The notes under the pieces: generated by a model
Told to the model about the DNA's origin: nothing
What the model saw: the letters and a program-made list of their open reading frames with translations, nothing else
The model's database searches: none
Shown: positions 1 through 64,000 of the stretch, in pieces
How positions within the stretch are numbered: the first letter of the stretch is position 1
Layout: the number at the start of each line of letters is the position of its first letter
Origin: Escherichia phage vB_EcoS_HASG4
Length of the DNA stretch: 64,000 nucleotides
Direction: 5' to 3' (one strand)
Sequence record: NC_100331.1
Translations under genes and position numbers: made by a program

Positions 1-57
1 ATTTTTGCTGCTACGGGTGATTATTCTCGTCTTGAGGGGGTTGGTTATCCTAGCATT

Positions 58-303
58 ATGGGTAATTGGGTGGAAACTAATTTAGATGTTAATCCATATA
101 ATTCTGATTATGAAGATGAAGAAGAGGTACGGAATAACATTGAATTTGTATATAAAAGAATCTTAAGTATCTATGAGTATCAGGGCAGCCCTACTGAGTA
201 TGTGGATATTACTGAAGTAGCTAAGAAGCGCCTTAAATACGTTTATGCCAATTTTTCAAATGAAGACCTGGAAACAGTTGCAGTGGAGTTTAATAATGAC
301 TAA
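58..303 (+). CDS. hypothetical small early protein (81 aa)
   Basis: Intact ORF; stop overlaps the next start in an ATGA-type junction typical of compact phage operons. No recognisable motif. Confidence 0.35.
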   Translation: MGNWVETNLDVNPYNSDYEDEEEVRNNIEFVYKRILSIYEYQGSPTEYVDITEVAKKRLKYVYANFSNEDLETVAVEFNND

Positions 304-502
304 GAATGTGAAACACCTTAAATATCGCTTAATCTATAACGGACGTATGGAAACAGAAGAGCTAGCTCAATTAGCTATTAACTCTAATGAGGTTATGGTG
401 CGTGCGCTAGCAATTGAAAAGTTGCGGGCTTCTTATGAAAGTCGTATTATGGAACTAGAGGAGAAACTTTATGGCATTCTCGAAGCCGATGCTGCCCGAT
501 AA
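296..502 (+). CDS. hypothetical small early protein (about 69 aa)
   Basis: ATG at 296-298 overlaps the upstream stop at 301-303; the track's longer 245 start is probably an over-extension. Confidence 0.3.
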   Translation: MTKNVKHLKYRLIYNGRMETEELAQLAINSNEVMVRALAIEKLRASYESRIMELEEKLYGILEADAAR

Positions 503-692
503 TGGCTTAAATGCTGCACTGGAAAATGCATTGATGCAGCAGTGGGAGGCTGGATATAAGGATGGGGTTGAATCTTGTGCAAAAATAATGGATATTATGG
601 CTAATTCTGTAGTTGGGAAAGCCCATCCAGAAGTATCTGATATACTCCATAACCTTAGTAAAAACTTCAGAGAACAGGTGAAAAATGCGTAG
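471..692 (+). CDS. hypothetical small early protein
   Basis: Intact ORF; start uncertain (alternative ATG at 489). Stop overlaps the SIR2 start. Confidence 0.3.
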   Translation: MAFSKPMLPDNGLNAALENALMQQWEAGYKDGVESCAKIMDIMANSVVGKAHPEVSDILHNLSKNFREQVKNA

Positions 693-1506
693 ATTAATTA
701 TTATTAGCGGTGCAGGTTTGAGTGTTGAAAGTGGTGTACGAGCCTTCCGTACTGATACTGCTAGTGGTAAAGCATTGTGGGATGATTATGACTTAGAAGA
801 GGTATGTAATATTCATGCCTTTCGTGGTAATTTTTATCATAAAACTCATATGTTTTACAACAAGCGTCGTGAAGAGCTAAAAACTGTTGAACCCAATCTT
901 GCACACTTGCGTATTGGTGAATGGTATAAGAAATATCCAGGTCAAGTAGTAAACTTGACTACCAACGTTGATGACCTTATTGAGCGTGCTGGAGTACCAA
1001 AAGAAGACATACTCCATATTCATGGGTACCTGAAAGAAATTATCGTAGAGCACGCATTCGACCAGACACATGATATTATTGATATTGGATATAGTTCTAT
1101 TGACCCCGATGACTTTGACTGGGTTAAACCTAATGTAATTTTCTTTGGGGAACATGCTCCAGCGTACAAAACAATGTATGAGATTTTTGATGGCATTACC
1201 AGTCAAGATATGATCATTGTGGTTGGTTGCTCTAACCAAGTAATTAACTTCTACTGGGAATTATTTCCTGTTCTTAATCTGACTGCTGCAAAACTTATGG
1301 TAGTTAACTACTATGATAGTGCCCTAGCAGCGGAACCAGGCTATCAAGGTATGACTCGTAGTGAGATGTACCAGTTGGAAGAACGTGGGATCCCTTACTG
1401 GAGTAAAGGTGCGGTGGATGCTTTTAGTGACCCGGGTTTTATTGCTCGTGTAGAAGCTCATCTAGAGGGTAGACCTTATATGCCGGGGAAACAAATATGT
1501 CCATAA
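685..1506 (+). CDS. SIR2-family protein (sirtuin-like NAD-binding fold, no zinc-binding CxxC pairs)
   Basis: N-terminal ISGAGLSVESGVRAFR matches the sirtuin GAGISxESGIPxFR motif; TTNVDDL matches TQNIDxLH; HIHG carries the catalytic His; VIFFGE and VVGCS match later sirtuin motifs. No CxxC...CxxC zinc module seen. Confidence 0.7.
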   Translation: MRRLIIISGAGLSVESGVRAFRTDTASGKALWDDYDLEEVCNIHAFRGNFYHKTHMFYNKRREELKTVEPNLAHLRIGEWYKKYPGQVVNLTTNVDDLIERAGVPKEDILHIHGYLKEIIVEHAFDQTHDIIDIGYSSIDPDDFDWVKPNVIFFGEHAPAYKTMYEIFDGITSQDMIIVVGCSNQVINFYWELFPVLNLTAAKLMVVNYYDSALAAEPGYQGMTRSEMYQLEERGIPYWSKGAVDAFSDPGFIARVEAHLEGRPYMPGKQICP

Positions 1507-1679
1507 TTAAATCTGTGTATACACACCCTGATGATATATTTGTATGGGCGGACGGTAGTTGGTGCTATCGCTGTGAGCTGTGGGAAATGGACTATAAATC
1601 CGATGACTATGGTGTCATATATGTTGATACGGTTGAGTATGATACGTTCTTAGAAAGGGACAAAAGTGGAAATAAGTAA
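1497..1679 (+). CDS. hypothetical small protein (60 aa, Cys/Trp-rich)
   Basis: ORF with overlapping start/stop to both neighbours; no motif recognised. Confidence 0.3.
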   Translation: MSIIKSVYTHPDDIFVWADGSWCYRCELWEMDYKSDDYGVIYVDTVEYDTFLERDKSGNK

Positions 1680-2172
1680 TACTCCGATTATTTTTCTAGA
1701 CATTGATGGAGTGCTCAATTCGAGCATCTCCCACCATCATGCACCTGATGATGAAAAGATTTTCTTTGGAAGTGACTGGGTTTTCAAACCGCTTCTCAAG
1801 GCTTTTCAGGACTTTATTCGTCCTTCTCCGATAATGATTGTTGGAGTATCCTCATGGTTCTCTGTCAGGAATGAGGTGGAGAACGTTCACATTATGACCG
1901 GATTAGGTCTTATCGATCGTTTTCTAGGTACAACGGATTTTACGGGGGGTGGATTATCTAGGGGTAATTCTGTTCTTCGTTTCGTTGAAAAGCATAAGCT
2001 CAAACATTGGTGTGTGCTGGATGACGCTGGTGCTATGATGTATCAGTATCCAACAGTTATAGTCAATGGTAGGACTGGGATAAATCTTCAAGATTTAAAA
2101 GCTGTTAGCTATATGCTAGAATTTAGCCCAGATCTTGAAATGTGTAAATCCTTACAACAATTTAAGGTGTAA
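1666..2172 (+). CDS. putative HAD-superfamily hydrolase/phosphatase-like protein
   Basis: N-terminal IIFLDIDGVLN resembles HAD motif I (hhhhDxDGxL); later motifs not clearly identified. Confidence 0.4.
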   Translation: MEISNTPIIFLDIDGVLNSSISHHHAPDDEKIFFGSDWVFKPLLKAFQDFIRPSPIMIVGVSSWFSVRNEVENVHIMTGLGLIDRFLGTTDFTGGGLSRGNSVLRFVEKHKLKHWCVLDDAGAMMYQYPTVIVNGRTGINLQDLKAVSYMLEFSPDLEMCKSLQQFKV

Positions 2173-2174
2173 AT

Positions 2175-2603
2175 ATGTTCAATAATGTATTCTCTAAAGA
2201 AGCTAACCCAATTTTGGTTAACTTTTGGCGTACTCTCCCGGCTAGCCTGTATAATGAGGCTATTAACTCCTTGAAAATATGGTGTGAGAATAACGAAATC
2301 TCCTTTGCTTTTAAAGATGATATTGATGAGGCTCCCTGTATTGGTTTAATTGTTCAGGTAGAGGAGGGTCTTGAAGAAATTGTCGGCTGGAAAGAGTTAG
2401 ATGAAATGGGCTTAGTTTTTGCGTTAAACTATAAGCTGTTTATGCCTGCTAAGCATCGCCTCGTTGTTAACTATAAAACTAGTGAATCTCCTGGTTTTCA
2501 GGTTAATGAACGTTACGGTTGGTCTTACTCACCGGAAGAAGTGAATGAGGGGATTCAGAAACTTCGACGTTTCGGGTATATGATCCCAGGTTTAACTGCT
2601 TAA
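2175..2603 (+). CDS. hypothetical protein, paralog 1 of a tandem pair
   Basis: Shares clear similarity with the next ORF (e.g. CIGLIVQVEEG...ELDEMGLVFALNYKLFMPAKHRL vs CVGVFLSGYA...ELSAMGLIVALNFSLFHPRGLAI). Confidence 0.5.
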   Translation: MFNNVFSKEANPILVNFWRTLPASLYNEAINSLKIWCENNEISFAFKDDIDEAPCIGLIVQVEEGLEEIVGWKELDEMGLVFALNYKLFMPAKHRLVVNYKTSESPGFQVNERYGWSYSPEEVNEGIQKLRRFGYMIPGLTA

Positions 2604-2612
2604 GGAGGCAGA

Positions 2613-3005
2613 ATGGAACAAGTATATTGGCGTCAGATTGACCCTAGTTTGGTGAAACGTGCGGAGAAGCTGCTACAACGTTGGTTGGGGGTAAGACAAG
2701 CCTCCTTCACTTTTCCGGAGCAGCAAATAGACGATCCTTGTGTTGGTGTTTTCCTATCAGGCTACGCTAGGGAATGGGAATTGGATTGGAATGAATTGTC
2801 TGCTATGGGTTTAATTGTTGCACTAAATTTCTCTTTGTTCCATCCCCGTGGTTTGGCCATATGTCGTGTGCCTGATGACGGTTGTTCGCCCCATCTTTTA
2901 CAGATGGAAGATGATATTTGGGAGTACACTCCAGATATTCTCAAAGAAGCTAAAGAACAATTAAATCGTGTTGGAATCTATGTTCTGGGGCTAAATGATG
3001 AATAA
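2613..3005 (+). CDS. hypothetical protein, paralog 2 of a tandem pair
   Basis: See paralog 1; GGAGG-like SD (aaggaggcagaATG) upstream. Confidence 0.5.
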   Translation: MEQVYWRQIDPSLVKRAEKLLQRWLGVRQASFTFPEQQIDDPCVGVFLSGYAREWELDWNELSAMGLIVALNFSLFHPRGLAICRVPDDGCSPHLLQMEDDIWEYTPDILKEAKEQLNRVGIYVLGLNDE

Positions 3006-3192
3006 GGGATTTTGGAAAATAAAAGGTAAAATTTCTAAGTGGAATACTACAGGGAAAATTAGTAAGTCTCTAGAGATAGAGATAGCTAGAATGTTTACTG
3101 ATCCTGATTTTGATATAGGAAAACTAAGTAAAATAGATGCTAAAAAAGTAGATAAGTATATAGAAGAGATTAGAAGTATTTTAAGTGTCTAA
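2995..3192 (+). CDS. hypothetical small lysine-rich protein
   Basis: ORF followed by an intrinsic terminator-like hairpin; internal KISK repeats. Confidence 0.3.
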   Translation: MMNKGFWKIKGKISKWNTTGKISKSLEIEIARMFTDPDFDIGKLSKIDAKKVDKYIEEIRSILSV

Positions 3193-3199
3193 TACACAT

Positions 3200-3226
3200 A
3201 ACCGAGTCATTTTGGCTCGGTTTTAT
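3200..3226 (+). terminator. rho-independent terminator-like hairpin
   Basis: AACCGAG-loop-CTCGGTT followed by TTTT, directly after the stop at 3192. Confidence 0.5.
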
Positions 3227-3264
3227 CCGTACTCAAGACCAATGATAGCATTCTCTTTAAAAAT

Positions 3265-3320
3265 TTACTTGCACGATGCTCAAAATCTTGATATAATAGT
3301 TATATTGAATTGAGAGACAT
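3265..3320 (+). promoter_or_regulatory. strong early promoter (sigma70-type, T5-like family)
   Basis: TTGCAC-N17-TGaTATAAT with TATAAT at 3292-3297, then downstream AATTGAGAG box as at the other family members. Confidence 0.5.
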
Positions 3321-3796
3321 TAGTAAAAATTGATTTTGCTAATTTTTCTTGTTTACAATCCGCGATACGGAACAGTTAGGCTGCCCCATTAAGGGTTGTT
3401 TTAACTGTTACGTGTTAGTTTTTAAACAAATAATTAATAGAATACTTAGCGATCTACACCCCGTAGGAACCCTGGTAAGGCCTCGAAGCAACCTAGTGTG
3501 AGGTGGTTGTGAAGTGAGACGGGAAGAGTGAAAAACTCTGAGAAGTGATGACGTAAGGTATACTGCATCTAGTATGAGCTAGTACATGAAGCATTAGGTG
3601 AGCAAATCTGGCTTAGCGGCCATCCTCAAGGATTTGTGCGGTATAGTGAAGCGGCAGTGTAGCGTGAAAGTGGAAGTTGCCACCCCACTTCAGTATTTGC
3701 AATTAATTTGTTGAGAAATTGACAGTAACAGTTGTTCTATTCTTTCTGAATAGTCCTAAAGAAAACTTATTTCATTTCCAACACAGGAGTATTGTT

Positions 3797-6586
3797 GTGT
3801 TTTCAATCCTACAAGGTCATGCAGGATTTCATCGCGATTTAGCCACAGGCAATTGGCGAGAAGTTAAAGCAGAAGACTATCTTTTTGCTAAAAGATTTTC
3901 CTCAAAGCATCCTGAAGGTAAACCAGCTTCAATGCCCTTCAAGTTTGATGTAATTGACGAAATTGATCCTCAAACCCTAGTAGAAATGCTTCCTCTTATG
4001 AGACGTTTAACGTCTGACCCTCATATCGTTGCGGTACGAGGTCGATGTCTTGCACCTAAAAATAATGTGCGACGTAAGAAGGGCAACTTTAATGTATCTA
4101 ATCCAAGTCATATAATCGCAATGGATGTGGATGGTATTGTAGATACAGGAGGTTGTAACAAGTTTGATCTTGTTGGTATGGCTCGACATATTATTAGGAT
4201 GTTAAATAGTATTAGTGAGGATATGTTTCCTCTTGATGCAGGGTTTATTGCTCATGCATCATCTTCGGCTGGCCTAAAACCAGGTATCCGAATGCACTTA
4301 ATACTAGAATCTAATGTTAAAGTTACACAGGGTCAGATCAAGTTCTTATTTACATCTATCAACGAAAGTAGTAGACAAAAGTATGGCTTTGATATTGCCG
4401 ACTTAGCTTATTACTCCTCCGTACAGCTTCATTACTTTGCAGATCCTTTATTTATTGATGGTATAGTCGATCCGTTTAAAGCGGAGGGTGCTTCACGTCT
4501 GGTATTTGTTAAGGGTTCGAAGGTAAATTTGCCTAATAATCTAGTTGACTATGAAACAACTAGAGGTGAGTTTAAGGAGGAGTTCTATTCTTTACTCGAC
4601 CAAATTAAAGGTAAAAAAGCTGCCTCTGATAAAGTAGAGGAAACTATCAGCGAACTAGAAGAAGCTGAGGATGGAGTGTATCTACGTATTATTCCAAAGC
4701 TATATCACCGAGCGCTAGAGGATGGAGTAGATTTTGGTTGGCTAGAAAAAGAAATCCGCCCAGCTTTATCAGAATATATTGCAACTAAAGATAATAGCCG
4801 TAATATTCAGGATTATTTCAATAACGGACGGAAGCAGGCATTAAAAGCCTTTGTGAATAACTCTAAGCGTGAGATCCCTGAAGTATTAAAAGGTATCCCC
4901 CTTAAAAAGCTAGAAACTAATTCACTAGAGACCGACAACTTCTTGAAATTAAATACTGTACCACCAGAAGGTTATATGACTTTTGTAAAAGCAAGTCTAG
5001 GTACAGGTAAAACTACGGCGGTTGTGCGTTGGTTAGATTCAGGAGTTATTAAGGGTAATTTCTTAGCAATTACCAATACTCGAGCACTGGTATCTTCAAA
5101 TGCTAAGAAATTTAGTGCAGGACAATATGATAAGTCTGTAGATATGCTTAATTTTAAGCGTGGTGCTATTGACCGTATGTCCACAACTATTCACTCTTTG
5201 CATAAGTTCAAGAGTTTTATTGGTCAAATTGATGCAATCTTTATCGATGAATGTGATGCAGTAATGAATGACCTATTATTCGCCCCAGTTGTTAAGCAAC
5301 GTCGTGAGTGTATTCAGGTTCTTCGTGATATTCTTGCAACTGCAAAAATCATTATACTATCAGATGGTGATATTAGTGCTGAAACAATTGAAGCATATGG
5401 TTCTTTAATTGAGTTCGATAAACCAGTAGCATTTTACAATCATCACCGTAAAATGCTGTCAAAAGCTCATGCTTATGAGTTCCCTGATGAGTCCAGTATT
5501 TGGGTTGCACTTCAGACTTCTCTAGAGATGGGTGAGAAATCTATTCTAGTATCTGATTGTGGCCCTGATGAGCTTAATGAGAAGGGTATGGCACTACGTC
5601 GTAATACGGGTGCATTAGTTAAGGAAATCCATTCAAACTCTACCTCAGATGTGGATATTCGACGTATTCTGGATTACACAACTAATGAGTTAATTGATCA
5701 ACAAATTGATTGCTTATTATGTAGTCCATCCGTAACGAGTGGAGTTGACTTCAACTATTTTGATAACGTATTTGTTATTACTAGAACCAGTAATCAAGCG
5801 CCAAACATGCGTTTCCAAGCAATCAGGCGCGACCGTGGTGCTCAGAATATCTATTATTTTATTGATAAATCCACTAGTGGATTCTCCGCAGGTTCTGAAC
5901 AGTATAACATTGATGAGGGTTGGCTGGAGTTAGCACAGCAATTATACGCACGTCGCAGGGAGCTGGAATCTAGGAACTATACTAGTACTTTACGTTATTA
6001 CTTGCTTGATCAGGGTGCAACTATTGATATTTTCAGCGAAAGCTGGGGAACTATTGAAGGTGCTGGTAAAGAGTACACAGAAGAGCGAATTAAAGCTATT
6101 CTACATTCAACTCCGGATTATTGTGCTCCACGTCATGCGGATGCGTATGAAGCTAAGCTACTTCTTGTTCGCTATTATCATCTTGAGTCTATTAAAGATG
6201 TAACAGTTGAGCATGTTGAACAATATATCAAGGATAAACCGAATGATCGAGCAGCATTCTTCCATAAAATGCACGCGATGTTCTGGGAAGATATTAAGAA
6301 GTGTTCAAATGTCACTATCAAACCTTTCATAGAAGCTCTGAAAGGTAAGAAGAAAGATTTCTTCCTTAAAACAGGTCAGAGTGCTAACCCAAAATATGCG
6401 AGAATGTATCTTGGTATGATGGGTATTGGTAAGGATATGAACACTGAAAATATTGTAGACTGGTACAGAACCTATTGTAAAATCGAGTGTATGCCAATTC
6501 CTTATAAGTTCATGACTGACGAGGAAAAACATATGCATGATGAAGCAATGTCAGAGCTAGGTGCTAGAAATGACAGTGAAGAATAA
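3797..6586 (+). CDS. large ATPase, helicase-like (Walker A GTGKTT, Walker B IDECD); possible replication-initiation/origin-binding helicase
   Basis: Long ORF; likely GTG start at 3797 with AGGAG 6 nt upstream (track start 3719 is TTG). Motifs KASLGTGKTTAV and IFIDECDAV; N-terminal region has an IIAMDVDG acidic motif. Confidence 0.6.
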   Translation: MFSILQGHAGFHRDLATGNWREVKAEDYLFAKRFSSKHPEGKPASMPFKFDVIDEIDPQTLVEMLPLMRRLTSDPHIVAVRGRCLAPKNNVRRKKGNFNVSNPSHIIAMDVDGIVDTGGCNKFDLVGMARHIIRMLNSISEDMFPLDAGFIAHASSSAGLKPGIRMHLILESNVKVTQGQIKFLFTSINESSRQKYGFDIADLAYYSSVQLHYFADPLFIDGIVDPFKAEGASRLVFVKGSKVNLPNNLVDYETTRGEFKEEFYSLLDQIKGKKAASDKVEETISELEEAEDGVYLRIIPKLYHRALEDGVDFGWLEKEIRPALSEYIATKDNSRNIQDYFNNGRKQALKAFVNNSKREIPEVLKGIPLKKLETNSLETDNFLKLNTVPPEGYMTFVKASLGTGKTTAVVRWLDSGVIKGNFLAITNTRALVSSNAKKFSAGQYDKSVDMLNFKRGAIDRMSTTIHSLHKFKSFIGQIDAIFIDECDAVMNDLLFAPVVKQRRECIQVLRDILATAKIIILSDGDISAETIEAYGSLIEFDKPVAFYNHHRKMLSKAHAYEFPDESSIWVALQTSLEMGEKSILVSDCGPDELNEKGMALRRNTGALVKEIHSNSTSDVDIRRILDYTTNELIDQQIDCLLCSPSVTSGVDFNYFDNVFVITRTSNQAPNMRFQAIRRDRGAQNIYYFIDKSTSGFSAGSEQYNIDEGWLELAQQLYARRRELESRNYTSTLRYYLLDQGATIDIFSESWGTIEGAGKEYTEERIKAILHSTPDYCAPRHADAYEAKLLLVRYYHLESIKDVTVEHVEQYIKDKPNDRAAFFHKMHAMFWEDIKKCSNVTIKPFIEALKGKKKDFFLKTGQSANPKYARMYLGMMGIGKDMNTENIVDWYRTYCKIECMPIPYKFMTDEEKHMHDEAMSELGARNDSEE

Positions 6587-6803
6587 AAAATGGGAAACAA
6601 GGAAGTTTCCAGTAAAAGAGCGTAAAGTTCCTGTTTATGATACTTCGGAGAAGCTATGTAGGGTGGTACCGCACAGATTAGCTGGCATCCCTAACATATC
6701 CGAATGGTTACTTAAACAACGGAGGACTAGCGTATCCCTTCGCATAGGGTTTGAGTTAGATAAAGTATATGCTGAACTTTCTTCTTTGCTCAAGGAATCG
6801 TAA
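6561..6803 (+). CDS. hypothetical small protein (uncertain)
   Basis: ORF overlapping the end of the large ATPase gene; no motif; could be spurious. Confidence 0.2.
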   Translation: MLEMTVKNKKWETRKFPVKERKVPVYDTSEKLCRVVPHRLAGIPNISEWLLKQRRTSVSLRIGFELDKVYAELSSLLKES

Positions 6804-6804
6804 A

Positions 6805-6865
6805 AATTTATTTGCATAGTTCAAAAAATTTCTGTATAATAGATTCATAAATTTGAGAGAGGAGT
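6805..6865 (+). promoter_or_regulatory. strong early promoter (T5-like family)
   Basis: TTGCAT-N17-TATAAT (6833-6838), TG adjacent, then TTCATAAATTTGAGAGAGGAG leading into the ATG at 6872. Confidence 0.55.
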
Positions 6866-6871
6866 TTAAAT

Positions 6872-7576
6872 ATGGCCGGTTCTCGCAGAAAGAAACATAT
6901 CCATGAAATCCCGGATGAAGTCTTTAAAAAGGTTATAGAGCATCTGGAGAACGGTGGTACCAAGAAAGCAGCTTGTGAAATGATCGGCGTATCATCCAAT
7001 CCGACTATGGAAAGGATGATAGAAGAGTGGCAAGATCGCCAAATTCAAGTTGCCGAGATGAAGAAAAAGAAACGTGGTACACTCATTGAAGGTATTGAGT
7101 TGGCCAACGTTATTGAACAATATCTATCTGGTGATTCTTTTGAAGAGATTGCCGATCGTAATTACCGCTCTGTAGCAATGGTTAAATCTGTTCTGGAACG
7201 CTATGGCGCTCTGCTTCGTTTGAATGATATTGTAGATCCATTGAATCCACCAATTATTCCTGATGATGCTGTAGCAGAAGAATTTGAGGTTGGAGAACTT
7301 GTTTGGGTTCCTGGATACCAGTGTATCGGTGAAATCAAAAAAGCAATGGATAATCCTGTTGGTTGCTATCGTGTATGGCTTCTATCGGAAGGCAAACAAC
7401 AGAACGTTCATTATATGAATTATGAGCTGGCTTCTGTTAAACATCTGGAAAAGTTAGGGGTAGACGTAAAATCTCTGGGGTACAAATGGACTCGGGAAGA
7501 AGTCATTACGTTGATTAACGAAGCTGTTAAGGCTGCCTTGAAACTTGATAAAGAAAAAGGAAAACGCCGTGAGTAA
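6872..7576 (+). CDS. putative DNA-binding protein (HTH-like N-terminus)
   Basis: N-terminal GGTKKAACEMIGVSSNPTMERMIEEW looks like a helix-turn-helix; basic C-terminus. Position is consistent with a T5 D5-type DNA-binding protein (from memory, unverified). Confidence 0.45.
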   Translation: MAGSRRKKHIHEIPDEVFKKVIEHLENGGTKKAACEMIGVSSNPTMERMIEEWQDRQIQVAEMKKKKRGTLIEGIELANVIEQYLSGDSFEEIADRNYRSVAMVKSVLERYGALLRLNDIVDPLNPPIIPDDAVAEEFEVGELVWVPGYQCIGEIKKAMDNPVGCYRVWLLSEGKQQNVHYMNYELASVKHLEKLGVDVKSLGYKWTREEVITLINEAVKAALKLDKEKGKRRE

Positions 7577-7820
7577 GCTAACAGATTTGCTTAAAGATGG
7601 GGAAGTAAAGACTCTGTATCGTAGAAGCTGGGATAATGATAATACTGGCTTAGTATTACTAACTCTAGATGCTGACTCAGATGTAGTTACTCAGCATACC
7701 TGGGTAGCTGGCAATTATCCGTATAGCGAGGTTGTCACATTAACAGTATGCGAAGCTATTGCGGACGATTGGGAGGTTGCCAGCATCGATGATATGCTCG
7801 CTGTTGGCCTGGTGGAGTAA
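7569..7820 (+). CDS. hypothetical protein
   Basis: ORF; plausible GTG start at 7569 with AAGGA 8 nt upstream (track start 7545 is TTG). Confidence 0.3.
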   Translation: MSKLTDLLKDGEVKTLYRRSWDNDNTGLVLLTLDADSDVVTQHTWVAGNYPYSEVVTLTVCEAIADDWEVASIDDMLAVGLVE

Positions 7821-7835
7821 CTGCAGAAAAATTTC

Positions 7836-7895
7836 AGTTGCTTAATCCTACAATTCTTGATATAATATTCTCATAGTTTGAAAGAACTATTCTGT
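7836..7895 (+). promoter_or_regulatory. strong early promoter (T5-like family)
   Basis: TTGCTT-N17-TGaTATAAT (7861-7866), then TTCTCATAGTTTGAAAG. Confidence 0.5.
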
Positions 7896-7923
7896 TTAAT
7901 TCTTAATTAAGGAAATATAAAAT

Positions 7924-8334
7924 ATGACTACTCCAACTCAGTGGACTGATGAACTGTTCGAAAAAATGTCTTCCGAATATGTTGCTCGTATGGAGCAATT
8001 CCCAGAGGATGAACGTCCGGGTGTTAGCATGGAAATTGTTAGCGAAATTGCCCAGGAAAATGGTGTAACTCCGAACGGTTTTCGTATGAAGCTGACTAAA
8101 GCAGGTTTGTATATTAAGAAAGCTGCTGGTTCTACTTCTAAATCTAGCGCATCTACTGGAGAAAAAGCTTCCGGTGGTTCTCGTACCTCCAAAGCTCAAG
8201 CCCATGCCGATCTTCGTTCAGCATTCTCTGATGCTGGCCTAGCACCAGATTTTCTGGATGATGCAATTATCGACAAACTGACCGGTAAAGCGGCTGCTCA
8301 TCTGGCAGAAGCAATCCGAGCTATCACTAAGTAA
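7924..8334 (+). CDS. hypothetical protein with host-optimal codon usage (probably highly expressed)
   Basis: Intact ORF rich in ggt/tct/gct/cgt/ctg codons, unlike the AT-rich neighbours; Ser/Ala-rich linker. Confidence 0.5.
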   Translation: MTTPTQWTDELFEKMSSEYVARMEQFPEDERPGVSMEIVSEIAQENGVTPNGFRMKLTKAGLYIKKAAGSTSKSSASTGEKASGGSRTSKAQAHADLRSAFSDAGLAPDFLDDAIIDKLTGKAAAHLAEAIRAITK

Positions 8335-8370
8335 TTTTTAGATAAATCCACCAACAAAAGGAACACAGTT

Positions 8371-8667
8371 ATGACCAAAGCTGAAATTATCGCACAATGT
8401 GAAAAATTTGGTGAGTTTTATCTTCATTACGAGAAACTTCGTCAGAAAGGAACCACGTACCTCCAGGGTACAATGGAATTTGATCCAGCCCAAGATAAAT
8501 ATCTGGCTGAACGTATTAAACGTGAACGTATTCGTAAAGCGAAAGATGATGAAATCCTTGTCTTCTCTCGTACTAATGATAGCTTCCGTTTTATTCCTGT
8601 CGAGAAGGTCCGTCGTGTGACTAGCCTCCAATCAGAGTTAGATCGTGCTTCTCCAGTAGGCCGATAA
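8371..8667 (+). CDS. hypothetical protein
   Basis: Intact ORF followed by a terminator; basic region RIKRERIRKAKDDE. Confidence 0.45.
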   Translation: MTKAEIIAQCEKFGEFYLHYEKLRQKGTTYLQGTMEFDPAQDKYLAERIKRERIRKAKDDEILVFSRTNDSFRFIPVEKVRRVTSLQSELDRASPVGR

Positions 8668-8677
8668 GAAACCAATT

Positions 8678-8700
8678 AGCCCCTATATGGGGCTTTTTGT
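8678..8700 (+). terminator. rho-independent terminator
   Basis: AGCCCCTATATGGGGCT followed by TTTTT. Confidence 0.6.
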
Positions 8701-8717
8701 GTATTTGGGATATGTAA

Positions 8718-9026
8718 ATGAGCGAACAGGTAAATCAAAACTATGAAGGACACGTTGATGACCAGTCCATCATACTTTGGGAGAAGGAGGGAGAACAAGT
8801 AAGATTAACAGTATCTGAATTTCGTGGGAATCTATACATGGGTATTCGTTACTGGCTTCTTGATATTAATGATGAATGGTTTCCAACGAAATCTGGCTTC
8901 TCTTTTCCTTACACCCTAGAAACAACATCACAGCTTTTCTATGCGTTTACTCAGATTCTTAGCGAATCTGAGGTTTTACATGAAGTACAGAAACGAGCTG
9001 AAGAACTCAAAGCCAAGAATGCCTAG
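8718..9026 (+). CDS. putative PC4/YdbC-like ssDNA-binding protein
   Basis: Pattern RLTVSEFRGNLYMGIRYWLLD...WFPTKSGFSFP resembles the PC4-fold signature; size about 100 aa. Confidence 0.4.
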   Translation: MSEQVNQNYEGHVDDQSIILWEKEGEQVRLTVSEFRGNLYMGIRYWLLDINDEWFPTKSGFSFPYTLETTSQLFYAFTQILSESEVLHEVQKRAEELKAKNA

Positions 9027-9042
9027 TTCTTGGCTTTTTCTT
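9010..9042 (+). terminator. terminator-like hairpin overlapping the stop codon
   Basis: AGCCAAGAA-tgcctag-TTCTTGGCT followed by TTTTTC. Confidence 0.5.
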
Positions 9043-9052
9043 TATAAATGTA

Positions 9053-9110
9053 TTTGCTTTCAACTCAGTTTTGTTATATAATATTTATATAAATTAATGA
9101 GAGGGTTGCA
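9053..9110 (+). promoter_or_regulatory. strong early promoter (T5-like family)
   Basis: TTGCTT-N17-TATAAT (9077-9082), then ATTTATATAAATTAATGAGAGGG. Confidence 0.5.
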
Positions 9111-9112
9111 AA

Positions 9113-9385
9113 GTGAAAAAGATAAATATAAGTACACTTAAACCTTTTCCATATATCGGACAGCCTCTCATACTCATGTGGGAGGAAAAGATTAATGGGG
9201 AAAAGTATACTAAAACTAGAATTGGATATAAACTGATTTCACTTTATTACGAAAAAGAAGTATTAATAGCTGAAATATACTCTCCATTATCGGGCAGGCT
9301 AGTAAAAACTACATATTTGCATCTTTGCAAAAATTATACGTGGCACGGATCTACCAGACAACCCACGTACTATGAGGCAGAATAA
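9113..9385 (+). CDS. hypothetical protein
   Basis: ORF with GTG start right after the promoter/SD; no motif. Confidence 0.3.
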   Translation: MKKINISTLKPFPYIGQPLILMWEEKINGEKYTKTRIGYKLISLYYEKEVLIAEIYSPLSGRLVKTTYLHLCKNYTWHGSTRQPTYYEAE

Positions 9386-10357
9386 ATGACCAATGTAAAA
9401 GAATTTATTAAACGCTGTCAAGAAGCATATTATCAGGGTATGTCTTTAATCTCTGATGAGGAGTATGATTGCCTGGTAAAACGCTTCCCGTTAGAAGAAG
9501 AGATCGGGCCTAAGGGCGATATTCCACATCTGTATCGTATGTATTCTTTACAGAAAGTTTATTATAATCGTGGAGATAAACCCCCATTTAACCCATTAGG
9601 TCAGGTAGAAACTGACAAGTTAGATGGTTGTGCGATTTCTCTATTATATATTAATGGCGAATTTGTTCAAGCACTAACTCGTGGTAATGGTATTCTAGGG
9701 AATGATGTCACAAGCAACGTAAGACTGCTGAATATCCCTAAAAAGATTTCCCAAAAAGTACCAACTCAAATCACTGGTGAAGTTCTAATTACAAAAGAAG
9801 TAGAAAATAAACGTAACTTTGCCTCTGGTGCTATTAACCTCAAAGATAGCGATGATTTCGTACAACGTATCGGGGAAGGCGGTTTAATCTTCGTTGCATA
9901 CGGTATCCAGTGTTCTGCCGAATCTGTAGGTATTACAGAATCGTATTTAAAAGATATGCTTTGGCTAGAGAATGAGAACTTCTTAACAGTTGTTAATGTG
10001 CGTTCCTTCTTTAAATGGATTCCGACTGACGGTAAAGTTGTTCGTATTAATGACAACAACAAATTCTTCCGTGAGGGCTGGACAAATAAATTCCCTCGTG
10101 GAGCATTCGCCATTAAAGAGGATGAAGAAGGCGAAATTACAACTCTTACTAAAGTTGAGTGGCAGGTAGGGGCTTCTGGTAAAGTAACTCCAGTTGGCTA
10201 TTTCGAACCGGTAATTATTGATGATGCTACAATTGTTAAAGCGACTCTTAATAACGTTGATTATATTAACTCTCTCGATCTAGAGATCGGTTGCCAGATT
10301 CGAGTGATTCGTGCTGGTGGTGTAATCCCGTGTATAGTAGAGCGAGTATACGATTAA
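9386..10357 (+). CDS. NAD-dependent DNA ligase, N-terminal (adenylation/OB) subunit
   Basis: ETDKLDGCAIS carries the KxDG adenylation-lysine motif of LigA-type ligases; length fits the nucleotidyltransferase plus OB domains only. Confidence 0.75.
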   Translation: MTNVKEFIKRCQEAYYQGMSLISDEEYDCLVKRFPLEEEIGPKGDIPHLYRMYSLQKVYYNRGDKPPFNPLGQVETDKLDGCAISLLYINGEFVQALTRGNGILGNDVTSNVRLLNIPKKISQKVPTQITGEVLITKEVENKRNFASGAINLKDSDDFVQRIGEGGLIFVAYGIQCSAESVGITESYLKDMLWLENENFLTVVNVRSFFKWIPTDGKVVRINDNNKFFREGWTNKFPRGAFAIKEDEEGEITTLTKVEWQVGASGKVTPVGYFEPVIIDDATIVKATLNNVDYINSLDLEIGCQIRVIRAGGVIPCIVERVYD

Positions 10358-10407
10358 TACATAACCCTTTGCTACCCATCTACCATATCGGAATTATAAA
10401 GTGGTTA

Positions 10408-10436
10408 TTGACATTTTCGCCGCTTAGGTATATACT
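10408..10436 (+). promoter_or_regulatory. consensus sigma70 promoter
   Basis: TTGACA (10408-10413), 17-nt spacer, TATACT (10431-10436). Confidence 0.55.
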
Positions 10437-10500
10437 ATTATCATTCAGTTGAGGGATAGAAAGTTATGGCGAGGGTAAGCAAAGTTAGTTAAAATTGTAG

Positions 10501-10556
10501 TTGCTAAATGCTTAAATACTTGCTATAATATTTATATAAATTGATAAGGAAGAAAT
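10501..10556 (+). promoter_or_regulatory. strong early promoter (T5-like family, extended -10)
   Basis: TTGCTA-N17-TGcTATAAT (10524-10529), then ATTTATATAAATTGATAAGGAAG. Confidence 0.55.
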
Positions 10557-10559
10557 TTG

Positions 10560-11339
10560 ATGAAAATCGAAATTCCAACACAATGTCCCTCTTGTGGTTC
10601 TAAGCTAGATCTTGTCAACGGACAATTATTCTGTCGTAATAAGTCCAACTGTCCAGCGCAATCAAGCAAGTTAATTGAGAACTTCTGTTCAAAAATGAAG
10701 TTAAAGGGCTTTGGCCCAAAAACTATTGAGAAGCTGGAGCTGACGAAGATTTCAGAACTATTTTACCTAACCGAAGAAGATTTGGTTAGAGCCGTGGGTA
10801 GCAAGGTTGCCGCTAAGTTAATTAGCGAATTAAATACTAAAGTTCGCGGAGACATTGACTTTGGTTCAGTTCTCGGTTCTTTAGGAATCCCTCTAATTGG
10901 AGAAGTTGCAGCAAAGAAACTATCCCAAAATTGCACTAGCTTCCATGATGTGAAGGCTGACGGCAAGGCTGGAGAAAATTACAAAGCCTGGCTAAATTCC
11001 CCACAAGGCAAGGATGTTATTGAACTACCGTGGAAATTTTCAACTGGTGTTAAGGGCACTAAAGCTGACGTCATCATTACAGATGAATTAGTTGCCCAGC
11101 CAAATGGAATCGCGGTATGTATTACCGGATCTTTGCAAGATTTTGCAAATCGAACGGATGCAACAAACTATTTAGAAGGTCTAGGATATACGGTTAAGAA
11201 ATCCGTTACCAAAGACGTCAAATACCTAATCTGTGAGGATGAATCGAAGCGTTCTTCCTCATCTTATAAGAAAGCCGAAACGAATGGGATAGAAATCCTG
11301 TCGATTAAAGAACTATTGGAGAAAAATAATAATGTCTAA
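10560..11339 (+). CDS. NAD-dependent DNA ligase, C-terminal subunit (zinc finger, HhH, BRCT-like)
   Basis: CPSCGSKLDLVNGQLFCRNKSNCPAQ is the LigA C4 zinc finger; downstream G-hairpin-G-like segments; ATG at 10560 with AAGGAAG SD. Confidence 0.75.
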   Translation: MKIEIPTQCPSCGSKLDLVNGQLFCRNKSNCPAQSSKLIENFCSKMKLKGFGPKTIEKLELTKISELFYLTEEDLVRAVGSKVAAKLISELNTKVRGDIDFGSVLGSLGIPLIGEVAAKKLSQNCTSFHDVKADGKAGENYKAWLNSPQGKDVIELPWKFSTGVKGTKADVIITDELVAQPNGIAVCITGSLQDFANRTDATNYLEGLGYTVKKSVTKDVKYLICEDESKRSSSSYKKAETNGIEILSIKELLEKNNNV

Positions 11340-12099
11340 ACTGAACTGGAACGTAGAAGGTGTAACCGAGTCTCTGAAAGCAAAAGCCACTGCTCTGGGT
11401 GTTTCTGTAATCTCTCAAGAACAAGTAGCTGCTATCGCTGCTGAACTGGCTGCTGAAACCGGCAAAGATGTTACTGCTCGCTCTGTTGGCTCTAAACTGC
11501 GTAAAGAAGGTTTTGAAGTACAAAAAGCTAACGAAGTACAGAAATCTCCGTGGACTCCTGAGCAGGAAGCTGAACTGGTTGATTTCCTGAATGCTCATGC
11601 TGGTCAGTATACCTATGCTGAAATCGCTGCTGCTGTAGCTGGTGGTCAGTTCGGTGCTAAACAGGTACAGGGTAAGATCCTGAGTCTGGAAATGACCGCT
11701 TCTGTTAAGCCAACCGAAAAAGCTGCTGCTGTTCGTTCCTTCACTCCGGATGAAGAAACTGATTTTGTTAATCAGGTTGTTGCTGGTGCTACTATTGAAG
11801 CTATCGCTGCTCACTTCGGTCGTAATATCAAGCAGATCCGTGGTAAAGCTCTGAGCCTGCTTCGTGAAGGTCGTATCGCTGCTATGCCGGTACAGGAAAC
11901 CTCAAGTGCTAAAACTCGTGAAGATCTGTTAGAAGGTCTGGATCTGGTTAACATGACTGTTGCTGAGATCGCTGAGAAAACTGGTAAATCTGAGCGCGGT
12001 GTTAAATCTATGCTGTCTCGTCGTGGTCTGGTTGCTAAGGACTATGATGGTGCCGCTAAGCGTGCTAAACTGGATGCAAAAGCTGCGGCTGCTGAATAA
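11332..12099 (+). CDS. internally repeated HTH-like protein with host-optimal codon usage
   Basis: Four repeats of an xTxAEIAxxxGxxxxxVxxKxLSxxxxG-type unit; strong bias to ctg/gct/ggt/cgt codons; followed by a terminator. Confidence 0.55.
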   Translation: MSKLNWNVEGVTESLKAKATALGVSVISQEQVAAIAAELAAETGKDVTARSVGSKLRKEGFEVQKANEVQKSPWTPEQEAELVDFLNAHAGQYTYAEIAAAVAGGQFGAKQVQGKILSLEMTASVKPTEKAAAVRSFTPDEETDFVNQVVAGATIEAIAAHFGRNIKQIRGKALSLLREGRIAAMPVQETSSAKTREDLLEGLDLVNMTVAEIAEKTGKSERGVKSMLSRRGLVAKDYDGAAKRAKLDAKAAAAE

Positions 12100-12116
12100 T
12101 CTGGTAAATTAAACCT

Positions 12117-12150
12117 AAGGGGAGGGGGCTATGCTCCTTCCCCTTTTTGC
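12117..12150 (+). terminator. rho-independent terminator-like hairpin
   Basis: AAGGGGAGGGGG-ctatgc-TCCTTCCCCTT followed by TTTTG; overlaps the track's 12131 start, so that start is unlikely. Confidence 0.5.
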
Positions 12151-12181
12151 ATTTAGAAGGCACGAAAGCGTGCAAAGGAGA

Positions 12182-13654
12182 ATGACCTTGTTTAACGTGC
12201 AAGCTGTAGTGTTGAAGATGCTTCTAGCTTCCGAACAGAAGCAAATAGCATTGGAAACATTCTCAAAACTGCATAAAGATCATTTTAATGACGCTTTCTC
12301 CTCAATTTACCAAGCCGTCCAGAATTATTATAAAAAATATAACACAATGCCGTCCATTGACGCACTTATGCTTGAAGCTAATAGGAACGCCCGCCTTTCT
12401 CAAGCTCTAGTCGTCTTAGCTAACACTCAAATTCCAGAAGTGAGCATGGAACAGGCACTTGAAGTCCTAGAGGCCGAATATACACAGGATTTATTCCTGA
12501 AGCTTCTAGAAACAGACGTGCTTCAAGATTTAACAATGCTGGATCAGGGAGAAATTCTCAACCGAGTTGCCTCCCTTCACTTAAAATTAGAAGAGAAAGT
12601 AACGAATACTGGAAAAGTATTCAACGCAGATAACATGCGTATTTTCCAGAGAGAAGAAGATACCAAACTGAATTTAATCGCTCTTGGTATTTGTAATGAG
12701 TTCGACGCTCAAATTGGTTTAGCTCGCACAGAAACGTTACTGCTTGGTGGTTGGCGTGGTACTGGTAAATCCATTATCTGTTCAAACATACAGGTTCAGC
12801 AATATTTGAATGGAGATATTGCTCCATACTTCTCAATTGAGATGAAAGAACATGAAGTATTTAGACGTAATCTAGCCATGTTAGCTGGTGTATCAGCACT
12901 AGCAATGCGTAATAATACTCTAGAAGGTGCAGCTCTGTTGAGATTAGCCAGAACTAGAGCTAGGATGTTTAACGGTGGTGAAGAGCTTTTCGATAACTTT
13001 GTTAAACAGTACACAATGGCTAAGATGAGTGATTTCTACGATATGGAGAGTAAGCTAATAGAGGGATATGAACTACATACTCCTATGATTATCGTTTATG
13101 ACCCTGAACTGTCCATTACAACAGTTGATGTAGAATTAAATAAATTAGTTGCTAGATATGGTGATAAAGTTACAGTAGCTTTACTGGACTATATTAACCA
13201 AACCCGACTTCCAGATTCTAAAACCATTGATATGTATGACTGGAAAGAACAGATGGTTGTTAGCTCGTCTTTCAAATCCATCTGCCAGAAACATAACGTG
13301 GCTGGTGTAGCTCCTTACCAGATCGATCAAGATGGTAGAACACGTATGTCAAAGGGGATTCTTGATTCCGCAGACATGGCTGCTAATCTTAATGCTGCAA
13401 AAGCCGATAATGGTCAAGGTGCTATTATGTTTGACTTCGTTAAGACTCGTTCTTCTGATAGCGTGAAGTTTATGCCTAAGATGAACTGGGAAACCTTGCG
13501 GATGGATAACACTACCAACCTAGCAATGGAAGATATATCTCAAATGGAAGCTGAGTTCGTTATCCCTATTGAGAAGGATAAGCCGGCTCAACCTAAACGT
13601 GCTAAGAAAGACAAAACTGAAAATTCAACAGGTGAACAGGCCAGCGATATATGA
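12182..13654 (+). CDS. DnaB-like replicative DNA helicase
   Basis: Walker A GGWRGTGKS; H2-like motif VALLDYINQ; RecA-like C-terminal domain. Start uncertain (ATG 12182 or 12218). Confidence 0.65.
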   Translation: MTLFNVQAVVLKMLLASEQKQIALETFSKLHKDHFNDAFSSIYQAVQNYYKKYNTMPSIDALMLEANRNARLSQALVVLANTQIPEVSMEQALEVLEAEYTQDLFLKLLETDVLQDLTMLDQGEILNRVASLHLKLEEKVTNTGKVFNADNMRIFQREEDTKLNLIALGICNEFDAQIGLARTETLLLGGWRGTGKSIICSNIQVQQYLNGDIAPYFSIEMKEHEVFRRNLAMLAGVSALAMRNNTLEGAALLRLARTRARMFNGGEELFDNFVKQYTMAKMSDFYDMESKLIEGYELHTPMIIVYDPELSITTVDVELNKLVARYGDKVTVALLDYINQTRLPDSKTIDMYDWKEQMVVSSSFKSICQKHNVAGVAPYQIDQDGRTRMSKGILDSADMAANLNAAKADNGQGAIMFDFVKTRSSDSVKFMPKMNWETLRMDNTTNLAMEDISQMEAEFVIPIEKDKPAQPKRAKKDKTENSTGEQASDI

Positions 13655-14541
13655 GTAGAATAACAGAACTACTTGATCTGAAAGGCATTGAATATAAAGA
13701 CACAGGTGGGGACATCCTCATCTGTTGTCTCAATCCAGATCATGACGATAAACACCCAAGTTTGCGTATTGATCCTGAAACAGGTATTATGCACTGCTTG
13801 AGTTGTGGCTTCGGTAAAGGTATACCGAGCATTTACCATTATTTTAATGAGACTCAGTACAGACAGTCCCCAAGACTATCGCAGGTACGTAAAAAGATTT
13901 CAGAGATTAGGAATGGATCAACGAATCTTGCAATTCCTGAATCTGCTTACCTTTTCGAAGGTGATTTCCGAGGTATAAGTTCTAAGACCTTGAAGAAATA
14001 TTTTGCTTTCCAACACCAAGCAGACTGGGAAGGCAGAATTGTATTCCCAATCACAGATGCTGTTGGACGCAATATCCTATTTTTGGGTCGTTCTATAAAC
14101 AGTTCTGCCCCTCCTAAATACTTAGTAAAACCAAAACAAGTTTCACCACCTATTTTCCCTGTACGATATAATACTCCAGTTCTTATTCTAGTTGAAGGTA
14201 TCTTTGATATGCTGAACCTAGAGGATAATGGTATAGACTATGCTTCTTGCTGCTTTGGTACACATCAGTTCACTTCAGATAACATTGCAGATAAGTTCAG
14301 TCCTTATATTATTGCTGGTGTAAAAGTTGTTGTTATCTTACTAGATAATGATGCTTCTGGTAATAAAGCTGCACAAGCATTGGCTAAGCTAATTCGTACA
14401 AAAACGCGTTTAACACCTGTAGTTGCTAACTTTCTCCTGCCTGAAGGTAAAGATCCAGGTGATTTAAACAAAGATGAAATTGATATGTTAGCAAAACGTA
14501 TTGAAATTTTAGTTGCTGAATCGCTTAAAGATTTGGTATAA
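13651..14541 (+). CDS. DnaG-like DNA primase (zinc ribbon plus Toprim)
   Basis: CCLNPDHDDKHPSLRIDPETGIMHCLSCGFGKG is a CHC2-type zinc motif; ILVEGIFDMLNL and LLDNDASG are Toprim-like. Confidence 0.7.
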   Translation: MSRITELLDLKGIEYKDTGGDILICCLNPDHDDKHPSLRIDPETGIMHCLSCGFGKGIPSIYHYFNETQYRQSPRLSQVRKKISEIRNGSTNLAIPESAYLFEGDFRGISSKTLKKYFAFQHQADWEGRIVFPITDAVGRNILFLGRSINSSAPPKYLVKPKQVSPPIFPVRYNTPVLILVEGIFDMLNLEDNGIDYASCCFGTHQFTSDNIADKFSPYIIAGVKVVVILLDNDASGNKAAQALAKLIRTKTRLTPVVANFLLPEGKDPGDLNKDEIDMLAKRIEILVAESLKDLV

Positions 14542-14560
14542 TATATTGGTAAGTTAGAGA
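14513..14560 (+). promoter_or_regulatory. strong early promoter (extended -10) inside the 3' end of the primase gene
   Basis: TTGCTG-N18-TGgTATAAT (14537-14542), then ATATTGGTAAGTTAGAGAAG; placed to drive the polymerase gene. Confidence 0.5.
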
Positions 14561-14603
14561 AGAAACACTGAAGTTATACTTACTTACCAAGAGGAGATTA
14601 AAT

Positions 14604-17171
14604 TTGAAAATCGCAGTAGTTGATAAAGCTCTAAATAACACTCGTTACGATAAACATTTCCAGCTATACGGCGAGGAAGTTGATGTATTCCATATGTGTA
14701 ACGAGAAGTTATCTGGTCGTTTGCTTAAAAAGCACATTACTATTGGAACACCAGAAAACCCATTTGATCCGAATGATTATGATTTTGTTATACTAGTAGG
14801 TGCTGAACCTTTCCTGTATTTCGCAGGTAAGAAAGGCATTGGTGACTATACTGGTAAACGTGTAGAGTATAATGGATATGCTAACTGGATTGCGAGTATC
14901 AGCCCAGCCCAGCTACACTTTAAGCCTGAAATGAAACCAGTTTTCGATGCAACAGTAGAGAATATCCACGATATTATCAATGGTCGTGAGAAGATTGCAA
15001 AAGCTGGTGATTACCGTCCTATTACTGACCCTGACGAGGCGGAAGAATATATCAAGATGGTGTATAATATGGTTATCGGACCTGTCGCATTCGACTCCGA
15101 AACCTCAGCACTATACTGTCGAGATGGTTATCTGCTTGGTGTTTCTATGTCTCACCAAGAATATCAGGGTGTATATATCGATTCTGATTGTCTCACAGAG
15201 GTTGCAGTATATTATCTCCAGAAAATTCTGGATAGTGAAAATCACATTATTGTTTTTCACAACCTGAAGTTTGATATGCACTTTTATAAGTACCATTTGG
15301 GACTTACCTTTGATAAAGCACATAAAGAACGTAGGCTCCATGATACTATGTTGCAGCATTATGTTCTAGATGAACGTCGTGGTACTCATGGCTTGAAATC
15401 TCTAGCAATGAAGTATACCGATATGGGTGACTATGACTTTGAACTAGATAAGTTCAAGGAGGATTACTGCAAAGCACATAAAATCAAGAAGGAAGATTTC
15501 ACCTATGATTTAATTCCGTTTGATATTATGTGGCCATATGCTGCGAAAGATACAGATGCTACCATACGTTTGCACAACTTCTTTTTACCAAAAATTGAGA
15601 AGAATGAAAAACTTTGTAGTCTGTACTACGATGTTTTGATGCCTGGTTGCGTATTCTTGCAACGTGTTGAGGATCGTGGAGTACCTATTTCTATTGATCG
15701 TTTGAAAGAAGCTCAGTATCAGTTAACTCATAACCTGAATAAAGCCCGTGAGAAACTGTACACTTATCCAGAAGTTAAACAGCTAGAACAAGATCAGAAT
15801 GAAGCATTTAACCCAAACTCTGTTAAGCAACTTCGTGTTCTTCTGTTCGATTATGTTGGTTTGACTCCAACTGGTAAATTAACAGATACTGGTGCAGATT
15901 CTACGGATGCAGAAGCTCTGAATGAACTGGCTACGCAGCATCCAATTGCTAAAACTCTGTTAGAGATTCGTAAGCTGACTAAGCTAATCTCTACTTATGT
16001 TGAGAAGATTCTTCTGAGTATTGATGCGGATGGTTGCATTCGTACTGGTTTCCACGAACACATGACTACTTCTGGTCGTCTAAGTTCTTCTGGTAAACTG
16101 AACCTGCAACAGTTACCTCGTGATGAATCTATTATTAAGGGTTGTGTAGTTGCACCACCTGGATACCGTGTAATCGCATGGGACTTAACAACTGCGGAAG
16201 TTTATTATGCTGCTGTTCTATCTGGTGATAGAAATATGCAACAGGTATTTATCAACATGAGAAATGAACCTGATAAATACCCTGACTTCCACTCTAACAT
16301 CGCACACATGGTATTTAAGCTCCAATGCGAACCTCGTGATGTTAAAAAGTTATTTCCAGCTCTGCGTCAAGCAGCTAAAGCAATCACCTTTGGTATTCTG
16401 TATGGTTCTGGCCCAGCTAAAGTAGCTCATTCTGTTAACGAAGCTCTTCTGGAACAGGCTGCTAAGACAGGCGAACCGTTTGTAGAGTGTACTGTTGCAG
16501 ATGCTAAAGAGTACATTGAAACTTACTTCGGTCAGTTCCCGCAGCTTAAGCGTTGGATTGATAAGTGCCACGATCAGATCAAGAATCATGGATTTATCTA
16601 TAGTCACTTTGGTCGTAAACGTCGTCTGCATAATATCCACTCCGAAGACCGTGGTGTTCAGGGTGAAGAAATCCGTTCTGGATTTAACGCAATCATTCAG
16701 TCTGCTTCTTCTGATAGCCTCCTTTTAGGTGCGGTAGATGCAGATAATGAGATCATTTCTCTTGGCTTAGAACAAGAGATGAAGATTGTTATGCTGGTTC
16801 ATGACTCCGTAGTTGCTATTGTTCGTGAGGATTTGATCGACCAATACAATGAAATCCTGATTCGTAATATTCAGAAAGACCGTGGTATCAGTATTCCTGG
16901 CTGTCCGATTGGTATTGATTCAGATTCTGAAGCTGGAGGTTCTCGTGACTATTCTTGTGGTAAGATGAAGAAACAGCACCCATCAATCGCTTGTATTGAT
17001 GATGATGAATATACTCGTTACGTTAAAGAAATGCTACTTGACGCAGAGTTCGAGTATAAGAAACTAGCTGCAATGGATAAAGAGCATCCAGATCATAGCA
17101 AATACAAGGATGATAAGTTTATTGCTGTATGTAAAGATCTGGATAACGTGAAAAGGATTCTTGGTGCTTAA
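14604..17171 (+). CDS. DNA polymerase, family A, with 3'-5' exonuclease domain
   Basis: Exo motifs FDSETSALY, HNLKFDMHF, YAAKDTDA; polymerase motifs RQAAKAITFGILYGSG and LVHDSVV; TTG start with GAGGAG SD; 855 aa, the size I recall for T5 polymerase. Confidence 0.9.
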   Translation: MKIAVVDKALNNTRYDKHFQLYGEEVDVFHMCNEKLSGRLLKKHITIGTPENPFDPNDYDFVILVGAEPFLYFAGKKGIGDYTGKRVEYNGYANWIASISPAQLHFKPEMKPVFDATVENIHDIINGREKIAKAGDYRPITDPDEAEEYIKMVYNMVIGPVAFDSETSALYCRDGYLLGVSMSHQEYQGVYIDSDCLTEVAVYYLQKILDSENHIIVFHNLKFDMHFYKYHLGLTFDKAHKERRLHDTMLQHYVLDERRGTHGLKSLAMKYTDMGDYDFELDKFKEDYCKAHKIKKEDFTYDLIPFDIMWPYAAKDTDATIRLHNFFLPKIEKNEKLCSLYYDVLMPGCVFLQRVEDRGVPISIDRLKEAQYQLTHNLNKAREKLYTYPEVKQLEQDQNEAFNPNSVKQLRVLLFDYVGLTPTGKLTDTGADSTDAEALNELATQHPIAKTLLEIRKLTKLISTYVEKILLSIDADGCIRTGFHEHMTTSGRLSSSGKLNLQQLPRDESIIKGCVVAPPGYRVIAWDLTTAEVYYAAVLSGDRNMQQVFINMRNEPDKYPDFHSNIAHMVFKLQCEPRDVKKLFPALRQAAKAITFGILYGSGPAKVAHSVNEALLEQAAKTGEPFVECTVADAKEYIETYFGQFPQLKRWIDKCHDQIKNHGFIYSHFGRKRRLHNIHSEDRGVQGEEIRSGFNAIIQSASSDSLLLGAVDADNEIISLGLEQEMKIVMLVHDSVVAIVREDLIDQYNEILIRNIQKDRGISIPGCPIGIDSDSEAGGSRDYSCGKMKKQHPSIACIDDDEYTRYVKEMLLDAEFEYKKLAAMDKEHPDHSKYKDDKFIAVCKDLDNVKRILGA

Positions 17172-17661
17172 TTTCAAATTGCCCGTCTATGCGTTACGGG
17201 CGTTTGTATCAATTGAGCAAGAAGGTGATTATTCCGTAATTACAACAAGATATAATAAATATGTGCTAGATAACAGGAAGTTGCCTGGCACGTTTTCTCA
17301 ACGTAGGCTTATTCTATTTGAGAAACGGAAAGAATTACCATACAAGCTCTATCCTATTAGAGGTAGAATATCAATGTTGTCTCAATTAGTTGGGTCAAAG
17401 CGTAACCAATTTATAGATTCTGATGGAAATCTTATTAATTGGAAGAAAACTACGTTCTATGACGTTGTCACCTCTAAAGTTTTGCATTCAGCTAGAATTT
17501 ATAATGGAAAATACCAATGCTATGTGGCTAAAGTCCCTTATCCATTTGTATTATCCTACGTTCCAGCTTACATAAGCTATATTCTGGTAAATAATAGCCC
17601 TGTTATTTACCAAGTCCATCAAGAGGAGCCTGAAATTCCTAGACTTAGAATAAAATTATGA
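17161..17661 (+). CDS. hypothetical protein (start uncertain)
   Basis: ORF; the N-terminal part overlaps a terminator-like hairpin, so the real start may be an internal ATG (about 17374). Confidence 0.3.
   Translation: MVLNFKLPVYALRAFVSIEQEGDYSVITTRYNKYVLDNRKLPGTFSQRRLILFEKRKELPYKLYPIRGRISMLSQLVGSKRNQFIDSDGNLINWKKTTFYDVVTSKVLHSARIYNGKYQCYVAKVPYPFVLSYVPAYISYILVNNSPVIYQVHQEEPEIPRLRIKL
17181..17207 (+). terminator. terminator-like hairpin just after the polymerase stop
   Basis: GCCCGT-ctatgcgtt-ACGGGC followed by GTTTGT; lies inside the track's 17161 ORF. Confidence 0.4.
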
Positions 17662-19010
17662 AGGTTGTTATATCTAATAAAGCCTATTTCAAGCCCGATG
17701 ATGAACTTTGGGATTATTGTAGTAAGCAAACCACTTATCACATAGAGACAATGACTAGTAAATACCCTATTATGTATAAGAATAGTGGTGTTGTTGCCAA
17801 AGAGATTAAGTGGATTCCTATTACGCGTCTGGACTTACTAGATGCTAAAGGAGTAAAATACGAATTAGTCGATAAACGCACATTAGCACCGGTAGATATA
17901 CCAAAACCGTCGTTTAAACTGCGTAAAGAAGATCAGCTTCCAATATATGAAGAATGCGATGATACCTGCATTATTAATGGTAAGCCTGGATTTGGTAAAA
18001 CTATCCTAGCCCTTGCACTTGCGTATAAATTTGGCCAGAAAACTTTGGTAATCTGTACGAATACATCCATTCGTGAAATGTGGGCGGCAGAAGTTCGTAA
18101 ATGGTTTGGGTTTGAACCGGGCATCATAGGTTCTGGGAAATACAATATTGATCCACCAATTGTAGTTAGTAATATTCAAACAGTGAATAAACATGCGAAT
18201 AATCTTTCTAAAGTATTCGGTACTGTTATAGTTGATGAAGTTCACCATTGTGTGGCTACAACTTTCACTAATTTCCTAGAAATATCCTGTGCTCGCTATA
18301 AAATTGGACTATCTGGTACACTAAAACGAAAAGATGGTTTACAAGTTATGTTCAAAGATTTCTTTGGATATAAGATATTTAGCCCACCGGTTAATAATAC
18401 TGTTGCACCTACAATCCATAGGTACTCCGTGCCTGTTGAGCTATCAGGAAACCAAAACGTACCATGGGCATTACGTGCTAATGATGTGTATAACCATCCT
18501 GAATATCGAGAGACTATTATAAACCTAGCACATTTATATGTGAATATGGGACATAAGGTACTCATTGTAAGTGATAGAACAGAGTTAATCCAAACAGTAC
18601 TAGAAGCACTATCTCAGCGAGAAGTCACAACCTATGAGATTATTGGCGCAACCCCCTTAGATGACCGATTAAAAATTCAGGAAGACATAGCAAAAGGTGG
18701 CCCTTGTGTACTTGCAGCAGCTCAAAGTATCTTCTCTGAAGGTATTTCCCTTAATGAGCTATCTTGTTTAATAATGGGAAGCCTCATTAATAATGAATCT
18801 CTCATTGAACAGCTTGCAGGCCGTGTTCAACGTATTGTCGATGGTAAACTCGACCCTATTGTTGTAGATCTAATTATGAAAGGTGGCACTGGACTAAGAC
18901 AGGCTTCTGGACGTATGGCAGTATATCGTAACAACGGGTGGAAAACTATTACTATGACTCCGGAGAAAGCAGTTCAATTAGCTAAAATTGCATTTGGCAA
19001 CAGCTCATAA
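17658..19010 (+). CDS. SF2 DNA helicase (D10-like)
   Basis: Walker A GKPGFGKT, DEVH box (IVDEVHH), helicase C-terminal domain; 450 aa, the size I recall for T5 D10. Confidence 0.75.
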   Translation: MKVVISNKAYFKPDDELWDYCSKQTTYHIETMTSKYPIMYKNSGVVAKEIKWIPITRLDLLDAKGVKYELVDKRTLAPVDIPKPSFKLRKEDQLPIYEECDDTCIINGKPGFGKTILALALAYKFGQKTLVICTNTSIREMWAAEVRKWFGFEPGIIGSGKYNIDPPIVVSNIQTVNKHANNLSKVFGTVIVDEVHHCVATTFTNFLEISCARYKIGLSGTLKRKDGLQVMFKDFFGYKIFSPPVNNTVAPTIHRYSVPVELSGNQNVPWALRANDVYNHPEYRETIINLAHLYVNMGHKVLIVSDRTELIQTVLEALSQREVTTYEIIGATPLDDRLKIQEDIAKGGPCVLAAAQSIFSEGISLNELSCLIMGSLINNESLIEQLAGRVQRIVDGKLDPIVVDLIMKGGTGLRQASGRMAVYRNNGWKTITMTPEKAVQLAKIAFGNSS

Positions 19011-19050
19011 ATGATGTATAATATATACATAAATTTGAGAGAGAAAGTTT
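19000..19050 (+). promoter_or_regulatory. strong early promoter (T5-like family)
   Basis: TGTATAAT with TATAAT at 19017-19022, then ATATACATAAATTTGAGAGAG. Confidence 0.5.
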
Positions 19051-19093
19051 CGGATTGATAAGAAAGTCCGAAGCAGAAAAATAAAAATTTTAG

Positions 19094-19150
19094 TTGCTAA
19101 ATTCTCTCGAAATCTAGTATAATATATACATAAATTCGAGGAGAAAACAA
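19094..19150 (+). promoter_or_regulatory. strong early promoter (T5-like family)
   Basis: TTGCTA-N18-TATAAT (19118-19123), then ATATACATAAATTCGAGGAG. Confidence 0.5.
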
Positions 19151-19230
19151 AAATTAAATTCTTCGATTATGAAAAGCTATACTTACTAGCTAGAGGAAAT
19201 TCCGACCTAATTATTAAGCTATTCAAAAGA

Positions 19231-19515
19231 ATGCTTACCGAGCCTGATGCTCACCAATTGTTGGTCGGTTCCTCATTCATTTTGAATGAATCAACAATAG
19301 TTGATAATCCAAATAAATTGTCTAATAGACAACTGGCAGAATATCTAGGAATTTTAAGTCTACGAAATTATGCCGAATACAAGTTTACAAACGATCCTAG
19401 TTTGGACATACAATATGTTCCAGTATGGATACCACGTTTAGTAATCGACACTAACCCACTAATCGCAATTAACAAATCGAAATTAATCTTTAAAGAGGAA
19501 ATAAAATATGGCTAA
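19231..19515 (+). CDS. hypothetical protein
   Basis: ORF between promoter and the next gene; no motif. Confidence 0.3.
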   Translation: MLTEPDAHQLLVGSSFILNESTIVDNPNKLSNRQLAEYLGILSLRNYAEYKFTNDPSLDIQYVPVWIPRLVIDTNPLIAINKSKLIFKEEIKYG

Positions 19516-20281
19516 GTCTTGGGGCGAAACTACTGGCGGTTCTAACGATAAAATCGAATTCCTGAAGTTCAACAACGGTATCACTCGTGTTCGTATCGTT
19601 TCTGGTGTTCTTCCACGTTATGTATATTGGCTGACTAATAAAGAGGGTAGCGTAGCTCCTTTCGAATGTCTCCGTTTTAACCGTGACAAAGAGAGCTTTG
19701 TTCGTGGTAAAGCTGATCCGGTTCATGAGATGGGCTTCTTTGAGAAAGAGCTGGATAAAGATGGTAATCGTGTTCCGCTGAAACCGAAGAAAAACTATAT
19801 CGCCTTTGTTATTGACCGTTCTGATAACAAACTGAAAGTAATGGAAGTCAAGGCTACTATTCTGAAAGGCATCCAGTCTATCATGAAGCAGTTGAACCTG
19901 GCAACTCCGTTTGATATTGATATTTCTATCGAGAAAAAAGGTAAAGGTTTCGATACTGAGTATGATGTACAGCAGATTGCTGCTATGCAGTTCCAGATTA
20001 AGCTGCAAGATCCTAACAGTGCGGAATCTAAGCAATATGCTGCGGATGTAGATCTGATCGGTGAAGCTATGTGTGATGAAGATGGCGACATCATTAAGTT
20101 CGAAAAAGTTCCTTCTCTGGAACAAACCTATCCGGTTCCTACCTATGAAGAGCAGAAAGAAGCAATTCTAGCCTTCATGGAAGGTCGTGAGAATAAAGAT
20201 GATGATGCCAAATCTGGTAATAGCAATGCAGGTTCCCAGAAAGGTATTGACTCAGAAGCTGCAAGCGATCTGGACGACTAA
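19508..20281 (+). CDS. abundant early protein with acidic C-terminal tail; possible ssDNA-binding protein
   Basis: Host-optimal codon usage; C-terminus GIDSEAASDLDD is acidic as in SSB tails; followed by a strong terminator. Function is inferred, not shown. Confidence 0.4.
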   Translation: MAKSWGETTGGSNDKIEFLKFNNGITRVRIVSGVLPRYVYWLTNKEGSVAPFECLRFNRDKESFVRGKADPVHEMGFFEKELDKDGNRVPLKPKKNYIAFVIDRSDNKLKVMEVKATILKGIQSIMKQLNLATPFDIDISIEKKGKGFDTEYDVQQIAAMQFQIKLQDPNSAESKQYAADVDLIGEAMCDEDGDIIKFEKVPSLEQTYPVPTYEEQKEAILAFMEGRENKDDDAKSGNSNAGSQKGIDSEAASDLDD

Positions 20282-20287
20282 TAAATA

Positions 20288-20312
20288 GAGGGGCTTCGGC
20301 CCCTTTCTTTTT
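20288..20312 (+). terminator. rho-independent terminator
   Basis: GAGGGGC-ttcg-GCCCCT followed by TTCTTTTT. Confidence 0.65.
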
Positions 20313-20317
20313 AACCA

Positions 20318-21295
20318 ATGAGAATATTATTTAGTGCTGATCATCATATCAAACTAGGACAAGATAAAGTTCCAAAGGAATGGCAGAAGCGTCGTTTCCT
20401 GATGCTAGGAGAACGGTTAAATGATATATTCCATAATCATAACTGTGATCTTCATATTGCTGGTGGTGATATTCTTGATGTTGCCGACCCGTCGTCAGAA
20501 GAAATAGAACTGCTTGAACAGTTCATGTCAAGACTTGACCACCCAGGTAAAATCTTTACTGGAAATCATGAAATGTTAACTAAAACGATTTCATGTCTAT
20601 ATCATTATGCAGGAGTTATTAATAAGGTAACGAGTGGTAAGTGGGAAGTAATTACCAAACCATATCGTTCCCCTGAATTTGATATTGTTCCGTATGATGA
20701 GATCCATAAATCCAAATGGAAACCGTCTGAATCAAAACTATGTTTCACGCATGTTCGTGGTGAAATCCCTCCACATGTAAAACCAGAAATTGATCTAACT
20801 AAGTATAACTGTTATGATACTGTAATTGCTGGCGATTTACATTCTTATACTAATAGCCAGACTATCGGATCTACTAGACTTCTCTACCCAGGGTCTCCAT
20901 TAACTACAACGTTCCATAGAGAACGCACAAAAGGTACAAATGGTTGCTTTATCGTTGATACCGACACATTAAAAGTAGAATGGATTGAACTAGGTGATTT
21001 ACCACAACTGATTCGTAAAACAATCGGAGCCGGTGAAGAGATGGAACCTAGTGATTATGATCGTGTAGTCTATGAAGTTACTGGTGACGTTGTTCAATTA
21101 AAGTCTATCAAAGACTCTGATTTATTAGATAAGAAGATTAACCATCGAGTTACTAAAGACGCTAAGTTAAATCTTGTTGATCTTGATATGTTAGGTGAAC
21201 TTGAACTTTACTTCCGTGAAGTCGAGAAGCTATCTCAAGGCGACATTGATAGAATCTTGGCTAGAGCTGCGAAATATGTCAAAGATTACAATTAA
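20318..21295 (+). CDS. SbcD/Mre11-like metallophosphoesterase nuclease subunit
   Basis: Calcineurin-like motifs DHH (FSADHHI), GD (AGGDILD), GNHE (FTGNHEM), GDLHS. Confidence 0.8.
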   Translation: MRILFSADHHIKLGQDKVPKEWQKRRFLMLGERLNDIFHNHNCDLHIAGGDILDVADPSSEEIELLEQFMSRLDHPGKIFTGNHEMLTKTISCLYHYAGVINKVTSGKWEVITKPYRSPEFDIVPYDEIHKSKWKPSESKLCFTHVRGEIPPHVKPEIDLTKYNCYDTVIAGDLHSYTNSQTIGSTRLLYPGSPLTTTFHRERTKGTNGCFIVDTDTLKVEWIELGDLPQLIRKTIGAGEEMEPSDYDRVVYEVTGDVVQLKSIKDSDLLDKKINHRVTKDAKLNLVDLDMLGELELYFREVEKLSQGDIDRILARAAKYVKDYN

Positions 21296-23114
21296 GACAC
21301 TAAAATTTAGTAACGTTATGTCTTACGGTAAGGACATCGTAATTCATTTCGATAAGAATCCAGTTACTCAACTAATTGGTGGCAATGGGCTAGGGAAATC
21401 CACCATCGCTACTGTTATCGAGGAATTGTTTTATAACAAGAACTCACGTGGTATTAAGAAGGATGCTCTATTCTCTTGGAATGCCCCTAAGAAAGAATAT
21501 GATATGCACGCTTATTTCTCGAAAGATGATGATGAGTATGAGCTGCATAAAGTAGTTAAGTCAACTGCTAAAGTAACGTTGATTAAGAATGGGGAAGATA
21601 TTAGTGGACATACGGCAACCCAAACATACAAGATGATTGAAGAGATTATGGGTGGTGACTTTCAAACATTCACCAAACTGATTTATCAATCAGTGGGTTC
21701 CAACCTAGATTTTCTAAAAGCAACAGATGCAACACGTAAGGCTTTTCTTGTTAATTTGTTCAATCAAGAACAATACAAAGAAATGTCGGAAACTGTTAAG
21801 GCTGACCGTAAAGAAATAGCAAATACCTTAAATAATTTGCAGGGCCAAATGGCTGTAATTACGAAAATTCTTAATGGAAAAAATAATCTAGGAACTTTGC
21901 AGGAACCTGTAGAAATACCGGAGTTTGATGAAGAGCCATTAGCACAAGAACTTACTGAATCGAAAATTAAGGCGGCATTAGCCAAGTCTCAAGAGGCTAA
22001 TATTACTAAGTTGCGTAATTTGGACAAAGCTGTACAAGTTGCCGAACAATCTTTCGAACCTTTCAAAAATTTGCCCGCGCCCACCGACCAAAATGAAGAG
22101 ATCTCAAGTGTTACACGTGACCTAACGATTGTGACCTCACGTGCGAGCGAAGTTAAGAAACGTTATCAGAAGTTCAAGCAAGAGGCTTCAAATACTGAAT
22201 GCCCTACTTGCGGTACTCATCTGGATACAACTGCTGCTCAAAAAGCAATGGATATGGCTAGAATAGAATATGATCCTTTGTTCAAAGAGAAGCAATCTCT
22301 TGAAGCTAAGCTAGAACAGTTGAAGAAAGAACAACTTGAGTACGTTGCGTATACTAGAGCAAAGGATGCTTTGGATAAAGCAGTGGTAGCTAGAGACGAG
22401 TTCAAAAATTCAATGAGTGATGCTTCTTTTGAAGAACTCAATGTGCAAATCCTACAGGTGCAAATCCGACAATTAGAACAGGAAATCGCTGATGGCCGCT
22501 CTAAGGTTGCAATTGCTAAAGAGCATAATGCAAATGTCGAATTAGCCAATGCAAAATATAAAGCGAAACTAGAACAGATTGAGAAAGCTGAGGCAGAAAT
22601 GTCTGAGATTACTTCCAAACTGGATGAGGTATCAGAAGCTGTTGCTGATCTCGATATTCTGATTGCTGCTTTGAAAAATCTGGTGGGATATAAACTAGAG
22701 CATAGTGTGAAAGTATTTGAAGAACTAATTAATAAATACCTTTCTATTATGACTGGTGGTAAATTTGCACTTGGATTTGAACTTGATGAAACAAAATTAC
22801 AAGTAGTAATCTTCAATGATGGAAACCGTACCAGTATGGAGAATTGCTCTACTGGTCAGCAAAGTCGAATCAACTTAGCAACTCTGTTAGCTATTCGAAT
22901 GCTACTAACATCTATTAGTAAAGTTAATATTAATCTTCTATTCCTTGATGAAGTAATTAGCTTTATTGATACAAAAGGACTTGATACTCTAGTTGAATTA
23001 TTAAATGAGGAAGAAAGCCTAAATTCTATCATTGTTTCTCACGGGCATACGCATCCATTAGCCCATAAGATTACTGTTAAAAAAGATGCAGAAGGATTTT
23101 CCTACTTAGAATAA
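21276..23114 (+). CDS. SbcC/Rad50-like ATPase subunit
   Basis: Walker A GGNGLGKST; long coiled coil with a CPTCG zinc hook; D-loop/Walker B LLFLDEVISFID. Start set to the ATG at 21276, overlapping the upstream gene by 20 nt. Confidence 0.8.
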   Translation: MSKITIKTLKFSNVMSYGKDIVIHFDKNPVTQLIGGNGLGKSTIATVIEELFYNKNSRGIKKDALFSWNAPKKEYDMHAYFSKDDDEYELHKVVKSTAKVTLIKNGEDISGHTATQTYKMIEEIMGGDFQTFTKLIYQSVGSNLDFLKATDATRKAFLVNLFNQEQYKEMSETVKADRKEIANTLNNLQGQMAVITKILNGKNNLGTLQEPVEIPEFDEEPLAQELTESKIKAALAKSQEANITKLRNLDKAVQVAEQSFEPFKNLPAPTDQNEEISSVTRDLTIVTSRASEVKKRYQKFKQEASNTECPTCGTHLDTTAAQKAMDMARIEYDPLFKEKQSLEAKLEQLKKEQLEYVAYTRAKDALDKAVVARDEFKNSMSDASFEELNVQILQVQIRQLEQEIADGRSKVAIAKEHNANVELANAKYKAKLEQIEKAEAEMSEITSKLDEVSEAVADLDILIAALKNLVGYKLEHSVKVFEELINKYLSIMTGGKFALGFELDETKLQVVIFNDGNRTSMENCSTGQQSRINLATLLAIRMLLTSISKVNINLLFLDEVISFIDTKGLDTLVELLNEEESLNSIIVSHGHTHPLAHKITVKKDAEGFSYLE

Positions 23115-23117
23115 AAC

Positions 23118-23600
23118 ATGGCTGTAGATAGTAGAGAGAAAGGTAAACGTGGTGAATATCAGGTAAGAGATATTTTACGTGAACGTACGGGTCTTGAGTG
23201 GGAACGTGTTCCTGGTTCTGGTGCTTTTGGCCAGAGCCACGGACTAAAAGGTGACATCTACCTTCCACCACAAAGCGGACACATTAGTAAATACTGCTTC
23301 GAAGTTAAGTGGTATAAAGATGATAATATATCAAGTAATTTATTTAATGTTGGTGAATCCACTCTAGAGAAGTGGTGGCAGCAGTGCTCACGTGAAGGTG
23401 AGCAGATGAACTCCAAACCTGCATTAATATTCAAAAAAGACAGAGGACAGTGGTTAATAGCTTTAGATAGCTCAGACCCGATGGTTGACAACTTAATGAG
23501 TCGTACCCATATGGTGTTAAATAAGAAAGACATGGAAATCGTAATTGGTTTATTTGAGCCGTGGCTACATCATGCATCTGTTGAGGACTTAATTAAATAA
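23118..23600 (+). CDS. putative PD-(D/E)xK nuclease, Holliday-junction-resolvase-like
   Basis: Pattern E...GSG...GDIY...FEVKW is compatible with an Hjc-type PD-(D/E)xK core. Confidence 0.45.
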   Translation: MAVDSREKGKRGEYQVRDILRERTGLEWERVPGSGAFGQSHGLKGDIYLPPQSGHISKYCFEVKWYKDDNISSNLFNVGESTLEKWWQQCSREGEQMNSKPALIFKKDRGQWLIALDSSDPMVDNLMSRTHMVLNKKDMEIVIGLFEPWLHHASVEDLIK

Positions 23601-24475
23601 TGAGTAAATCCTGGGGAAAATTTATTGAAGAAGAGGAAGCTGAAATGGCTTCCCGTCGTAACCTAATGATTGTCGATGGAACTAACTTAGGCTTTCGCTT
23701 CAAGCATAACAATAGTAAAAAACCATTTGCCTCAAGTTATGTTTCCACTATTCAATCTCTTGCAAAATCTTATTCTGCTAGAACTACAATAGTTTTAGGA
23801 GATAAAGGGAAGTCTGCATTCCGCTTAGAGCATTTACCTGAGTATAAGGGTAATCGAGATGAGAAATACTCACAGCGTACGGAAGAGGAGAAAGTGTTAG
23901 ATGAGCAGTTCTTCGAGTATTTGAAAGATGCTTTCGAATTATGTGAAACTACATTCCCAACTTTCACTATTCGTGGGGTAGAAGCAGACGATATGGCAGC
24001 TTATATTGTTAAGCTGATTGGGCATCTATATGATCACGTTTGGCTAATTTCTACCGATGGTGACTGGGATACCTTATTAACTGATAAAGTTTCTCGCTTC
24101 TCTTTTACAACACGTCGTGAATATCATCTTCGTGATATGTACGAGCATCATAATGTTGACGATGTAGAGCAGTTTATCTCTCTGAAAGCGATTATGGGTG
24201 ATTTAGGGGATAATATCCGTGGTGTCGAGGGTATTGGGGCAAAACGCGGGTATAATGTTATTCGTGAATTTGGTAATGTTCTGGATATTATTGATCAGCT
24301 TCCACTGCCTGGAAAACAGAAATATATACAGAATTTAAATGCTTCGGAAGAATTGCTTTATCGAAACCTAATTCTGGTTGATTTACCTACCTACTGTGTG
24401 GATGCTATTGCTGCTGTAGGTCAAGATGTATTAGATAAGTTTACAAAAGATATTTTGGAGATTGCAGAACAATGA
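23600..24475 (+). CDS. D15: 5'-3' exonuclease / flap endonuclease (T5 D15-type)
   Basis: N-terminus MSKSWGKFIEEEE...NLMIVDGTNLGFRFKH and GVEADDMAAY are FEN-family motifs; sequence closely matches what I recall of T5 5'-exonuclease; 291 aa. Confidence 0.9.
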   Translation: MSKSWGKFIEEEEAEMASRRNLMIVDGTNLGFRFKHNNSKKPFASSYVSTIQSLAKSYSARTTIVLGDKGKSAFRLEHLPEYKGNRDEKYSQRTEEEKVLDEQFFEYLKDAFELCETTFPTFTIRGVEADDMAAYIVKLIGHLYDHVWLISTDGDWDTLLTDKVSRFSFTTRREYHLRDMYEHHNVDDVEQFISLKAIMGDLGDNIRGVEGIGAKRGYNVIREFGNVLDIIDQLPLPGKQKYIQNLNASEELLYRNLILVDLPTYCVDAIAAVGQDVLDKFTKDILEIAEQ

Positions 24476-24918
24476 TTAAAATTAAATTAACTCATCCAGA
24501 TTGTATGCCTAAGATTGGTTCCGAAGATGCCGCAGGTATGGATCTACGAGCATTCTTTGGTACTAACCCTGCTGCAGATTTACGTGCTATTGCACCAGGC
24601 AAATCCCTAATGATTGACACCGGTGTCGCGGTAGAAATTCCGCGAGGTTGGTTTGGTTTGGTAGTTCCTCGTAGTTCTTTAGGTAAACGTCATTTGATGA
24701 TTGCAAATACCGCAGGAGTGATCGACTCAGACTATCGTGGTACTATTAAGATGAACCTTTATAACTACGGTTCTGAAATACAAACTCTGGAAAATTTCGA
24801 AAGACTTTGTCAGTTAGTAGTAGTACCGCACTACTCAACACATAATTTTAAAATCGTTGACAAACTAGAGGAGACTATTCGTGGAGAAGGTGGATTTGGA
24901 AGCTCAGGAAGTAAGTAA
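24472..24918 (+). CDS. dut: dUTPase
   Basis: dUTPase motifs AAGMDLRA, VVPRSSLG, GVIDSDYRG, RGEGGFGSSG. Confidence 0.85.
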   Translation: MIKIKLTHPDCMPKIGSEDAAGMDLRAFFGTNPAADLRAIAPGKSLMIDTGVAVEIPRGWFGLVVPRSSLGKRHLMIANTAGVIDSDYRGTIKMNLYNYGSEIQTLENFERLCQLVVVPHYSTHNFKIVDKLEETIRGEGGFGSSGSK

Positions 24919-25144
24919 TTTTGTTGATCCTAATATGGTAGGTATTGATACTAATATGCCAACCTATCAGATTAAAACTACTGAACCAGAAAAGTTTGTG
25001 CTAAGAACAGATAAAGAAGGTAATGTTACTTTCTGGGATCCTGAAGGTTTTGTAGAGCTTTGTACTAATACAGATAATGAGCAGTTAAAATTACTACTAA
25101 CTATTTATAATCTTGGTATTATAGAAGGTTGTAGAAGCGAATAA
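24881..25144 (+). CDS. hypothetical protein (start uncertain)
   Basis: ORF overlapping the dut end; alternative ATG at 24935; followed by the bidirectional terminator. Confidence 0.3.
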   Translation: MEKVDLEAQEVSNFVDPNMVGIDTNMPTYQIKTTEPEKFVLRTDKEGNVTFWDPEGFVELCTNTDNEQLKLLLTIYNLGIIEGCRSE

Positions 25145-25147
25145 TAG

Positions 25148-25188
25148 AAAAACCCCAGTGGATTTTGTCCACTGGGGTTTCTTTTAGC
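25148..25188. terminator. bidirectional rho-independent terminator between convergent early and late genes
   Basis: AACCCCAGTGGA-ttttgt-CCACTGGGGTT flanked by A-run upstream and T-run downstream, so U-tracts follow on both strands. Confidence 0.65.
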
Positions 25189-25190
25189 TA

Positions 25191-28100
25191 TTATCTATTT
25201 GCTAGTAGAGAGTTAACTACTAACGTTAGATCTGCAATTTGCTTTTTAAGATCAGATACTTCTGATTCTAGAGCTGTGATCCTGCTATCAGATTCCTTGC
25301 TTACCTGAACTAGCAACCCTGTAACAGCTCCATAATCTACAGAATAGAAACGCTCTTCACCCATAAGTGGTTCCCCATCTACAGTAGCGCCTGCCAATTC
25401 TGTATATCTAGTGAAGCCACTTATTGCTTCTGGAAGAACTTCCATTACTTCTTGGGCAATCACCCCGGCGTATGGCATATCATCATCCTTAAAATTATAG
25501 GTATATCCGCTAATTTTTCGGATAGATTGGGTTGCGTTTGGTATCTCCTGTATATTTTTCTTTAGATCCCTATCAGAAGTTTGATTAAACGCCCTTGCCT
25601 CAGCATTTCCGTTTATATTGAATACTCTACTTCCGTCAGAGTTTTCTTGAGCATACCATAAATATCCATTGTCAAGCTTACACTCAACAACAGTTGGTCT
25701 TCCGGTAGTGTTACCCCAAAGAAGAATAGATCCATTTCTAGCAGCAGTCATGTTATTCTCATATTTGAATTCACGACCGTTACTTCTTCTAACAGAAACA
25801 CCACTACCATCAACAAATATTCCACCGTTATAGCTGGGTGTTCTTAGTACAATATTATCAGAAACAGTAAAGTATGCTCCGACCATTTCGTTGCTAAGAG
25901 TAACACTCTTAGAAGAATCAGTCTTTCCAAAAAGCCACATTCTAGTATTATTAGCAGTTCTACCTGCTAAATAACCACTTTCAGAAGTATCATTAACACT
26001 AGATTTTAGGGTTAATGCCTCTCCATTTTTATATATAAAAATAGGGACTTTAAAATCAGCATATTGATCTGTAATTATACGATTCCATGCACCTATAGTG
26101 CCAGATTCAATACTTCTCAGATAATATCTATTACCCCTACCGGCTAGTTGAGTAGCATAGTTACCACTAAAACCTATATGTACACCACCAAAAACAACAT
26201 TGTTTTCAGGACTATTAACTTGACCCGCAATACCATAAAACTTATTGACAGTGTTATGTTGTGTATTCCAGTCTACACCAGTAGAAGATAAAATACCAGA
26301 AGGAGCTGAAAAGGTTCCATCCTTATTGAAGTTAAAGAATTTATGACTAGCAGAACTACTCATATCCCTAACAATAATTTGTCCTGCTTCCTCTGTTGCC
26401 CTAAACTCACTTTGTCCTACTATGGCATCGGCACTATTTACCAGTTGAGATGTGTACGTATTTTTTGTTACAGCATCACCTCTAGCAGAAAAACTATTAG
26501 CACCAACAACACTACCATTAAAAGTAAAAGAAGGTGCAGTAGCAGAAAAAGCATCTCCAGTACTAAGGTTATTAGTTAGAGCAAAATTAGGAGATAATCC
26601 AGAACGGAATGGATGATTAGAGTAAAAACCAGAACCACCACCAGTAAAGTTTAGAATATTACTCACATTACCTTCTGCGTTCCCATCACCCGCATCTGTT
26701 ACTCCGAATTTAAATTTAACCCCATTAGTCCCTAATACATAGTCTTCAGTAGGAACATTTATAACAACCTTAGGATCTGTCATAACATGTACAGGGAATG
26801 CTTTGTAGTGTACATAAACTGCTATATGCTGAGCATAGTCTTTATTACTACCTTTTATACATAGAATACCTAATTCTCTAGGATCATAAGCAGTAAATAC
26901 CCCATATGCTATATTAATACTATCACTCCAACCACCACATGTTACATATCCAGAAAAGACATTATTGTTCATTTCATGTGATGCAGATCTACCCGGAGTA
27001 CGCACAGATATAGGTACTGGCAGAACACCATTACCATTAGTACCTCCGGTGTAAAATATAACTGGATAATATTTTCCATCTACAGCACCAGCAGGTGCAT
27101 TGATAGTCTGGTAAGCACCCATAAATCCTGTAGTAGGTATTCCTAGATTTTGTTGAGTTGTGTTAAGATTTCTAACAGCTATAGTATCTGCATTCAGTTC
27201 ATTAGGTACTAATAGTTGACCATTATTCTTAAACTGGAAGGTCTTATACGAGGGGCCAGTATCCTCCCCCATAATCTGTAGAGTTGCAGCCGCAACCCCC
27301 TCAGCAAGTTTCTCTGGGTATAAGCGCATACGTACCCTTTGAGTACCATCTGTAGCTCTTAGATAGCTATTAATAATACCGCCGGCAGCTACAGTACTAT
27401 CACTATATCCAGTTAAAGCCAAACCAGCAAATAAAGGAGCATGTTGAGAACCTAGTTCTATAAGCTGTCTACAATAACTAGGATCGTAGCTATTAAGAAT
27501 AGACCCCCAAGGAGACCACGTTGAAGTACCTGGGTTATAGCTACGTTCATATATTCTATTAGAACTAAAGGTAATGTATATCTGACAACATCCTGGGGTT
27601 CCATTAGCACTATTTTGTAGTACCATTAAGTTTCCAGCTTCTTGAATAGGGTAATTACGGGCTGTAGTTGCATTAGCTGATAGGCTCTGGTAGTAGAAAC
27701 CTGCGTAATCACCATTAAGGTCATTCAAGTTCTGTCCTGTTAAGGTAGAAAATCTACGGTACATTACTTCTAGATTTCTACGCGCATCAGAAGTATTATT
27801 ACCGCCAGTACCACCATGGGATACGTCTAGTGGAATCCACCTTTTTTCTGTGTCACTATATGCTCCCCAAGAATTGTCAGTAAGTCCTAGACGCATAGTC
27901 TTAGAAGCATTGTAAACCCAGGTTTCGCTTCCCCACTGATCTAACCTATCAATCTTCAAGTTTACTTTAGAAGTAGCTACATCTGACAAGCTTATGGCAT
28001 TACCTATAAAATTTCCATTAATCTGAAAGTTTCCATCAATACTTAATCCTGCGTACTTATTAGTATTAGTATCTGATTGTAGGTGTATAGTAACCCATTC

Positions 28101-29267
28101 TTTGTTATCGCCACGTACTTCGGAGTACAACCTGTAGCGTGCCCTCTGTGCACCTGAACTATTGTTTAAATATCCGCTTATAATACCAGAGGCTGCTTGG
28201 GCATTATCGGACACATTTACTAAATTAACATTCGCAAATTGAGGGTTATTGAGCGCTCCTAGACCAATTCTAGTTCTGTATGCATCAGAGGATTCAGGTG
28301 CGTAAAAGGCAGACCATGTAGACCATACAGATTTGGCAGAATCATACCACCTAGAAAAATAGTAGTCTTGTGTATTATATGGTCTATATATTTGGTGACA
28401 ACCATCTACTGTATTAGCAGCATTTTTTATTACCTCCAGTGATCCTGCTGCTCTAACTGGATAACCTTTTTCTGCTGTAGCAAGGGCATTAGCGGACTGA
28501 TAATAAAAACCGGCCTGACCCCCTCTAAGAGTATCTAAATTAGTATCATCTAGGTTTACTCTTGATTGATGGAATACTTCTAGATTAAGGCGAGCGGCAG
28601 ATTTATTAGGTATATCATCTAAATTTTGGGATTTAGAAAGAAAATTACTAGGAGCAACTATATCCGCATATTCCTTAGCCTTTAACTCGCTAGCCTTTGC
28701 ATTGGTCTCAGAAGTTTTAGCTGCTATTTCACCAGCCTTTGCCTTAGTTTCTGAAGTTTTAGCAGCAGATGCAGACGCAGCAGCATTAGTTTCTGAGGTT
28801 TTTGCTGCTGAAGCAGATGCAGCCGCAGCAGCTTTACTACTATTAGCATTAGTCTCAGAAGTTTTAGCAGCTGTCTCACTAGCTTTTGCATTGGTTTCTG
28901 AAGTTTTAGCAGCTGTTTCACTAGCTTTTGCATTGGTTTCTGAAGTTTTTGCAGCTTTAGCACTATTAGCAGAAGCAGTAGCAGAAGAAGCAGACTGAGT
29001 TGCAGATTGCTGGGAAGATGCTGCAGAAATTTCTGCCTCATTCTCAGAATCTTTAGCATTTAGTTCTGATTGCTTTGCATTGATTTCTGATTGTTTAGCT
29101 GCTGCAGCTGATGCTTTAGAGGATTCTATTGCAGTAGTTAGCTCACCAGCAGTGATAGAACTAATAGAATTAGAAAGCACAACTGTATACTTAGGATATT
29201 TACTTGCAGTTATACTATTCTGGTCCATAGTGACCATTTGCTGTAGAATTATTTTAGTTATAGCCAT
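25191..29267 (-). CDS. ltf: L-shaped tail fibre protein (pb1-like) with C-terminal intramolecular chaperone domain
   Basis: 1358 aa; C-terminal SDRDLKKNIQEI...GYTYNFK is the autoproteolytic chaperone signature (S74-like); N-terminal AKTSETNAKASETAAK tandem repeats. Confidence 0.8.
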   Translation of the reverse strand: MAITKIILQQMVTMDQNSITASKYPKYTVVLSNSISSITAGELTTAIESSKASAAAAKQSEINAKQSELNAKDSENEAEISAASSQQSATQSASSATASANSAKAAKTSETNAKASETAAKTSETNAKASETAAKTSETNANSSKAAAAASASAAKTSETNAAASASAAKTSETKAKAGEIAAKTSETNAKASELKAKEYADIVAPSNFLSKSQNLDDIPNKSAARLNLEVFHQSRVNLDDTNLDTLRGGQAGFYYQSANALATAEKGYPVRAAGSLEVIKNAANTVDGCHQIYRPYNTQDYYFSRWYDSAKSVWSTWSAFYAPESSDAYRTRIGLGALNNPQFANVNLVNVSDNAQAASGIISGYLNNSSGAQRARYRLYSEVRGDNKEWVTIHLQSDTNTNKYAGLSIDGNFQINGNFIGNAISLSDVATSKVNLKIDRLDQWGSETWVYNASKTMRLGLTDNSWGAYSDTEKRWIPLDVSHGGTGGNNTSDARRNLEVMYRRFSTLTGQNLNDLNGDYAGFYYQSLSANATTARNYPIQEAGNLMVLQNSANGTPGCCQIYITFSSNRIYERSYNPGTSTWSPWGSILNSYDPSYCRQLIELGSQHAPLFAGLALTGYSDSTVAAGGIINSYLRATDGTQRVRMRLYPEKLAEGVAAATLQIMGEDTGPSYKTFQFKNNGQLLVPNELNADTIAVRNLNTTQQNLGIPTTGFMGAYQTINAPAGAVDGKYYPVIFYTGGTNGNGVLPVPISVRTPGRSASHEMNNNVFSGYVTCGGWSDSINIAYGVFTAYDPRELGILCIKGSNKDYAQHIAVYVHYKAFPVHVMTDPKVVINVPTEDYVLGTNGVKFKFGVTDAGDGNAEGNVSNILNFTGGGSGFYSNHPFRSGLSPNFALTNNLSTGDAFSATAPSFTFNGSVVGANSFSARGDAVTKNTYTSQLVNSADAIVGQSEFRATEEAGQIIVRDMSSSASHKFFNFNKDGTFSAPSGILSSTGVDWNTQHNTVNKFYGIAGQVNSPENNVVFGGVHIGFSGNYATQLAGRGNRYYLRSIESGTIGAWNRIITDQYADFKVPIFIYKNGEALTLKSSVNDTSESGYLAGRTANNTRMWLFGKTDSSKSVTLSNEMVGAYFTVSDNIVLRTPSYNGGIFVDGSGVSVRRSNGREFKYENNMTAARNGSILLWGNTTGRPTVVECKLDNGYLWYAQENSDGSRVFNINGNAEARAFNQTSDRDLKKNIQEIPNATQSIRKISGYTYNFKDDDMPYAGVIAQEVMEVLPEAISGFTRYTELAGATVDGEPLMGEERFYSVDYGAVTGLLVQVSKESDSRITALESEVSDLKKQIADLTLVVNSLLANR

Positions 29268-29689
29268 TATTGAGTTACCCCATCACTAATATAAACTTTG
29301 CCTTCCATAATACGGAAAGAACTAGCAGCACTACCAACAGCTGTTCTAGTAATAATTACATCATAGTATCCAGCCAATCTCTGTCTAGGGTTATATCTAT
29401 CTCTTTCTTTGGATGCTTTGGAAGCAATAGTAGTTACAGCACTAACGGGTAGACTTATAGATGCTACACCTTGCTTCGCATCAACAATAGATGTAGTAAA
29501 AGATGCTAAAGTTTCAGCTCCATCTTCTAAACTACTTTTAATATTTCCTCTAAGAGAGAAGCCAGTAAGATCTACTGGCTTAGATGTAGCAGGATAAACA
29601 CTATCATCTACATCCATAAATTGCATAAGTAAACCATAAGGTACGTTCTCATCTACTACTAAATCAATAACTCTATTTTCTGTACTCAT
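29267..29689 (-). CDS. small tail/collar protein (p132-like by position)
   Basis: 140-aa ORF between the pb4-like and fibre genes; start overlaps the fibre gene's end. Confidence 0.4.
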
Positions 29690-29693
29690 TATT

Positions 29694-31796
29694 TTACCTT
29701 ATATGGATATACCCGTTTTGCAGGTCTATCTTCATTTTGTAAGATCCCTCTGGGTTAGAGGATAGTGCTGCTGCACGATCATATATAATATTTACACCAA
29801 TTTGTGATAAGAAAGCATTGTTAGCAACAATTTTACTAGCAGTTACCGTGCCATTAACTATCATATCCCCATGTAAAACCATTGCAGGGCTAGCCCATGC
29901 TGAACCATTCCACTGCCTAGTAAACGCTGTTCCCGGTGCTCCACTTTTATACTCGGTTAATACATCATATTTAACAGGACCAGTACCAAAGTTAGATGTA
30001 AAAAACGCATTAGCCTGAGAATCATTCCATGCCGTTAAATTAGCAATAGCAAGAGAGTACATTCCAGGACCACGTTGCCCATTATCACCTGGGCGTCCAT
30101 CAGCTCCTGGCCTACCATCTGCTCCGGGTCGTCCATCTACCCCTTCTGTACCACTCCATTGAACTACGTCTGACCAACTAGTTCCAGATACTAATTGATT
30201 AGTAACTGGGTCTAAAGTACCAGTAGAACAATAAATATTCTGAGTATTAGACGTTCTATTCGGTGGAGTCTTTGACCAACCAGAAGGTGGGTATGCAGGA
30301 CTTGTTGGTTTAGCAGGTAATGAAGTACCTAGAGTATAAATAAATACTGTTTGCTTACCTTGTATACCTGTTGCTATATCGATGTCACCGTTAGGTGTAC
30401 CAATTACAACCCCACTAGAGATTCTTAATGTATCACCATCATAACGTATATACTGAGTAGCATTACCAATATCCAGTTTTGGCTTCGCAGTAGCATTATC
30501 CATGCCCATCCAGATACCCGATTTTGTATCACCCCAGGTTTTACCCTGAGTATAGATTGCTGGGTTATCTTGACCGGTTAAATTAGTCATGACAAAGTTA
30601 GCAGCATTAATAGTTTTAGTTATTACACTTCCATCAACGTTAACTATCTTTTTAATAGGGTCGAAAGATATTGGTGCTTTTCCTTCAGCATCTAGAAGAC
30701 CTATATTAATAGCACCGGTGGCGGCATCTATTAGGAAGGTTTGTTTCCAGGTAGATCCATCTTTGACCTTACCCTTAATGTACGCGTAATTTACTTCTAT
30801 ACCAGTTTCATTAACAAAATTATTGTCTAACGGTGTACTCTCATTTAATATAAATGTCTGTACTGCGGAATCAGTAACATCTTGAGCATCTGGTCCCCAG
30901 GCAATAGATGACACTTTAAATTTATGCTCTACTTTCCATGGGAATGATATAATTGTTGCCGATTGGGCAGCCCCCACGTTGATTTTTTGTGCCTTAGTCC
31001 ATCCAGTTCTAGCAAACTCTGCTGAATCTATATAGGATAGAACGAATTCACGAACATTAGCACCTGCACCTCTATTCCAATCCCACTGAACACGAAGATC
31101 ATAGCGTTCTTTACCGTCAGCTATACGTGCTGCTTTGAATTCAATATTAGTAGGTGCGGTAGGAGGAACAAAATTATAGTTAACTTCAAAAACAGTAGGA
31201 TACTCATAGTATCCAGACGAATCAATAGTAACACCGTCTGGTAGGCTTATTTGACCAGAAATTCTTACTTTATAGAACCCGATTGGCACACCACCAAACA
31301 TAATAGTTGGCATCAACGCACCAACATAATATTTAACCCATGGATTATCGGCATTAGAATTATTTTTTAATTCTATAGTACAATAATCAGCTTCTCCTGT
31401 AGTATCTATATAAACTATTGGCGCTCCAACACCTACGTCTACAGGTTCTGATTCACACCTAGCACCTGTAATTCTAGGTGCTGACTTCATTTTAAAAGTT
31501 TGTTTATCAGATAGATTAATACCTATCTGAGCATTAAGCAGTTCAGAGTCTATTATAGAATCATAAAATGCACCCTGAACTTCATAAGTTGTTGTAGGTT
31601 TTAGATTATTAATAGTTACAGAGAAGGTATCAACTCCAGTAAAATCTCTACGAGTAACATTGCTACCTTCTTTAAGCCAAAAAGACCTGCCTATAACGTC
31701 ATAATCAGAGTAGATAGAATGCTGGATATACGCCAACGTATATCCAGTTAAGACGCTATTTAGGACCATTTTAGCTGGTGCATTATTTGAAATCAT
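29694..31796 (-). CDS. tail tip protein (pb4-like) with short collagen-like Gly-X-Y tract
   Basis: 700 aa; [27 protein letters not shown] triplet repeat; position between hub and fibre. Confidence 0.55.
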
Positions 31797-34646
31797 TTAA
31801 ATAGTAGCCCAACCAACAGATTGCTCACCATTTTCCCCCTCTGCTCTAATCCTAAATCGTAGTTTACGATTAATTCCTAAAGCACCGGAGTTTAATAGTG
31901 CAAAATCCGCCTTATTATATGTTAATAGATAGTCATAGGTATAGGCATCCTCTATCCTAATACTACGAAGCATTCTATCCCGAGAATCATGTATTTCTAG
32001 AGTGTAATAGATTTCTGGAATTATTTCTTCCTCAGGTATCTTATCCCAAGCAAGTTTCACATCTGGACCAACAAATTCGGTTACATCTCCAGAAGCTGTA
32101 TTAATTACTCTGAAGTTACTAACTACACTCAAGTTTCTAGCAGAGTTAAGATCCACGGAAAGAGTAACAGGAGAGCTACGTCTACCATTAATATCAACAG
32201 CACGTAGTTCAAAAATAGCTAAACCAGCAGGCTCACCTATAATCTCCTGAATCATCCTTTCATTAGGATTATTCTCTAATTGCTGAATTATATAAGGATC
32301 TACATGACCGGAATGGGCTATAGAATAATACACTACGTTATTAGTAAGACTAGGTAGCCAAGATAGTTCCCCATTTTTACCTATAGCACCTATCATACCA
32401 CCAGGAGTTGGTGTATACTTAAAGTCTCTAGGAGGAAGGACATTATTACTAATATCTGGAATATCATTACCACTGTTATCCACTTGATCAGAGTTGATAA
32501 ATACATCTTCACCATACTCTTGTAGTGTTAAGTTAATCTTACCATCACGAGTATTTTCTACTTCATCTACTAGGAAGAACTTGTCTTTCCACCCATAACG
32601 CTCATAAGTAAAAGCAATCGGATCATTTGGCTCTATACCAACGAACTTATATGGTACTGAGAAACTAAGTGTACGTGAGTATCTAGATTTTTTAAGCTCT
32701 CTATCTGCGTAACTACGAGCAGTGTAGTAGTTAGTAATATTTGCAAAAGATAGCTGAAGTTTTTTATCTAAACCCTTATCCTGTTCTTTAAACTTAGAAT
32801 TGTAGAATGTAATAGAGTTTGTTTTCCAGCTTAGTGCAGGATCTACTAGAGATGCTTGTACTGAGTTAAACTTATTTCTACCAGTAGTATCAGATAAGTC
32901 TAAGTCCCCATAAGTATCTAGAAAACTTATATTCAAAGGAGTTGTAGAGTGCTTCTCTACAGTTATTCTATACTCACCAGATAAGTTATTTATAGCTCCG
33001 CCAAAAGAATCCAGTACTCCTTGAACATTTTTAAATACTGATTCGGAGGTATCTAATATAGTGTTTAACTGAACTACTTGGCGATGTTCAGAAATAGAAT
33101 CACTCCAACCAACATATCTCCAATATGGTTGCCAGCTAACCTGATAAGACTCATCAATTATATCTAGAATTTTTGCTTCTGATATAATCTTTTGTAGTGG
33201 GAACTGATCTAGAGTTATATTAGCTCCATAACGTTCAGAGGTTAGATAGTCCATAAGCTGCCAGATACCGTTAAGGCTAGTTTTATCAGCTTTAACAGAT
33301 CCATCCGAACTATATACTTTGACTTTCTTACCTTGTACTTCAGCACTAATTTCTGGAATTTCAGTTCTATTCTCATTAATAGTAAATCTAACTACAGCGT
33401 AGGCTGTGTCTAAGAGCTTATAACGAGAATCCCAGTATTCTGGTCCATTGCCATTTTGGTTCTGTAAATAGAAACCTTTTCTTTTAGCAATATCCACTAA
33501 TACTTGAGCTGCTGTCTGGTCTGGTTTGCCATGAAAAGTCCATATTCTTATGTCACCATTACCATCATTATACTTATACTCCTGACCATGAACAGAAGGT
33601 TGAGACGTGCTTGTACCAGCAGCTAGTCTATGCATTGTATCACCCACTAGTTTCTTACGACCGAAGCAGGTTCTAGCATTGGAATCTGTTTCATCGAAAC
33701 AGATCATTGGGCTGTCCCCAATATAGAAATCTAGGAATCCGTCAATTTCTCCTTCCGAAAACGCATAGACTACATACACTATATTAGGGTTATTTAGCTC
33801 AGTATCTGCAAAAATAGGGATACCAGGAATTTTCTGAACTCCATATACAACAGGTATAAATTTAGCAGCTAAGTTAAAGTCTAGGTCAACTTCTTTAGTT
33901 ACAGTCTCATAATACTTTTTAAGACTGTAACTTCTTGATAGACCAAAGAGTTTCTTCTTGGACTGAAGTTTATAACGCTCTTCTTTTACTTGATATTTAG
34001 CTAATATAGTGGTACTTTTATTAGAATGAAAGAAGCCATAGTCTTCCTGATATTCAGGACGTTTAGCACCATTAGAAGGCTGTAATTGTCCATTAACAAC
34101 TTCAAGTCCTCGGTGAGAAGCATCATCGGTATAACGACCGTTTACTCTATCAAAGTCATAGAACTGGTTAGAACAGTTCCATGTTATAACAGAAGTTCCT
34201 ATACCAGAAGTACTAACATTATCCTTTATTCCACCTCCAGTAATTTTACCACGAAAGAATAGTAAAGGCCCGTTAGTATCAGGATCTACAGGAAGAATAT
34301 TACCTTCTTCATCAATTATAGCTTGATGTATAGTGATAGTTCTATCTAAGAAAGATACCCCATTTTGAACTAGTTTTAATACTTCATCTTCTGCTGTACC
34401 AGTTATGGTAAAAGATAGGCTACCAATAGATAGTTCACGATTTTGTTTATGAGAGCCGATACTTTTTACTTTACCAGATCTATACAAGATTCCATTATAA
34501 GTAATATCTCTAAAGTAGTCAGTTAAATAAATATAAGTAGCAGCAGAGCCTGATGAACTAGGAAGCTCTAAAGCTATAAGACAAGCTGTTTTTAGCTTGT
34601 CATGAGTATTAAGATATGTTTTAGCACTATCGAGTATCTGCTTCAT
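31797..34646 (-). CDS. baseplate hub protein (pb3-like)
   Basis: 949 aa large tail protein directly downstream of tape measure and distal tail protein; size matches what I recall for T5 pb3. Confidence 0.6.
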   Translation of the reverse strand: MKQILDSAKTYLNTHDKLKTACLIALELPSSSGSAATYIYLTDYFRDITYNGILYRSGKVKSIGSHKQNRELSIGSLSFTITGTAEDEVLKLVQNGVSFLDRTITIHQAIIDEEGNILPVDPDTNGPLLFFRGKITGGGIKDNVSTSGIGTSVITWNCSNQFYDFDRVNGRYTDDASHRGLEVVNGQLQPSNGAKRPEYQEDYGFFHSNKSTTILAKYQVKEERYKLQSKKKLFGLSRSYSLKKYYETVTKEVDLDFNLAAKFIPVVYGVQKIPGIPIFADTELNNPNIVYVVYAFSEGEIDGFLDFYIGDSPMICFDETDSNARTCFGRKKLVGDTMHRLAAGTSTSQPSVHGQEYKYNDGNGDIRIWTFHGKPDQTAAQVLVDIAKRKGFYLQNQNGNGPEYWDSRYKLLDTAYAVVRFTINENRTEIPEISAEVQGKKVKVYSSDGSVKADKTSLNGIWQLMDYLTSERYGANITLDQFPLQKIISEAKILDIIDESYQVSWQPYWRYVGWSDSISEHRQVVQLNTILDTSESVFKNVQGVLDSFGGAINNLSGEYRITVEKHSTTPLNISFLDTYGDLDLSDTTGRNKFNSVQASLVDPALSWKTNSITFYNSKFKEQDKGLDKKLQLSFANITNYYTARSYADRELKKSRYSRTLSFSVPYKFVGIEPNDPIAFTYERYGWKDKFFLVDEVENTRDGKINLTLQEYGEDVFINSDQVDNSGNDIPDISNNVLPPRDFKYTPTPGGMIGAIGKNGELSWLPSLTNNVVYYSIAHSGHVDPYIIQQLENNPNERMIQEIIGEPAGLAIFELRAVDINGRRSSPVTLSVDLNSARNLSVVSNFRVINTASGDVTEFVGPDVKLAWDKIPEEEIIPEIYYTLEIHDSRDRMLRSIRIEDAYTYDYLLTYNKADFALLNSGALGINRKLRFRIRAEGENGEQSVGWATI

Positions 34647-35257
34647 AGACTTTCCCTCAAGGAAAGTGAAATACCAGAGTAAGTACCATTGTTATTTAAT
34701 GTAGAACCAAAAGAATCAGCATTCATTAGCTTAGTTCTAAATAAGATACCATTAAAAACTGGTTTTTCACTACCCGTAGTAGTAATAAATAGGTCAGGAT
34801 ATAAGGATAAGTTCCATACATTTCCTGAGCTAGTAAAATTTGTTATTTTATAGACTTTTGGGTGGTTGGATAATTTAAATAGATCTCCAGCTTTTGGTAG
34901 TCCTGTTAAGGTTCCATTAGTATTTAGTATAATCTGGGAACCTTTCTGTCCGGCTGGTATAGTAACACTTTTAGTATCACCACGTACTCTAAATGCTTCA
35001 TACTGAGGTAGAAGTACTTCTAGATAATCTCCAGTTCTTTTATATTCTAAAATTTTAGAATCTAGGAACGCATATTCATCTGGGAAAAGTTCCGGGTATG
35101 AGATATTAATTCCCCAGTATTGAGCAGATATTTTAACCTCTTTGACTTTACCATTAGGTAATTCATCACGAATCATAGGGTCATTATCTACTACGTTGAC
35201 GCTTTCAAAACCTAACCCTGGGTACTCTGGGTTCGTGTATGGATCTGGTAGTCTCAT
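34643..35257 (-). CDS. distal tail protein (Dit-like)
   Basis: 204 aa ORF immediately downstream of the tape measure gene, the usual Dit position. Confidence 0.5.
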   Translation of the reverse strand: MRLPDPYTNPEYPGLGFESVNVVDNDPMIRDELPNGKVKEVKISAQYWGINISYPELFPDEYAFLDSKILEYKRTGDYLEVLLPQYEAFRVRGDTKSVTIPAGQKGSQIILNTNGTLTGLPKAGDLFKLSNHPKVYKITNFTSSGNVWNLSLYPDLFITTTGSEKPVFNGILFRTKLMNADSFGSTLNNNGTYSGISLSLRESL

Positions 35258-35330
35258 AGTTAATTTCTCCTCTTTAATAACAATATTATAATAGTATTGG
35301 AAAATTTTATCAAGAAATTTTTATTTTTCC

Positions 35331-35351
35331 ATAAAGAAAAGGAGGACATAA
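35331..35351 (-). terminator. hairpin downstream of tape measure gene, part of a conserved hairpin-plus-motif element
   Basis: On the - strand GGAGGACT-ttat-GTCCTCC followed by TTTTCTTTATGGAAAAATAAAAAT. Confidence 0.45.
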
Positions 35352-35366
35352 AGTCCTCCTCCAATA

Positions 35367-38300
35367 TTACATATTACCAAGAGATTTAAGGGTGGATCCA
35401 TTCTCATTAAGAGCCAGTTCCACGGCATCTCTTAAAGCAGTGCTGTTATTCGATGCAAAATCTCTAAAGCTAGCAGCATCCATTGTGCTAATATTCAGAA
35501 TGATTGGTCTTCCAGAGGTAGTCTTTGATCCATCGGAAAGCTGATCATTAGGTGTAGCTTTCATAGGAACCATGGGAGTAATTACCTCGGTACCGTGCTC
35601 ACCCATTTGATAGCTTACTCCAGGGTACATCATACCGCCTTCCGCACGTGGAACAAAGGAGTTAGCATTACCGATACCTTTATCACCACGTAGGTAGGAT
35701 AATTCTCCTGAGCTAGCCTGCATAGATACATCAACGTTCTTCTGTCGTTCACCTAGAGTTAAATACTGAGTAGTATCTGCTCCAGAGTCAGCGATAGAAG
35801 ACATACCAGATGCAGAAGATGCCTGAGCAAGAGCTAGTGCACCTGCCAAACCTGCCGCCACCATTAGAGGAATAGAGAACGGATATGGTACAGCTGTTGC
35901 TGCTTGCATTACTGCTACTGCTGTCTGAATGATAATCTGTTTCTTAGCTGCATCCTGTTGAATTTTAAGCTTTTCAGCTTCTAATTTCTTCAGTTTAGCT
36001 TTAGATGCCTCAGATTTACCATCACGCTTCTGTTCTGCGGCAATAGCCTGATCAATTGCACTAACCTGCTGACTAGTACTATATTGAATCATAGAAGCCA
36101 CAGTTTGCATACCAGAAGCAATCATAGACGTAGTATCTAAAGATCCCTGAGAGAATTGAATCATAGAGTTGGTTAAATTACCCATACTCTGAGCCACAGC
36201 GGTTGCTTCAGAATTTAATTCAGACAGCTTAGAGATTGCCTGATCATAAGAAGCCATTCTATTTTGCATATCAGCAAAATCTTTATCTTCTCCAGATAAC
36301 CCCGTTGTAGGAGTGTACACAGCACCCACAGAGGATCCTACCTGTTGTTGCATTTGAGCATTACGTTGCGCTGTTAAAGCAGACATTTGAGCCCTTGTCT
36401 TAGCTATTTCAGCATTCCAGCGCATCTGCTCATTAGCATTACCTTTAGTAAGTTCCTTCATCTGAGTATAAAAATCTAGCTGCATTTCCATTTTCTGCAT
36501 TTCCCCAGCCAGAGGGAACATGGAAGTTAGTGTATTTTCAAAGGCTTCTTGCCTTTTGCGGGTCATTTCAGCTTGCTGATCTTGGCGGAATTTCCAGATT
36601 TCACGCTCTATCTGTGCTTGAGCACGCCTAGATTGTTCAGCCTCTTTTTGTTTATCAGCTTGTTTTGTATACCATTCGTACTTCTCTTTTTCAATGGTCA
36701 ATTCAAGATTTAACTGTGCTAGACGATACTGAGTATCTGTCATAGTACGGTTATTTAAGAGAGCTATCTCACGATCTACACCAAGAATTTTATCTGTGTA
36801 ATCCTTGACCTTCTTCTGAGCTTCCATACCCTGATTGGTAAGTTTAAGTTTCTCCAGCTGAATTTTTTCAATTTCTTTCTCAACAGCTTTATTTCCCTGG
36901 TTTGTTTGAAGAACGCGGCGTAAAGCAGTTTCTTGCTCTTCTAACTGTTGCAACTCTAAACGTCTACCAGCTTCCTGAGCTTTTTCCTTATCCTTAGTTT
37001 GATTATACACATCAGCTATTTTCTGTTGAACTGCTAACTGATTTTTAGTTTCATTACCCGTTAGTTTAACGTACTCGGATAAGGCTTGGGAAGCAGTTTT
37101 CATCTCAGATAAGGTGTTAAACCCTAAGTTGAGACTTTTAACATACTCATCCGCACTCTTACCAGTTCCTGCGGAGAGAGATTCTACATTTCTAATTACC
37201 TCTTCAAAAGTTGCACTAGTTTTAGCAGCGGTATCTGTACTACTAGCTATATTTTGAAAGTCATTAGCTAAGTCACTAGCAGTTTTCTTAGTCTGATTAT
37301 ATGCTTTTTGTTGTTCAGTTAGTCCTTTTAATACAGTAGAGTTAAAATCGTATACAGCATCAGGATCAGTAGTATCTCTCTGTAGATTAATCTGTTTCTG
37401 AAACTCTGGATTAGCCTTTGCAGCAGCAGCCCCAGCAGCTTGATACGCTGATTTCCAAGCATTGAGGTTCTCTGTAGAATCCTCTACTTCCTTACCGAGT
37501 CTAGTTACTTGTAGACCCATAGCTGCGGTTTCTTCTACAAACTTTTTATTAGCTTCGGAAGCACCCGCGGCTGCAAGACCAACAGGAATACCTTCACCAA
37601 CTTGACGTATAGCTAGTTTTGTATAGAAATCTGCTTGTTCCATTCGTTTATCGAACTCAGATTTTAGCTTATTACGCTTATCAAGAGATTCCTTATACAT
37701 ATCTAGAGCTTTATTATAGCCTTCTTCAGAAGCAGCTAAACTTAAAGCAACAGCACCAACGTTGGTAGGGTCTATTTGTCTATTAGTTTTTTCTTGAGCC
37801 CTAGCTGCCTCAGCAGATATAGAAGCCTGAGATGTATAAAATACTGTGTTGATAGCATCAATTACTGGCCCTAAATACTTAGCAGCAGCTTGTTGTATTT
37901 TTCTTAGTGCAGCATCTGCATTAGCAGCAAATTGCTCCCATGGAGTTGCACGTAGTACTTCATCTAGGTATCCAAACCGTTTAGTAGATTCAGCAATTAC
38001 CGCATTAGCATATGCTTGTTGTTTCTGGAAAGTGGTAAGGCTATTAATATTATATGTTATACCTGTGTTTGCAGCATTTAACTGTTTAACGTAATCAGCA
38101 TAAGCATCGTTAAGACGAATAGTAACACCAAGTTCATCCAGAAGTTCGATTTCTTGTTTAGATACACCCTTAATTACACGGTTAAGTGCATCAGTCATAT
38201 CAACTCCAAGAACAGCAGCAGCACGACGAGCTACTAAACCAAATTTATTGAGTTGTTCGGCATCAAATCCATAAGCGGACGCTGAGGATGCTTGCCTCAT

Positions 38301-39050
38301 AGCTTCTTCAAAAGAGATTGCATAGCCAGCTGCCTCTTGCAGTGATCTAGCAAGGGACTGAACAGGAGTACCTGTCTGAGTACCTACTATAACACCAAAT
38401 TTTTCTAGACGATTTAGCTGGTCACCTAGTTTAAGTTGTTCGAATGCAGATTGCAAAACGAAGATGTTGGAAGCAAGAGCTGCATACATAATAGGTAAAC
38501 TACCACCTATCTTAGCCATTGCTGCAAAATCACGAGTTGCACCGCGTGCTGAACCAGAAGTATTACCAATAGCTCTAGAGGCTCTACCAGCGGCACCAGC
38601 AGTATCATTAAAACCTCTAGCTGTACCGCCTAAAACTCTATTGGTATCATACAATCTATCTTGAACTTTTTCTGTTGCAGCTGCAACATCATTACCCATT
38701 GCTTTAACAGATCTAGAAACTCCGTCGAATCCAATCTCTAGTTTATCTGTTACTTCAATAAGTTGGATAGCCAGGTAATCTAGCTTATCACCAATACCAT
38801 CAATGGATTTAGTGATACCAGCCATACCCCTACTAGCTTGCATTTTAGTAAGACTTTTCGCTGCCCTATCCGCTGCCCTCTCAATGGAGTAAAGGGTTTT
38901 GGGCATTTTACCTAACTGCTCATTTGTCAGTTCGGAAGCAGCAGCAGCGTTTTCTAACGCATCAGATACGTTTTCAATAGACTTTGCAGTACGAGTTGCC
39001 CCCTTCTGTTTAACGTCTATTAATAATTCTCGTATTAGCTTATCAGTCAT
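35367..39050 (-). CDS. tail tape measure protein
   Basis: 1227 aa, extensively coiled-coil with Gly/Ala-rich hydrophobic segment, C-terminal region after tail tube and chaperone genes. Confidence 0.8.
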   Translation of the reverse strand: MTDKLIRELLIDVKQKGATRTAKSIENVSDALENAAAASELTNEQLGKMPKTLYSIERAADRAAKSLTKMQASRGMAGITKSIDGIGDKLDYLAIQLIEVTDKLEIGFDGVSRSVKAMGNDVAAATEKVQDRLYDTNRVLGGTARGFNDTAGAAGRASRAIGNTSGSARGATRDFAAMAKIGGSLPIMYAALASNIFVLQSAFEQLKLGDQLNRLEKFGVIVGTQTGTPVQSLARSLQEAAGYAISFEEAMRQASSASAYGFDAEQLNKFGLVARRAAAVLGVDMTDALNRVIKGVSKQEIELLDELGVTIRLNDAYADYVKQLNAANTGITYNINSLTTFQKQQAYANAVIAESTKRFGYLDEVLRATPWEQFAANADAALRKIQQAAAKYLGPVIDAINTVFYTSQASISAEAARAQEKTNRQIDPTNVGAVALSLAASEEGYNKALDMYKESLDKRNKLKSEFDKRMEQADFYTKLAIRQVGEGIPVGLAAAGASEANKKFVEETAAMGLQVTRLGKEVEDSTENLNAWKSAYQAAGAAAAKANPEFQKQINLQRDTTDPDAVYDFNSTVLKGLTEQQKAYNQTKKTASDLANDFQNIASSTDTAAKTSATFEEVIRNVESLSAGTGKSADEYVKSLNLGFNTLSEMKTASQALSEYVKLTGNETKNQLAVQQKIADVYNQTKDKEKAQEAGRRLELQQLEEQETALRRVLQTNQGNKAVEKEIEKIQLEKLKLTNQGMEAQKKVKDYTDKILGVDREIALLNNRTMTDTQYRLAQLNLELTIEKEKYEWYTKQADKQKEAEQSRRAQAQIEREIWKFRQDQQAEMTRKRQEAFENTLTSMFPLAGEMQKMEMQLDFYTQMKELTKGNANEQMRWNAEIAKTRAQMSALTAQRNAQMQQQVGSSVGAVYTPTTGLSGEDKDFADMQNRMASYDQAISKLSELNSEATAVAQSMGNLTNSMIQFSQGSLDTTSMIASGMQTVASMIQYSTSQQVSAIDQAIAAEQKRDGKSEASKAKLKKLEAEKLKIQQDAAKKQIIIQTAVAVMQAATAVPYPFSIPLMVAAGLAGALALAQASSASGMSSIADSGADTTQYLTLGERQKNVDVSMQASSGELSYLRGDKGIGNANSFVPRAEGGMMYPGVSYQMGEHGTEVITPMVPMKATPNDQLSDGSKTTSGRPIILNISTMDAASFRDFASNNSTALRDAVELALNENGSTLKSLGNM

Positions 39051-39072
39051 GTTTTATTTTCCCAATAAAAAA

Positions 39073-39097
39073 GGCTCTGGGCAAATCACCCAGAGCC
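39073..39097 (-). terminator. hairpin immediately upstream of the tape measure start, part of a conserved element
   Basis: On the - strand GGCTCTGGG-tgatttg-CCCAGAGCC followed by TTTTTTATTGGGAAAATAAAAC then ATG. Confidence 0.45.
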
Positions 39098-39132
39098 AAG
39101 CCTCATCGTGGAACGCCCATTGGAGGAAACTT

Positions 39133-39501
39133 TTATCGTGCACGAGATTTAGCATGTGGCTTAACGTTAGGAATCCTTCCGTTTTGCGGCTTATGCTTCT
39201 CAGCACGTTTACGTGCAGCATCTACAGCTTTAGCATCAAATATATTGATGATGTGTAGAACAAATTCTTTTTCTATAGGATCAGTAATCCCATAAATATC
39301 AAATAAAACACCTAGAGCTGCTTTATCTTTACCTATAAAGATAGGAAAGTCACCAGGTATGAAACAGTCAATTAGACTATTATAAATATTCATACTAATA
39401 GCTACAATAGGTGGAAAATCTTCAAGTTCAACAGGCATAGCCTTAGGATCAGGTTCTATACCCATTGATTCACAAAGTATTAAATATTGTTGTTTAGTCA
39501 T
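39133..39501 (-). CDS. putative tail assembly chaperone (second of two)
   Basis: Small acidic ORF between tail tube-side genes and tape measure, the usual chaperone position. Confidence 0.35.
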   Translation of the reverse strand: MTKQQYLILCESMGIEPDPKAMPVELEDFPPIVAISMNIYNSLIDCFIPGDFPIFIGKDKAALGVLFDIYGITDPIEKEFVLHIINIFDAKAVDAARKRAEKHKPQNGRIPNVKPHAKSRAR

Positions 39502-39562
39502 TTTAGATGCTGAGCTTTTAATACACTTATCTGCAAAATCAGCAACAGCATCTAGTAATTCT

Positions 39563-39967
39563 TTACGCTTTTGAGCTACGAAAAGTGTCTAAATGGAACA
39601 CTGTCTGGTTGATCCAAGAATCAAACGCAGCAGAGTTCTGCATAAGCATTACAGCATTATCACGACTAAATGGAACTTCAGTAGCAGGATCAGCATCCGT
39701 CTCAATCAGCATGAGTTTTTCAACGTCACCCACAGTCAAACCAGTCCAACCTTTAATAGCAGCATCAACAAATGCTTCAATGAACTTATCATCATCCTGT
39801 ACCTGAATCAAAGTACCATTAACCCACTCATCACGCTTAGCAGAAGTGATAACTCGTTTAGAAGTAGCACGAGACATATAATTAAGCTCTAGCTTAAAGT
39901 TAGGCATACCTGGGTATGAAAGGGTAACAGTGCGAGTTTCTAGGGTAATATCTTTTAAGTTAATCAT
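39563..39967 (-). CDS. putative tail assembly chaperone (first of two)
   Basis: Small ORF upstream of tape measure; position-based call. Confidence 0.35.
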   Translation of the reverse strand: MINLKDITLETRTVTLSYPGMPNFKLELNYMSRATSKRVITSAKRDEWVNGTLIQVQDDDKFIEAFVDAAIKGWTGLTVGDVEKLMLIETDADPATEVPFSRDNAVMLMQNSAAFDSWINQTVFHLDTFRSSKA

Positions 39968-40860
39968 TATTTTCTTTCTCCAAAGAAGTTTATTTCTACA
40001 GGATCTGAATCAGCAGTAGGTATTACATCATACTCTACCTGATACAAATCTGAGAAGTTTAGGCGTTTTGAAATACGTGCTAAAGGGAATGTTATAGAAA
40101 CATATTTATTTTTAATAATTAGGGGAGTTCTTGTTTCAGGGTCTAGATTCAAGAACTTATCTCCTACCAATCTCTTAACGTAATAGAAAGCTAGCGTTGC
40201 TGAAGCATTCATCTCATTGACATAAGCCCGTTTATTAGTATAAACTTTATTTATATCAAATATACTTCTATCTTCTCTCCAAGAACATTGTTGCTGGAAG
40301 GACATAGATGCTGAGACTAATGCAGGCAATGGTGCGCTATTAGTATACACAGCTGGAGGACTATATGGTAGTACCTCACCTTGTGTAATCGTATATCCAT
40401 CACGGAAAGTAGATACCTCAGAGAATTTTCCAGACTCAATACCAACATTTAGGATCGGTATACTCTTATCTAGAGAAAAATCAACTGTTGATACATAACA
40501 GTTTTCGAAATAAATACAGCTATTATGATTAATAATATACATATTGAACATAATAGGTTCAATATTGGGAGTATTTCTTGGCAAAAATAAAGAATTTCCC
40601 TCACGCGTGAATCCCATCCAATCAAAGAAGTTAGATTCAATAAGCGTAGTACTGAAATTTATTGCCAATGAAATAGATGAAGGATCTTGAGCATTAATAA
40701 TAGAGTCTGCATAGTTGGTACGATTATGAATAGTACGTCTAAGAGTTTTAAACTCTTGAAAAGACGTACTAGCATCATAGTTAGAGAGGGCATCGAAATG
40801 ATACCCTCTACCATCATACTCAACAACTATTTTAGACTCTCGCATGAGAGAATAAAACAT
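39967..40860 (-). CDS. tail protein (possibly p140-like)
   Basis: 297-aa ORF between tail tube and chaperone genes; no motif. Confidence 0.4.
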   Translation of the reverse strand: MFYSLMRESKIVVEYDGRGYHFDALSNYDASTSFQEFKTLRRTIHNRTNYADSIINAQDPSSISLAINFSTTLIESNFFDWMGFTREGNSLFLPRNTPNIEPIMFNMYIINHNSCIYFENCYVSTVDFSLDKSIPILNVGIESGKFSEVSTFRDGYTITQGEVLPYSPPAVYTNSAPLPALVSASMSFQQQCSWREDRSIFDINKVYTNKRAYVNEMNASATLAFYYVKRLVGDKFLNLDPETRTPLIIKNKYVSITFPLARISKRLNFSDLYQVEYDVIPTADSDPVEINFFGERK

Positions 40861-40864
40861 TTAA

Positions 40865-42259
40865 TTAACCACCTGCTGTTACAGTAATCTGTTTAGTGCC
40901 TTTAACTCCAGAACCATCTTTAGCAGTAGCTTCTACGGTTACTACACCAGTTTTACTAGCATCCGCTGTTAACAGTCCTGTTGCATTGATAGTAGCTGCA
41001 TCACCGGCAGTGATAGCCCAAGTAACTTCCTTATTCTTTGCAGAAGAAGGAGTAACTTCAACACTCATTTGAAGAGTAGCCGAATTGTTTACTGTAGTAG
41101 CATCACCAGCAGATTTAACAGTAATTGCGGTTACAGCATCAATAGCACCATTACCATTAACAATCAAGTTATTAATAGTTGTTTTGGTGTATTTACTAGA
41201 GAAGCCTAAGTAACCCTCATCACCAGCATCCAGCTCTGATGGAATAGCCTTAAACTCTACTGAAGTACCAAGTACATCATCAGTCTCAATCGTAGGAATA
41301 TTAACGTGTGCCTGTTTAGCTACCAGAATAGCTGCAGGACGTTCTTCATCATATTCACCACCAAGTACTAGAGCGATTTCGAAGCGGTTAACTACTTTCA
41401 GAGTTTTGACAAGATCTTTATACAGTTCCATAGAACCAAGAGATTTATCATTCAGATAAGCAGTCAATGAACCAGTTAATTCAAAAGCACCAGTAAAGGA
41501 ACCGATCGGAATATTAACACGTGACATTACATTAGGTGTTAGATAAGTAATGTTGTTATTAATAGTAAAAGTACCACCAGTAATAGGTATATCATAAGAT
41601 TTATTGGTATCCATGTCCTTGATCTTCAAGATCGTTAGTTTGTTCTTAATATAAGAACCCTGGATAGTCATATAAGTTTCATCATCAATACCTATTTCAT
41701 CTGGGTCAAATGGTTGCTCATCCAGTGGGATTAGCTGATTACCATTACCAGACCAAGTTACACGGCCAATATCTTCAATATCAACGTTAACTTCTGCCTG
41801 ATTAATCTGACAGGAATCGATATAACTCCATGCTTTATCAGTCAGAATATAAATATGTAGCATTGCCAACTCGTGATAAGAGTTATCTTTGAAGTTAACC
41901 ATGAAGTTAGCTTCGTTATTGTGTGCCCCTGTATCACCTTCTAGGTTAAGAGCTTTACCGCTAGAAAGTGCATGCCATAACATATAGTCAGGAACAATTT
42001 GTTTGCTAGTAGTTTTATCCTTGTATGGCAGGATATAAGTAGAAAAACTCCACTCAGCCGCATTCAAGGAATCGTTAAAACGTTTAGAACCACGAGTAGG
42101 ACGCGGACCAGCTTCGTTAACAGTAATATCTGTTGAGTTACTGTCCTGACCCCAAGAAATATCATCCTGAACTAGAATCTCTTGCGTGTTGGTCTTATTG
42201 TGACCAGTCTTAACCGTAGACACGAAGATTCGAGTATTACGTAATAGTTGTAAAGACAT
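40865..42259 (-). CDS. major tail tube protein (pb6-like) with C-terminal Ig-like domain
   Basis: 464 aa; C-terminal ITVKSAGDATTVNNSATLQMSVEVTP...VTVEATAKDGSGVKGTKQITV resembles a bacterial Ig-like (BIG2-type) domain; AGGAG SD. Confidence 0.7.
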   Translation of the reverse strand: MSLQLLRNTRIFVSTVKTGHNKTNTQEILVQDDISWGQDSNSTDITVNEAGPRPTRGSKRFNDSLNAAEWSFSTYILPYKDKTTSKQIVPDYMLWHALSSGKALNLEGDTGAHNNEANFMVNFKDNSYHELAMLHIYILTDKAWSYIDSCQINQAEVNVDIEDIGRVTWSGNGNQLIPLDEQPFDPDEIGIDDETYMTIQGSYIKNKLTILKIKDMDTNKSYDIPITGGTFTINNNITYLTPNVMSRVNIPIGSFTGAFELTGSLTAYLNDKSLGSMELYKDLVKTLKVVNRFEIALVLGGEYDEERPAAILVAKQAHVNIPTIETDDVLGTSVEFKAIPSELDAGDEGYLGFSSKYTKTTINNLIVNGNGAIDAVTAITVKSAGDATTVNNSATLQMSVEVTPSSAKNKEVTWAITAGDAATINATGLLTADASKTGVVTVEATAKDGSGVKGTKQITVTAGG

Positions 42260-42285
42260 TTAATTATTTTCTCCTAATCTGTAAC

Positions 42286-42771
42286 TTATCTGCGAAGTGA
42301 CCTACGTGGAGGCTGATACCTCACTGTTACATTTATTTCTGCTAAACCATATGGGGCCAGTAGACCCTCATCTGTACTAACTGATGTAATGATCATATCA
42401 GTTGCCTCACATGGGAAGGTCGATCCATTAGGTTTACTAACAGTATATTCTAAATTTCCACCTGTGTCAATAACGGTTTTTATATCCGCTACGAGTTTTT
42501 CAAGTTGCTCTTGAATGTCTGTTTTCTCTTTATCGTACACCAGGATTGGAAGTTCTAAAAACATCCACTGTTGGCCTGAAGGAAGATACTGCCCAGTTTC
42601 AGTTCCGATATGAACTGCTACATAAGGAAACTCTCGTATTTCCTCAAATTTATAAGTTTGACGAGAAACGTTTCCATATAAGTTATTAAAATATTCGTCA
42701 GGTTGAGAACCATCCATTTGTTTAGAGATTCGGTCAACCATAGCTTGTGCAATACTTGTTCTATGGTCCAT
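42286..42771 (-). CDS. tail terminator-like protein
   Basis: 161-aa ORF directly upstream of the tail tube gene. Confidence 0.45.
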   Translation of the reverse strand: MDHRTSIAQAMVDRISKQMDGSQPDEYFNNLYGNVSRQTYKFEEIREFPYVAVHIGTETGQYLPSGQQWMFLELPILVYDKEKTDIQEQLEKLVADIKTVIDTGGNLEYTVSKPNGSTFPCEATDMIITSVSTDEGLLAPYGLAEINVTVRYQPPRRSLRR

Positions 42772-42774
42772 TTA

Positions 42775-43542
42775 CTAGGTTCCTTGATTAACCTTAATTT
42801 TATATCTGGAGTGAATTAGGTCTCTTGCAGCTTTTGCTATAGCCTCACCAATAAGTTTTTGTGGGTTTCTAGCGCCAGGATACGGTCGTAGGGATAATCT
42901 TCTATATGTAGATACTGCTGGGTTGAATACAGAATATGGACGAGTCATATAATTATATGTTACGTTTAATTCAGGAGAGCCTTTACTGGTTTCAGAATCA
43001 CGAAGCATAACATCTTTAATTTTTAAAGAGTTTGCAAAGCGACCAGTTCTAAACTTTAATGGTGCTCCAGCTTTTTTCATATCCTTTATTAAGTATTCTT
43101 TAGCAACTATCTCTAGTATAATCTTCATATTGCTGTTAGACACGAAACGTCCGGAAGCACCTGTTACTGCACCAGAATATCCATCTTCAACATCACTAGG
43201 ATCACCAAAGTTTACCTGCACTCTACCAGTAGAACGTTTTTTACCTACTGAGGATTTTTTACCAGCGGTTGCTTGTATTAGATTCTCCAGAGCACCTAAA
43301 TCTCCAGAAAGATCTAAACTAGAGGATACAGCTTTTAGTATAGAAGCTGTTCTAATGTTAAGGAGATCTTGTGATACCGGTTTTGAAAACTTAAAAGATA
43401 CTTGAGCAACAGTACCATCTCTGGTAGGGTCTTTTAACCCTGTTTCAACAGAGTATACAACAGTATTCTTATTATTTTCAGATCGGCTTGCAGTATCTAG
43501 CTGCTCTTTAATAATTTGTCTAGCTAGATCAGAAAGAGACAT
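42775..43542 (-). CDS. hypothetical head/tail joining protein
   Basis: 255-aa ORF in the connector region between head and tail genes. Confidence 0.35.
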   Translation of the reverse strand: MSLSDLARQIIKEQLDTASRSENNKNTVVYSVETGLKDPTRDGTVAQVSFKFSKPVSQDLLNIRTASILKAVSSSLDLSGDLGALENLIQATAGKKSSVGKKRSTGRVQVNFGDPSDVEDGYSGAVTGASGRFVSNSNMKIILEIVAKEYLIKDMKKAGAPLKFRTGRFANSLKIKDVMLRDSETSKGSPELNVTYNYMTRPYSVFNPAVSTYRRLSLRPYPGARNPQKLIGEAIAKAARDLIHSRYKIKVNQGT

Positions 43543-44054
43543 TATACTCTCCTATATACTTCAATAATAGTACGAATATGCTCTGGAATACCAGATTTAG
43601 TGTTATTGAAGGTTACTGTTTCACCACCAATTGTTTTAGCTTGGCGATAATCTTGTTTGTGCCAATGATCTACTAGCATACATGCTGCAAGTTTGAGATC
43701 TTCAGGAATTGGGTTAAATCCACCTTGTGTGTACTCTACATCCATATAACCTTCTGGAGGACTAAATTTAAGAAGTATAACCCCATCAGAATACAACTTA
43801 TACTGTTCGGGATCTATCTCCTTATCATTAATAGTCATTTTGGTTACTGAAGTAGCTGAGGGAGAACTTAAAAAGTATTTTTTTCGAGTAGGTTTTGTAT
43901 TGATTAACTGGTCTACCGCATCAGCATCATCCATACCTAAAAGGCTAGTAATCAGCGCATTGGCAGCAGTAATCATCATCTCTACTCCAGATTCTAGTTC
44001 AGGTCGTTTTAACCCGCCGTATAATCTATAGTCTTCAGCTGTGATTATTTGCAT
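43542..44054 (-). CDS. head completion/connector protein (putative)
   Basis: 170-aa ORF immediately downstream of the major capsid gene; start preceded by the conserved hairpin-plus-motif element. Confidence 0.4.
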   Translation of the reverse strand: MQIITAEDYRLYGGLKRPELESGVEMMITAANALITSLLGMDDADAVDQLINTKPTRKKYFLSSPSATSVTKMTINDKEIDPEQYKLYSDGVILLKFSPPEGYMDVEYTQGGFNPIPEDLKLAACMLVDHWHKQDYRQAKTIGGETVTFNNTKSGIPEHIRTIIEVYRRV

Positions 44055-44073
44055 TTATTTTTCCCAATAAAAA

Positions 44074-44093
44074 AGGAGAGCCGAAGCTCTCCT
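44074..44093 (-). terminator. rho-independent terminator after the major capsid gene, part of a conserved element
   Basis: On the - strand AGGAGAGC-ttcg-GCTCTCCT followed by TTTTTTATTGGGAAAAATAAATG. Confidence 0.55.
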
Positions 44094-44113
44094 TATCGGC
44101 TGAAAAGCCTGTA

Positions 44114-45490
44114 TTAAGCGGTAGCGTAAGCACCGGATACAACACCATTACTAAAGTAACGTTGCAGGTTAACACGCTGAGTAACGTAATACGCATCACG
44201 CTGTTTACCAGCTTGGCGCTCACGTTCAACAGTGACAGCGCGCTGACGTGGCATTACGAAGTTATCTTTATAAACGATAACTGCGAACTCTTTCTCAGCC
44301 GCTTTAGCTGGGAAGTACTCAGAAACTACAACCGGCAGACCATAAATACGACCAACCTGACCTTGCAGTTTAACAGCATCGTTACCAACCTGTGCAACAT
44401 CCTGCCATTCTTCATCTTCCAGAAGGTCATAGTAAGCATCCATAGATACAATCAGTACCAGTTTGCTCAGTTTCAGACCATGACGACCCAGTTTACGACG
44501 CAGTTTAGAGATAGTTTTAGCAGTTACTAGAACAGAACCATCAGCTTTAGCTTCGGTAGTAACTTTAGCACCATCATCTTCAGCCAGTTTCAACAGACCT
44601 TTCGGCTTACCAGTACCATCACCAGTCATGAAAGCTTCTTCGATAGAAACAGCGTGTGCTTCGATCAGACGCTTACGTAGCAGTGGCAGCAGGGAGAAGA
44701 TTGCATCTTCTTCAGTTTCATCAGTAATGAAGGACTTAGCAGCCAGTTTGTAGGTTTTAAAACTAATTTCAGTTAATGTACCTTTAACTTCGTTACCAAC
44801 AGTAGCATCAGTACCGTAGGAACCAGCATCTACCCAAGTAGCTTTTCCAGCTTCAGGTTCAACCAGCATAGTAAGAATTTTGCTGGACATTGGCAGTTCA
44901 TCGAACAGTGCACCAACTACTAACTCTTTCTGCAGGTCACGAAGGATACGGGTAGAGAAAATAGTTTCGTAGTTTTCACTGGAAACCTGTACAGAGGAAG
45001 AAGTATTAACAGCTTTAACGTGGGCCTTACCATGTTCAGTTTCAAATACGTCCTTCTCCATCATATAAGACAAGAGAACTAGTTTTTCAACTTCATCTTC
45101 AAAAGCTTCCTGAGTACCATATAGTGCTTTAGCTACGCTATCACCGACGAATGAGCGGCCTTCACGAGCTGCTAGCAGAGATTTAATTTCATCCTGAAGA
45201 CCAACAATAGTTTCCTGCTGCTTTTCTACAGTCTGTGCAAACAGTTCTGCGCTCTTTTTAGATTTTTCATCCAGGGACTTAACCAGTTCCAGAGCTTGTT
45301 CCAGTTTCTGACGATCTTCGCCAACTGCTTTAGAAACCAAGTCATTCATACGAGCCAGTTCTTTTTCTTCCTGCTCTTTACGCATACGTTCAGCTTCCTG
45401 AGCTTTCTGAGCAGCGGTCAGACCTTCCAGAGATTTAGCCAGATCACCCAGACCAAGTTCTTCTTTCAGCTTATTAATATCAATAGTCAT
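44114..45490 (-). CDS. major capsid protein precursor (HK97-fold)
   Basis: 458 aa; N-terminal coiled-coil scaffold-like delta domain (MTIDINKLKEELG...ELARMND) followed by a capsid core; GGAG SD; adjacent to protease. Confidence 0.8.
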   Translation of the reverse strand: MTIDINKLKEELGLGDLAKSLEGLTAAQKAQEAERMRKEQEEKELARMNDLVSKAVGEDRQKLEQALELVKSLDEKSKKSAELFAQTVEKQQETIVGLQDEIKSLLAAREGRSFVGDSVAKALYGTQEAFEDEVEKLVLLSYMMEKDVFETEHGKAHVKAVNTSSSVQVSSENYETIFSTRILRDLQKELVVGALFDELPMSSKILTMLVEPEAGKATWVDAGSYGTDATVGNEVKGTLTEISFKTYKLAAKSFITDETEEDAIFSLLPLLRKRLIEAHAVSIEEAFMTGDGTGKPKGLLKLAEDDGAKVTTEAKADGSVLVTAKTISKLRRKLGRHGLKLSKLVLIVSMDAYYDLLEDEEWQDVAQVGNDAVKLQGQVGRIYGLPVVVSEYFPAKAAEKEFAVIVYKDNFVMPRQRAVTVERERQAGKQRDAYYVTQRVNLQRYFSNGVVSGAYATA

Positions 45491-45507
45491 TTTTAAATAA
45501 TTCTCCG

Positions 45508-46140
45508 TTATTCTTTAACGTAGCCTAAAGCTATCGCAAGTTTTTCTAGTTCAGAAAGATTACGTTCTTGAGCTGGGACAGCTTTAGAACTTATTGCAGT
45601 AAAAGATTTACGCCATTCAGTATAATCATGACCATTCATGCTCTTAGCGAGATTGAATGTTGAGTCCTGATTACAAGGTACAGAAACTACCGAGACTTCG
45701 TATAGTTCTAAATCTTTAATAATAAATATATCAGTAGCTTCATCCCACTCTGCATCTAGGCAGCGGAATCCGATACTAAAAGTTTTCAGTACACCGTTTT
45801 TAATTAGCGAAAAGATAGCCGGATCAGAACTTTCATAGATCTCGCATTCTATTTCGAGACCCATTTCAGTAGGGTTAAGATCAATACACTTACCGATTGG
45901 ACGACGATGATCGTGTCCGAAAAGAATAATCGGGTTTTTCATGTAGTTAGTAAGTGCATTAGACGTTTTCCACGCAGAAGCAGGAATTACATCACCAGCG
46001 CGATCTTTACTAATTGTATTAGCGAATCCACGGATTTTTACAACACCTTCTTTGGATTCGCTATCAATAGATTTAATATAAGCATCTAAATGAACGGGTG
46101 CTGATTTTAACTTGTTATAGTCAATAGCAGCTTGTGTCAT
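45508..46140 (-). CDS. prohead protease (HK97-type)
   Basis: 210 aa; ILFGHDHRRPIGK resembles the S78 protease core; located between decoration and capsid genes. Confidence 0.6.
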   Translation of the reverse strand: MTQAAIDYNKLKSAPVHLDAYIKSIDSESKEGVVKIRGFANTISKDRAGDVIPASAWKTSNALTNYMKNPIILFGHDHRRPIGKCIDLNPTEMGLEIECEIYESSDPAIFSLIKNGVLKTFSIGFRCLDAEWDEATDIFIIKDLELYEVSVVSVPCNQDSTFNLAKSMNGHDYTEWRKSFTAISSKAVPAQERNLSELEKLAIALGYVKE

Positions 46141-46143
46141 TTA

Positions 46144-46638
46144 TTAGCCTCCAGGAACAGTAGGATTAACTGTCACAGCACATGTAGTAGAGTCCTTGCT
46201 TACTTGCTTACTATCTGTTACAGTTACTTTATAGGCTCCAGAGTCCCCCGTAGCTGCTGCAGGCTTAGTATATGTAGCTCCTGATGCTTCCGGAATAGGG
46301 GAACCATCTTTAGTCCATGCATAAGTATATGGACCAGTACCACCAGTTGCAGTAACAGAGAGTGTTAATGCTGCTCCCTCTTCAACTGACATGCTAGTAG
46401 TTAAATCTTTAGAAAGAGTTAACGGTGGAGCCGGTGGAGCCGGAGGAACTGCTTTACCATAAGCCTCTACAAATTTCTTCCATACTTTACGGTTAGTATG
46501 CGCAGATGAAAGTCCTAGTTCTCTACGCAGAAAAGCATAGCTAGGAACATATTTATGCGCAGCAACCGTAGCAAAGAAGATATGAGATTCTGGCAGTTTT
46601 TCACCAAAAATGGTCTTTAGACCACTATAATCAATCAT
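46144..46638 (-). CDS. capsid decoration protein with C-terminal Ig-like domain
   Basis: 164 aa; LTLSVTATGGTGPYTYAWTKDGSPI...YKVTVTDSKQVSKDSTTCAVTV is an Ig-like fold signature. Confidence 0.55.
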   Translation of the reverse strand: MIDYSGLKTIFGEKLPESHIFFATVAAHKYVPSYAFLRRELGLSSAHTNRKVWKKFVEAYGKAVPPAPPAPPLTLSKDLTTSMSVEEGAALTLSVTATGGTGPYTYAWTKDGSPIPEASGATYTKPAAATGDSGAYKVTVTDSKQVSKDSTTCAVTVNPTVPGG

Positions 46639-46640
46639 TC

Positions 46641-47387
46641 TTAATCTCCCTCGGTGGAACCTTTAGGTCTACCACCTTCTTGACCAGATACACCTGTTGC
46701 AGAACCAGCGACGTTAGCAGGAATACGGATCTTATTCATCTGCTCATCATCTAAAGGCTCAAGGTTCAGCTCTGAACGAGCTTCGTTACCGGTTATAATA
46801 CCATTATTAACCAATGAGGTTAAATGTTTAGCCTCTGCTTCTTTATCTGGTGTTAATGCTGCGACTTCCTTAGTATTAGGAGTGATCTTATAACCAAAAA
46901 AGAAAGTAAGAGAACTAGTCAGTTTGTTCAGCATAGGAATGATGGTCATATAATAGAACAATTCGATGTTTGGTCGAATATTCGCATTATTACCACCATC
47001 AAGCAGTACTTGCGGAACTCCAAAGGCTAGACAAATAGATTTATTAAATCCTTCGATGTCTTCCTTAAAGTCTAGATCTTTAAAAGAGGATATTTGGGAG
47101 TACGGTTTAGCTTTCATACCACCATCTAGAATCAGGACAGAAGACTGACCCGTACTAGGATTATAATCGAGTTGTAATTCTTCTTGTTTACGCTCACGCA
47201 ATTTCTTGTTCAGGATTTCATCCGTTTCAAGAATAAGACCAATCACGGTTCCGTTATCGAGGAATTTCTCTTTAAAGTTAAGCATCTTAGAACGCTTCTC
47301 AAGAGAATCAATAACAGTAGCAACACGAGATTGTCCAGAAATTTGAGAATTTGTGCCACACACGATGTGCTTATATCCATGAATGGA
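46641..47387 (-). CDS. portal protein, C-terminal in-frame portion; 5' part lies in two other frames up to 47658
   Basis: Portal-like C-terminus (...NGIITGNEARSELNLEPL...) in one frame from 47387; plausible coding continues upstream in a second frame (47602-47372) and a third (ATG 47658 to stop 47584). Confidence 0.55.
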   Translation of the reverse strand, partial: SIHGYKHIVCGTNSQISGQSRVATVIDSLEKRSKMLNFKEKFLDNGTVIGLILETDEILNKKLRERKQEELQLDYNPSTGQSSVLILDGGMKAKPYSQISSFKDLDFKEDIEGFNKSICLAFGVPQVLLDGGNNANIRPNIELFYYMTIIPMLNKLTSSLTFFFGYKITPNTKEVAALTPDKEAEAKHLTSLVNNGIITGNEARSELNLEPLDDEQMNKIRIPANVAGSATGVSGQEGGRPKGSTEGD

Positions 47388-47657
47388 TTAGGTCGTACAT
47401 TTAAGAGAGTGTCTAGAGTCTTTGTCTTGATGCCATTGGCATACGTGACAATATTATATTTATCTCCGACAGTATAAGAACACTCCGCCGCACTATCTAT
47501 AACCATATTAGCAGTTCTATTGAGAATCTCAATCTTGCTATAGGCTTGTCCAGTGGTAAAAAGGCTTACGGTTAGTGCGATGACTAACTGGTTCCATGTC
47601 TCTTATAATACGTTGACCCGGATTTAAACTTTTCAGTAATCCAGCTTTTTAAACCCA

Positions 47658-48110
47658 TTATAAGAACCTTGCGAATCCTGATTTTATTTCAGTCTTGACT
47701 TGTGTCTTTTCTTGAGGATTCTGTAATTTGTCTTTCTGCTTTTGAACCCACGCTTTTTGCTTATTAGCAGAAAATAATGGAGGTTCTTTCGTGTAAACCT
47801 TATGTAATAGTTGGTGATGGTGCTGGCACAATGTTACCACGTCCCTAACTAACTCATGCTCATATTTCTTGTAGAATGCTTCCCTATTTGAAAGGACGAT
47901 ATTCTCATCAGTGAAATCCAGCTGGAGTTCTTTAGCAAATTTTTTTATTAGCTGAGATATAGTATGATAATGGTGAAGTTCTAGGTCTTCACTACTACCA
48001 CATATAGCACAGCAACCATCCTTACTATACCTAGATTTTATACCATCCCTCATTATGGAAATGGCATCACGTTTGTACTTAGTATTAGTGGCCATAATCC
48101 TCCAATCCAA
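47658..48110 (-). CDS. HNH endonuclease
   Basis: CCAICG...LELHHYH...N...LCQHHHQLLH is an HNH motif; stop overlaps the portal ATG in a TAATG junction. Confidence 0.7.
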   Translation of the reverse strand: MDWRIMATNTKYKRDAISIMRDGIKSRYSKDGCCAICGSSEDLELHHYHTISQLIKKFAKELQLDFTDENIVLSNREAFYKKYEHELVRDVVTLCQHHHQLLHKVYTKEPPLFSANKQKAWVQKQKDKLQNPQEKTQVKTEIKSGFARFL

Positions 48111-48759
48111 AGCTACTTAGAAAGATTACTATATCCTCAGGAGCAACATTAAAAAATTCCGTGCTTCCTGTAAAATTAGAAAACCCACAGTTTTTATTAT
48201 AATATTCTCTGTGAACTTCCTTTTCTAAATCTAAAGCAGTCTCTCTATCTGGCAGATGATACATGGTGAACAAGTGTAGGTCAGAAAATCCAGATTCTCT
48301 TTTAACTTCATTCAGCCGTTTCTCAGGGTATAAGCTTATGCCTACTTTAGTACCACTAGAGGAGGACATGATATAGAGGAATCCGCCATTCTCCCACTTA
48401 AGAGAACAATAAGGACATCTCTTACCTTGAGTCAATCCATCTAAGGTAATGAAACAGTCATGCCCATTATTGCAGCGTAGATGTAGTTTTGTTTTAGCAT
48501 TAGTATAGCTGCTTAACAGAGTATACCCTATATTAGATATTCTGTTACTAACTTCATCTAACGATATTGTATTATTGGAGCAGTGTGGACAACCTCTCCT
48601 CATATGGAGTATAGAATGTGGTGTTGCTTCCCAAACGTGTGCTCTCTGGCATTTAAATACTGTTTTTGTACGTTGGTTTACATATTCACCGACAATTTGG
48701 ATTCCACGATCAGCTAATCTAATATTTATATCTTTTATTGTTAGCTTTTGTCGACCCAT
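48085..48759 (-). CDS. T5orf172-domain (GIY-YIG-like) protein with N-terminal zinc-finger-like region
   Basis: GGFLYIMSSSSGTKVGISLYPEKRL...GSTEFF matches the T5orf172 pattern; N-terminal CPHCS; AGGAG SD. Confidence 0.6.
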   Translation of the reverse strand: MGRQKLTIKDINIRLADRGIQIVGEYVNQRTKTVFKCQRAHVWEATPHSILHMRRGCPHCSNNTISLDEVSNRISNIGYTLLSSYTNAKTKLHLRCNNGHDCFITLDGLTQGKRCPYCSLKWENGGFLYIMSSSSGTKVGISLYPEKRLNEVKRESGFSDLHLFTMYHLPDRETALDLEKEVHREYYNKNCGFSNFTGSTEFFNVAPEDIVIFLSSFGLEDYGH

Positions 48760-48930
48760 AGAATCTCCTACACCTCATGTAGAGCATTAATTTTTCTTGT
48801 TTACGTTCTATTATGGGAGAAGTTCTCCCGATCAATGAATATAGTATACATAATCGTATCGAATTTGTAAAGGGGATTTTAAAATGCAGGAATGGGATAC
48901 CAACTGAGTAGTATCCCATCCTATACTTAT

Positions 48931-50247
48931 TTATTTACCACGGGAAATAGAGTAAATTCCATAGCGCAGCGCATCACAAAGGTGAGAGTTAGCATCATGA
49001 CGTGGTTTTTCACGCGATAATTTCTCTTCACCTTCTTGGAAGTCCCACTTATAGTTCTGCAATGCATGAATTAAGGAGGAACATGAGGCATCCACAATAA
49101 TCTTACCCTGCTGGAATAACGCTTGCAAGCATGCTAGACCATCTAGGACAGATTTTTTAGCTGGAGCCGATGCAATTTCATGCTCATAAGCTAAGTCCTG
49201 GCGGAACTGAGCTGCTGCAGAGTCAACAAAAATACGATCAACTTTATAACGATCTATACAATGCTGAATATAAGCAGCATGCTGAGCTGTAGTTTTCTCC
49301 GCCTGCTGGTATTCTTCTAATACATAGTAAGTATCCGTATCGTAATGATATTTAATAGTAAGAACTGCTGTAGGGTCACGATAACCAACGTCAATACCAA
49401 GCAACGTTTCGAATGCTTCATCATCTTTAAAGAAGTGACGCATACCTTTGAGGTCTTTAACATGATCGATAGCATTAAAGGTATCAAAGATCTGGCCTTC
49501 GAATACAGAGAAGTCAGCCTCGTATTCCTGGCGGAAGTAGTTTTTACTAACTGTACGACGTGCTTCCTCAATGTCATTCAGATCAGCACGAGGATTATCA
49601 CGGTATGTACCATGAATAGACACCCAGTTAGGCAACGTATCATCAAATCCGTAGGCGTAAAACTCTTTAAACCAGTTACCTCCACGAGGTGTGGAAATAA
49701 ATAGAGCTTTAGAATTAGGTTTATCTAGAGTAGGACGCAGCTGAACCCTAAAAGCATCACCACCCACATCGGAAATTGCCGCCTCGTCAAAGATGATAAA
49801 ATCATACGAACGTCCAACTGCGGAGTCAGCCTGAGCCGCGGAAGCTAGTTTAAATAGAGAACCATTAGCTAACTCAATCTCTTTATCTTTAGCGTTTTCA
49901 CGTTCGGTTTGTAGACCATACTTCTTAATAAGACCACGAATCTGAGACCATCCGATATTGGCCAGTGAGTAGTTAGGGGCAACTACTAGTACCTTCACAT
50001 TAGGTTCCAGCAATTTTAGGAACCCAAGTGTATACGCTATAAAAGATTTACCTACACGACGTGATACACACGCCGTTACAAAACGATGTCTAGGGTCTTC
50101 TAGGGCATTGATAATTGCTATTTGAGGGCCGTTAGGTGTAATACCCTCTTGTGCTAATATTCCAGAAACAGGTAGACGGAAGAAACGTTTGTCTATTCCG
50201 AAATCAATAACATCTACTGTATTAACATAGGGTCTTGATACTTCCAT
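48931..50247 (-). CDS. terminase large subunit
   Basis: Walker A VSRRVGKS, Walker B DFIIFDEAA, C-terminal RNaseH-like nuclease region; 438 aa. Confidence 0.85.
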   Translation of the reverse strand: MEVSRPYVNTVDVIDFGIDKRFFRLPVSGILAQEGITPNGPQIAIINALEDPRHRFVTACVSRRVGKSFIAYTLGFLKLLEPNVKVLVVAPNYSLANIGWSQIRGLIKKYGLQTERENAKDKEIELANGSLFKLASAAQADSAVGRSYDFIIFDEAAISDVGGDAFRVQLRPTLDKPNSKALFISTPRGGNWFKEFYAYGFDDTLPNWVSIHGTYRDNPRADLNDIEEARRTVSKNYFRQEYEADFSVFEGQIFDTFNAIDHVKDLKGMRHFFKDDEAFETLLGIDVGYRDPTAVLTIKYHYDTDTYYVLEEYQQAEKTTAQHAAYIQHCIDRYKVDRIFVDSAAAQFRQDLAYEHEIASAPAKKSVLDGLACLQALFQQGKIIVDASCSSLIHALQNYKWDFQEGEEKLSREKPRHDANSHLCDALRYGIYSISRGK

Positions 50248-50729
50248 TACTTTTTACCTCCAGTAGCTAGGGAAGTAATTAAGTCCATGTAGTTTTGGTC
50301 CCCAGCTCCAGCAATAATGTTATTCTGGATATTGGTCTGATTAGCAGGAGCACGGACAGCAGCTTTAGCTTTTTCTAACTCCACCATCATCTTCATCTCT
50401 TCCATCTTCATCTTGTGTGCTTTCCAGAGAATATCCATAATATCCTGGTCAGAACCCATGCCAGTTTCTTCTAGCTCCTCTAGTTTACGTTTAATAACTT
50501 CATCTAGAACACCGAACAAACGATCTCTGTTACGGAATCCACTCTCCATAAAAATATCATTTAAGTAGTTCTTAACTTCACTACGATTCATAATATCTCG
50601 GAAAGCAATTTCGGACATTCCAAGACTACGTGCGGCAGAAGGCACATCACTGCCACACTGTAAATAAGCTTCAATCACATCCATCCCTTCAGGGGACATA
50701 AGATCTGGTACTAAAACATCATTTGCCAT
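50247..50729 (-). CDS. putative terminase small subunit / DNA-binding protein
   Basis: 160-aa ORF immediately upstream of and overlapping the large terminase start; HTH-like [20 protein letters not shown]. Confidence 0.4.
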
Positions 50730-50739
50730 ATTTCCTCCT

Positions 50740-52500
50740 TTAGGTAAGGCGTTGAACTGTTACTCGTAGTCTCGGTAAGAAAACTGCTGAACCTAAACTA
50801 ACGTGTAGTATAACACCTAATTCTGCATTACCATTACCAAGATTTTTTATTGTATATATAAAACTGTTTCTACTAAAAGCTCCGCTATCTGGGGTATATT
50901 TATAAGCAGAGGTAGTATGGAAAGGTACTAACTTTCCGGGAGGAAGAACTAAAATTTGATGAAATATAGCATCTCCTCCTGTATAACTTTGTGATTTTCT
51001 TCCTTGCACCTGAAAAACACTACCATTCCACGTATTTACTGGTAACCCAGCAACATTAAGGTTACCCGATAATATTTCACTAGTTAATATAACAGTAGAG
51101 TTATTATTTGGCAGACCTAATCCAACTGTTGCTAGGGGTTTATAAACATTACCCGTGCCTGGGTATGTCGGAGTAATATCGTTACCAATATAGGCGCTAG
51201 CCACATTACCAGATAATAGGCGTAAAGGTACTGATGAAGGTCCCCAGACAACACCATTCTCATTACCAATAGTATTATTATTAGAGTTTACATACCAAGT
51301 TTTACTAGCAGAGAACTTATAAATACTAAGTTGTGCTCTTGTACCACTATAGTTGACGGGTGCCCAGATAGATCCTTTATTGGAACATACAAATTCACAT
51401 CTTCCAGTAGTATCCCCAAACACCCCACCATGAGCAGCGTTTACTCCAATATACTCCATATCAGCACGAGAAGTTAGATTTCCTAAAGCATTCTGGTTAA
51501 TAAACTTCCAACCAGTAGTAGATAACTTAACCCCCTTAATAGTAAAGTTGGACGGAGAAATTATTATATCAGAACCCGTGAAAGGGTTACTAGAAACAGA
51601 CATACCACCGTTAGAATACCTTAGGTTCAGTACATACCATATAACTTTTGTAGGTGTTACTCCGTAGCCATCTTGAACTATTTTTGTATTAGCTGATTGA
51701 CTTACTAACTTAGTAGTAGAGCCTCTACAAACATATCTATACCCCCCATCACTAAAGTGCTGTACTATATTGCTAGGAATTGTTTGTTTGTATCCAGCAT
51801 ATCCCCTAATGTTAGAATTACATACATAAAACCAGTTATGGCCACGTTTACCAGCCCCCATTGGAGCCATCCAGTTAGGATCCCAATAGTACGTATCACC
51901 TGAAGATATAGGAACAGAAGTACTTCCTATAGGATACCCTAGTTGTTTGAAGGTTTCAGCTACAGTAGCACCTACAGGTGCACCACCCCCTGGTCTTACA
52001 ACACCATGGTAAGTACTATGTAGTACAGTACCACCTGTACCACTCCTAGCTATAGATTCTTCATGCCCTAGGGAACTATTATAGGAATAAGTACCTGAAG
52101 CTAGACTATTACCAAAAGCAAATCCAGCAGTTTGACTTAAACTAGCAAATGATCTAAAAGGGTCGGCCTGGGTGGAGGAAAGAAATTGCCCAACTTGAGA
52201 TTGAGTACCATTCAAAAAACCACGATGAGTACCATTAACTTCTATAGCTGTTAGTATAACCCTACCAGGATCATTGCTCTTTAGGTTAGCTATTACAGAA
52301 GGCATTTGGCATACAAAGAACCCATTACCCGCATTACTTAATGCACTCTCATAAGTGCTTTCTACTAATACGAAGGGCATATCAGAATGAAAAATAGTAT
52401 TAGTACTAGGGTTTTTATGAGCATTAATATCTCCACCACTAGCAGTATTTAGTGATAATACAGTTTTACCATCACTATATTTTCCAGCGAAAAAACCCAT
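50740..52500 (-). CDS. receptor-binding tail protein (pb5-like)
   Basis: 586-aa ORF divergent from the llp-like lipoprotein gene, the T5-type RBP/Llp arrangement as I recall it. Confidence 0.5.
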
Positions 52501-52525
52501 ATAATCTCCTATTATAAAAATGTAT

Positions 52526-52585
52526 TTGCTTTTATCTCTCTATTTTGCTATAATAGACTCATAAATTAGAAATGGAGAGATAAAT
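52526..52585 (+). promoter_or_regulatory. strong promoter for the lipoprotein gene (T5-like family)
   Basis: TTGCTT-N17-TGcTATAAT (52549-52554), then AGACTCATAAATTAGAAATGGAGAG. Confidence 0.5.
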
Positions 52586-52852
52586 ATGAAAAAGTTTGTG
52601 ATTGCACTAGTTGCCGCAGTTATGTTATCTGGTTGTGCACCAGCCCCCAAACCATTTTGTACGGGGTTTGTAAAATCTTTTGGTGGTGCGGGAGAGGAAC
52701 ATTACGGCCTCAAGGTTCAAAAAGTTCGTATTAAGGGAGATCGCTTTCCAGTAGTACAGCTCCGTACTAAATTTGGGTGGTGGGATCTCAGTCAGTTTGA
52801 TCTTAAATATGGTGATTGTAAATTTAAACTAGAGCAATCTAATTACCTGTAA
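52586..52852 (+). CDS. llp: lipoprotein, Llp-like (receptor-blocking superinfection exclusion)
   Basis: Signal peptide plus lipobox MKKFVIALVAAVMLSGC; small size; adjacent and divergent to the RBP gene. Confidence 0.6.
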   Translation: MKKFVIALVAAVMLSGCAPAPKPFCTGFVKSFGGAGEEHYGLKVQKVRIKGDRFPVVQLRTKFGWWDLSQFDLKYGDCKFKLEQSNYL

Positions 52853-53028
52853 TTAGTATAAAGCAAAAAGACATCCAAGTAAACTAAATTTTTTATTTCT
52901 TGGATGGTGTACTGGCAGAAACCACTATATGAGAAAAGTTGAAGTCCTTCTAGGAGTTCACAGGCACGGTTGGTTGTGCACAAATTACAGAATATTTCAA
53001 ATACCACATTTATAGGAGCATGAAAGAT

Positions 53029-53157
53029 ATGTCAAACAAAAGAAAGAGCAGACGTGGAGAAGTGTATGAGAGTTGGATAAATAGTTTTGGGTTCGGAACT
53101 ATCCTATTCTTTATTTTCGTAGGCTTTTGGTTAGCAGCTATGGCGGGGTGGATTTAA
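53029..53157 (+). CDS. small membrane protein 1 (42 aa)
   Basis: TAGGAG SD 10 nt upstream; basic N-terminus then one hydrophobic helix; stop overlaps next start (TAATG). Confidence 0.35.
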   Translation: MSNKRKSRRGEVYESWINSFGFGTILFFIFVGFWLAAMAGWI

Positions 53158-53264
53158 TGGAATGGGTAATTATTGCACTACTAGGGATTGTGATTATTGG
53201 GCAATGTATTTTAGATAATCACTTAGCTAGAATTGAGACCTTATTATTGGAGAAACGTAAATGA
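53157..53264 (+). CDS. small membrane protein 2 (35 aa)
   Basis: One hydrophobic helix (MEWVIIALLGIVIIG); overlapping stop/start with both neighbours. Confidence 0.3.
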   Translation: MEWVIIALLGIVIIGQCILDNHLARIETLLLEKRK

Positions 53265-53455
53265 TGGAAGTGGCAGCTACACTAATAGTAATACTAGTCT
53301 GGGCAATTTTCATTGTTTCTTATACCGCGTATGTTCGCCTAAAAACTCTAGAGGCCCAGGTAAAGCAGCAACAATTTGCTATAGAAAAATTAGTAGAACT
53401 GCAACGTTGTGATAGTACCCGTATTCTGCAAATTGAGAGGGAATTAGATGTTTAG
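53261..53455 (+). CDS. small membrane protein 3 (64 aa)
   Basis: N-terminal TM helix then coiled-coil-like tail; overlaps neighbours. Confidence 0.35.
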   Translation: MMEVAATLIVILVWAIFIVSYTAYVRLKTLEAQVKQQQFAIEKLVELQRCDSTRILQIERELDV

Positions 53456-53693
53456 TATTATAATTGCTTTTATTATCGGGATACTCGCGGGAGTTTTCGG
53501 AATGACTGCGGCAATCAATAAGCATCGTAAATATATTGCGGAAGTATCGCGGGAGATTGCGGAAAGGGAGCGGAAGTTTGACGAGAAACGTGCGGAGTTT
53601 GAGCGGGAGTGGTCGGATGGTTCTCGGGCGTCGCGGAAGAGGTTTCGTGAGTTCAGACCAGAACACAGGTTTGATGACCCTTCTATGCGCTAA
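53448..53693 (+). CDS. small membrane protein 4 (81 aa)
   Basis: N-terminal TM helix then highly charged Arg/Glu-rich tail (REIAERERKFDEKRAEFEREW). Confidence 0.35.
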   Translation: MFSIIIAFIIGILAGVFGMTAAINKHRKYIAEVSREIAERERKFDEKRAEFEREWSDGSRASRKRFREFRPEHRFDDPSMR

Positions 53694-53858
53694 TTGGGAA
53701 ATCTCGAAATTTCATAAGATTACACATGGAGGTGTGCTCACTGCCTCCGGCGGAAATACTTAGTCTGCTAACCGCCACCCTCCGTTACTATTACCATGCT
53801 AACTGTTTCACCCTGCAACCATTTTAATTGCAAGGTGAAACAATTTCAACTTTAATTG

Positions 53859-54593
53859 TTAGGCAACTTTTAATTTCTCAATATATTGTTGCGGGCTGCA
53901 ACTATATTCTGCGCGTTCTTCCTCGGTCATACTTTCCCAACATAATTGCAGGCGGTCGGCTAGAAATTGATAATCATTATCATCCTCAAGAGATTCATCA
54001 ATAAAGGTTTCACCTATCAATGTAACCCCAATCGATAGAATATCGTTAATAGCTTGCGCGTCCAGCGTTTTAAATCCGTATGATGCCGCCGCTGATAGTA
54101 CGCCTTTATGATCATCAATCATCGTAAAATCAGCGTTAGGATATAACTGTTTAAATAGCTCAAAATAATGGCTTTTATAAATAGCGTCTTTACTGTGGTA
54201 TATTTCGCTAACTTTATCAGCTTCAAAATATTTGTGTAGTGTATCGCGGGAAAACACGCGGATATTGCTTTTATCACGACCGCGCAAGCCTTGTTTGCGC
54301 AAGAAATAATAATCCGACTTGCTCATCAATCGAGCGGTGCAAATAATGTTTAACGTGTTAACGTCATTCATGCACTGGCGCATATATGTAACAAGCGGCA
54401 ATAGTGTATCTTGCATTATTAAATCATGTTTGCAGGCTTCATTTTTATACTTATTTAAATCTAAATTGCCCTCACTATCAAAGCAAGGCGCTACACGATG
54501 GAAAGAGTTAATGATAGTGCCATCCAGATCCCAAATCATGACGCGGGAAATATGTGGGAAGCTGCGGGAAATATTCATAATAGCTTTATTCAT
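53859..54593 (-). CDS. dmp: HAD-family 5'-deoxyribonucleotidase (dmp-like)
   Basis: N-terminal MIWDLDGTIINS carries HAD motif I DxDGT; 244 aa, the size I recall for T5 Dmp. Confidence 0.6.
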   Translation of the reverse strand: MNKAIMNISRSFPHISRVMIWDLDGTIINSFHRVAPCFDSEGNLDLNKYKNEACKHDLIMQDTLLPLVTYMRQCMNDVNTLNIICTARLMSKSDYYFLRKQGLRGRDKSNIRVFSRDTLHKYFEADKVSEIYHSKDAIYKSHYFELFKQLYPNADFTMIDDHKGVLSAAASYGFKTLDAQAINDILSIGVTLIGETFIDESLEDDNDYQFLADRLQLCWESMTEEERAEYSCSPQQYIEKLKVA

Positions 54594-54672
54594 TTGTTAC
54601 GTTCTCCATTAAAGGGATTAGATTAATTCAGCATTACCCGCTATTTATAAGCGGGTAATAATAAATTAACTA

Positions 54673-55068
54673 TTAAAGACCATAAGCCAACGCATCAGCG
54701 ATAAAACTAACATCCTCACCGGATACGCTGGAACGAATCCCGGCACAAGTATATACCTTTGCGCTGATCAATTGATCATCGAGGCAAGCGGGGCAAGGCG
54801 CAACCACTGCGAAAGCTAAACCGGATTTTACCGCGTCAATAATAATTGTTTCCTGCTTCATCGTGTCAACATAAACACCTTTTGCTTTAATATGGCTGGT
54901 TAGTTTACCTTGCATATATGCAAACGTTGTAACTTGCATTGCATCATTGAAATCTAACAATTCATCAATAACGTGCCCCGCCTCGACGTGGTAACGTTCA
55001 CCATTAGAATAAACCAGAACAATGGAAGACTGAGCGCGGTCAAATGGAATGCGATTAGATTTAGCCAT
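54673..55068 (-). CDS. hypothetical protein
   Basis: Intact ORF with the conserved leader upstream; contains HVE and PCPAC but with non-canonical spacing. Confidence 0.4.
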   Translation of the reverse strand: MAKSNRIPFDRAQSSIVLVYSNGERYHVEAGHVIDELLDFNDAMQVTTFAYMQGKLTSHIKAKGVYVDTMKQETIIIDAVKSGLAFAVVAPCPACLDDQLISAKVYTCAGIRSSVSGEDVSFIADALAYGL

Positions 55069-55105
55069 GTTTATAACTCCAGTTAGTTTAATAAGGGGGT
55101 TTAAT

Positions 55106-55363
55106 TTACTTGATAATAATCTGCATTTGATATGGCGTTAATTCACCATTTACGGGTAAATTATTATCACTCAACCACTCATAAAAAGCGTCATCATCGT
55201 CAAAGGGAACAATATCATTATCACGATAATCGACCGTAATAATCCCATCTGTATTAGTTTTGGCGGCTAGGATAGGTCCGAAGCTGTAAACTTTATCGGA
55301 TTCCATTTCATCCGGTGAAATAAATGCTTTTTCGTCCAGCGTTTTGGGTAATGTAACTTTCAT
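55106..55363 (-). CDS. hypothetical acidic protein
   Basis: 85-aa ORF, Asp-rich. Confidence 0.35.
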   Translation of the reverse strand: MKVTLPKTLDEKAFISPDEMESDKVYSFGPILAAKTNTDGIITVDYRDNDIVPFDDDDAFYEWLSDNNLPVNGELTPYQMQIIIK

Positions 55364-55420
55364 TCTAATTTAGCTCCTGTAATAGCGGCTATATTTCAAG
55401 CCGCTAGGGGAATAATTTAA

Positions 55421-57085
55421 TTACGCGAAAAATTTACCATTCTTAAAGTCAATCAAGGTGCGCTGACCGTTTGCATAGGTAATAACATGCGTTTGTGTCC
55501 AGCTTGACGCGCCAACGTTATAACCCATGTCCAGACTACCAGACACGCCAGCGGTGTATACGCCGCCGTAAATACTGGCGGTATGAGTGTGCCCCGTGTT
55601 TAATTTGCCCAATTTCTTAAACTGTTTCGGATTGCCACGGCTGCCGTTTATGCCGTTGTGACCGTGTACGCCGCATTCAATGCCTGCAATCTTGAAAGAT
55701 TGATCAGTGGTCAGAAAAATAGCGTTAAACTCACAACCTGCAACCTTACGCAGCGCATAATCTAGCACGTTGAAAGTATCGTCTTTTTCTGCAATAGCTC
55801 CATAAATCGCAGCATTAAGGCGGTGATATAGTTCCGCGTTTGCTGGGTCGTCTTTAATGTTAGCATTACGATCATCCAGCCAACGGGATAGCGCCAAATC
55901 GTGGTTTGATTCAACAATGATCGTTTGAGCAAAATCGCGCTCCATCGATTCCAGCACGCGCCCGGTATCGATAAGATCATCCAGAACTTTATCACGTCCG
56001 GCGGCGTATTGTTTCGCTAGGAATACACCGGAGGCACGATTATGATGATTGCGTGATGTAAAATCATGCACGTCATGGACGAATTGATATTTTGGCTTGA
56101 GAATATCAAGCAAGCTATTTTCCCCAGCCCATGATGCAACGGCGCAAGCGTCATCCAATTTTTCGGCGTGGACGTCGCCATATTGTAAACCTAAAACGTG
56201 CCCCGATGTTTCATAGCATCCGGCGGGAGTAGCGCAAACATTCAGATCATAAAATACGCCGCTTTCATCCATCGTTTCAAGCTGGCGAACAAAAAATTCT
56301 CCGTCTTCGTCGAACTCGACAATAAGCGCACCGAAGTTATGCAGCGCCTCGGCCTTTTGTCCTGCTTTCTGCTGGATGTAGTTTTTTAACGTTGCCGTTC
56401 CGGTTGAATACATACGGCGCACAATTTCACCTTTTAAAGCTGGCACGCTTTCAGCGGTAATTTTAGCCGCTCCGATTGCCAGACCTTCGAGATTAAGCGC
56501 GGTTGCAGTTTCAGCGAATCCAGAAAGCGGATAATCTGCGGTGGGCAAAACATTAATTTCAGCCATGAAAGCAAAACGGCGATTGTTTAAAAATACGTTT
56601 TTGCTGCAAATATATTTATCAAACGCAGAATCATATTTGATTCCGTCTGCCCCTTCCCCATTTTGAAAACCGTTTTTATTATAAATATACTTAGAAACAA
56701 GCAAATCAGCGCCAATAAATTGGGCATATTGTTCAAGCGAGGCTAAAAAGTTTTTATGCGGGAAAGTATTATTCTGAATCGATGTAATAATAAAGCGTTT
56801 GCCTTGTTTTACTTCCCATTGCTCCACCGTGCTAGAAATAACTCCAGCGGCTTCAGGGCGGTCATCGTTTTTTATGGCTTTTGCTGTTTTTGCCGCTTTT
56901 GGTTTCGCTGGTTTATTTGCTTCCAACCAGTCGCAGATAGCGGTCGAGTGTTTTGTAGTATCGTATACCGCTTTTGATATATCGTCGCAGACTTCCAGTT
57001 TAGTAGCGCGCAGACGTTTACCATAGAAATTAAAGTCAGCGGCAAGGTTGAGAATCTGGGCTTGTTTTTCTGCGGAAATAATCAT
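55421..57085 (-). CDS. A1: A1-like pre-early protein, calcineurin-like metallophosphoesterase
   Basis: Phosphoesterase-type motifs GDVH, SNHD, GHTHT; 554 aa, close to what I recall for T5 A1; conserved leader upstream. Confidence 0.6.
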   Translation of the reverse strand: MIISAEKQAQILNLAADFNFYGKRLRATKLEVCDDISKAVYDTTKHSTAICDWLEANKPAKPKAAKTAKAIKNDDRPEAAGVISSTVEQWEVKQGKRFIITSIQNNTFPHKNFLASLEQYAQFIGADLLVSKYIYNKNGFQNGEGADGIKYDSAFDKYICSKNVFLNNRRFAFMAEINVLPTADYPLSGFAETATALNLEGLAIGAAKITAESVPALKGEIVRRMYSTGTATLKNYIQQKAGQKAEALHNFGALIVEFDEDGEFFVRQLETMDESGVFYDLNVCATPAGCYETSGHVLGLQYGDVHAEKLDDACAVASWAGENSLLDILKPKYQFVHDVHDFTSRNHHNRASGVFLAKQYAAGRDKVLDDLIDTGRVLESMERDFAQTIIVESNHDLALSRWLDDRNANIKDDPANAELYHRLNAAIYGAIAEKDDTFNVLDYALRKVAGCEFNAIFLTTDQSFKIAGIECGVHGHNGINGSRGNPKQFKKLGKLNTGHTHTASIYGGVYTAGVSGSLDMGYNVGASSWTQTHVITYANGQRTLIDFKNGKFFA

Positions 57086-57183
57086 GGTAATAAAACTCCA
57101 TTAAAGGGATTAAAAAACGTTTGTTATTGGCAAATATTGCCAAATATAACGCCTATTATTTGAGGCGTTATAATTTGCAATAT

Positions 57184-57399
57184 TTAACTAATCGGCATCA
57201 GGCTAGAACTAACACCACAAGCAACGGCGGCAATAAAACAAATAAGACCTAAACGCTTTGCTAACTTAGATTTACGTTTAAAATAATATGAATCCAGATC
57301 ATTTTGGAAATAAGCAAACAATAACGAGGCCGCTACAATAAATAATCCTAGAATGAGGGATTCAGTAGGGTAAAAGATCATTTTAATAACTCCAGTCAA
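57184..57399 (-). CDS. small membrane protein (two hydrophobic segments)
   Basis: 71-aa ORF between the A2-like and A1-like genes. Confidence 0.35.
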   Translation of the reverse strand: MTGVIKMIFYPTESLILGLFIVAASLLFAYFQNDLDSYYFKRKSKLAKRLGLICFIAAVACGVSSSLMPIS

Positions 57400-57437
57400 A
57401 GGAAATTATAGTGGGGAGTATTCCCCACTAATTAAAT

Positions 57438-57845
57438 TTATTCACCTGCGGCCTGTTTTACTTCATCGGCAACGCCCAATAGTTGCGCCACGGCGTCCAA
57501 CGTTTCTAATTTTGCGCTTTCCAGTGATGCCAGATCGTCAACGTCTTTGATAATACCGGAATCGATGGCATGTTTTGCAATAACGCGCACATAATGCGCT
57601 TTGCGGATAGAACTGCCGCCGCCAACCTTGCGAGGTTTATCGCTTTTCTGATACGCTTTCGCGCTGGTCAATTTTGAGCGAACGGACACGGGAGAAGCCG
57701 CACCTACTGCTTTCGCGATCTCTTTCAAGCCGTCGCTATTTGCGAAATCTAAACCGTTTTCATTGATTAGCTGCTGATACATGGTAACAGCCTGCTGGGT
57801 GTTTTCTTCATTCCAAGAAAATTTTACGGTTTTAACGTTAGTCAT
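57438..57845 (-). CDS. A2: A2-like pre-early protein
   Basis: 135-aa ORF immediately upstream of the A1-like gene; size and position match T5 A2 as I recall it. Confidence 0.45.
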   Translation of the reverse strand: MTNVKTVKFSWNEENTQQAVTMYQQLINENGLDFANSDGLKEIAKAVGAASPVSVRSKLTSAKAYQKSDKPRKVGGGSSIRKAHYVRVIAKHAIDSGIIKDVDDLASLESAKLETLDAVAQLLGVADEVKQAAGE

Positions 57846-57943
57846 GGTAAAAACTCCTATTAGTTTAATTTAAGGGATAAGATTAACATAATGTTAATCG
57901 TTATATACCCCGAACTACTGGGGTATATAAAGTTAACACTAAA

Positions 57944-58195
57944 TTACAAAACAGCTTCCCATTTTTCGTTGCGTTGAACAACCTTTACAACATCGCCGGA
58001 TTTAACGCGAACGCTAAAAACGGTTTTGCCGTTGTTACTGCGTTCCGTTTCAGCGTATACCGCGTCGATTGTATCGAACGGCATAAGCGCCGCACCTTTA
58101 ATGCGTTCGGCCTTTCCGGTTAACTCATCCGTTTTAGTAACGAAAGGAATAAAAACGGATTGACCAATTTTTGGCGCGGTAATAACGTTTTGCAT
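57944..58195 (-). CDS. hypothetical protein
   Basis: 83-aa ORF with the conserved leader and AGGAG SD. Confidence 0.4.
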   Translation of the reverse strand: MQNVITAPKIGQSVFIPFVTKTDELTGKAERIKGAALMPFDTIDAVYAETERSNNGKTVFSVRVKSGDVVKVVQRNEKWEAVL

Positions 58196-58422
58196 AGTAT
58201 AAACTCCTAGTTATTTGGGGATTATTCCGCATTACCTGCTAGAAGGTAGCAGGTAATAAGTAACAATCCGCTCGCCAGTTTAACCAATTTAAAGAACTCC
58301 ACGTAGGCCGCTATATCCCAGTTAGGGGGCGGGATGCATTATGGTAAGCACCGACCGTCAAATTTTATCAAGTTATCGCTCTTATCGAACTGAGTACATC
58401 TTAAAACCTATCGGCTAGGTTG

Positions 58423-58626
58423 TCAAACGGTTTTTTGCAATTTTTTATGATTTTCTTTCAAGTCAATCATAATATTTCGCCAGATCATTTCTAGACCTTG
58501 CTGGCGACCTCTCTTGTACTGCGTGAATCGGTATTTTACCGATCTTTGCGCTACTGTCAACAAATTTTTTGTTTTGCTATCTAGTGCCTTAATAGGCTTG
58601 CCAGTGATCAATAAAGTTTGTTTCAT
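58423..58626 (-). CDS. hypothetical small basic protein (uncertain)
   Basis: 67-aa ORF inside the large intergenic region; weak SD. Confidence 0.2.
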   Translation of the reverse strand: MKQTLLITGKPIKALDSKTKNLLTVAQRSVKYRFTQYKRGRQQGLEMIWRNIMIDLKENHKKLQKTV

Positions 58627-59256
58627 ATCGTCGATTCCTTATAATAGATAAGTTTACCGCCGATAGGCTTTAAGATGTACCCAATTTTTAAAGAGCGTGG
58701 CGGTAAACTTCCCGCCGTGTAGTTCGTCATTGCCGCCCTACGTGATAAATAATAGGGGATTCCCGAAAATGGCGCAACCTTATTTTTGTAAAGAAACGTA
58801 AAGACAAAATTCACCGGACGGCGTGCGGTGACGGCCTAAAATTAAAAGAAACGGGCGCGCGAATACCACAAAACAAAGCAAATAGGCAAGTAATTTTTTC
58901 ATTTATATTTGCTTTCCCCTACTTGACAAAATCTAAAAAGCTCGTGGTAGCGATAAACGGCTTATCCCCTTATGATGGGATGGCTAAAAACTTTATTGCG
59001 TTCTAGGGCGTTTTAGGCGGCTCATTTTCGATTTAACAAATATCTAACAAAAGCAAAATTGAAAAATAGTTGAAAAAGGTCTTGACTTTTAAAAATCAAG
59101 GGGCATTGCATTAATTTATAAAATAAATTAATTGACTTTTATTTGTTGTTGTGTATTAGAAAGATAGCAAACTAATAATTACTAGAATGATAATCATGCT
59201 GGTGGATTGTAACGGCTTAAATTATTAGCAGACTACTAATCCCGGAAAATCTCATT

Positions 59257-59310
59257 AGCCAACTAACTGTTTCATAAGTTATAATATACATATAAATTAA
59301 TGAGAAATAA
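59257..59310 (+). promoter_or_regulatory. promoter-like element of the T5 family (weak -35)
   Basis: GTTATAAT with TATAAT at 59280-59285, then ATACATATAAATTAATGAGAAA. Confidence 0.35.
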
Positions 59311-59419
59311 TAATTATAAGAAAACGTAACCGATAGGAATAATAACTATAAAAATAATCACTACTATAATAATAACTATAAGAAACTATCGGCCTAAGTG
59401 AGAACCACTATCATTTAAG

Positions 59420-59440
59420 TTATCCACAAAGTTATCCACA
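59420..59440 (+). promoter_or_regulatory. two perfect DnaA boxes (TTATCCACA) in direct repeat
   Basis: TTATCCACA at 59420-59428 and 59432-59440, just downstream of an AT-rich repeat tract. Confidence 0.6.
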
Positions 59441-59794
59441 GCACTTTTTGACTTGACACGATATGCGGCGATACAAGGACTTTTGCTCAGACTTACCCAC
59501 AGGTTATCCTACTGTATAAATATACAAGGTAAAAAGATAGTGTTAACAACTGCAATCAATTTTAAGCGGCCTAAATCGCTTTCTAACGAGCAAAACGCTG
59601 TAGGGTAATATTAAAGTAAAGCCTCAACGTGTCGGCCTGGTGGCTTCGCCGTGTTTTGCTCTTTACTATACCGCTGCGCGGTTAGCATAAAAATAAGCGT
59701 TAGGCAAGGAAAATAAAAAGGTAAAATAATATTTGCCCCTAGAAAGAAAATACCTTTATCATTCACTCACCGATTAACGAGGGAGGCCGAACAA

Positions 59795-60787
59795 ATGAGG
59801 CTTTATAAACCAGATAACGCAACCGTCTTAAAAGGTGCATTGCGCAACCTGCTGGATGGTAGCAGAACAACCAGCATTAAACATTTTGTTTTCAATATTG
59901 AAACACTTCATCGTAATTTTCTTGATGATTACGATGCTTATAATATGAATAGTTTTCTACCGTTATATAATCAAGGGGCAACGCTTGTTTTATATAATCA
60001 GGAATCTCACTTGCTTACTAGTCGAGGGCCAGATACTGATTTTATTATAGTGAAAGGCAGTACAGTAAAAGCCTATGATGCGGGGGCGGGCTTAGAAGTT
60101 TTCACGATAGAAAATTATGAGCCTTATGATAAGGATCTTTATGACGTAGAAAATTTTCTCGATTCATTTTGGCGTTATTTATCAATTGGGTGGAATCGGT
60201 CGGATTATGACGGGTATCGTTTTGCGGCTGTAATGGCTTTTGATGATAACGGTAATTTTTTGTTACCGTCGGAATTATACCCGTATGTATATAATGATTT
60301 AATAGAGGAGGCTGGTTTTACTTTCTGGAAAGATGAAGATCAGCCTATTGACAATATAGAAAACCATGCTGTAAATTCTAACACTCAAAGCGTTAACACT
60401 CAAACTACTGAAAACAAAGGAAAAAATACCATGACCAAGATCGCTAATATCGTTGCCGCTAATAAATCCGCTGTTGTAAATGCTGCAAAACTGGAAGCGG
60501 GTAAAATTGCACTGACTCAAATCACGAAAGTAGCGGCTAAAAAAGCGCCGTTTATGATTAAAGGTTATATTGATACGCCGATTGGTCGTGTAGTGATCGC
60601 TAACCTATTGAGTGTAGCGGTTGACCAGTACGCCCCAACTAACCAAAAGGCAAAAGCGGTAGCAGGCGCGGCTATGGAAGCGGCAATGCTGGAAATGGTG
60701 CAAAGTTTTAACATCGCTGAAATGATTGATGAAATGGTAAAAGGTATCGATATTTCTACTTTTACCACTAACACCGAAAGCGAGTAA
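59795..60787 (+). CDS. hypothetical protein
   Basis: 330-aa ORF with GAGG SD; first gene of a rightward cluster. Confidence 0.45.
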   Translation: MRLYKPDNATVLKGALRNLLDGSRTTSIKHFVFNIETLHRNFLDDYDAYNMNSFLPLYNQGATLVLYNQESHLLTSRGPDTDFIIVKGSTVKAYDAGAGLEVFTIENYEPYDKDLYDVENFLDSFWRYLSIGWNRSDYDGYRFAAVMAFDDNGNFLLPSELYPYVYNDLIEEAGFTFWKDEDQPIDNIENHAVNSNTQSVNTQTTENKGKNTMTKIANIVAANKSAVVNAAKLEAGKIALTQITKVAAKKAPFMIKGYIDTPIGRVVIANLLSVAVDQYAPTNQKAKAVAGAAMEAAMLEMVQSFNIAEMIDEMVKGIDISTFTTNTESE

Positions 60788-60852
60788 TAATATTTAGCGG
60801 GGATTATTTCCCCGCTTTACTATTCCCTTGTTAACTAATAGGAGGCTAACTA

Positions 60853-61347
60853 ATGGCTGAGGAAAAATACGGCTTCTCGCTAGGGGAAGTGAGCACGGCT
60901 AAACACGATATGATCATTTTAGTTGATTGTCATACTGGCTATTGCGGGGAAGGGAACACCGAAGAATATTTTGTTCCTGCTGGTACGGATCTGGACGCTT
61001 TAGCTCACGAAATGGCTATGGATAATGCTTCTCGTTTTGGCAGCGATGGCTATGAAGACGAGGATACTGGCGAATGGTATGAAAATGAAAACGTATACGC
61101 AAGTCTTTATCATTATCAGTTAAGTAAATCCGGCACATATGTAAATGGCGGCGATCCTATTAATTCCGTTGTGAAATTAATTATTAAATATGGTGGCGTC
61201 GAGATAATTGATAACAAAGCGGTAATATATGCAAACCGATTAAAACAGCTTGTTTATATTCCTGATAATACCCGATGGGAGGAATACGCTGTTTTGCATG
61301 ACGAATTGAAACGATGTTTCAATATTGAAGCCCTACAAGTAGTCTAA
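60853..61347 (+). CDS. hypothetical acidic protein
   Basis: 164-aa ORF with AGGAGG SD; Asp/Glu-rich. Confidence 0.45.
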   Translation: MAEEKYGFSLGEVSTAKHDMIILVDCHTGYCGEGNTEEYFVPAGTDLDALAHEMAMDNASRFGSDGYEDEDTGEWYENENVYASLYHYQLSKSGTYVNGGDPINSVVKLIIKYGGVEIIDNKAVIYANRLKQLVYIPDNTRWEEYAVLHDELKRCFNIEALQVV

Positions 61348-61452
61348 TGTAAAGTTTTGTAAAGGTCGCCTTTTATGGTGGCCTTTTTTGTTATAATGCC
61401 TTTACACCAAAACGGTGGATTGAAAATTTTCCCAAAAATTTGGAGGCTTAAA

Positions 61453-61683
61453 ATGGTTGCATACTCTTCTGCTAGTCATCTGTTTACCGCGCAAGGCTGG
61501 GTATCTAATCGCGTCATTATTCATGAAATGGTGCAGGAGTTCGGCATTGCTAAAACGTATAATACCATTCAGGAACTATATAACGCCGATAAAATCGATC
61601 AGCAAACGGCTGGCTTTTTGCTGGATACCCTGAAAGCTGAACATTGCACTAAAAAGCAAGCTGCAAAAATTGTCTTAATGTAA
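61453..61683 (+). CDS. hypothetical protein
   Basis: Internal ATG at 61453 with GGAGG SD; the track's 61375 start lacks an SD. Confidence 0.4.
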   Translation: MVAYSSASHLFTAQGWVSNRVIIHEMVQEFGIAKTYNTIQELYNADKIDQQTAGFLLDTLKAEHCTKKQAAKIVLM

Positions 61684-61736
61684 TTAATAACGGGGGGGGG
61701 GTATTATATCCCCCGATAACTAGGAGGCTATCACAA

Positions 61737-61886
61737 ATGGTTATTTTTCGAGCTATTTTAGCGGGTATCTTGGGCGCTATTTTATCGTTATTTGCAATAG
61801 CTTTCGGTGTTCACGCCGTTATTATCGGCGCGGGTATCGCCGCATTTTCTTATCTGCTGGGCTGCATGACTAGTAAAGGAGAATAA
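61737..61886 (+). CDS. small membrane protein (49 aa)
   Basis: TAGGAGG SD 9 nt upstream; two hydrophobic segments; preceded by a G10 tract. Confidence 0.4.
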   Translation: MVIFRAILAGILGAILSLFAIAFGVHAVIIGAGIAAFSYLLGCMTSKGE

Positions 61887-61888
61887 AA

Positions 61889-62101
61889 ATGATTCGTAAC
61901 GTTTCCCTTGCACGTTCGAAAGGCTTTAGGCTGGTGGACGTTAACACGTTCGAGCGTGAAGATTGTAAAATCGAATATGTAGCACGTAACAAAAATGCCT
62001 TTCGTGTTACTGAGAAAAAATTCGACAAGCGCGGCAACGTGATCGCTGAAACAGTTAAACATTTTGCCACCTTTTATGCTGCGTTTCGTGGGGTATTATA
62101 A
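61889..62101 (+). CDS. hypothetical protein
   Basis: 70-aa ORF with GGAG SD, immediately after the previous stop. Confidence 0.4.
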   Translation: MIRNVSLARSKGFRLVDVNTFEREDCKIEYVARNKNAFRVTEKKFDKRGNVIAETVKHFATFYAAFRGVL

Positions 62102-62102
62102 A

Positions 62103-62447
62103 ATGGTTATTTATGAAGGCAACCGCTTTGTTACTAATTGCCGTCCGGCATTACTAGCAAACTACTTAAATCAGCTTTCCCCAGCTTATAAGGGCGTTAT
62201 TAATATTTATGAGGGCAAGGCGCATTATAAAATCAATGCGGTCGTTGCCCGTGAACTAGCGTTTCAATTTTTGACCTTTGCATCTTGTGACGTTCAGGTC
62301 ATGGGTGAGGCATTAATTGCAGAAAATGAAGATGATTTTATTAATATTTTCCGCAAGATATGCACCGAGCGCCTGATCATGAAAGGCGCTTATATTCAAT
62401 CCACTGCGGATAGTATTGAAACAGCGTTTCGAAAGGTGGCACAATGA
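62103..62447 (+). CDS. hypothetical protein
   Basis: ATG at 62103 directly after the upstream stop; 114 aa. Confidence 0.4.
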   Translation: MVIYEGNRFVTNCRPALLANYLNQLSPAYKGVINIYEGKAHYKINAVVARELAFQFLTFASCDVQVMGEALIAENEDDFINIFRKICTERLIMKGAYIQSTADSIETAFRKVAQ

Positions 62448-62602
62448 AAAAGTTTTTAATAGCTGGTATGTTTCCTTTGTTGCCTTATGTAATTTGCTGG
62501 GCTTTATATGCTCATGGTGCTAGTGTTCCCGGTGTGGCTTCATTTGGTGTATCGGCTGGTTTTCTAACCGGACTATTGGCAAGCGTATATTTACGCAAAT
62601 AA
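62444..62602 (+). CDS. small membrane protein (52 aa)
   Basis: ATG overlapping the upstream stop; two hydrophobic segments. Confidence 0.35.
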   Translation: MKKFLIAGMFPLLPYVICWALYAHGASVPGVASFGVSAGFLTGLLASVYLRK

Positions 62603-62620
62603 TTAATAACGGGAGTTATT

Positions 62621-62824
62621 ATGAGCAATAAAATTATTGTAACCAAAATCAGTACAATGGTTGATGTTTTTTACGTGCCCGATACGCCGGAGAATCGGCA
62701 AGCGGTTGAGCGTGGCGAGTATGATAAAGTGATTTATGATCACGATGGTTATTATCAGCATTTGGCGGATTCCTACGGGGAGGAGGAAAAAATCACGCAT
62801 CGACTACCGGAGGAGGATTTATGA
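62621..62824 (+). CDS. hypothetical protein
   Basis: 67-aa ORF with GGGAG SD. Confidence 0.4.
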   Translation: MSNKIIVTKISTMVDVFYVPDTPENRQAVERGEYDKVIYDHDGYYQHLADSYGEEEKITHRLPEEDL

Positions 62825-62925
62825 AACGATGGTTTAATCACTGGTATAAACGGTTTTTAGTACGCCGTCGCAAGTCTAGGCATCAAGATGAGTGGAGGGA
62901 GTGGGCAAAGCGTAACGGTTGCCCA
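62821..62925 (+). CDS. hypothetical small basic protein (uncertain)
   Basis: 34-aa Arg/Trp-rich ORF overlapping the previous stop. Confidence 0.2.
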
Positions 62926-62975
62926 CTACTATAATAATCACGGGGCGCAACTAGTAAGAAGTGCCCCCAATTCTC

Positions 62976-62996
62976 AAATGAGAATCATTCTCATTT
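62976..62996. repeat. perfect 21-bp palindrome AAATGAGAATCATTCTCATTT
   Basis: Read directly; the two 10-bp arms are exact reverse complements around a central C. Confidence 0.8.
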
Positions 62997-63190
62997 GACC
63001 GCGCCCGCGATGATTAGCCTGCTAATGGTTAGGGTGTTACGTGTCGCCTTGTGTGATCGTTAGCGTGCTAACTAATTTTCAAGCCTCCTCCAATTTTCCC
63101 CTTGTTTTAGTATCCCCGCCAAAATTAAACGCGTTAGAATGCGATTCAGGACGTTTTAAGCCTATATTAGAATTATTCACTGCATAGGAA

Positions 63191-63210
63191 TACTGTATAT
63201 TTATACAGTA
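63191..63210. promoter_or_regulatory. LexA-box-like palindrome TACTGTATATTTATACAGTA
   Basis: Fits CTGT-N8-ACAG with an all-AT spacer; one mismatch to TACTGTATATATATACAGTA. Confidence 0.5.
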
Positions 63211-63222
63211 GAATAACCTGGG

Positions 63223-63301
63223 GATAAGTCTGTGGATAACGCTTCAAAATGGCTAGGGTTCTGTCAAGTCAAATCGTGCTGTTGATAAGTCTGTGGATAA
63301 C
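63223..63301. repeat. exact 18-bp direct repeat GATAAGTCTGTGGATAAC x2, each with a DnaA box (TGTGGATAA)
   Basis: Copies at 63223-63240 and 63284-63301. Confidence 0.75.
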
Positions 63302-63332
63302 TTAAATAACAGTGTTTCTCACTTCCGTTTTT

Positions 63333-63500
63333 AAATGCGAATCATTATCATTCGCATTTCACTAGCTAACCGATAATCACTCCACTTTTTAAATGAGAAT
63401 CATTTCACTTCTTGAATAGTTCTCATTCCCTTTCTTAAATGCAAATCATTATCATTCGCATTTCACTTTTTAAATGAGATTGATTCTCATTATCATTCGC
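63333..63500. repeat. cluster of palindromes built from AAATG(C/A)GAAT half-sites
   Basis: AAATGCGAATCATTATCATTCGCATTT (63333-63359), AAATGAGAA...TTCTCATT (63391-63427), AAATGCAAATCATTATCATTCGCATTT (63437-63463), AAATGAGATTGATTCTCATT (63472-63491). Confidence 0.75.
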
Positions 63501-63533
63501 ATTCAGGCGAGCAAGGCAATTGCCCTGCGCTTT

Positions 63534-63757
63534 TGTGCAAATCCGACATTTGCCCCCATGGATTACGCGTGGGCATGTATGTGCGAATCCGACAATTTTT
63601 GGTAGTGTGCAAATCCGACCCGAAAAATTTTTATAGTGTGCGAATCCGACAATGAATTTTCCTAAAAACTCCAGCAATCACGAACTGCGTTCGAATCCTG
63701 TGGAATTAGCTAGAGTATGTGCAAATCCGACATGTGTTGAGCTGTGCGAATCCGACA
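63534..63757. repeat. six direct 15-bp iterons TGTGC(G/A)AATCCGAC(A/C)
   Basis: Copies start at 63534, 63580, 63606, 63637, 63718, 63743; spacings 46, 26, 31, 81, 25 bp; a degenerate copy (CGTTCGAATCC) near 63690. Confidence 0.8.
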
Positions 63758-64000
63758 AGATTTTTGTGACTTCGATTGGAGGGTGTGTGATTGTATAGGT
63801 TTGAGGAGAAGATGAGAGAGCGAGAGAAATTTTGGGACTAGAAGGATGTGGGCGCAAGATTGGTGCGGAGCACCTGATTTGCGGGGATTTTGGGGGAGAG
63901 TTGAGATAATTTGGGAAGATTTGAGATAGGTGCAGAAAAAGTAAAATTTTATTAGCTAAATGGAGCAAAATAGCTTGACAAGTGAAAATTCTTGTGGCTC

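What the first reader, a model, noticed from the sequence alone, without database searches (positions are those of the whole stretch)
53029..53693. Operon of four translationally coupled small single-pass membrane proteins downstream of llp
Four ORFs of 42, 35, 64 and 81 codons, each with an N-terminal hydrophobic helix, are linked by overlapping stop/start codons (TAATG, ATGA), with an SD only before the first. The arrangement suggests a membrane complex (exclusion, lysis control or host-envelope interference). Codon usage is more GC-rich than the adjacent late genes.
Basis: seen in the sequence. Interest (0 to 1): 0.55.

Follow-up and report, generated by a model that had tools for sequence, protein, structure and literature searches.

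The report
T5 mini membrane genes, CGG array
The four tiny membrane-protein genes are real but have been annotated in phage T5 since 1994 and look dispensable in one laboratory screen; the unexpected part is that the last gene also carries a row of CGG triplets spaced one DNA turn apart, about 100 bases before the genome end, making it a candidate for T5's unknown end-recognition signal.

Summary
The window is a T5-like coliphage, 100% identical over the region tested (52500-53900) to vB_EcoS_EASG3. The four ORFs exist at the stated coordinates. They are orthologues of T5 orf1-orf4 (GenBank X75922, 1994; T5.159-T5.162; PHROGs 8596, 6369, 5851, 6447).

They are under purifying selection (median dN/dS 0.09-0.40). 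Their 1-, 4- and 8-nt start/stop overlaps are conserved in 39 T5-like loci.

- Every ORF has its own Shine-Dalgarno sequence.
- The o1 helix is C-terminal.
- Only o4 is GC-rich.

o2 (2 loci) or o3 (9 loci) is cleanly missing in natural isolates. A CRISPRi-ART screen scored all four "Not Fit" in T5. An obligate four-part complex is therefore unlikely, and the function remains unknown.

My best guess is an accessory early inner-membrane module, with all soluble parts facing the cytoplasm.

New here: o4's odd codon usage comes from 13 CGG triplets on one strand, on a 10.5-nt lattice (R=0.92). The lattice is independent of reading frame and unique in the genome. It ends about 100 bp before the terminal-repeat boundary. 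Klebsiella Sugarlandviruses have the same array inside an unrelated gene. It may be a genome-end processing signal.

The parts
52586..52852 (+). llp, the BF23/BtuB-type receptor-blocking lipoprotein. Context gene, not part of the conserved four-ORF block.
   Evidence: PHROG 1119 'Cor superinfection exclusion', E=1.8e-26, and a lipoprotein signal. Annotated as llp in DT57C and BF23. Only 30% identical to T5 Llp.
52872..52906 (.). Hairpin in the llp-o1 spacer. On the - strand it is followed by a T-run (terminator-like). On the + strand it is a weak stem with a large loop.
   Evidence: Inverted repeat I6. Folds: - strand -14.3 kcal/mol, z=-1.9; + strand z=-1.2. No + strand promoter match of at least 9/12 between llp and o1.
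53029..53157 (+). o1 (42 aa) = T5 orf1 / T5.159. Tail-anchored membrane protein with a basic N-terminal tail, an invariant RGEVY(E/D)(S/A/E)W juxtamembrane motif and a C-terminal TM helix.
   Evidence: PHROG 8596, E=4e-32. AGGAG lies 10 nt upstream. Median dN/dS 0.09. Present in 39/39 loci. Homologues only in T5-like phages.
53157..53264 (+). o2 (35 aa) = T5 orf2 / T5.160. N-terminal TM helix plus a short DNHLARIE tail. Its start overlaps the o1 stop (TAATG).
   Evidence: PHROG 6369, E=2e-25. SD GGGGUGGA. dN/dS 0.14. Absent in phiR2-01 and L037.
53261..53455 (+). o3 (64 aa) = T5 orf3 / T5.161. N-terminal TM helix plus a helical tail ending in the invariant QxERELDV. ATGA overlap with o2.
   Evidence: PHROG 5851, E=3e-35. 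SD GGAGA at 7 nt. dN/dS 0.40. Absent in 9/39 loci, where the o2 stop is fused to the o4 start.
53448..53693 (+). o4 (81 aa) = T5 orf4 / T5.162. N-terminal TM helix, then a long E/R/K-rich helix and a variable basic tail. 8-nt overlap with o3.
   Evidence: PHROG 6447 'membrane protein', E=6e-48. SD GAGAGGG at 6 nt. AF2 predicts one helix over residues 2-69, pLDDT 73. Present in 39/39 loci, damaged in 3. No relatives outside T5-like phages in 1.84 billion representatives.
53477..53636 (+). Helically phased CGG array embedded in o4. 13 CGG at spacings of 11, 10, 11, 30, 11, 10, 11, 22, 11, 10, 11 and 9 nt; none on the opposite strand.
   Evidence: Rayleigh R=0.92 at 10.5 nt, P~5e-6. 13 of 20 protein-compatible CGG sites are used against an 8.5% background, P=5e-10, and the phasing is not explained by the protein. 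Unique in the 120-kb genome. Conserved in 39 loci. Also present in Klebsiella Sugarlandviruses.
53707..53736 (.). Conserved terminus box AAATTTCATAAGATTACACATGGAGGTGTG. The left boundary of the right terminal repeat (the physical left genome end) falls at 53735.
   Evidence: Three records place the terminal-repeat start at 53735: BF23 (determined with PhageTerm), T5 and EASG3. The box is conserved from T5 to Klebsiella Sugarlandvirus and was located.
53801..53845 (.). 18-bp inverted repeat between the convergent o4 and dmp genes. Probably a bidirectional terminator that ends the o1-o4 transcript inside the repeat.
   Evidence: I1, 89% complementary. Folds: - strand -29.9 kcal/mol, z=-5.5; + strand z=-3.1. 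Annotated as a repeat in X75922.
53859..54593 (-). dmp (5'-deoxynucleotidase), the first gene of the terminal repeat, convergent with o4. Context gene.
   Evidence: Annotated as dmp in BF23, T5 and others.

Best explanation
What is shown:
- The four ORFs are genuine genes, the orthologues of T5 orf1-orf4 (T5.159-T5.162).
- They form one rightward unit in the conserved backbone between the swappable receptor module (oad/llp) and the right terminal repeat.
- Each start has its own Shine-Dalgarno sequence inside the preceding gene.
- The starts overlap the preceding stops by 1, 4 and 8 nt, and these overlaps are conserved across genera.

What is inferred:
- Translation is probably coupled.
- Transcription probably reads through from the early llp promoter and ends at the 53801-53845 hairpin.
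- Each product is a single-pass inner-membrane protein.
- By the positive-inside rule, o1 is tail-anchored (N-terminus inside). o2-o4 are Pf3-coat-like (N-terminus outside, C-terminus inside).
- All soluble parts therefore face the cytoplasm.

Committed guess on function: the proteins are an accessory module made early, with o1 and o4 as the constant core and o2 and o3 as optional parts. I think it acts on the cytoplasmic face of the inner membrane of the infected cell. The most likely role is a second layer of exclusion or envelope protection alongside Llp, not lysis.

Independently of the protein, the o4 DNA carries 13 CGG triplets on a 10.5-bp lattice on one strand. The array ends about 100 bp before the conserved box where the genome end is cut. 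o4 is therefore dual-use sequence.
For: Genes and their identity:
- Identity to T5 orf1-4.
- Conservation, dN/dS and preserved overlaps.
- SD strengths.
- TM segments and flanking charges.
- o4 predicted as one long helix.
- Family confined to T5-like phages.

Accessory nature:
- Natural loss of o2 or o3, and damaged o4 in 3 loci.
- CRISPRi-ART 'Not Fit' for T5.159-162 (PMC11879866 source data).

Not lysis:
- T5 has a separate lysis cassette.

Positional parallels:
- Tiny TM-protein genes occupy the same slot in Klebsiella Sugarlandvirus (2 genes) and Providencia Priunavirus (5 genes).

Transcription (inferred):
- No + strand promoter match between llp and o1.
- None is annotated in the T5 records.

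CGG array:
- for the window and its relatives.
- for the Klebsiella counterpart and the terminus box.
Against: - No experiment or homology links any of the four proteins to exclusion. The link to llp is adjacency only, and the ORFs lie outside the exchanged receptor module.
- A cytoplasm-facing topology is not what one expects for blocking periplasmic steps of DNA entry.
- The topology itself is only a positive-inside inference, and it is ambiguous for o2 (3+/3- after the helix).
- The BF23 record predicts a separate promoter between llp and o1.
- 'Not Fit' in the T5 screen is weak evidence. The tail gene N4 and the replication genes D10 and D13 were also scored Not Fit.
- No translation data were found.
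Confidence: 0.4

Rival explanations
1. The CGG array is the functional core of the locus. It is the assembly platform for the T5 terminase or end-processing machinery, and it positions the cut in the conserved box about 100 bp downstream. The small membrane genes are merely accessory genes in a permissive slot that the signal happens to overlap.
For: - One-strand, 10.5-bp phased array, unique in the genome.
- Phasing is independent of reading frame and protein sequence.
- Conserved with site turnover on the same lattice in 39 loci.
- The same array sits at the same distance from the same terminus box inside a non-homologous gene in Sugarlandviruses.
- The left end is packaged first (PMC3517423).
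- End formation in T5 is described as poorly understood (PMC13595956).
Against: - No binding or cutting data exist.
- The array is absent from Providencia, Aeromonas and Vibrio T5 relatives.
- It lies on the side of the initiating cut that is not packaged.
- Synonymous-site conservation is only moderately raised: 0.89 against 0.75.
- No matching array lies at the other repeat boundary.
Confidence: 0.3
2. The proteins are host-takeover or anti-defence factors. They would bind a host inner-membrane protein from the cytoplasmic side, for example a membrane-anchored defence effector, a protease, or division or stress machinery, rather than excluding other phages.
For: - Predicted cytoplasm-facing soluble parts.
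- Very strong conservation of the o1 juxtamembrane motif.
- Dispensable on a laboratory K-12 host.
- Variable gene content between isolates.
- Sub-threshold resemblance of o4 to LapA, ZapG/YhcB and FtsL-type N-terminally anchored helices.
Against: - No hit in PADLOC, Pfam or NCBIfam above cut-off.
- No escape-mutant or interaction data were found.
- The resemblances are what any TM-plus-charged-helix protein would give.
Confidence: 0.2
3. The ORFs are regulators of lysis timing (antiholin-like) or spanin-like envelope disruptors.
For: - Small bitopic proteins with helical tails.
- Weak PHROG matches of o4 to Rz-like spanins (E=0.16 and 0.35).
Against: - T5 has its own holin, endolysin and two Rz-like spanin genes elsewhere.
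- No lipoprotein partner or lipobox.
- The tails are predicted to be cytoplasmic and are far shorter than i-spanin periplasmic domains.
- The matches are not significant.
Confidence: 0.08
4. The unusual o4 codons are a translational device rather than a DNA signal. Rare CGG codons and SD-like GGAG would slow ribosomes at codons 30-63, giving the N-terminal helix of this very short protein time to reach the membrane.
For: - CGG is 8 of 545 Arg codons in large phage genes but 5 of 13 in o4.
- The only tRNA-Arg in the part of the genome I looked at reads AGA.
- The cluster lies where the TM helix would emerge from the ribosome (own knowledge of pause-assisted targeting).
Against: - Only 5 of the 13 lattice CGGs are CGG codons. 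The others straddle codons as GCG-G, TCG-G, ATC-GG and TTC-GG.
- The strict 10.5-nt phase and the one-strand bias have no translational rationale.
- The conserved core is CGG, not the SD-like part.
- The Klebsiella array sits 260-440 nt into its gene.
Confidence: 0.1
5. The ORFs are not translated, and the region is purely cis-acting or non-coding.
For: - No proteomic or ribosome-profiling evidence was found.
- Three of the ORFs are shorter than 65 codons.
- A DNA-level signal does overlap o4.
Against: - dN/dS is well below 1 for all four.
- Conserved ATG, SD and overlaps.
- Indels are in-frame: 21 and 51 nt, and whole-gene losses keep the junctions intact.
- The hydrophobic helices are preserved despite 44% identity in o3.
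Confidence: 0.03

Closest known systems
T5 orf1-orf4 downstream of llp (GenBank X75922, 1994; T5p155-158 in AY692264; T5.159-T5.162 in NC_005859; PHROGs 8596, 6369, 5851, 6447)
   Same: Orthologues: 88-95% identity, with the same order, lengths and overlaps.
   Different: Nothing of substance. The window phage carries the BF23/BtuB-type llp upstream instead of T5's FhuA-type. No function has been assigned in any record or paper searched.
Small inner-membrane superinfection-exclusion proteins (T4 Imm and Sp, HK97 gp15, P22 SieA)
   Same: Phage-encoded, small, membrane-anchored and non-essential. Here they are encoded next to a known exclusion gene (llp).
   Different: No sequence similarity. 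The soluble parts are predicted to be cytoplasmic. There are four coupled genes instead of one. No exclusion phenotype has been tested. Comparison from my own knowledge.
Pf3-coat-type and PspB / LapA / YhcB(ZapG) / FtsL-type N-terminally anchored helical proteins
   Same: Architecture of o2-o4: almost no N-terminal tail, one TM helix, then a charged cytoplasmic helix. o4 gives sub-threshold hits to LapA_dom (22.8 bits, cut-off 28), ZapG-like and FtsL.
   Different: All hits are below the curated cut-offs. They are likely composition or architecture matches, not homology.
Rz-type i-spanins
   Same: N-terminal TM helix followed by a helical region.
   Different: Much shorter, no o-spanin lipoprotein partner, predicted cytoplasmic tail. 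T5 already has Rz-like spanins T5.044 and T5.045.
Repeat arrays flanking genome-end cut sites: T7 SRL/SRR short repeats beside the terminal repeat, lambda cosB R-sites, SPP1 pacL (own knowledge)
   Same: For the CGG array: a reiterated short motif within a few hundred bp of the terminase cut. In T7 the array also lies just outside a direct terminal repeat.
   Different: The motif is only a trinucleotide on a strict 10.5-bp lattice, on one strand, and is buried in a protein-coding gene. No binding protein is known. No counterpart exists on the other side of the repeat.

Membership tests
T5 orf1-orf4 / T5.159-T5.162 gene set | Sequence orthology of each of the four proteins | tested here: met
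   tblastn identities to T5 of 95, 94, 88 and 91%. PHROG E-values 4e-32 to 6e-48 over the full profile length.
T5 orf1-orf4 / T5.159-T5.162 gene set | Same order, position (between llp and the right terminal repeat) and overlapping junctions | tested here: met
   Overlaps of -1, -4 and -8 match T5, and the repeat starts 42 nt after the o4 stop in both.
Translationally coupled operon | Stop/start overlap or close abutment conserved in relatives | tested here: met
   Junctions are -1 / -4 (or -1) / -8 in nearly all of the 39 loci. They are re-formed as -1 in all but one of the loci where a gene is missing; L037 (-13) and L017 are exceptions.
Translationally coupled operon | Downstream translation depends on upstream translation | not testable with these tools
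   Each ORF has its own SD of about -6.4 kcal/mol, so independent initiation is also possible.
Single-pass inner-membrane proteins | One hydrophobic helix of about 17-21 residues, conserved in relatives | tested here: met
   Kyte-Doolittle 2.2-2.8 over 17 residues. The helices are retained in all homologues. AF2 predicts a helix for o4.
Single-pass inner-membrane proteins | Membrane insertion and topology | not testable with these tools
   Only a positive-inside inference from flanking charges.
Holin / antiholin | Match to a holin family; location in the lysis cassette | tested here: not met
   No holin family in Pfam or PHROGs. The T-type holin and endolysin lie elsewhere in the genome.
Two-component spanin (Rz/Rz1) | i-spanin with a long periplasmic coiled coil, plus an o-spanin lipoprotein (lipobox) gene embedded, overlapping or adjacent | tested here: not met
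   No lipobox in any ORF. PHROG Rz-like hits have E=0.16 and 0.35 only. T5.044 and T5.045 are the annotated spanins.
Known superinfection-exclusion families (Cor/Llp, Imm, Sp, SieA) | Sequence membership | tested here: not met
   Only llp itself hits the Cor family. o1-o4 hit none.
Known superinfection-exclusion families (Cor/Llp, Imm, Sp, SieA) | Exclusion phenotype on expression | not testable with these tools
   No published test was found.
Type I toxin-like small hydrophobic peptides (Hok, Ldr, TisB, ShoB) | Family match and a cognate antisense sRNA | tested here: not met
   No Pfam hit. The only Rfam result is an ohsC-like hit at 24.7 bits against a gathering score of 50, on the dmp terminator hairpin.
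Anti-phage defence proteins (PADLOC) | Profile match | tested here: not met
   No hit at E<=1.
Terminase-recognition repeat arrays (cosB / pacL / T7 SRR type), for the CGG array | Reiterated motif close to the mature genome end | tested here: met
   13 CGG at 53477-53636, 101-258 bp left of the repeat boundary at 53735.
Terminase-recognition repeat arrays (cosB / pacL / T7 SRR type), for the CGG array | Conserved in relatives independently of the coding context | tested here: met
   Present in 39 T5-like loci and in three Sugarlandviruses inside a gene with no detectable homology to o4. Absent in three more distant genera.
Terminase-recognition repeat arrays (cosB / pacL / T7 SRR type), for the CGG array | Bound by small terminase and required for cutting or packaging | not testable with these tools
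   No data. A 2026 review calls the T5 mechanism 'less understood'.
T5 single-strand nick sites (consensus R/GCGCRGG) | Consensus on the nicked strand | tested here: not met
   The consensus occurs on the - strand at 22074 and 63524, matching the 64.8% and 99.5% nicks. The array is on the + strand with a different motif.

The most novel reading that the evidence does not exclude
The phased CGG array inside o4, together with the conserved box AAATTTCATAARRTTACACRTGRAGGTGTG, could be the long-missing genome-end recognition signal of T5-type phages.

In this reading, a protein binds one face of about 15 helical turns of DNA. Small terminase or another end-processing factor is the likely candidate. 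Binding sets the cut that creates the left end, and so initiates packaging or duplication of the 10-kb terminal repeat.

The signal would be written into all three reading-frame phases of a membrane-protein gene. Sugarlandviruses maintain it in a gene with no detectable homology to o4.
Probability: 0.3. Interest if true: 0.75.

Novelty: already known. Interest (0 to 1): 0.45.

Why it matters
The four ORFs themselves change little. They are long-annotated hypothetical genes, and showing that the core is o1 plus o4, that all tails probably face the cytoplasm and that lysis is unlikely only narrows future experiments.

The CGG array matters more. How phages with long exact terminal repeats recognise and cut their ends is still described as poorly understood (PMC13595956). 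A sharply defined sequence feature that is unique in the genome and conserved next to the cut site gives a concrete target. It can be recoded synonymously, moved, or tested for binding.

It is also a clean example of a cis-acting DNA signal hidden inside a coding sequence that shows up only as 'odd codon usage'.

Tried and rejected
Protein homology and structure
- Searches for o4 and o1 and an exhaustive profile search for o4 found only T5-like phages.
- Pfam, NCBIfam, PADLOC and PHROGs gave no functional family above cut-off.
- The AF2 model of o4 is a single long helix. It is too featureless for a fold search, so none was run.
- A PspB-like reading of o3 rested on a BLAST match in an 8-sequence database, using a PspB sequence I recalled from memory. 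Pfam's PspB model did not hit. Rejected as evidence.

Explanations for the CGG array that failed
- T5 nick sites: wrong strand and wrong motif.
- RNA structure: z=+0.26.
- A known RNA family: no Rfam hit near threshold.
- A recent tandem duplication: TRF finds none, and only degenerate direct repeats exist.
- An overlapping gene: the in-phase antisense frame is open, but it has no conserved start.
- Alpha-helical heptad periodicity of the protein: the potential CGG sites are unphased (R=0.45) while the realised ones are phased (R=0.92), and the lattice extends into the TM segment.
- A second array at the right boundary of the repeat: none found.

Other dead ends
- The promoter-like match at 53433-53461 inside o3/o4 loses its -10 element in Epseptimaviruses. 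Treated as chance.
- Literature searches for T5.159-162, T5p155-158, T5 transcriptomes and escape mutants returned nothing on these genes.
Full report
**Identity of the window.** Bases 52500-53900 are 100% identical to Escherichia phage vB_EcoS_EASG3 (MK373799.1), a Tequintavirus. They are 92-94% identical to BF23, DT57C and many T5-like Salmonella and E. coli phages. The neighbours are:
- the receptor-binding protein gene oad/pb5 (50740-52500, - strand);
- a BF23/BtuB-type llp (52586-52852, +);
- the right terminal repeat, which begins with dmp and A1.

| ORF | Coordinates | Length |
|---|---|---|
| o1 | 53029-53157 | 42 aa |
| o2 | 53157-53264 | 35 aa |
| o3 | 53261-53455 | 64 aa |
| o4 | 53448-53693 | 81 aa |

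The overlaps are 1 nt (TAATG), 4 nt (ATGA) and 8 nt. Each ORF has one strongly hydrophobic helix.

Three details are wrong:
- All four starts have a Shine-Dalgarno duplex of -6.3 to -6.6 kcal/mol at 4-9 nt. That is as good as llp's, and it is conserved in relatives. The first ORF is not the only one with an SD.
- The o1 helix is C-terminal (residues 22-42), behind a basic tail.
- Only o4 is GC-rich (0.48). o1-o3 are at or below the window mean of 0.39.

**The ORFs are already known.** They are orf1-orf4 of the 1994 T5 llp record X75922. Other names are T5p155-158 in AY692264 and T5.159-T5.162 in the numbering of the CRISPRi-ART paper. Each has its own PHROG (8596, 6369, 5851, 6447), with no assigned function beyond a generic 'membrane protein' label on 6447. 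About 440 phage records contain the region. No paper in the library mentions any of these locus tags.

**They are real genes.** I compared 39 loci in all, 11 from GenBank, 27 from IMG/VR and the window, spanning Tequintavirus and Epseptimavirus.
- The ATGs, SDs and junctions are preserved.
- Median pairwise dN/dS is 0.09 (o1), 0.14 (o2), 0.40 (o3) and 0.30 (o4).
- o3 keeps its helix-plus-tail architecture at only 44% identity.
- The small internal deletions seen in o4 (21 and 51 nt) are in frame, and whole-gene losses keep the junctions intact.

Homology to T5 starts only about 40 nt before o1, while oad and llp are unrelated between T5 and this phage. The four genes therefore belong to the conserved backbone, not to the exchangeable receptor module.

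**Gene content argues against an obligate four-part complex.**
- o1 and o4 are present in all 39 loci.
- o2 is cleanly missing in 2 loci (phiR2-01 and L037).
- o3 is cleanly missing in 9 loci, with the neighbouring stop/start junction re-formed.
- o4 is truncated or internally deleted in 3 loci.
- The o4 tail after residue 67 exists in at least three unrelated versions.
- HNH homing endonuclease genes insert just after o4.

In T5, translational knock-down of each of the four genes was scored 'Not Fit'. That is weak evidence, because the tail gene N4 and the replication genes D10 and D13 were scored the same way.

**What the proteins look like.**
- By flanking charges, o1 is tail-anchored with its basic N-terminus in the cytoplasm.
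- o2-o4 have almost no N-terminal tail, with an acidic residue in o2 and o3, and positive charges after the helix. This is the Pf3-coat arrangement: N-terminus out, C-terminus in.
- AF2 predicts o4 as one helix from residue 2 to 69, with pLDDT 73.
- No ORF has a lipobox.
- Nothing reaches a curated cut-off in Pfam, NCBIfam or PADLOC. The sub-threshold o4 hits (LapA, ZapG, FtsL) share only the anchor-plus-charged-helix architecture.
- Homologues of o1 and o4 are confined to T5-like phages, even in an exhaustive profile search of 1.84 billion representatives.
- T5-like phages have a separate holin, endolysin and spanin cassette.

**Expression (inferred).**
- I found no + strand promoter match between llp and o1.
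- The T5 records annotate none there. The BF23 record predicts one.
- Read-through from the early llp promoter is the simplest reading.
- The strong inverted repeat at 53801-53845 (z=-5.5 on the - strand and -3.1 on the + strand) is the likely bidirectional terminator shared with dmp.

**Function (committed guess).** I think this is an accessory early module acting at the cytoplasmic face of the inner membrane. o1 plus o4 would be the core. The most likely role is a further layer of exclusion or envelope protection next to Llp. A host-takeover or anti-defence role is the main rival, and lysis control is unlikely. None of this is shown.

**The unexpected finding: a phased CGG array.** The GC-richness of o4 is not ordinary codon bias.
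- CGG makes up 8 of 545 Arg codons in 23 large genes of the window, but 5 of 13 in o4. GCG is 6 of 8 Ala codons in o4 against about 10% elsewhere.
- The underlying pattern is 13 CGG triplets on the + strand between 53477 and 53636.
- Their spacings are 11, 10, 11, 30, 11, 10, 11, 22, 11, 10, 11 and 9 nt, with none on the - strand. All lie on a 10.5-nt lattice (Rayleigh R=0.92, P about 5e-6).
- They occupy all three codon phases and encode IG, AG, FG, AA, AE, R and SD, including inside the TM helix.
- Of the 20 positions where the o4 protein would allow a CGG, 13 are used, against 8.5% in other genes (P=5e-10).
- The used sites are phased while the allowed set is not (R=0.45). Fewer than 1 in 50,000 random subsets match the observed phasing.
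- The array is the strongest such signal in the whole 120-kb genome (Rayleigh z 10.2, next best 3.3). It is also the top result among all 64 trinucleotides in a 1.2-kb stretch around the operon (52800-54000).
- All 39 T5-like loci have it. 36 carry 10-17 CGGs and the three with a deleted or truncated o4 region carry 6-10; R is mostly 0.8-0.93.
- Sites lost in one lineage are replaced by new ones on the same lattice.
- Synonymous divergence between the genera is about half that of o1-o3 (pS 0.32 against 0.58-0.71).
- Third-position identity is 0.89 at lattice sites against 0.75 elsewhere in o4.

**Where the array sits.** The left boundary of the right terminal repeat, which is the physical left end of the genome, maps to 53735 in three independent records. 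BF23's was determined with PhageTerm. The array therefore ends about 100 bp before the cut. The cut lies in a box, AAATTTCATAAGATTACACATGGAGGTG|TG (53707-53736), that is conserved as far as Klebsiella Sugarlandviruses.

**The Klebsiella counterpart.** Three Sugarlandviruses also carry a phased CGG array.
- It has 12-13 CGGs with R=0.89-0.93, on the same strand relative to dmp.
- It ends 95-117 bp before the equivalent point.
- It lies in the C-terminal half of a 151-aa membrane protein with no detectable homology to o4.
- It again exceeds what that protein sequence predicts (P=0.0016 for phase, 2e-3 for number).

Providencia, Aeromonas and Vibrio relatives lack it. The Providencia phage does carry five tiny TM ORFs in the same slot.

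**What the array is not.**
- It is not T5 nick sites. The consensus R/GCGCRGG occurs on the opposite strand at 22074 and 63524, matching the 64.8% and 99.5% nicks.
- It is not RNA structure (z=+0.26) or an Rfam family.
- It is not a tandem duplication.
- It is not an overlapping gene with a conserved start.

**What the array might be.** A one-face, one-strand array over about 15 helical turns beside the end-forming cut is most simply a protein-binding or DNA-wrapping platform for end processing. The left end is packaged first (PMC3517423), and the T5 mechanism is still called poorly understood (PMC13595956). The nearest analogues, from my own knowledge, are the T7 SRL/SRR repeats, lambda cosB and SPP1 pacL. 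I put about 0.3 on this reading. A translational-pause explanation is weaker, because only 5 of the 13 CGGs are codons.

**Verdict.** The objects are already known hypothetical genes. The suggested complex and function are untested, and the four-part complex is partly contradicted.

Noticed in passing
window 53477-53636 (+ strand), inside o4: 13 CGG triplets on a strict 10.5-nt lattice, on one strand only and in all three codon phases. Unique in the genome and conserved in 39 T5-like loci. Three Klebsiella Sugarlandviruses have a counterpart inside a non-homologous gene. The array ends about 100 bp before the terminal-repeat boundary.
   Followed up: yes
window 53707-53736; L042 (Klebsiella pzk-kv7) about 2785-2815: A conserved 30-bp box, AAATTTCATAARRTTACACRTGRAGGTGTG, spans the exact left boundary of the terminal repeat (53735). 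It is shared by Tequinta-, Epseptima- and Sugarlandviruses and is probably the end-cut site.
   Followed up: partly
L009 (phiR2-01), L037; L012, L020, L024, L026, L027, L034, L035, L038, L039: o2 or o3 is missing as a precise cassette, with the neighbouring stop/start junction re-formed. o2 and o3 share an 'ME + helix + (H/Y)xxRI(E/Q)' pattern, so they may be paralogues that recombine.
   Followed up: partly
window about 53645-53693 (o4 codons 67-81); L008, L011, L025, L028, L031, L033, L041: The o4 C-terminal tail exists in at least three unrelated versions. HNH homing-endonuclease genes (about 500 nt) insert right after o4, so this is a recombination or homing hot spot next to the repeat boundary.
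   Followed up: partly
window 22074-22080 and 63524-63530 (- strand): The published T5 major-nick consensus GCGCRGG occurs on the - strand at positions equal to about 65.3% and 99.6% of the genome. These match the classical 64.8% and 99.5% nicks.
   Followed up: partly
window 53801-53845: A strong 18-bp inverted repeat lies between the convergent o4 and dmp genes (fold z=-5.5). It is a likely bidirectional terminator lying inside the terminal repeat. It gives a sub-threshold Rfam hit to ohsC (24.7 bits against a gathering score of 50), which I take as chance.
   Followed up: partly
window 52872-52906: The hairpin in the llp-o1 spacer is followed by a T-run only on the - strand. It could stop leftward read-through from the repeat's pre-early unit before it reaches llp and oad.
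   Followed up: no
window about 52989: Homology with T5 starts here. Everything to the left (llp, oad) is the BtuB-type receptor module, unrelated to T5's FhuA-type module, so the module boundary lies about 40 nt upstream of o1.
   Followed up: partly
L043 (Providencia PSTCR5) 3322-3870; L042 (Klebsiella) 2871-3554: Other Demerecviridae genera carry non-homologous clusters of tiny single-helix ORFs in the same slot between the receptor-binding gene and dmp: five of 29-46 aa in Providencia, and two of 74 and 151 aa in Klebsiella.
   Followed up: partly
window 53735-64000 versus MK373799.1 1-10266 (L014): The repeat copy in the window and the left repeat of the deposited record first differ at repeat position 1030 and then go out of register. 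A1 is 554 aa in the window and 584 aa in the record's left copy. Either the two repeat copies are not identical, or the window comes from a slightly different assembly.
   Followed up: no
L046 (EASG3 12401-56900): This 44.5-kb stretch, which holds the phage's tRNA-gene cluster, lists a single tRNA-Arg (anticodon tct, reads AGA); the rest of the genome was not checked. So no phage tRNA found here serves the five CGG codons of o4.
   Followed up: no

Follow-up and report, generated by a model that had tools for sequence, protein, structure and literature searches.

The window, by which we mean the whole 64,000-nucleotide stretch of DNA analysed, derives from Escherichia phage vB_EcoS_HASG4 (NC_100331.1) and spans the right-hand half of the genome of a T5-like phage (Tequintavirus), with the terminal repeat and its pre-early (first-step-transfer) genes at 53.7-64 kb; gene starts in the window match those annotated for T5 in RefSeq. 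A CCC box stands on the mRNA-sense strand in the leaders of seven leftward and three rightward pre-early cistrons (Table 1); these leaders run W-W-T-CCC(C)-T-T-W-A-A, an A/U-rich, G-poor spacer of 5-19 nt, a short GGAG Shine-Dalgarno (SD) element, and ATG at a distance of 7-10 nt from it. The original prediction had placed such a box on the minus strand before four genes (dmp-, A1- and A2-like and 83-aa); all four boxes exist, at positions that were right within a few bases apart from an A2 range off by about 10 nt, and the set was too small, as the 131-, 65- and 85-aa genes and three rightward pre-early genes belong to it as well. By position, the leftward operon's two strongest sigma-70-like promoters match the T5-annotated P-H22 and P-D/E20 region. 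No earlier description of a pre-early CCC box was found in the literature, and the C-tract leader box of T5-like pre-early genes is apparently undescribed so far.

Table 1. Box-bearing leaders, hairpins and promoters of the pre-early region (window coordinates)
Feature	Position	Strand	Elements
dmp leader	54594..54620	-	TAATCCCTTTAATGGAG-N10-ATG(54593); TAAT-CCC(54616-54614)-TTTAAT-GGAG(54607-54604)
Hairpin 5' of dmp box (inter-cistronic)	54634..54658	-	TTACCCGCT-loop-AGCGGGTAA; no U tract
131-aa gene (T5.002-like) leader	55069..55103	-	TAAA-CCCCC(55099-55095)-14-nt A/U spacer TTATTAAACTAACT-GGAG(55080-55077)-N8-ATG
85-aa gene (T5.003-like) leader	55364..55414	-	TATT-CCCC(55410-55407)-24-nt hairpin(55406-55383)-TTAC-AGGAG(55378-55374)-N10-ATG
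A1 leader	57086..57112	-	TAATCCCTTTAATGGAG-N10-ATG(57085); TAAT-CCC(57108-57106)-TTTAAT-GGAG(57099-57096)
Two hairpins 5' of A1 box	57127..57171	-	57171-57146 and 57143-57127; predicted
65-aa membrane-protein gene (T5.005-like) leader	57382..57406	-	ATTT-CC(57402-57401)-TTTGACT-GGAG(57393-57390)-N8-ATG
A2 leader	57846..57880	-	TTATCCCTTAAATTAAACTAATAGGAG-N8-ATG(57845); TTAT-CCC(57876-57874)-16-nt A/U spacer TTAAATTAAACTAATA-GGAG(57857-57854)
Two hairpins 5' of A2 box	57881..57930	-	57930-57901 and 57899-57881
83-aa gene (T5.007-like, DUF7177) leader	58196..58224	-	TAATCCCCAAATAACTAGGAG-N8-ATG(58195); TAAT-CCCC(58220-58217)-AAATAACTA-GGAG(58207-58204)
Hairpin 5' of 83-aa gene box	58232..58256	-	Predicted; predicted lower stem would take in AATAATCC of the box
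Two strongest sigma-70-like promoters, leftward pre-early operon	58398..58560	-	TTGACA-16-TAAAAT 58560-58533; TTGACA-17-TAAGAT 58426-58398
164-aa gene leader (rightward)	60821..60852	+	TATT-CCC(60825-60827)-TTGTTAACTAATA-GGAGG(60841-60845)-N7-ATG(60853)
76-aa gene (T5.012-like) leader (rightward)	61427..61452	+	TTTT-CCC(61431-61433)-AAAAATTT-GGAGG(61442-61446)-N6-ATG(61453)
49-aa gene (T5.013-like) leader (rightward)	61706..61736	+	ATAT-CCCCC(61710-61714)-GATAACTA-GGAGG

All box-bearing leaders have a Shine-Dalgarno element, GGAG or AGGAG, 6-11 nt (mode, 8) 5' of the ATG, and the C box itself lies outside it. In 38 of 44 leaders the last C falls 16-31 nt 5' of the ATG; A+T makes up 80% of the spacer and G 8%. 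The SD is a minimal 4 nt in 25 of 38 box-bearing leaders, which is a trend only, and GGAG is followed by TT in 12 and by AA in 7 of 37 leaders. An identical 17-mer, TAATCCCTTTAATGGAG, is found at dmp and A1. The 65-aa leader is degenerate in this phage, with CC only; T5 and most relatives have CCC there. The box of the 85-aa leader lies 29 nt from GGAG with a 24-nt hairpin between them, closure of which would narrow the gap to a predicted 5 nt or so. Membership of the 49-aa leader is ambiguous because its C run doubles as the 3' arm of a G-run/C-run hairpin that covaries among relatives (GGGGG..CCCCC versus GGGGCG..CGCCCC).

The box is enriched at pre-early gene starts, as the original prediction supposed. 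The exact string TAATCCCYTTAAT, allowing at most one mismatch, gave 3 matches against 0.49 expected. When 60 pre-early leaders from six lineages were compared with 33 early/late leaders in an unbiased k-mer test, CCC was the top k-mer (39/60 versus 3/33, p=8.6e-8); with GGG in 8 of the same 60 leaders, the box is strand-specific. A matched control confined to SD-led genes with at least 40 nt of non-coding sequence upstream returned 9/10 pre-early versus 0/10 early/late leaders (p=1.2e-4). My1, a second lineage, had the box in 7/10 pre-early versus 12/68 early leaders (p=0.0014), its 68 SD-led early leaders being without it apart from tRNA 3' ends. The box-free early/late leaders begin about 25 nt from their promoter. 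When a position weight matrix (PWM) built solely from four other lineages (phages of Klebsiella, Pectobacterium and Proteus) was used to score about 128,000 positions on both strands of the 64-kb window, the A2 leader ranked first, dmp second, A1 third and the 76-aa leader sixth. The pattern WWTCCC[CT]*WW has 17 matches in the terminal repeat, 8 of them in leaders, which make up about 2% of the sequence.

Conservation in relatives, which the original prediction had named as a check, was found across the Demerecviridae: the box recurs throughout the family in intergenic DNA that is otherwise unalignable, including lineages whose A1 proteins share only 35-73% identity. CCC is invariant at dmp in 24 unique relatives; at A2, all 28 relatives keep ATCCCTTAA unaltered, and the consensus fold leaves it unpaired; and at A1, ATCCCTTTAATGGAG is unchanged in most Tequintavirus relatives, with indels in the sequence 5' of ATCCCTTTAATGGAG. 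The CCC 5' of the 85-aa hairpin is kept in 10 of 11 unique relatives and absent from the Stitch orthologue, and [T/C]CCC precedes the 131-aa gene in most of 27 unique relatives, two variants lacking it. The C run of the 83-aa leader is not invariant because relatives often read CCAC or CCGA. Among close relatives, C columns vary only slightly less than the flanking ones (minority fraction, 0.08 versus 0.11; SD element, 0.003), and this weak conservation, together with loss in some orthologues (CCAC in the 83-aa leader, the two 131-aa variants), indicates that the box is dispensable or quantitative. The same two observations, together with the hairpin-arm identity of the 49-aa run and the shared dmp/A1 17-mer, expected after duplication, would also suit a functionless box, left by the shared descent of duplicated hairpin-leader cassettes or by composition (remnant G/C hairpin arms). 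We consider this quite improbable: the run is kept in place between the diverged lineages, it is strand-asymmetric, the My1 early leaders lack it as described above, and in a genome of 39% G+C, C runs under no selection would be expected to decay.

In each of the two divergent operons the box is always oriented like the gene that follows it, and its position is fixed relative to the SD and ATG and to no DNA landmark. These properties speak against a DNA-level site, whether for the A2 protein, a host nucleoid protein, transcriptional pausing or promoter function, as does the lack of any sigma-70 hexamer match at the boxes; the annotation of A2 as a DNA-binding protein and the scatter of boxes over first-step-transfer DNA are compatible with such a site, which is extremely improbable. 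Nearly all separately translated pre-early cistrons in both operons are preceded by a box, most of these internal cistrons lying behind hairpins. It is missing at promoter-proximal and translationally coupled pre-early genes, indicating that it marks internal, separately initiated cistrons and not "pre-early" as such. Sense-strand specificity, linkage to gene starts, confinement to the pre-early class and family-wide conservation are as a cis-acting RNA-level signal predicts; to that extent the shared translational or RNA-processing signal originally proposed stands, although it does not precede every first-expressed gene.

Most boxes sit 3' of a hairpin, at distances of 0-18 nt. Compensatory changes affect 5 of 9 pairs of the dmp hairpin (26 relatives) and 7 of 16 predicted pairs of the A2 hairpins (28 relatives), and the box is unpaired in both consensus folds. 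Single-sequence folds stretch several hairpins to 20-25 irregular bp, with covariation only in cores of 9-11 bp. An intrinsic terminator was rejected: only at the 49-aa gene is the box a hairpin arm, and most upstream hairpins lack U tracts, so that they are not simple terminators. Rfam 15 covariance models run over 53700-64000 yielded nothing near the gathering score (best E-value, 0.54, for an unrelated family at another position). In T4-type phages, promoter-early stem-loop (PeSL) cassettes are described between early genes (PMC2839356). Like these, the T5 modules are repeated regulatory units that contain a stem-loop and separate a virulent phage's small early genes. PeSLs include a promoter and have been discussed as recombination substrates, whereas the T5 modules combine hairpin, C box and SD with no promoter match.

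The usual placement of the box between a stable hairpin and the SD would fit an RNA-processing or stability determinant, in which hairpin and box direct an endonucleolytic cut at a point between hairpin and SD in the polycistronic pre-early transcript, either leaving the hairpin as 3' protector of the upstream message or letting the C run define or protect the new 5' end. The compensatory changes in both hairpins tested and the lack of U tracts agree with this, as does the 20-25-bp irregular form, which resembles T7 RNase III sites. This explanation is nonetheless unlikely, given the variable hairpin-to-box distance, the order box-hairpin-SD at the 85-aa gene, a 131-aa gene that in the window has a box with no hairpin, and a box that is not double-stranded in consensus folds. 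C-rich sequence is not known to be an RNase E determinant, and 5'-end mapping of pre-early transcripts was not found in the literature. Of the two functions first suggested, translation appears favored over processing by the position of the box in the 30S/S1 zone, its G-poor, A/U-rich context and the arrangement of the 85-aa leader.

Thermodynamic prediction gives the SD an unpaired probability of 0.34 in box-bearing versus 0.52 in early/late leaders. Since pairing between C run and SD window has a predicted probability of about 0.37, CCC-to-AAA replacement in silico lifts SD accessibility by 0.11, and RNAalifold draws UCCC/GG-GA at dmp, the box might be a weak anti-SD whose transient pairing with GG(A)G tempers or conditions translation of toxic pre-early proteins. 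Composition-matched shuffles, however, equal the natural SD accessibility (0.33 versus 0.31; 19/38 leaders lower), so selection for pairing has not shaped the arrangement. CUCC, which would be the perfect complement, hardly ever occurs, no covariation accompanies CCCC-to-CCAC changes, and loops of 13-16 nt render a 3-bp helix negligible. Such pairing is thus very improbable as the function, and an SD-sequestering hairpin of the thermometer or operator type was rejected because natural leaders behave as shuffled ones and CUCC is rare.

We tentatively favor, at a probability somewhat short of even, the view that the box and the SD together make up a bipartite ribosome-binding site, in which the box is the upstream half and serves as an S1-type pyrimidine/A-U enhancer for cistrons internal to the long pre-early mRNAs. 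The C3-5 tract, in a G-poor, A/U-rich single-stranded stretch 5-19 nt 5' of a minimal GGAG, would be an RNA-level part of the initiation region; ribosomal protein S1 on the 30S subunit may bind this pyrimidine/A-U block as a docking or standby site, raising the local 30S concentration so that the short SD and start codon could be captured. S1 occupancy could also protect the A/U-rich leader from RNase E. Such help would be needed by cistrons that have neither a nearby 5' end nor translational coupling to rely on and that face competition from host mRNAs when only 8% of the phage genome has entered the cell. Both S1/30S binding and a stimulatory effect are inferred. As precedent, pyrimidine- or A/U-rich tracts just 5' of the SD bind S1 and boost translation, for instance in the manX-manY intergenic region about 30 nt before the start (10.1101/808485), and S1 binding 5' of SDs reportedly stabilises mRNA (PMC7858274).

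Several features argue for this S1-type enhancer. The box is sense-strand-only and gene-start-linked, and, as in known enhancers, it lies in a G-poor tract, single-stranded and rich in A/U or pyrimidines, that adjoins the SD on its 5' side and falls within the 30S footprint; last-C distance, GGAG-ATG spacing and spacer composition all fit the 30S/S1 contact zone, and the closed 85-aa hairpin would return the box next to the SD. It is absent where de novo 30S recruitment is unneeded or different (coupled, promoter-proximal and early/late genes), the minimal SD of most box-bearing leaders points the same way as a trend only, and the box recurs in diverged lineages, the cross-lineage PWM putting leaders of the window at ranks 1-3. 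Against it, known S1 enhancers are not sequence-specific, U-to-A changes being tolerated (10.1101/808485), yet the C run recurs here, more specific than an enhancer family with interchangeable A and U requires, though occasionally lost; a generic A/U enhancer leaves the retention of C in an AT-rich genome unexplained. The box also appears dispensable or quantitative, and the lower predicted SD accessibility relative to early/late leaders is contrary to naive enhancer expectation.

Among known systems, S1-type enhancers (rrnB boxA, manX-manY, thrS) share with the box a single-stranded G-poor tract adjoining the SD, at most about 35 nt from the start, and at manY the enhancer acts on an internal cistron of a polycistronic mRNA, a place that box-bearing genes hold as well. 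They have no defined consensus, whereas the T5 box keeps a C3-5 run across a virus family and in one temporal class. Vimberg 2007 (PMC2176067) gives rrnB boxA as a tested translational enhancer, attributed there to its reference 19, which is probably Komarova 2005. The boxA core, GCUCUUUAA, and the commonest T5 box, UCCCUUUAA, both have a pyrimidine block followed by UUUAA and differ at two positions; the block-to-SD distance is about 16 nt in the boxA construct versus 5-19 nt in T5 leaders. The resemblance is statistically weak (a match of at least 7/9 in 9/60 leaders, reached by scrambled motifs in 20/300 trials) and holds mainly for dmp/A1-type leaders. The T7 gene 10 "epsilon" leader carries UUAACUUUA 5' of AAGGAG, and shares with the T5 leaders its phage origin and an A/U-rich element adjoining the SD on the 5' side; UUAACUA or UAAACUAA occurs in several T5 leaders, and the 164-aa gene has CCCUUGUUAACUAAUAGGAGG. 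Epsilon, in turn, is without a C tract, AACUA-GGAG is weakly class-specific (5/14 versus 3/33), and identity with epsilon was rejected, since only partial UUAACU/UAAACU matches occur in a subset of leaders and none at dmp or A1.

Conservation of a specific C run in place of generic A/U richness, its limitation to one temporal class in two lineages and its presence before nearly all separately translated cistrons of both operons raise the rather unlikely alternative of a class-specific operator. A trans-acting phage pre-early/early protein or host RNA-binding protein would then exert joint control over how pre-early mRNAs are translated or degraded, for instance silencing them at the pre-early-to-early switch, analogous to T4 RegA/RegB on early mRNAs; pre-early expression is known to last only a few minutes, its shut-off depending on A1 (T5 annotation note; PMC7472727). 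No candidate factor emerged, as a Pfam search of ten pre-early proteins found no RegB-like or RNA-binding domain and A2 is without a solved relative by sequence. A complementary GGGA element, which would suggest an sRNA, is not enriched, and the spacing varies and the run is sometimes lost, which is easier to reconcile with a soft element than with a strict operator. T4 RegB/S1 sites, which are read with S1 help, are likewise a class-specific signature at GGAG SDs of a virulent coliphage's first genes (PMC1702504). Their determinant lies 3' of GGAG (GGAGRAYARAA; PMC1702504), with nothing upstream needed, whereas the conserved T5 element is upstream; the target is unmatched because T5 leaders read GGAGUU. 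RegB/S1 sites were accordingly rejected, with the A-rich 7-mer after GGAG unmatched and no RegB family match in the ten proteins.

The antitermination boxA, the NusB/NusE site of rrn operons and lambdoid nut sites, was also compared: AUCCCUUUAA and UGCUCUUUAA have 8 of 10 positions in common, U replacing G2 and C replacing U4 in the T5 box. In the boxA (U/C)GCUCUUUA core, transversions at G2, C5 and U6 abolish binding, and G2U is reported to cut NusB-NusE affinity greatly (PMC3177189). C5, U6, U7, A9 and A10 are shared, and the equivalent of G2 is T in 33 and G in 4 of 44 leaders, so the box was rejected as a NusB/NusE site. Antitermination boxA occurs once after a promoter, whereas the T5 box is repeated before each cistron beside the SD. 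As a separate observation, exact boxA antitermination motifs are found 3' of pre-early promoters across the family; true boxA copies occur within box-bearing pre-early operons.

Positions 53800-59200 of the window share 95% identity with Escherichia phage vB_EcoS_EASG3 and 80-90% with several hundred Tequintavirus and Epseptimavirus genomes, and positions can be converted to those of the annotated T5 RefSeq record (window position approximately 53,735 + T5 coordinate). Because of this coordinate match, 53.7-64 kb is assigned to the terminal repeat, i.e., the first-step-transfer (FST) DNA with the pre-early genes. Designated by product length, the leftward genes other than dmp, A1 and A2 are those of 131, 85, 65 (a membrane protein), 83 and 67 aa, and the rightward genes include those of 330, 164, 76, 49 and 70 aa. 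The leftward promoters match by position the T5 region annotated P-H22 and P-D/E20, and the pre-early genes of BF23 form two transcription units of inverse orientation (PMC10644984). Early and late genes at 1-53 kb of the window served as an internal control.

The original prediction had placed a TAATCCC/TATCCC...TTAA box ending in a GGAG Shine-Dalgarno (SD) sequence before dmp, A1, A2 and the 83-aa gene; all four leaders are present, and the same layout precedes further genes in both directions (see the table). No box was found at the promoter-proximal genes (67-aa and 330-aa) or at translationally coupled ones, e.g., the 70-aa gene. The C run comprises three residues in 28 leaders, four in 12 and five in 4; it is preceded by T in 33 of these 44, with A/T before it, and is followed by T, T, A/T, A and A. 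The spacer between box and SD is 80% A+T with only 8% G, the last C lies 5-19 nt from the SD core in 38/60 leaders and 16-31 nt from the ATG, and the gap between GGAG and ATG is mostly 8 nt. A minimal GGAG is the usual SD (a 4-nt match only in 25 of 38), typically with T before it and TT after it. The SDs of box leaders were not significantly weaker than control SDs, and compensation of SD strength by the box was rejected, the trend being non-significant. As a separate observation, early leaders with non-coding DNA upstream (window 1-53000, e.g., 6872, 9113, 10560 and 52586, + strand) have TATAAT only ~25 nt away and the common sequences ATAAATT(T/G)..GAG.., an architecture quite unlike that of the pre-early cistron leaders.

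Features of the pre-early region (window positions unless a relative is named)
Feature	Position	Strand or direction	Sequence or remark
dmp	53859-54593	leftward
A1	55421-57085	leftward
A2	57438-57845	leftward
Leftward operon promoter	58560-58533	leftward	strong, sigma-70-like
Leftward operon promoter	58426-58398	leftward	strong, sigma-70-like
dmp and A1 leaders		leftward	identical 17-mer TAATCCCTTTAATGGAG, then 10 nt, ATG
A2 leader		leftward	TTATCCCTTAAATTAAACTAATAGGAG-N8-ATG
83-aa leader		leftward	TAATCCCCAAATAACTAGGAG-N8-ATG
131-aa leader		leftward	TAAACCCCCTTATTAAACTAACTGGAG
65-aa leader		leftward	CC in HASG4, CCC in T5
85-aa leader	55383-55410	-	TATTCCCC immediately 5' of 24-nt hairpin, then TTACAGGAG
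Three rightward leaders		rightward	ATTCCCTTGTTAACTAATAGGAGG, TTTTCCCAAAAATTTGGAGG, ATATCCCCCGATAACTAGGAGG
Inter-cistronic hairpin	54634-54658	-
Inter-cistronic hairpin	57127-57171	-
Inter-cistronic hairpin	57409-57430	-
Inter-cistronic hairpin	57881-57930	-
Inter-cistronic hairpin	58232-58256	-
Inter-cistronic hairpin	60796-60816	+
G10 homopolymer	61692-61701	+	5' arm of hairpin before 49-aa gene
Inter-operon gap	58830-59790		~0.9 kb
AGGGGA motif	58964-58973	-	in inter-operon gap
AGGGGA motif	58913-58921	-	in inter-operon gap
boxA, the window	58696-58685	-	only exact copy in 64 kb
boxA, T5 (L001)	4988		1 copy
boxA, Stitch (L006)	2759/3091		2 copies
boxA, My1-like contig (L042)	2469/2779/2985		2 copies + one near-match
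boxA, Klebsiella phage			2 copies
boxA, My1			3 copies
boxA, Proteus phage 1			5 copies
boxA, Vibrio D332			1 copy
boxA, Vibrio Cody			near-match
boxA, one of the lineages above (L003)	2243/2731
boxA, one of the lineages above (L004)	932/1236/1715
boxA, one of the lineages above (L005)	2573/2748/3184/3271/2173
boxA, one of the lineages above (L065)	3741
boxA, one of the lineages above (L067)	3333

Enrichment of the box at gene starts had been set as a test beforehand, and the k-mer, matched-control and position weight matrix (PWM) results were all positive. All 3- to 5-mers at positions -45 to -10 of SD-led leaders were compared in an unbiased manner between 60 pre-early leaders of six lineages (the window, a Klebsiella phage, Pectobacterium My1, a My1-like contig, Proteus phage 1 and Salmonella phage Stitch) and 33 early/late leaders of the window. 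The top k-mer was CCC, present in 39/60 pre-early versus 3/33 early/late leaders (p = 8.6e-8); next came TCCC (31 versus 2), CCCT and CCCTT (19 versus 0). With its complement GGG present in just 8/60 pre-early leaders, the CCC signal is strand-specific. When both classes were limited to genes with upstream non-coding DNA of 40 nt or more, the counts were 9/10 versus 0/10 (p = 1.2e-4). In My1, as a second lineage, CCC was found in 7/10 pre-early versus 12/68 SD-led early leaders, the latter 12 being mostly tRNA gene 3' ends, and GGG was equally common among early leaders. A PWM trained on 22 leaders from the Klebsiella, Pectobacterium (two) and Proteus lineages only, and used to scan both strands of the 64 kb, ranked the leaders of A2, dmp and A1 first, second and third and that of the 76-aa gene sixth. 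Of the 17 matches to WWTCCC[CT]*WW in the terminal repeat, 8 fall in leaders, which make up ~2% of the sequence, and TAATCCCYTTAAT with at most one mismatch gave 3 matches versus 0.49 expected.

Conservation in relatives, a further point raised at the outset, was also confirmed. The layout recurs in Klebsiella T5-like phages (A1 73% identical; e.g., TATATCCCATTAACTGGAG before A1), My1 (65%; TTTCCCAATTAATTTGGAG), Proteus phage 1 (41%; TTTTCCCTTTAATTAGGAG before dmp) and Stitch, and in the looser form AACC(C/T) in Vibrio and Aeromonas Demerecviridae; the intergenic regions of these lineages are unalignable except for box and SD. No C box was found in the leaders of A1 homologues outside Demerecviridae (related sequences L047-L063, from other phage types); therefore, the box goes with the T5-type pre-early region and not with A1. 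The exact 15-mer ATCCCTTTAATGGAG lies 5' of an ORF in IMG/VR only in T5-like contigs, its remaining matches there appearing to be chance or coding sequence, and blastn found no match for the leader or the 15-mer among 5,426 E. coli genomes.

Among close relatives, CCC is invariant at dmp and A2 and almost invariant at A1 and at the 65-aa gene, CCAC is frequent in the leader of the 83-aa gene, and two variants of the 131-aa leader lack a C run. Averaged over eight leaders, the minority fraction is 0.08 at the C columns, 0.11-0.12 at the flanks and 0.003 at GGAG, so that conservation at the C columns exceeds that of the flanks only slightly. This weak constraint is what a neutral by-product would show, a reading that agrees poorly with the cross-lineage persistence, strand asymmetry and class specificity of the box and that we regard as very doubtful. 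Membership of the 49-aa leader is ambiguous because its C run doubles as the 3' arm of a covarying hairpin (GGGGG/CCCCC versus GGGGCG/CGCCCC). The 5' arm of that hairpin, a G10 homopolymer in the window, ranges from G5 to G10 in relatives or is replaced by GGGGCG; its length therefore varies among isolates or is subject to sequencing errors.

Most box leaders, excepting the 131-aa leader in the window, sit 0-18 nt 3' of a stable hairpin lacking a U tract. Both-sided changes preserve pairing at 5/9 pairs of the dmp hairpin (26 relatives) and at 7/16 pairs of the A2 hairpin (28 relatives), and ATCCCTTAA at A2 is invariant and unpaired in the 28 relatives; by this covariation, the two hairpins tested are judged to be real conserved structures. 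Several hairpins reach 20-25 irregular pairs in single-sequence folds, and their processing by RNase III is conceivable. Such folds, together with the order hairpin-box-SD, would suit a box that serves as a processing or stability signal, but the distance between hairpin and box, and even their order, varies, making this role distinctly unlikely. In the 85-aa leader, the hairpin separates the C box from the SD, and its closure is predicted to leave a gap of ~5 nt, a discontinuous ribosome-binding site (RBS) that recalls those of T4 genes 25 and 38.

Because the box is strand-specific and its position relative to SD and ATG is fixed in the two divergent operons, a role at the RNA level, linked to gene starts, is strongly indicated. 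A role at the DNA level is unlikely in view of this orientation rule, and no internal promoters or terminators were found at the boxes. A function in translation initiation is favored because the box is located in the zone of mRNA contacted by the 30S subunit and ribosomal protein S1, because its context is G-poor and A/U-rich like that of known S1-dependent enhancers, because it is absent exactly where de novo recruitment far from a 5' end is unneeded, and because the closed hairpin in the 85-aa leader would restore the usual box-SD distance; we propose this function tentatively, with confidence somewhat short of even. Of the suggestion that the box is a shared translational or RNA-processing signal, an RNA-level element linked to gene starts, with translation favored, is retained; its sharing does not extend to promoter-proximal or coupled pre-early genes.

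S1 interacts with pyrimidine-rich sequences just 5' of the SD, and the manX-manY intergenic enhancer lies ~30 nt 5' of the start (10.1101/808485); S1 bound upstream of the SD is also reported to protect mRNA from RNase E (PMC7858274). The closest likeness of the box is to such S1-type upstream enhancers (bipartite RBS), whose testable sequence features it displays, although it is more sequence-specific than any member known to us. The retention of C residues in particular is not accounted for by a generic S1 enhancer. According to work from the 1970s attributed to Draper and von Hippel, one of the two polynucleotide sites of S1 reportedly has a strong preference for poly(C), which, if correct, would fit the retained C run. 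No Rfam family matches the box, and it lacks the defining properties of boxA, T7 epsilon, RegB sites, SD-sequestering hairpins and terminators.

The rrnB boxA is a specific precedent, described as a translational enhancer in one report (PMC2176067), with a G-substituted mutant being a weak enhancer. Two positions distinguish the dmp/A1 box UCCCUUUAA from the boxA core GCUCUUUAA, yet identity of at least 7/9 is reached in only 9/60 leaders and is equaled by scrambled motifs in 20/300 trials; this statistically weak likeness offers a lead and not a test. Moreover, the box has U at the G2 position, and since G2U in boxA is reported to cut NusB-NusE affinity greatly (PMC3177189), the box is not a boxA. 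The motif is not mentioned in the full-text literature and T5-BF23 papers searched, a scope that excludes the 2005 T5 genome and 1980s sequence papers, so an earlier description is possible.

Direct pairing of the box with other RNA was also considered. As a weak anti-SD, the box would pair with a thermodynamic probability of ~0.37, and the SD is unpaired at 0.34 versus 0.52 in controls; however, composition-matched shuffles behave alike and CUCC is rare, rendering this reading highly improbable, and a selected SD-sequestering hairpin was ruled out by the same shuffle control. When every 6- and 7-mer of the 60 leaders was scanned against E. coli rrsH, the best target was AAGGGA 451-456 (15/60 leaders), and the 790 loop (GGAUUAG versus CUAAUCC) matched TAATCC-type boxes only; 16S rRNA complementarity was rejected as a general mechanism, there being no common target. 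An anti-box small RNA was likewise rejected, as WWAAGGGRWW has 9 matches versus 7.3 expected and, beyond the opposite strands of the boxes, one in the repeat.

If the box were instead an operator, i.e., the site of a class-specific trans-acting factor, its sequence specificity and limitation to one temporal class would be accounted for. No candidate factor emerged: the ten pre-early proteins have no RegB-like or RNA-binding Pfam domain, A2 has no Pfam or PDB match by sequence, and the complementary GGGA element is not enriched, leaving the operator unlikely. RegB-like cleavage was rejected, given the lack of a RegB domain in the ten proteins and leaders that read GGAGUU and not the T4 RegB/S1 consensus GGAGRAYARAA (PMC1702504).

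True boxA motifs were observed elsewhere in the pre-early regions. Almost every Demerecviridae lineage examined has exact rrn-type copies of GCTCTTTAA(A/C)AA, usually as (a)acacc-GCTCTTTAAMAA-tttgg, ~15-35 nt 3' of sigma-70-like pre-early promoters; none was detected in the regions examined of Aeromonas AhSzw-1 or Vibrio JSF12, or across 49 kb of My1 early genes. The copy in the window comes after TTGCGC-17-TATTAT and a GGCGG..CCGCC hairpin, a boxB-boxA-like order. This placement 3' of promoters suggests Nus-factor (NusB/NusE) processive antitermination of pre-early transcription, which would allow RNA polymerase to pass the inter-cistronic hairpins; the literature searched gave no paper on boxA in T5. 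In the window and T5, no boxA comes after either of the two strongest leftward promoters. The P-D/E20 equivalent (TTGACA-17-TAAGAT) has one after it in Stitch (L006 3040-3102) but, in the window and T5, precedes a 5' UTR of ~190 nt and then the 83-aa gene. The C box might be an address label of the pre-early class, with a dedicated factor, phage-encoded or a re-purposed host protein, reading UCCC(U) within an A/U context on every separately translated cistron for privileged translation during host shut-off or joint silencing at the onset of second-step DNA transfer. True boxA after promoters (Nus-factor loading) and the boxA-like but G2-less C box before cistrons (ribosome or regulator loading without NusB/NusE) would then be a two-signal system programming the first 8% of the genome, a scheme we put forward as speculative and rather improbable.

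In T5, a classic model, two-step injection of the DNA requires that a handful of pre-early genes be expressed rapidly, strongly and transiently, and to our knowledge post-transcriptional tuning of this expression is essentially unstudied. The box offers a mutable cis-element common to the pre-early genes of Escherichia, Salmonella, Klebsiella, Pectobacterium, Proteus, Aeromonas and Vibrio phages. Should it prove to be an S1-type enhancer of defined consensus, it would stand out by unusual sequence specificity in a class regarded as non-specific and could serve expression engineering as a compact part; should it prove to be a regulator site, it would be a T5 counterpart of the T4 RegA/RegB layer. 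Box and GGAG also aid the calling of true start codons of small pre-early ORFs. The annotated A1 start differs between EASG3 (L002 1687-3441) and T5 (L001 1706-3376), that of EASG3 lying 66 nt farther upstream and adjoining the 65-aa gene; the box, GGAG and ATG at window 57085 support the T5 RefSeq start, as judged from the layout.

The gap between the divergent pre-early operons has no convincing ORF and holds several promoter-like sites in both directions as well as two AGGGGA motifs; the corresponding T5 region contains hegG (an HNH endonuclease gene), which is absent from HASG4. Finally, GenBank OR846838.1, OR848616.1 and MG065692.1, titled 'Listeria phage LM 4-11-1/4-14-1' and 'Campylobacter phage C13', share 85-94% identity with the T5-like pre-early region, and mislabeled hosts or contaminated samples are the probable explanation.

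Follow-up and report, generated by a model that had tools for sequence, protein, structure and literature searches.

The two tandem DnaA boxes close to the right end of the window (the whole stretch of DNA that was analysed, 64 kb in length) belong to a 131-nt module that is almost certainly the same element as the inverted repeat C–spacer–inverted repeat D of phage T5. As judged from sequence comparisons, its function is best read as that of a conserved, dispensable binding module, probably for DnaA, on the DNA that is injected first, and the module is very probably not a replication origin. The original prediction had described the AT-rich tract and the boxes as resembling a DnaA-dependent unwinding element. 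This reading was left unsupported, as the tract is hypervariable, no oriC-type motifs were retrieved, and T5 stays viable with a deletion across the homologous module. Paired DnaA boxes are on record for this element (Heusterspreute 1987; Wang 2005, in the annotation of AY587007; Davison 2020). Because the boxes in the T5 terminal repeat were described earlier, the DnaA-box feature is already known in T5 and its relatives.

Genomic location of the module

The window corresponds to the right 64 kb of a T5-like phage related to Escherichia phage vB_EcoS_EASG3 (Tequintavirus). Positions 44000–64000 were 98.4% identical to the last 20 kb of EASG3, and the final base of the window is the right end of the EASG3 genome, which places the boxes and the AT tract in the right terminal repeat. 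A second, identical copy of the module is expected approximately 5.6 kb from the left end of the genome. The region was matched by 443 phage records, essentially all of them T5-like, and several of these place the match at approximately 5.2–6.1 kb inside 'left terminal repeat'. With the whole arrangement repeated in both terminal repeats, the genome carries four copies of the module. The 131 nt are 100% identical between the window and EASG3; the segment 300 nt to the left of the module has been replaced in the window, which is thus mosaic with respect to EASG3.

The proposed location in a divergent intergenic region was borne out: A1 and A2 run leftward, and the homologue of T5 pre-early gene 011 and a set of small ORFs run rightward (Table 1). 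A2 marks the leftward pre-early operon, and the gene-011 homologue is the first gene of a rightward cluster that is flanked by the two modules.

Table 1. Positions in the window of the modules, their internal sites, the AT-rich tract, and the flanking pre-early genes
Feature	Position	Strand	Basis or remark
A1 ('DNA transfer protein')	55421–57085	− (leftward)	PHROGs
A2, DNA-binding protein, second-step transfer	57438–57845	−	PHROG 1725 'DNA binding protein', E=4.7e-51; T5 annotation
Promoter-like TAGCCA-18-TATAAT (inferred)	59256–59285	+	Consensus scan 10/12; inside the conserved left anchor of the tract
AT-rich minisatellite, ~16-nt units (roughly 31-nt double units), AATAATAAYTATAAGAAA type	59300–59390	.	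Copies from 59306, 59338, 59368
Left module, T5 'inverted repeat C – spacer – inverted repeat D' (Repeat Region 2)	59396–59526	+	Inverted repeat and homology
DnaA-box pair 1, TTATCCACA-AAG-TTATCCACA, both perfect	59420–59428, 59432–59440	+	
TTGACTTGACA with TTGACA core, centre of spacer	59448–59458	+	Mean information 1.94 of 2 bits
DnaA-box pair 2, degenerate, TTTTGCTCA-GAC-TTACCCACA, then overlapping fifth half-box TTATCCTAC	59481–59512	+	
LexA-box-like TACTGTATAAATATACAAGG, degenerate (ACAA for ACAG)	59510–59529	.	Palindrome at outer end of left module
T5 pre-early gene 011 homologue	59795–60787	+	ORF list; PHROG 4263; 5' sequence is that of the T5 011 CDS in the supplement
Near-consensus LexA (SOS) box TACTGTATATTTATACAGTA, T5 'palindrome D'	63191–63210	.	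Outer end of right module
Partner module, T5 IRD'-spacer-IRC'	63194–63324	−	Beside the injection-stop-signal repeats

Identity with the T5 element

The left module aligned with T5 (AY587007, approximately 6022–6152) at 77.9% identity over 131 nt (E=1e-22), and the partner module aligned with T5 at about 9332–9463 at 93.9% identity. The first of these stretches is labelled repeat_region in the T5 record, where the two stretches appear as inverted repeats C, D, D', and C'; the repeats and the major nick of the injection stop signal lie just to the right of the D'/C' pair. The two elements were named IRC-spacer-IRD (Repeat Region 2) and IRD'-spacer-IRC' (Repeat Region 3) in a preprint by Davison (bioRxiv 10.1101/866236), which reported a total of eight DnaA boxes, arranged as 3-bp-spaced pairs, across the two elements in 25 T5-like phages and traced the first observation of the boxes to a 1987 paper (Heusterspreute 1987).

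Within the window, the left and partner modules form inverted arms (59396–59458 with 63262–63324, and 59481–59526 with 63194–63239) that are 87% complementary and approximately 3.7 kb apart. The boxes of the partner module start at 63292 (TTATCCACA), 63280 (TTATCAACA), 63231 (TTATCCACA), and 63219 (TTATCCCCA), and repeats of the DRC and DRD types follow at 63319–63756. The features by which a T5-type IRC-spacer-IRD element is recognized (location in the terminal repeat, homology, an inverted partner, and box pairs spaced by 3 bp) were all found.

The module was retrieved from 531 GenBank phage records and, in the comparisons with GenBank, E. coli genomes, and plasmids, occurred only in T5-like phages. 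No match was obtained when the module was searched by BLAST in 5,426 complete E. coli genomes and 72,556 plasmids; by this search, neither a host origin nor a plasmid origin was its source. The T5 element is reportedly also described in Davison 2015.

DnaA boxes and internal layout

The two perfect boxes of the original prediction were found as described, in the same orientation and 12 bp apart from start to start, which leaves a gap of 3 bp. The box motifs are real and non-random, and to call them DnaA boxes is reasonable. Perfect TTATCCACA boxes occur four times in the 64-kb window, at 59420/59432 (+) and 63231/63292 (−), compared with 0.64 expected from dinucleotide-preserving shuffles, and none of 100 shuffles reached four. 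One-mismatch boxes were not enriched across the whole window (22 vs 19.5 expected).

From its left end, the module consists of a flank of 24 nt (AAGTGAGAAnCACTnTCATTTAAG), boxes 1 and 2 joined by a linker of 3 nt, the spacer, boxes 3 and 4 with a linker of the same length, the overlapping half-box, and a palindrome (TACTGTATAAATATACAG). The boxes of pair 2 start at 59481 and 59493, which gives a pair-to-pair distance of 61 bp, and the relatives mostly carry TTTTACACA or TTATCCACA followed by TTATCCACA at these positions. The TTGACA in the spacer resembles a −35 hexamer and is essentially invariant in all 60 modules aligned (5/6 columns invariant). No −10-like hexamer was found 16–18 bp from it on either module, and a simple sigma-70 promoter was therefore rejected.

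A scan of IMG/VR for the paired-box pattern TTATCCACANNNTTATNNACA retrieved at least 120 stretches, mostly on contigs unrelated to T5, and was set aside as uninformative; with 16 specified bases, tens of chance matches would be expected in IMG/VR by a rough estimate.

Conservation across T5-like phages

Using A2 as the probe, 40 IMG/VR loci were retrieved; among them were 29 distinct T5-like contigs in which the module region was usable. Both modules were present in 29/29 of these contigs. The resulting alignment of 60 modules (30 left and 30 right) was essentially gap-free, with identical box spacing and a fixed pair-to-pair distance in 60/60, and box 1 was TTATCCACA in 47 of the 60.

The pooled matrix of 240 boxes, which come from related phages and are not independent observations, read T238 T240 A215/T25 T233 N C170/A65 A221 C232 A231. 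Positions 1, 2, 4, 8, and 9 were near-invariant, position 3 was A or T only, and position 5 was free. The variation across the 30 phages, TT(A/T)TN(C/A)ACA, is the Schaper–Messer consensus TT(A/T)TNCACA with an extra tolerance of C to A at position 6. In the left modules, linker 1 carried 0.68 bits per column, the inner spacer approximately 1.3, and the boxes approximately 1.6–1.8, a pattern that would be predicted under selection for DnaA binding.

The flank, the TTGACA, and the palindrome were conserved at least as strongly as the boxes. The equal conservation of these parts indicates that the module does more than bind DnaA, and with the whole module conserved, the real ligand could be a phage protein or another host protein. 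The right module was more conserved than the left. The distance between the two modules varied from 1.6 to 4.1 kb among the phages, and the gene content between them differed.

The AT-rich tract

The tract had been described as almost pure A/T. It is AT-rich, at 79% A+T over 59281–59400, and it is interrupted by G/C-containing stretches. The repeated units were confirmed: ATAATAACTATAA occurs exactly twice (59339 and 59369), and a third copy (59307) differs from it at a single position. The A+T content reached 83% in the 120-nt segment from 59270, the highest in the 64-kb window, and only 0.06% of all 120-nt segments are as AT-rich. The tract is also the least stable 40-, 80-, and 120-nt duplex, with a nearest-neighbour dG of −121.6 compared with a mean of −153.4 (sd 7.5).

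The sequence of the left anchor of the tract is conserved in 24/29 relatives, including T5, and the promoter-like TAGCCA-18-TATAAT that it contains (Table 1) is unannotated in T5. For the window and the 24 contigs with the same anchor (CCAACTAAC), tract length was taken as the distance between this anchor and the module start. This distance was 34 nt in eight phages including T5, 65–66 nt in five, 82 nt in one, 96–98 nt in five, 128 nt in the window and three other phages, 159 nt in one, and 225 nt in one, so that the length changes in steps of approximately 16 or 31 nt. T5 and seven other phages have no repeat units. EASG3, the closest relative, carries an identical module and has a tract 30 nt shorter than that of the window, and five further phages have unrelated sequence at the position of the tract.

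By these comparisons, the AT tract is best described as a slippage-prone repeat of variable copy number. As it is hypervariable and its units are absent in T5, it is not a conserved unwinding element. No ORF of at least 30 aa was found between 58902 and 59453, and a search of 58000–64000 against Rfam at a permissive threshold retrieved no known RNA, with DapZ as the sole sub-threshold hit (25.5 vs 56 bits).

Dispensability of the left module in T5

A 2026 preprint reported a viable T5 'delta-L delta-R' mutant, verified by whole-genome sequencing, which includes a block deletion named 'hegG to 017'. The mutant formed smaller plaques, its burst size was not different from that of the wild type (p = 1.000), and its eclipse and latency delays were similar to those of the dmp deletion alone. 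The 'delta-hegG-17' primers listed in the supplement of the preprint mapped uniquely on AY587007, with arms at 5051–5392 and 9082–9418, where one primer carried three mismatches to the T5 strain sequence used. These arms correspond to a deleted block of approximately 5393–9081, which contains IRC-spacer-IRD (6022–6152). The location of the T5 left module inside the deletion is thus inferred from the primer mapping and is not stated by the authors. IRD'-spacer-IRC' (9332–9462) lies outside the deleted block and was kept in the mutant.

The viability of the deletion mutant indicates that T5, in laboratory culture, needs its counterpart of the left module neither for infection nor for two-step transfer or replication. 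This agrees with the natural 'Type 4' T5-like phages described by Davison, which are without IRC and IRD altogether.

Proposed role of the module

The explanation that we consider reasonably probable for the left-hand DnaA-box module and the adjoining AT minisatellite is an accessory nucleoprotein element. The 131-nt module would serve as a conserved cis-acting protein-binding platform made up of the flank, the box pair, the spacer, the second pair, and the LexA-like palindrome. Host DnaA would occupy the phased boxes while they lie on the 8% of the genome that is injected first, and both modules together would form an accessory nucleoprotein element of two-step DNA transfer and of the pre-early programme, in which the right-hand module would be the important copy and the left-hand module dispensable. 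Judging from the box sequences, actual binding of DnaA is somewhat better than an even prospect, and the degeneracy of pair 2 in this phage speaks against the explanation as a whole.

A role of the module in the injection stop or in transfer is tentative and rather doubtful. It was proposed by Davison that membrane-bound DnaA holds the entering DNA, and later papers repeat this as an idea. The left module, at approximately 5.6 kb, enters first without stopping transfer, and so the brake cannot consist of DnaA boxes alone.

The right-module palindrome provides a side observation that appears to be new, namely a LexA-type candidate site beside the stop signal. It matched TACTG(TA)5CAGTA at 19/20 positions and was the only match in the window, where none was expected. 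CTGT-N8-ACAG was retained in 28/30 right modules and 24/30 left modules. The Davison preprint makes no mention of LexA or SOS, and nothing relevant was found in the literature on a link between LexA and T5 or on tests of host dnaA dependence.

Fur-box-like cores, one of which matches the Fur-box 19-mer with three mismatches, were seen in the repeats that follow the partner module on its right and are given here as a lead only; the clearest matches to the Fur-box consensus lie outside the region of the boxes and the AT tract.

An extension of the same idea, to which we assign a low probability, is that the modules are composite landing pads for several host DNA-binding proteins (four to five phased DnaA boxes in each, a near-consensus LexA operator, the invariant −35-like TTGACA, and perhaps the Fur-box-like cores in the adjoining stop-signal repeats). 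If so, the first-injected DNA might be clamped, or second-step transfer might be timed by the replication or SOS state of the host, and the length of the AT minisatellite would act as a tunable spacer.

Alternative explanations

Control of transcription is an unlikely account, and it is the first to be weighed against the accessory nucleoprotein element. DnaA, together with LexA at the palindrome, would act between the divergent pre-early operons as a repressor, activator, or roadblock, and its target would be either the gene 011 promoter, which lies approximately 200 nt downstream, or transcription that reads through from the promoter-like site (59256–59285). The module does lie between the leftward and rightward pre-early units and upstream of gene 011, whose promoter P11 was experimentally validated in T5. 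The conserved TAGCCA-18-TATAAT upstream of the module, a leftward TTAACA-16-TATATT with its −10 inside the LexA-like box, and the invariant TTGACA of the spacer point in the same direction. Schaefer and Messer are said to have found in 1989 that DnaA-box complexes block transcription in an orientation-dependent manner, which would favour such control. However, the partner module is located downstream of the terminators of the cluster and not at a promoter, the promoter-like matches in the region barely exceeded those in shuffles (7 vs 3.8, sd 2.1), and the TTGACA is without a −10 at a usable distance. Furthermore, the pre-early shut-off of T5 has been ascribed to the action of A1 on RNA polymerase.

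Quite unlikely, too, is a reading of the modules as sites for a phage protein, in which dimeric A2, alone or with A1, would use both modules in the resumption of transfer or in cleavage, and the boxes would look like DnaA boxes by mimicry or by chance. Second-step transfer in T5 depends on the DNA-binding protein A2, whose gene lies 1.5 kb from the module; the direct repeats phased at 12 bp and the strongly conserved non-box parts fit a dedicated ligand, and the module is confined to T5-like phages. Against this, the positions that vary in the boxes are those tolerated by DnaA (A/T at position 3 and any base at position 5), which coincidence does not predict, and the left module is dispensable while A2 is essential. 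To our knowledge, no sequence specificity has been reported for A2, which likewise counts against this reading.

We regard as very unlikely that the modules are a DnaA sink or modulator similar to datA or DARS, by which the first-injected DNA would titrate or inactivate DnaA and stop new rounds of host replication. Each terminal repeat does carry eight boxes outside any origin, on the first DNA that enters the cell. The chromosome has approximately 300 DnaA boxes, and eight sites are few in comparison. No IHF consensus was found, though IHF is needed for datA-type hydrolysis. Host DNA is destroyed via A1 within minutes in T5 infection, which would make titration redundant.

A DnaA-dependent origin, in which DnaA at the tandem boxes would open the neighbouring AT tract for helicase loading, is highly improbable. 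In its favour, a distance of 20 bp separates two perfect, high-affinity boxes from the duplex of lowest stability in the window, and the partner module likewise abuts AT-rich repeats on the equivalent side. Tandem DnaA boxes beside AT-rich DNA are typical of plasmid origins (P1 oriR and F oriS). Of the features expected of an origin, however, the DnaA-box cluster was found (two perfect and two degenerate boxes), and a conserved 13-mer unwinding element and the accessory features were not. No oriC-type 13-mers (GATCTnTTnTTTT-like, with up to two mismatches) were present in the tract region, no GATC sites in 58900–59800 (0, vs 3.1 per kb across the window), and no IHF consensus in the region; neither a Rep gene nor iterons were found, the neighbouring ORFs being those of pre-early proteins. 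The AT repeat units, absent in T5 and seven other phages, form a tract that ranges from 34 to 225 nt in length. The boxes belong to one arm of a long inverted repeat whose partner is 3.7 kb away, and there are four module copies per genome. Moreover, on the strand where the boxes read TTATCCACA, the AT tract is on their 5' side, which is the opposite of the arrangement of R1 and the unwinding element in E. coli oriC. Burst size is normal in the T5 mutant whose deletion covers the homologue, and replication was also set aside by Davison, with the T5 origins mapped near mid-genome and the first-step DNA without replication genes.

GC skew was considered as evidence for an origin and rejected, as the cumulative turn near 52–59 kb follows the switch in gene orientation. 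For genome scanning, an AT-rich tract together with perfect DnaA boxes is insufficient to call an origin.

That the inverted modules are recombination anchors, which would bound the swapping of a small pre-early gene cassette and have no protein-binding role of their own, is equally improbable: the variable distance (1.6 to 4.1 kb) and gene content between the modules and the mosaic window (100% identity of the module to EASG3 with the segment 300 nt to its left replaced) would fit, but the fixed internal spacing, the variation shaped like the DnaA consensus, and the near-consensus LexA box are unexpected of pure linkers, and modules in inverted orientation would invert a cassette rather than exchange it.

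Comparison with known systems

The halt of T5 after injecting 8% of its genome and the subsequent restart have been a question since the 1960s, for which the DnaA-box modules are the main sequence clue. The present comparison sharpens this clue. The boxes vary in the way expected of DnaA sites; the left module and the AT tract are expendable, both in nature and in engineered T5; and the right module, with a strong LexA-type candidate operator beside it, is the better-conserved copy to target.

E. coli oriC, P1 oriR, F oriS, and pSC101 share with the module direct, helically phased TTATCCACA pairs beside the most easily melted DNA. Unlike these origins, the module of the window has no 13-mer, GATC, IHF site, initiator gene, or iterons, and its AT tract is unconserved; a module of this type is duplicated and inverted, shows no sequence homology to E. 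coli or plasmid DNA, and is dispensable in T5. The likeness to datA, DARS1/2, and the dnaA promoter is that of a DnaA-box cluster that probably binds DnaA without initiating replication, whereas the box arrangement differs, there is no IHF site, and the module is located on the first-injected DNA of a virulent phage. With LexA operators, the right-module palindrome agrees at 19/20 positions and CTGT-N8-ACAG is found in most phages; in contrast to them, no SOS-regulated gene is evident beside the palindrome, and the left copy is degenerate (ACAA).

The closest system is the T5 IRC-spacer-IRD itself, with the same terminal-repeat position between the A2-side genes and gene 011, the same length of 131 nt, an inverted partner beside the DRC/DRD repeats, box pairs with 3-bp gaps, and a fixed spacer. 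The window differs from T5 in that the HNH (hegG) insertion left of the module is absent, pair 1 consists of two perfect boxes (the T5 IRC is one box short), pair 2 is degenerate, and a three-step AT minisatellite is present that T5 lacks. The window adds nothing categorically new to the T5 element. What it adds, modestly, is the minisatellite nature of the tract, a matrix of box variation shaped as for DnaA, and a published deletion that is now tied to the dispensability of the module.

Conserved elements of the two modules

The right module, the inverted partner of the left module beside the injection stop signal, carries at its outer end a near-consensus LexA (SOS) box-like palindrome, TACTGTATATTTATACAGTA, which differs from TACTG(TA)5CAGTA by one mismatch and is the sole such site within the window. 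The CTGT-N8-ACAG pattern was kept in 28 of the 30 right modules and 24 of the 30 left modules aligned from T5-like phages. The T5 counterpart of TACTGTATATTTATACAGTA is 'palindrome D', and no mention of its LexA-like box was found in the searchable T5 literature.

The mid-spacer of both modules contains TTGACTTGACA, whose TTGACA core was essentially invariant (five of six columns invariant) in the 60 aligned modules. No -10 hexamer was found at promoter distance from the spacer TTGACA. TTGACTTGACA may serve to bind a ligand that is not productive RNA polymerase.

Coordinates of the elements within and around the two modules
Feature	Position	Location
GATC-free interval	58900-59800
Mosaic segment	59010-59120	just left of the AT-rich tract and DnaA boxes
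Promoter-like TAGCCA-18-TATAAT	59256-59285	conserved anchor
TTGACTTGACA	59448-59458	left module, mid-spacer
TTGACTTGACA	63262-63272	right module, mid-spacer
LexA-box-like element, degenerate copy	59510-59529	left module
LexA box-like TACTGTATATTTATACAGTA	63191-63210	right module, outer end
Stop-signal repeats with Fur box-like cores	63319-63503
Fur-box-like site, 3 mismatches to GATAATGATAATCATTATC	63476-63494	among stop-signal repeats
Closer match, 2 mismatches to GATAATGATAATCATTATC	53963-53981	near inner start of terminal repeat
Direct repeat D, six copies	63534-63756	between stop-signal repeats and genome end

Sequence to the left of the DnaA boxes

The window is mosaic here when compared with its closest relative, Escherichia phage vB_EcoS_EASG3. 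EASG3 and many relatives have extra DnaA-like boxes, an inverted pair around TTGACT (GTTATCCAC-TTGACT...-GTGGATAAC), whereas the window has a different sequence without these boxes; the two genomes are near-identical again from ~59120 rightward.

A promoter-like element falls within the anchor sequence conserved to the left of the minisatellite; T5 has it too, unannotated. If active, this putative promoter would direct transcription rightward across the AT tract and on through the DnaA boxes.

No GATC sites occur in the 900 bp at 58900-59800, compared with a window average of 3.1 per kb. This absence could be due to chance (P about 0.06); alternatively, Dam or restriction sites may be avoided in the non-coding DNA that is injected first.

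Repeats at the injection stop signal

The stop-signal repeats, whose cores resemble Fur boxes, correspond to the DRC and palE-I types of T5 (e.g., AAATGCGAATCATTATCATTCGCATTT and AAATGAGAATCATTCTCATTT). Beyond them, TGTGC(A/G)AATCCGAC recurs at irregular spacing; it is the 'direct repeat D' of T5, from which it is conserved.
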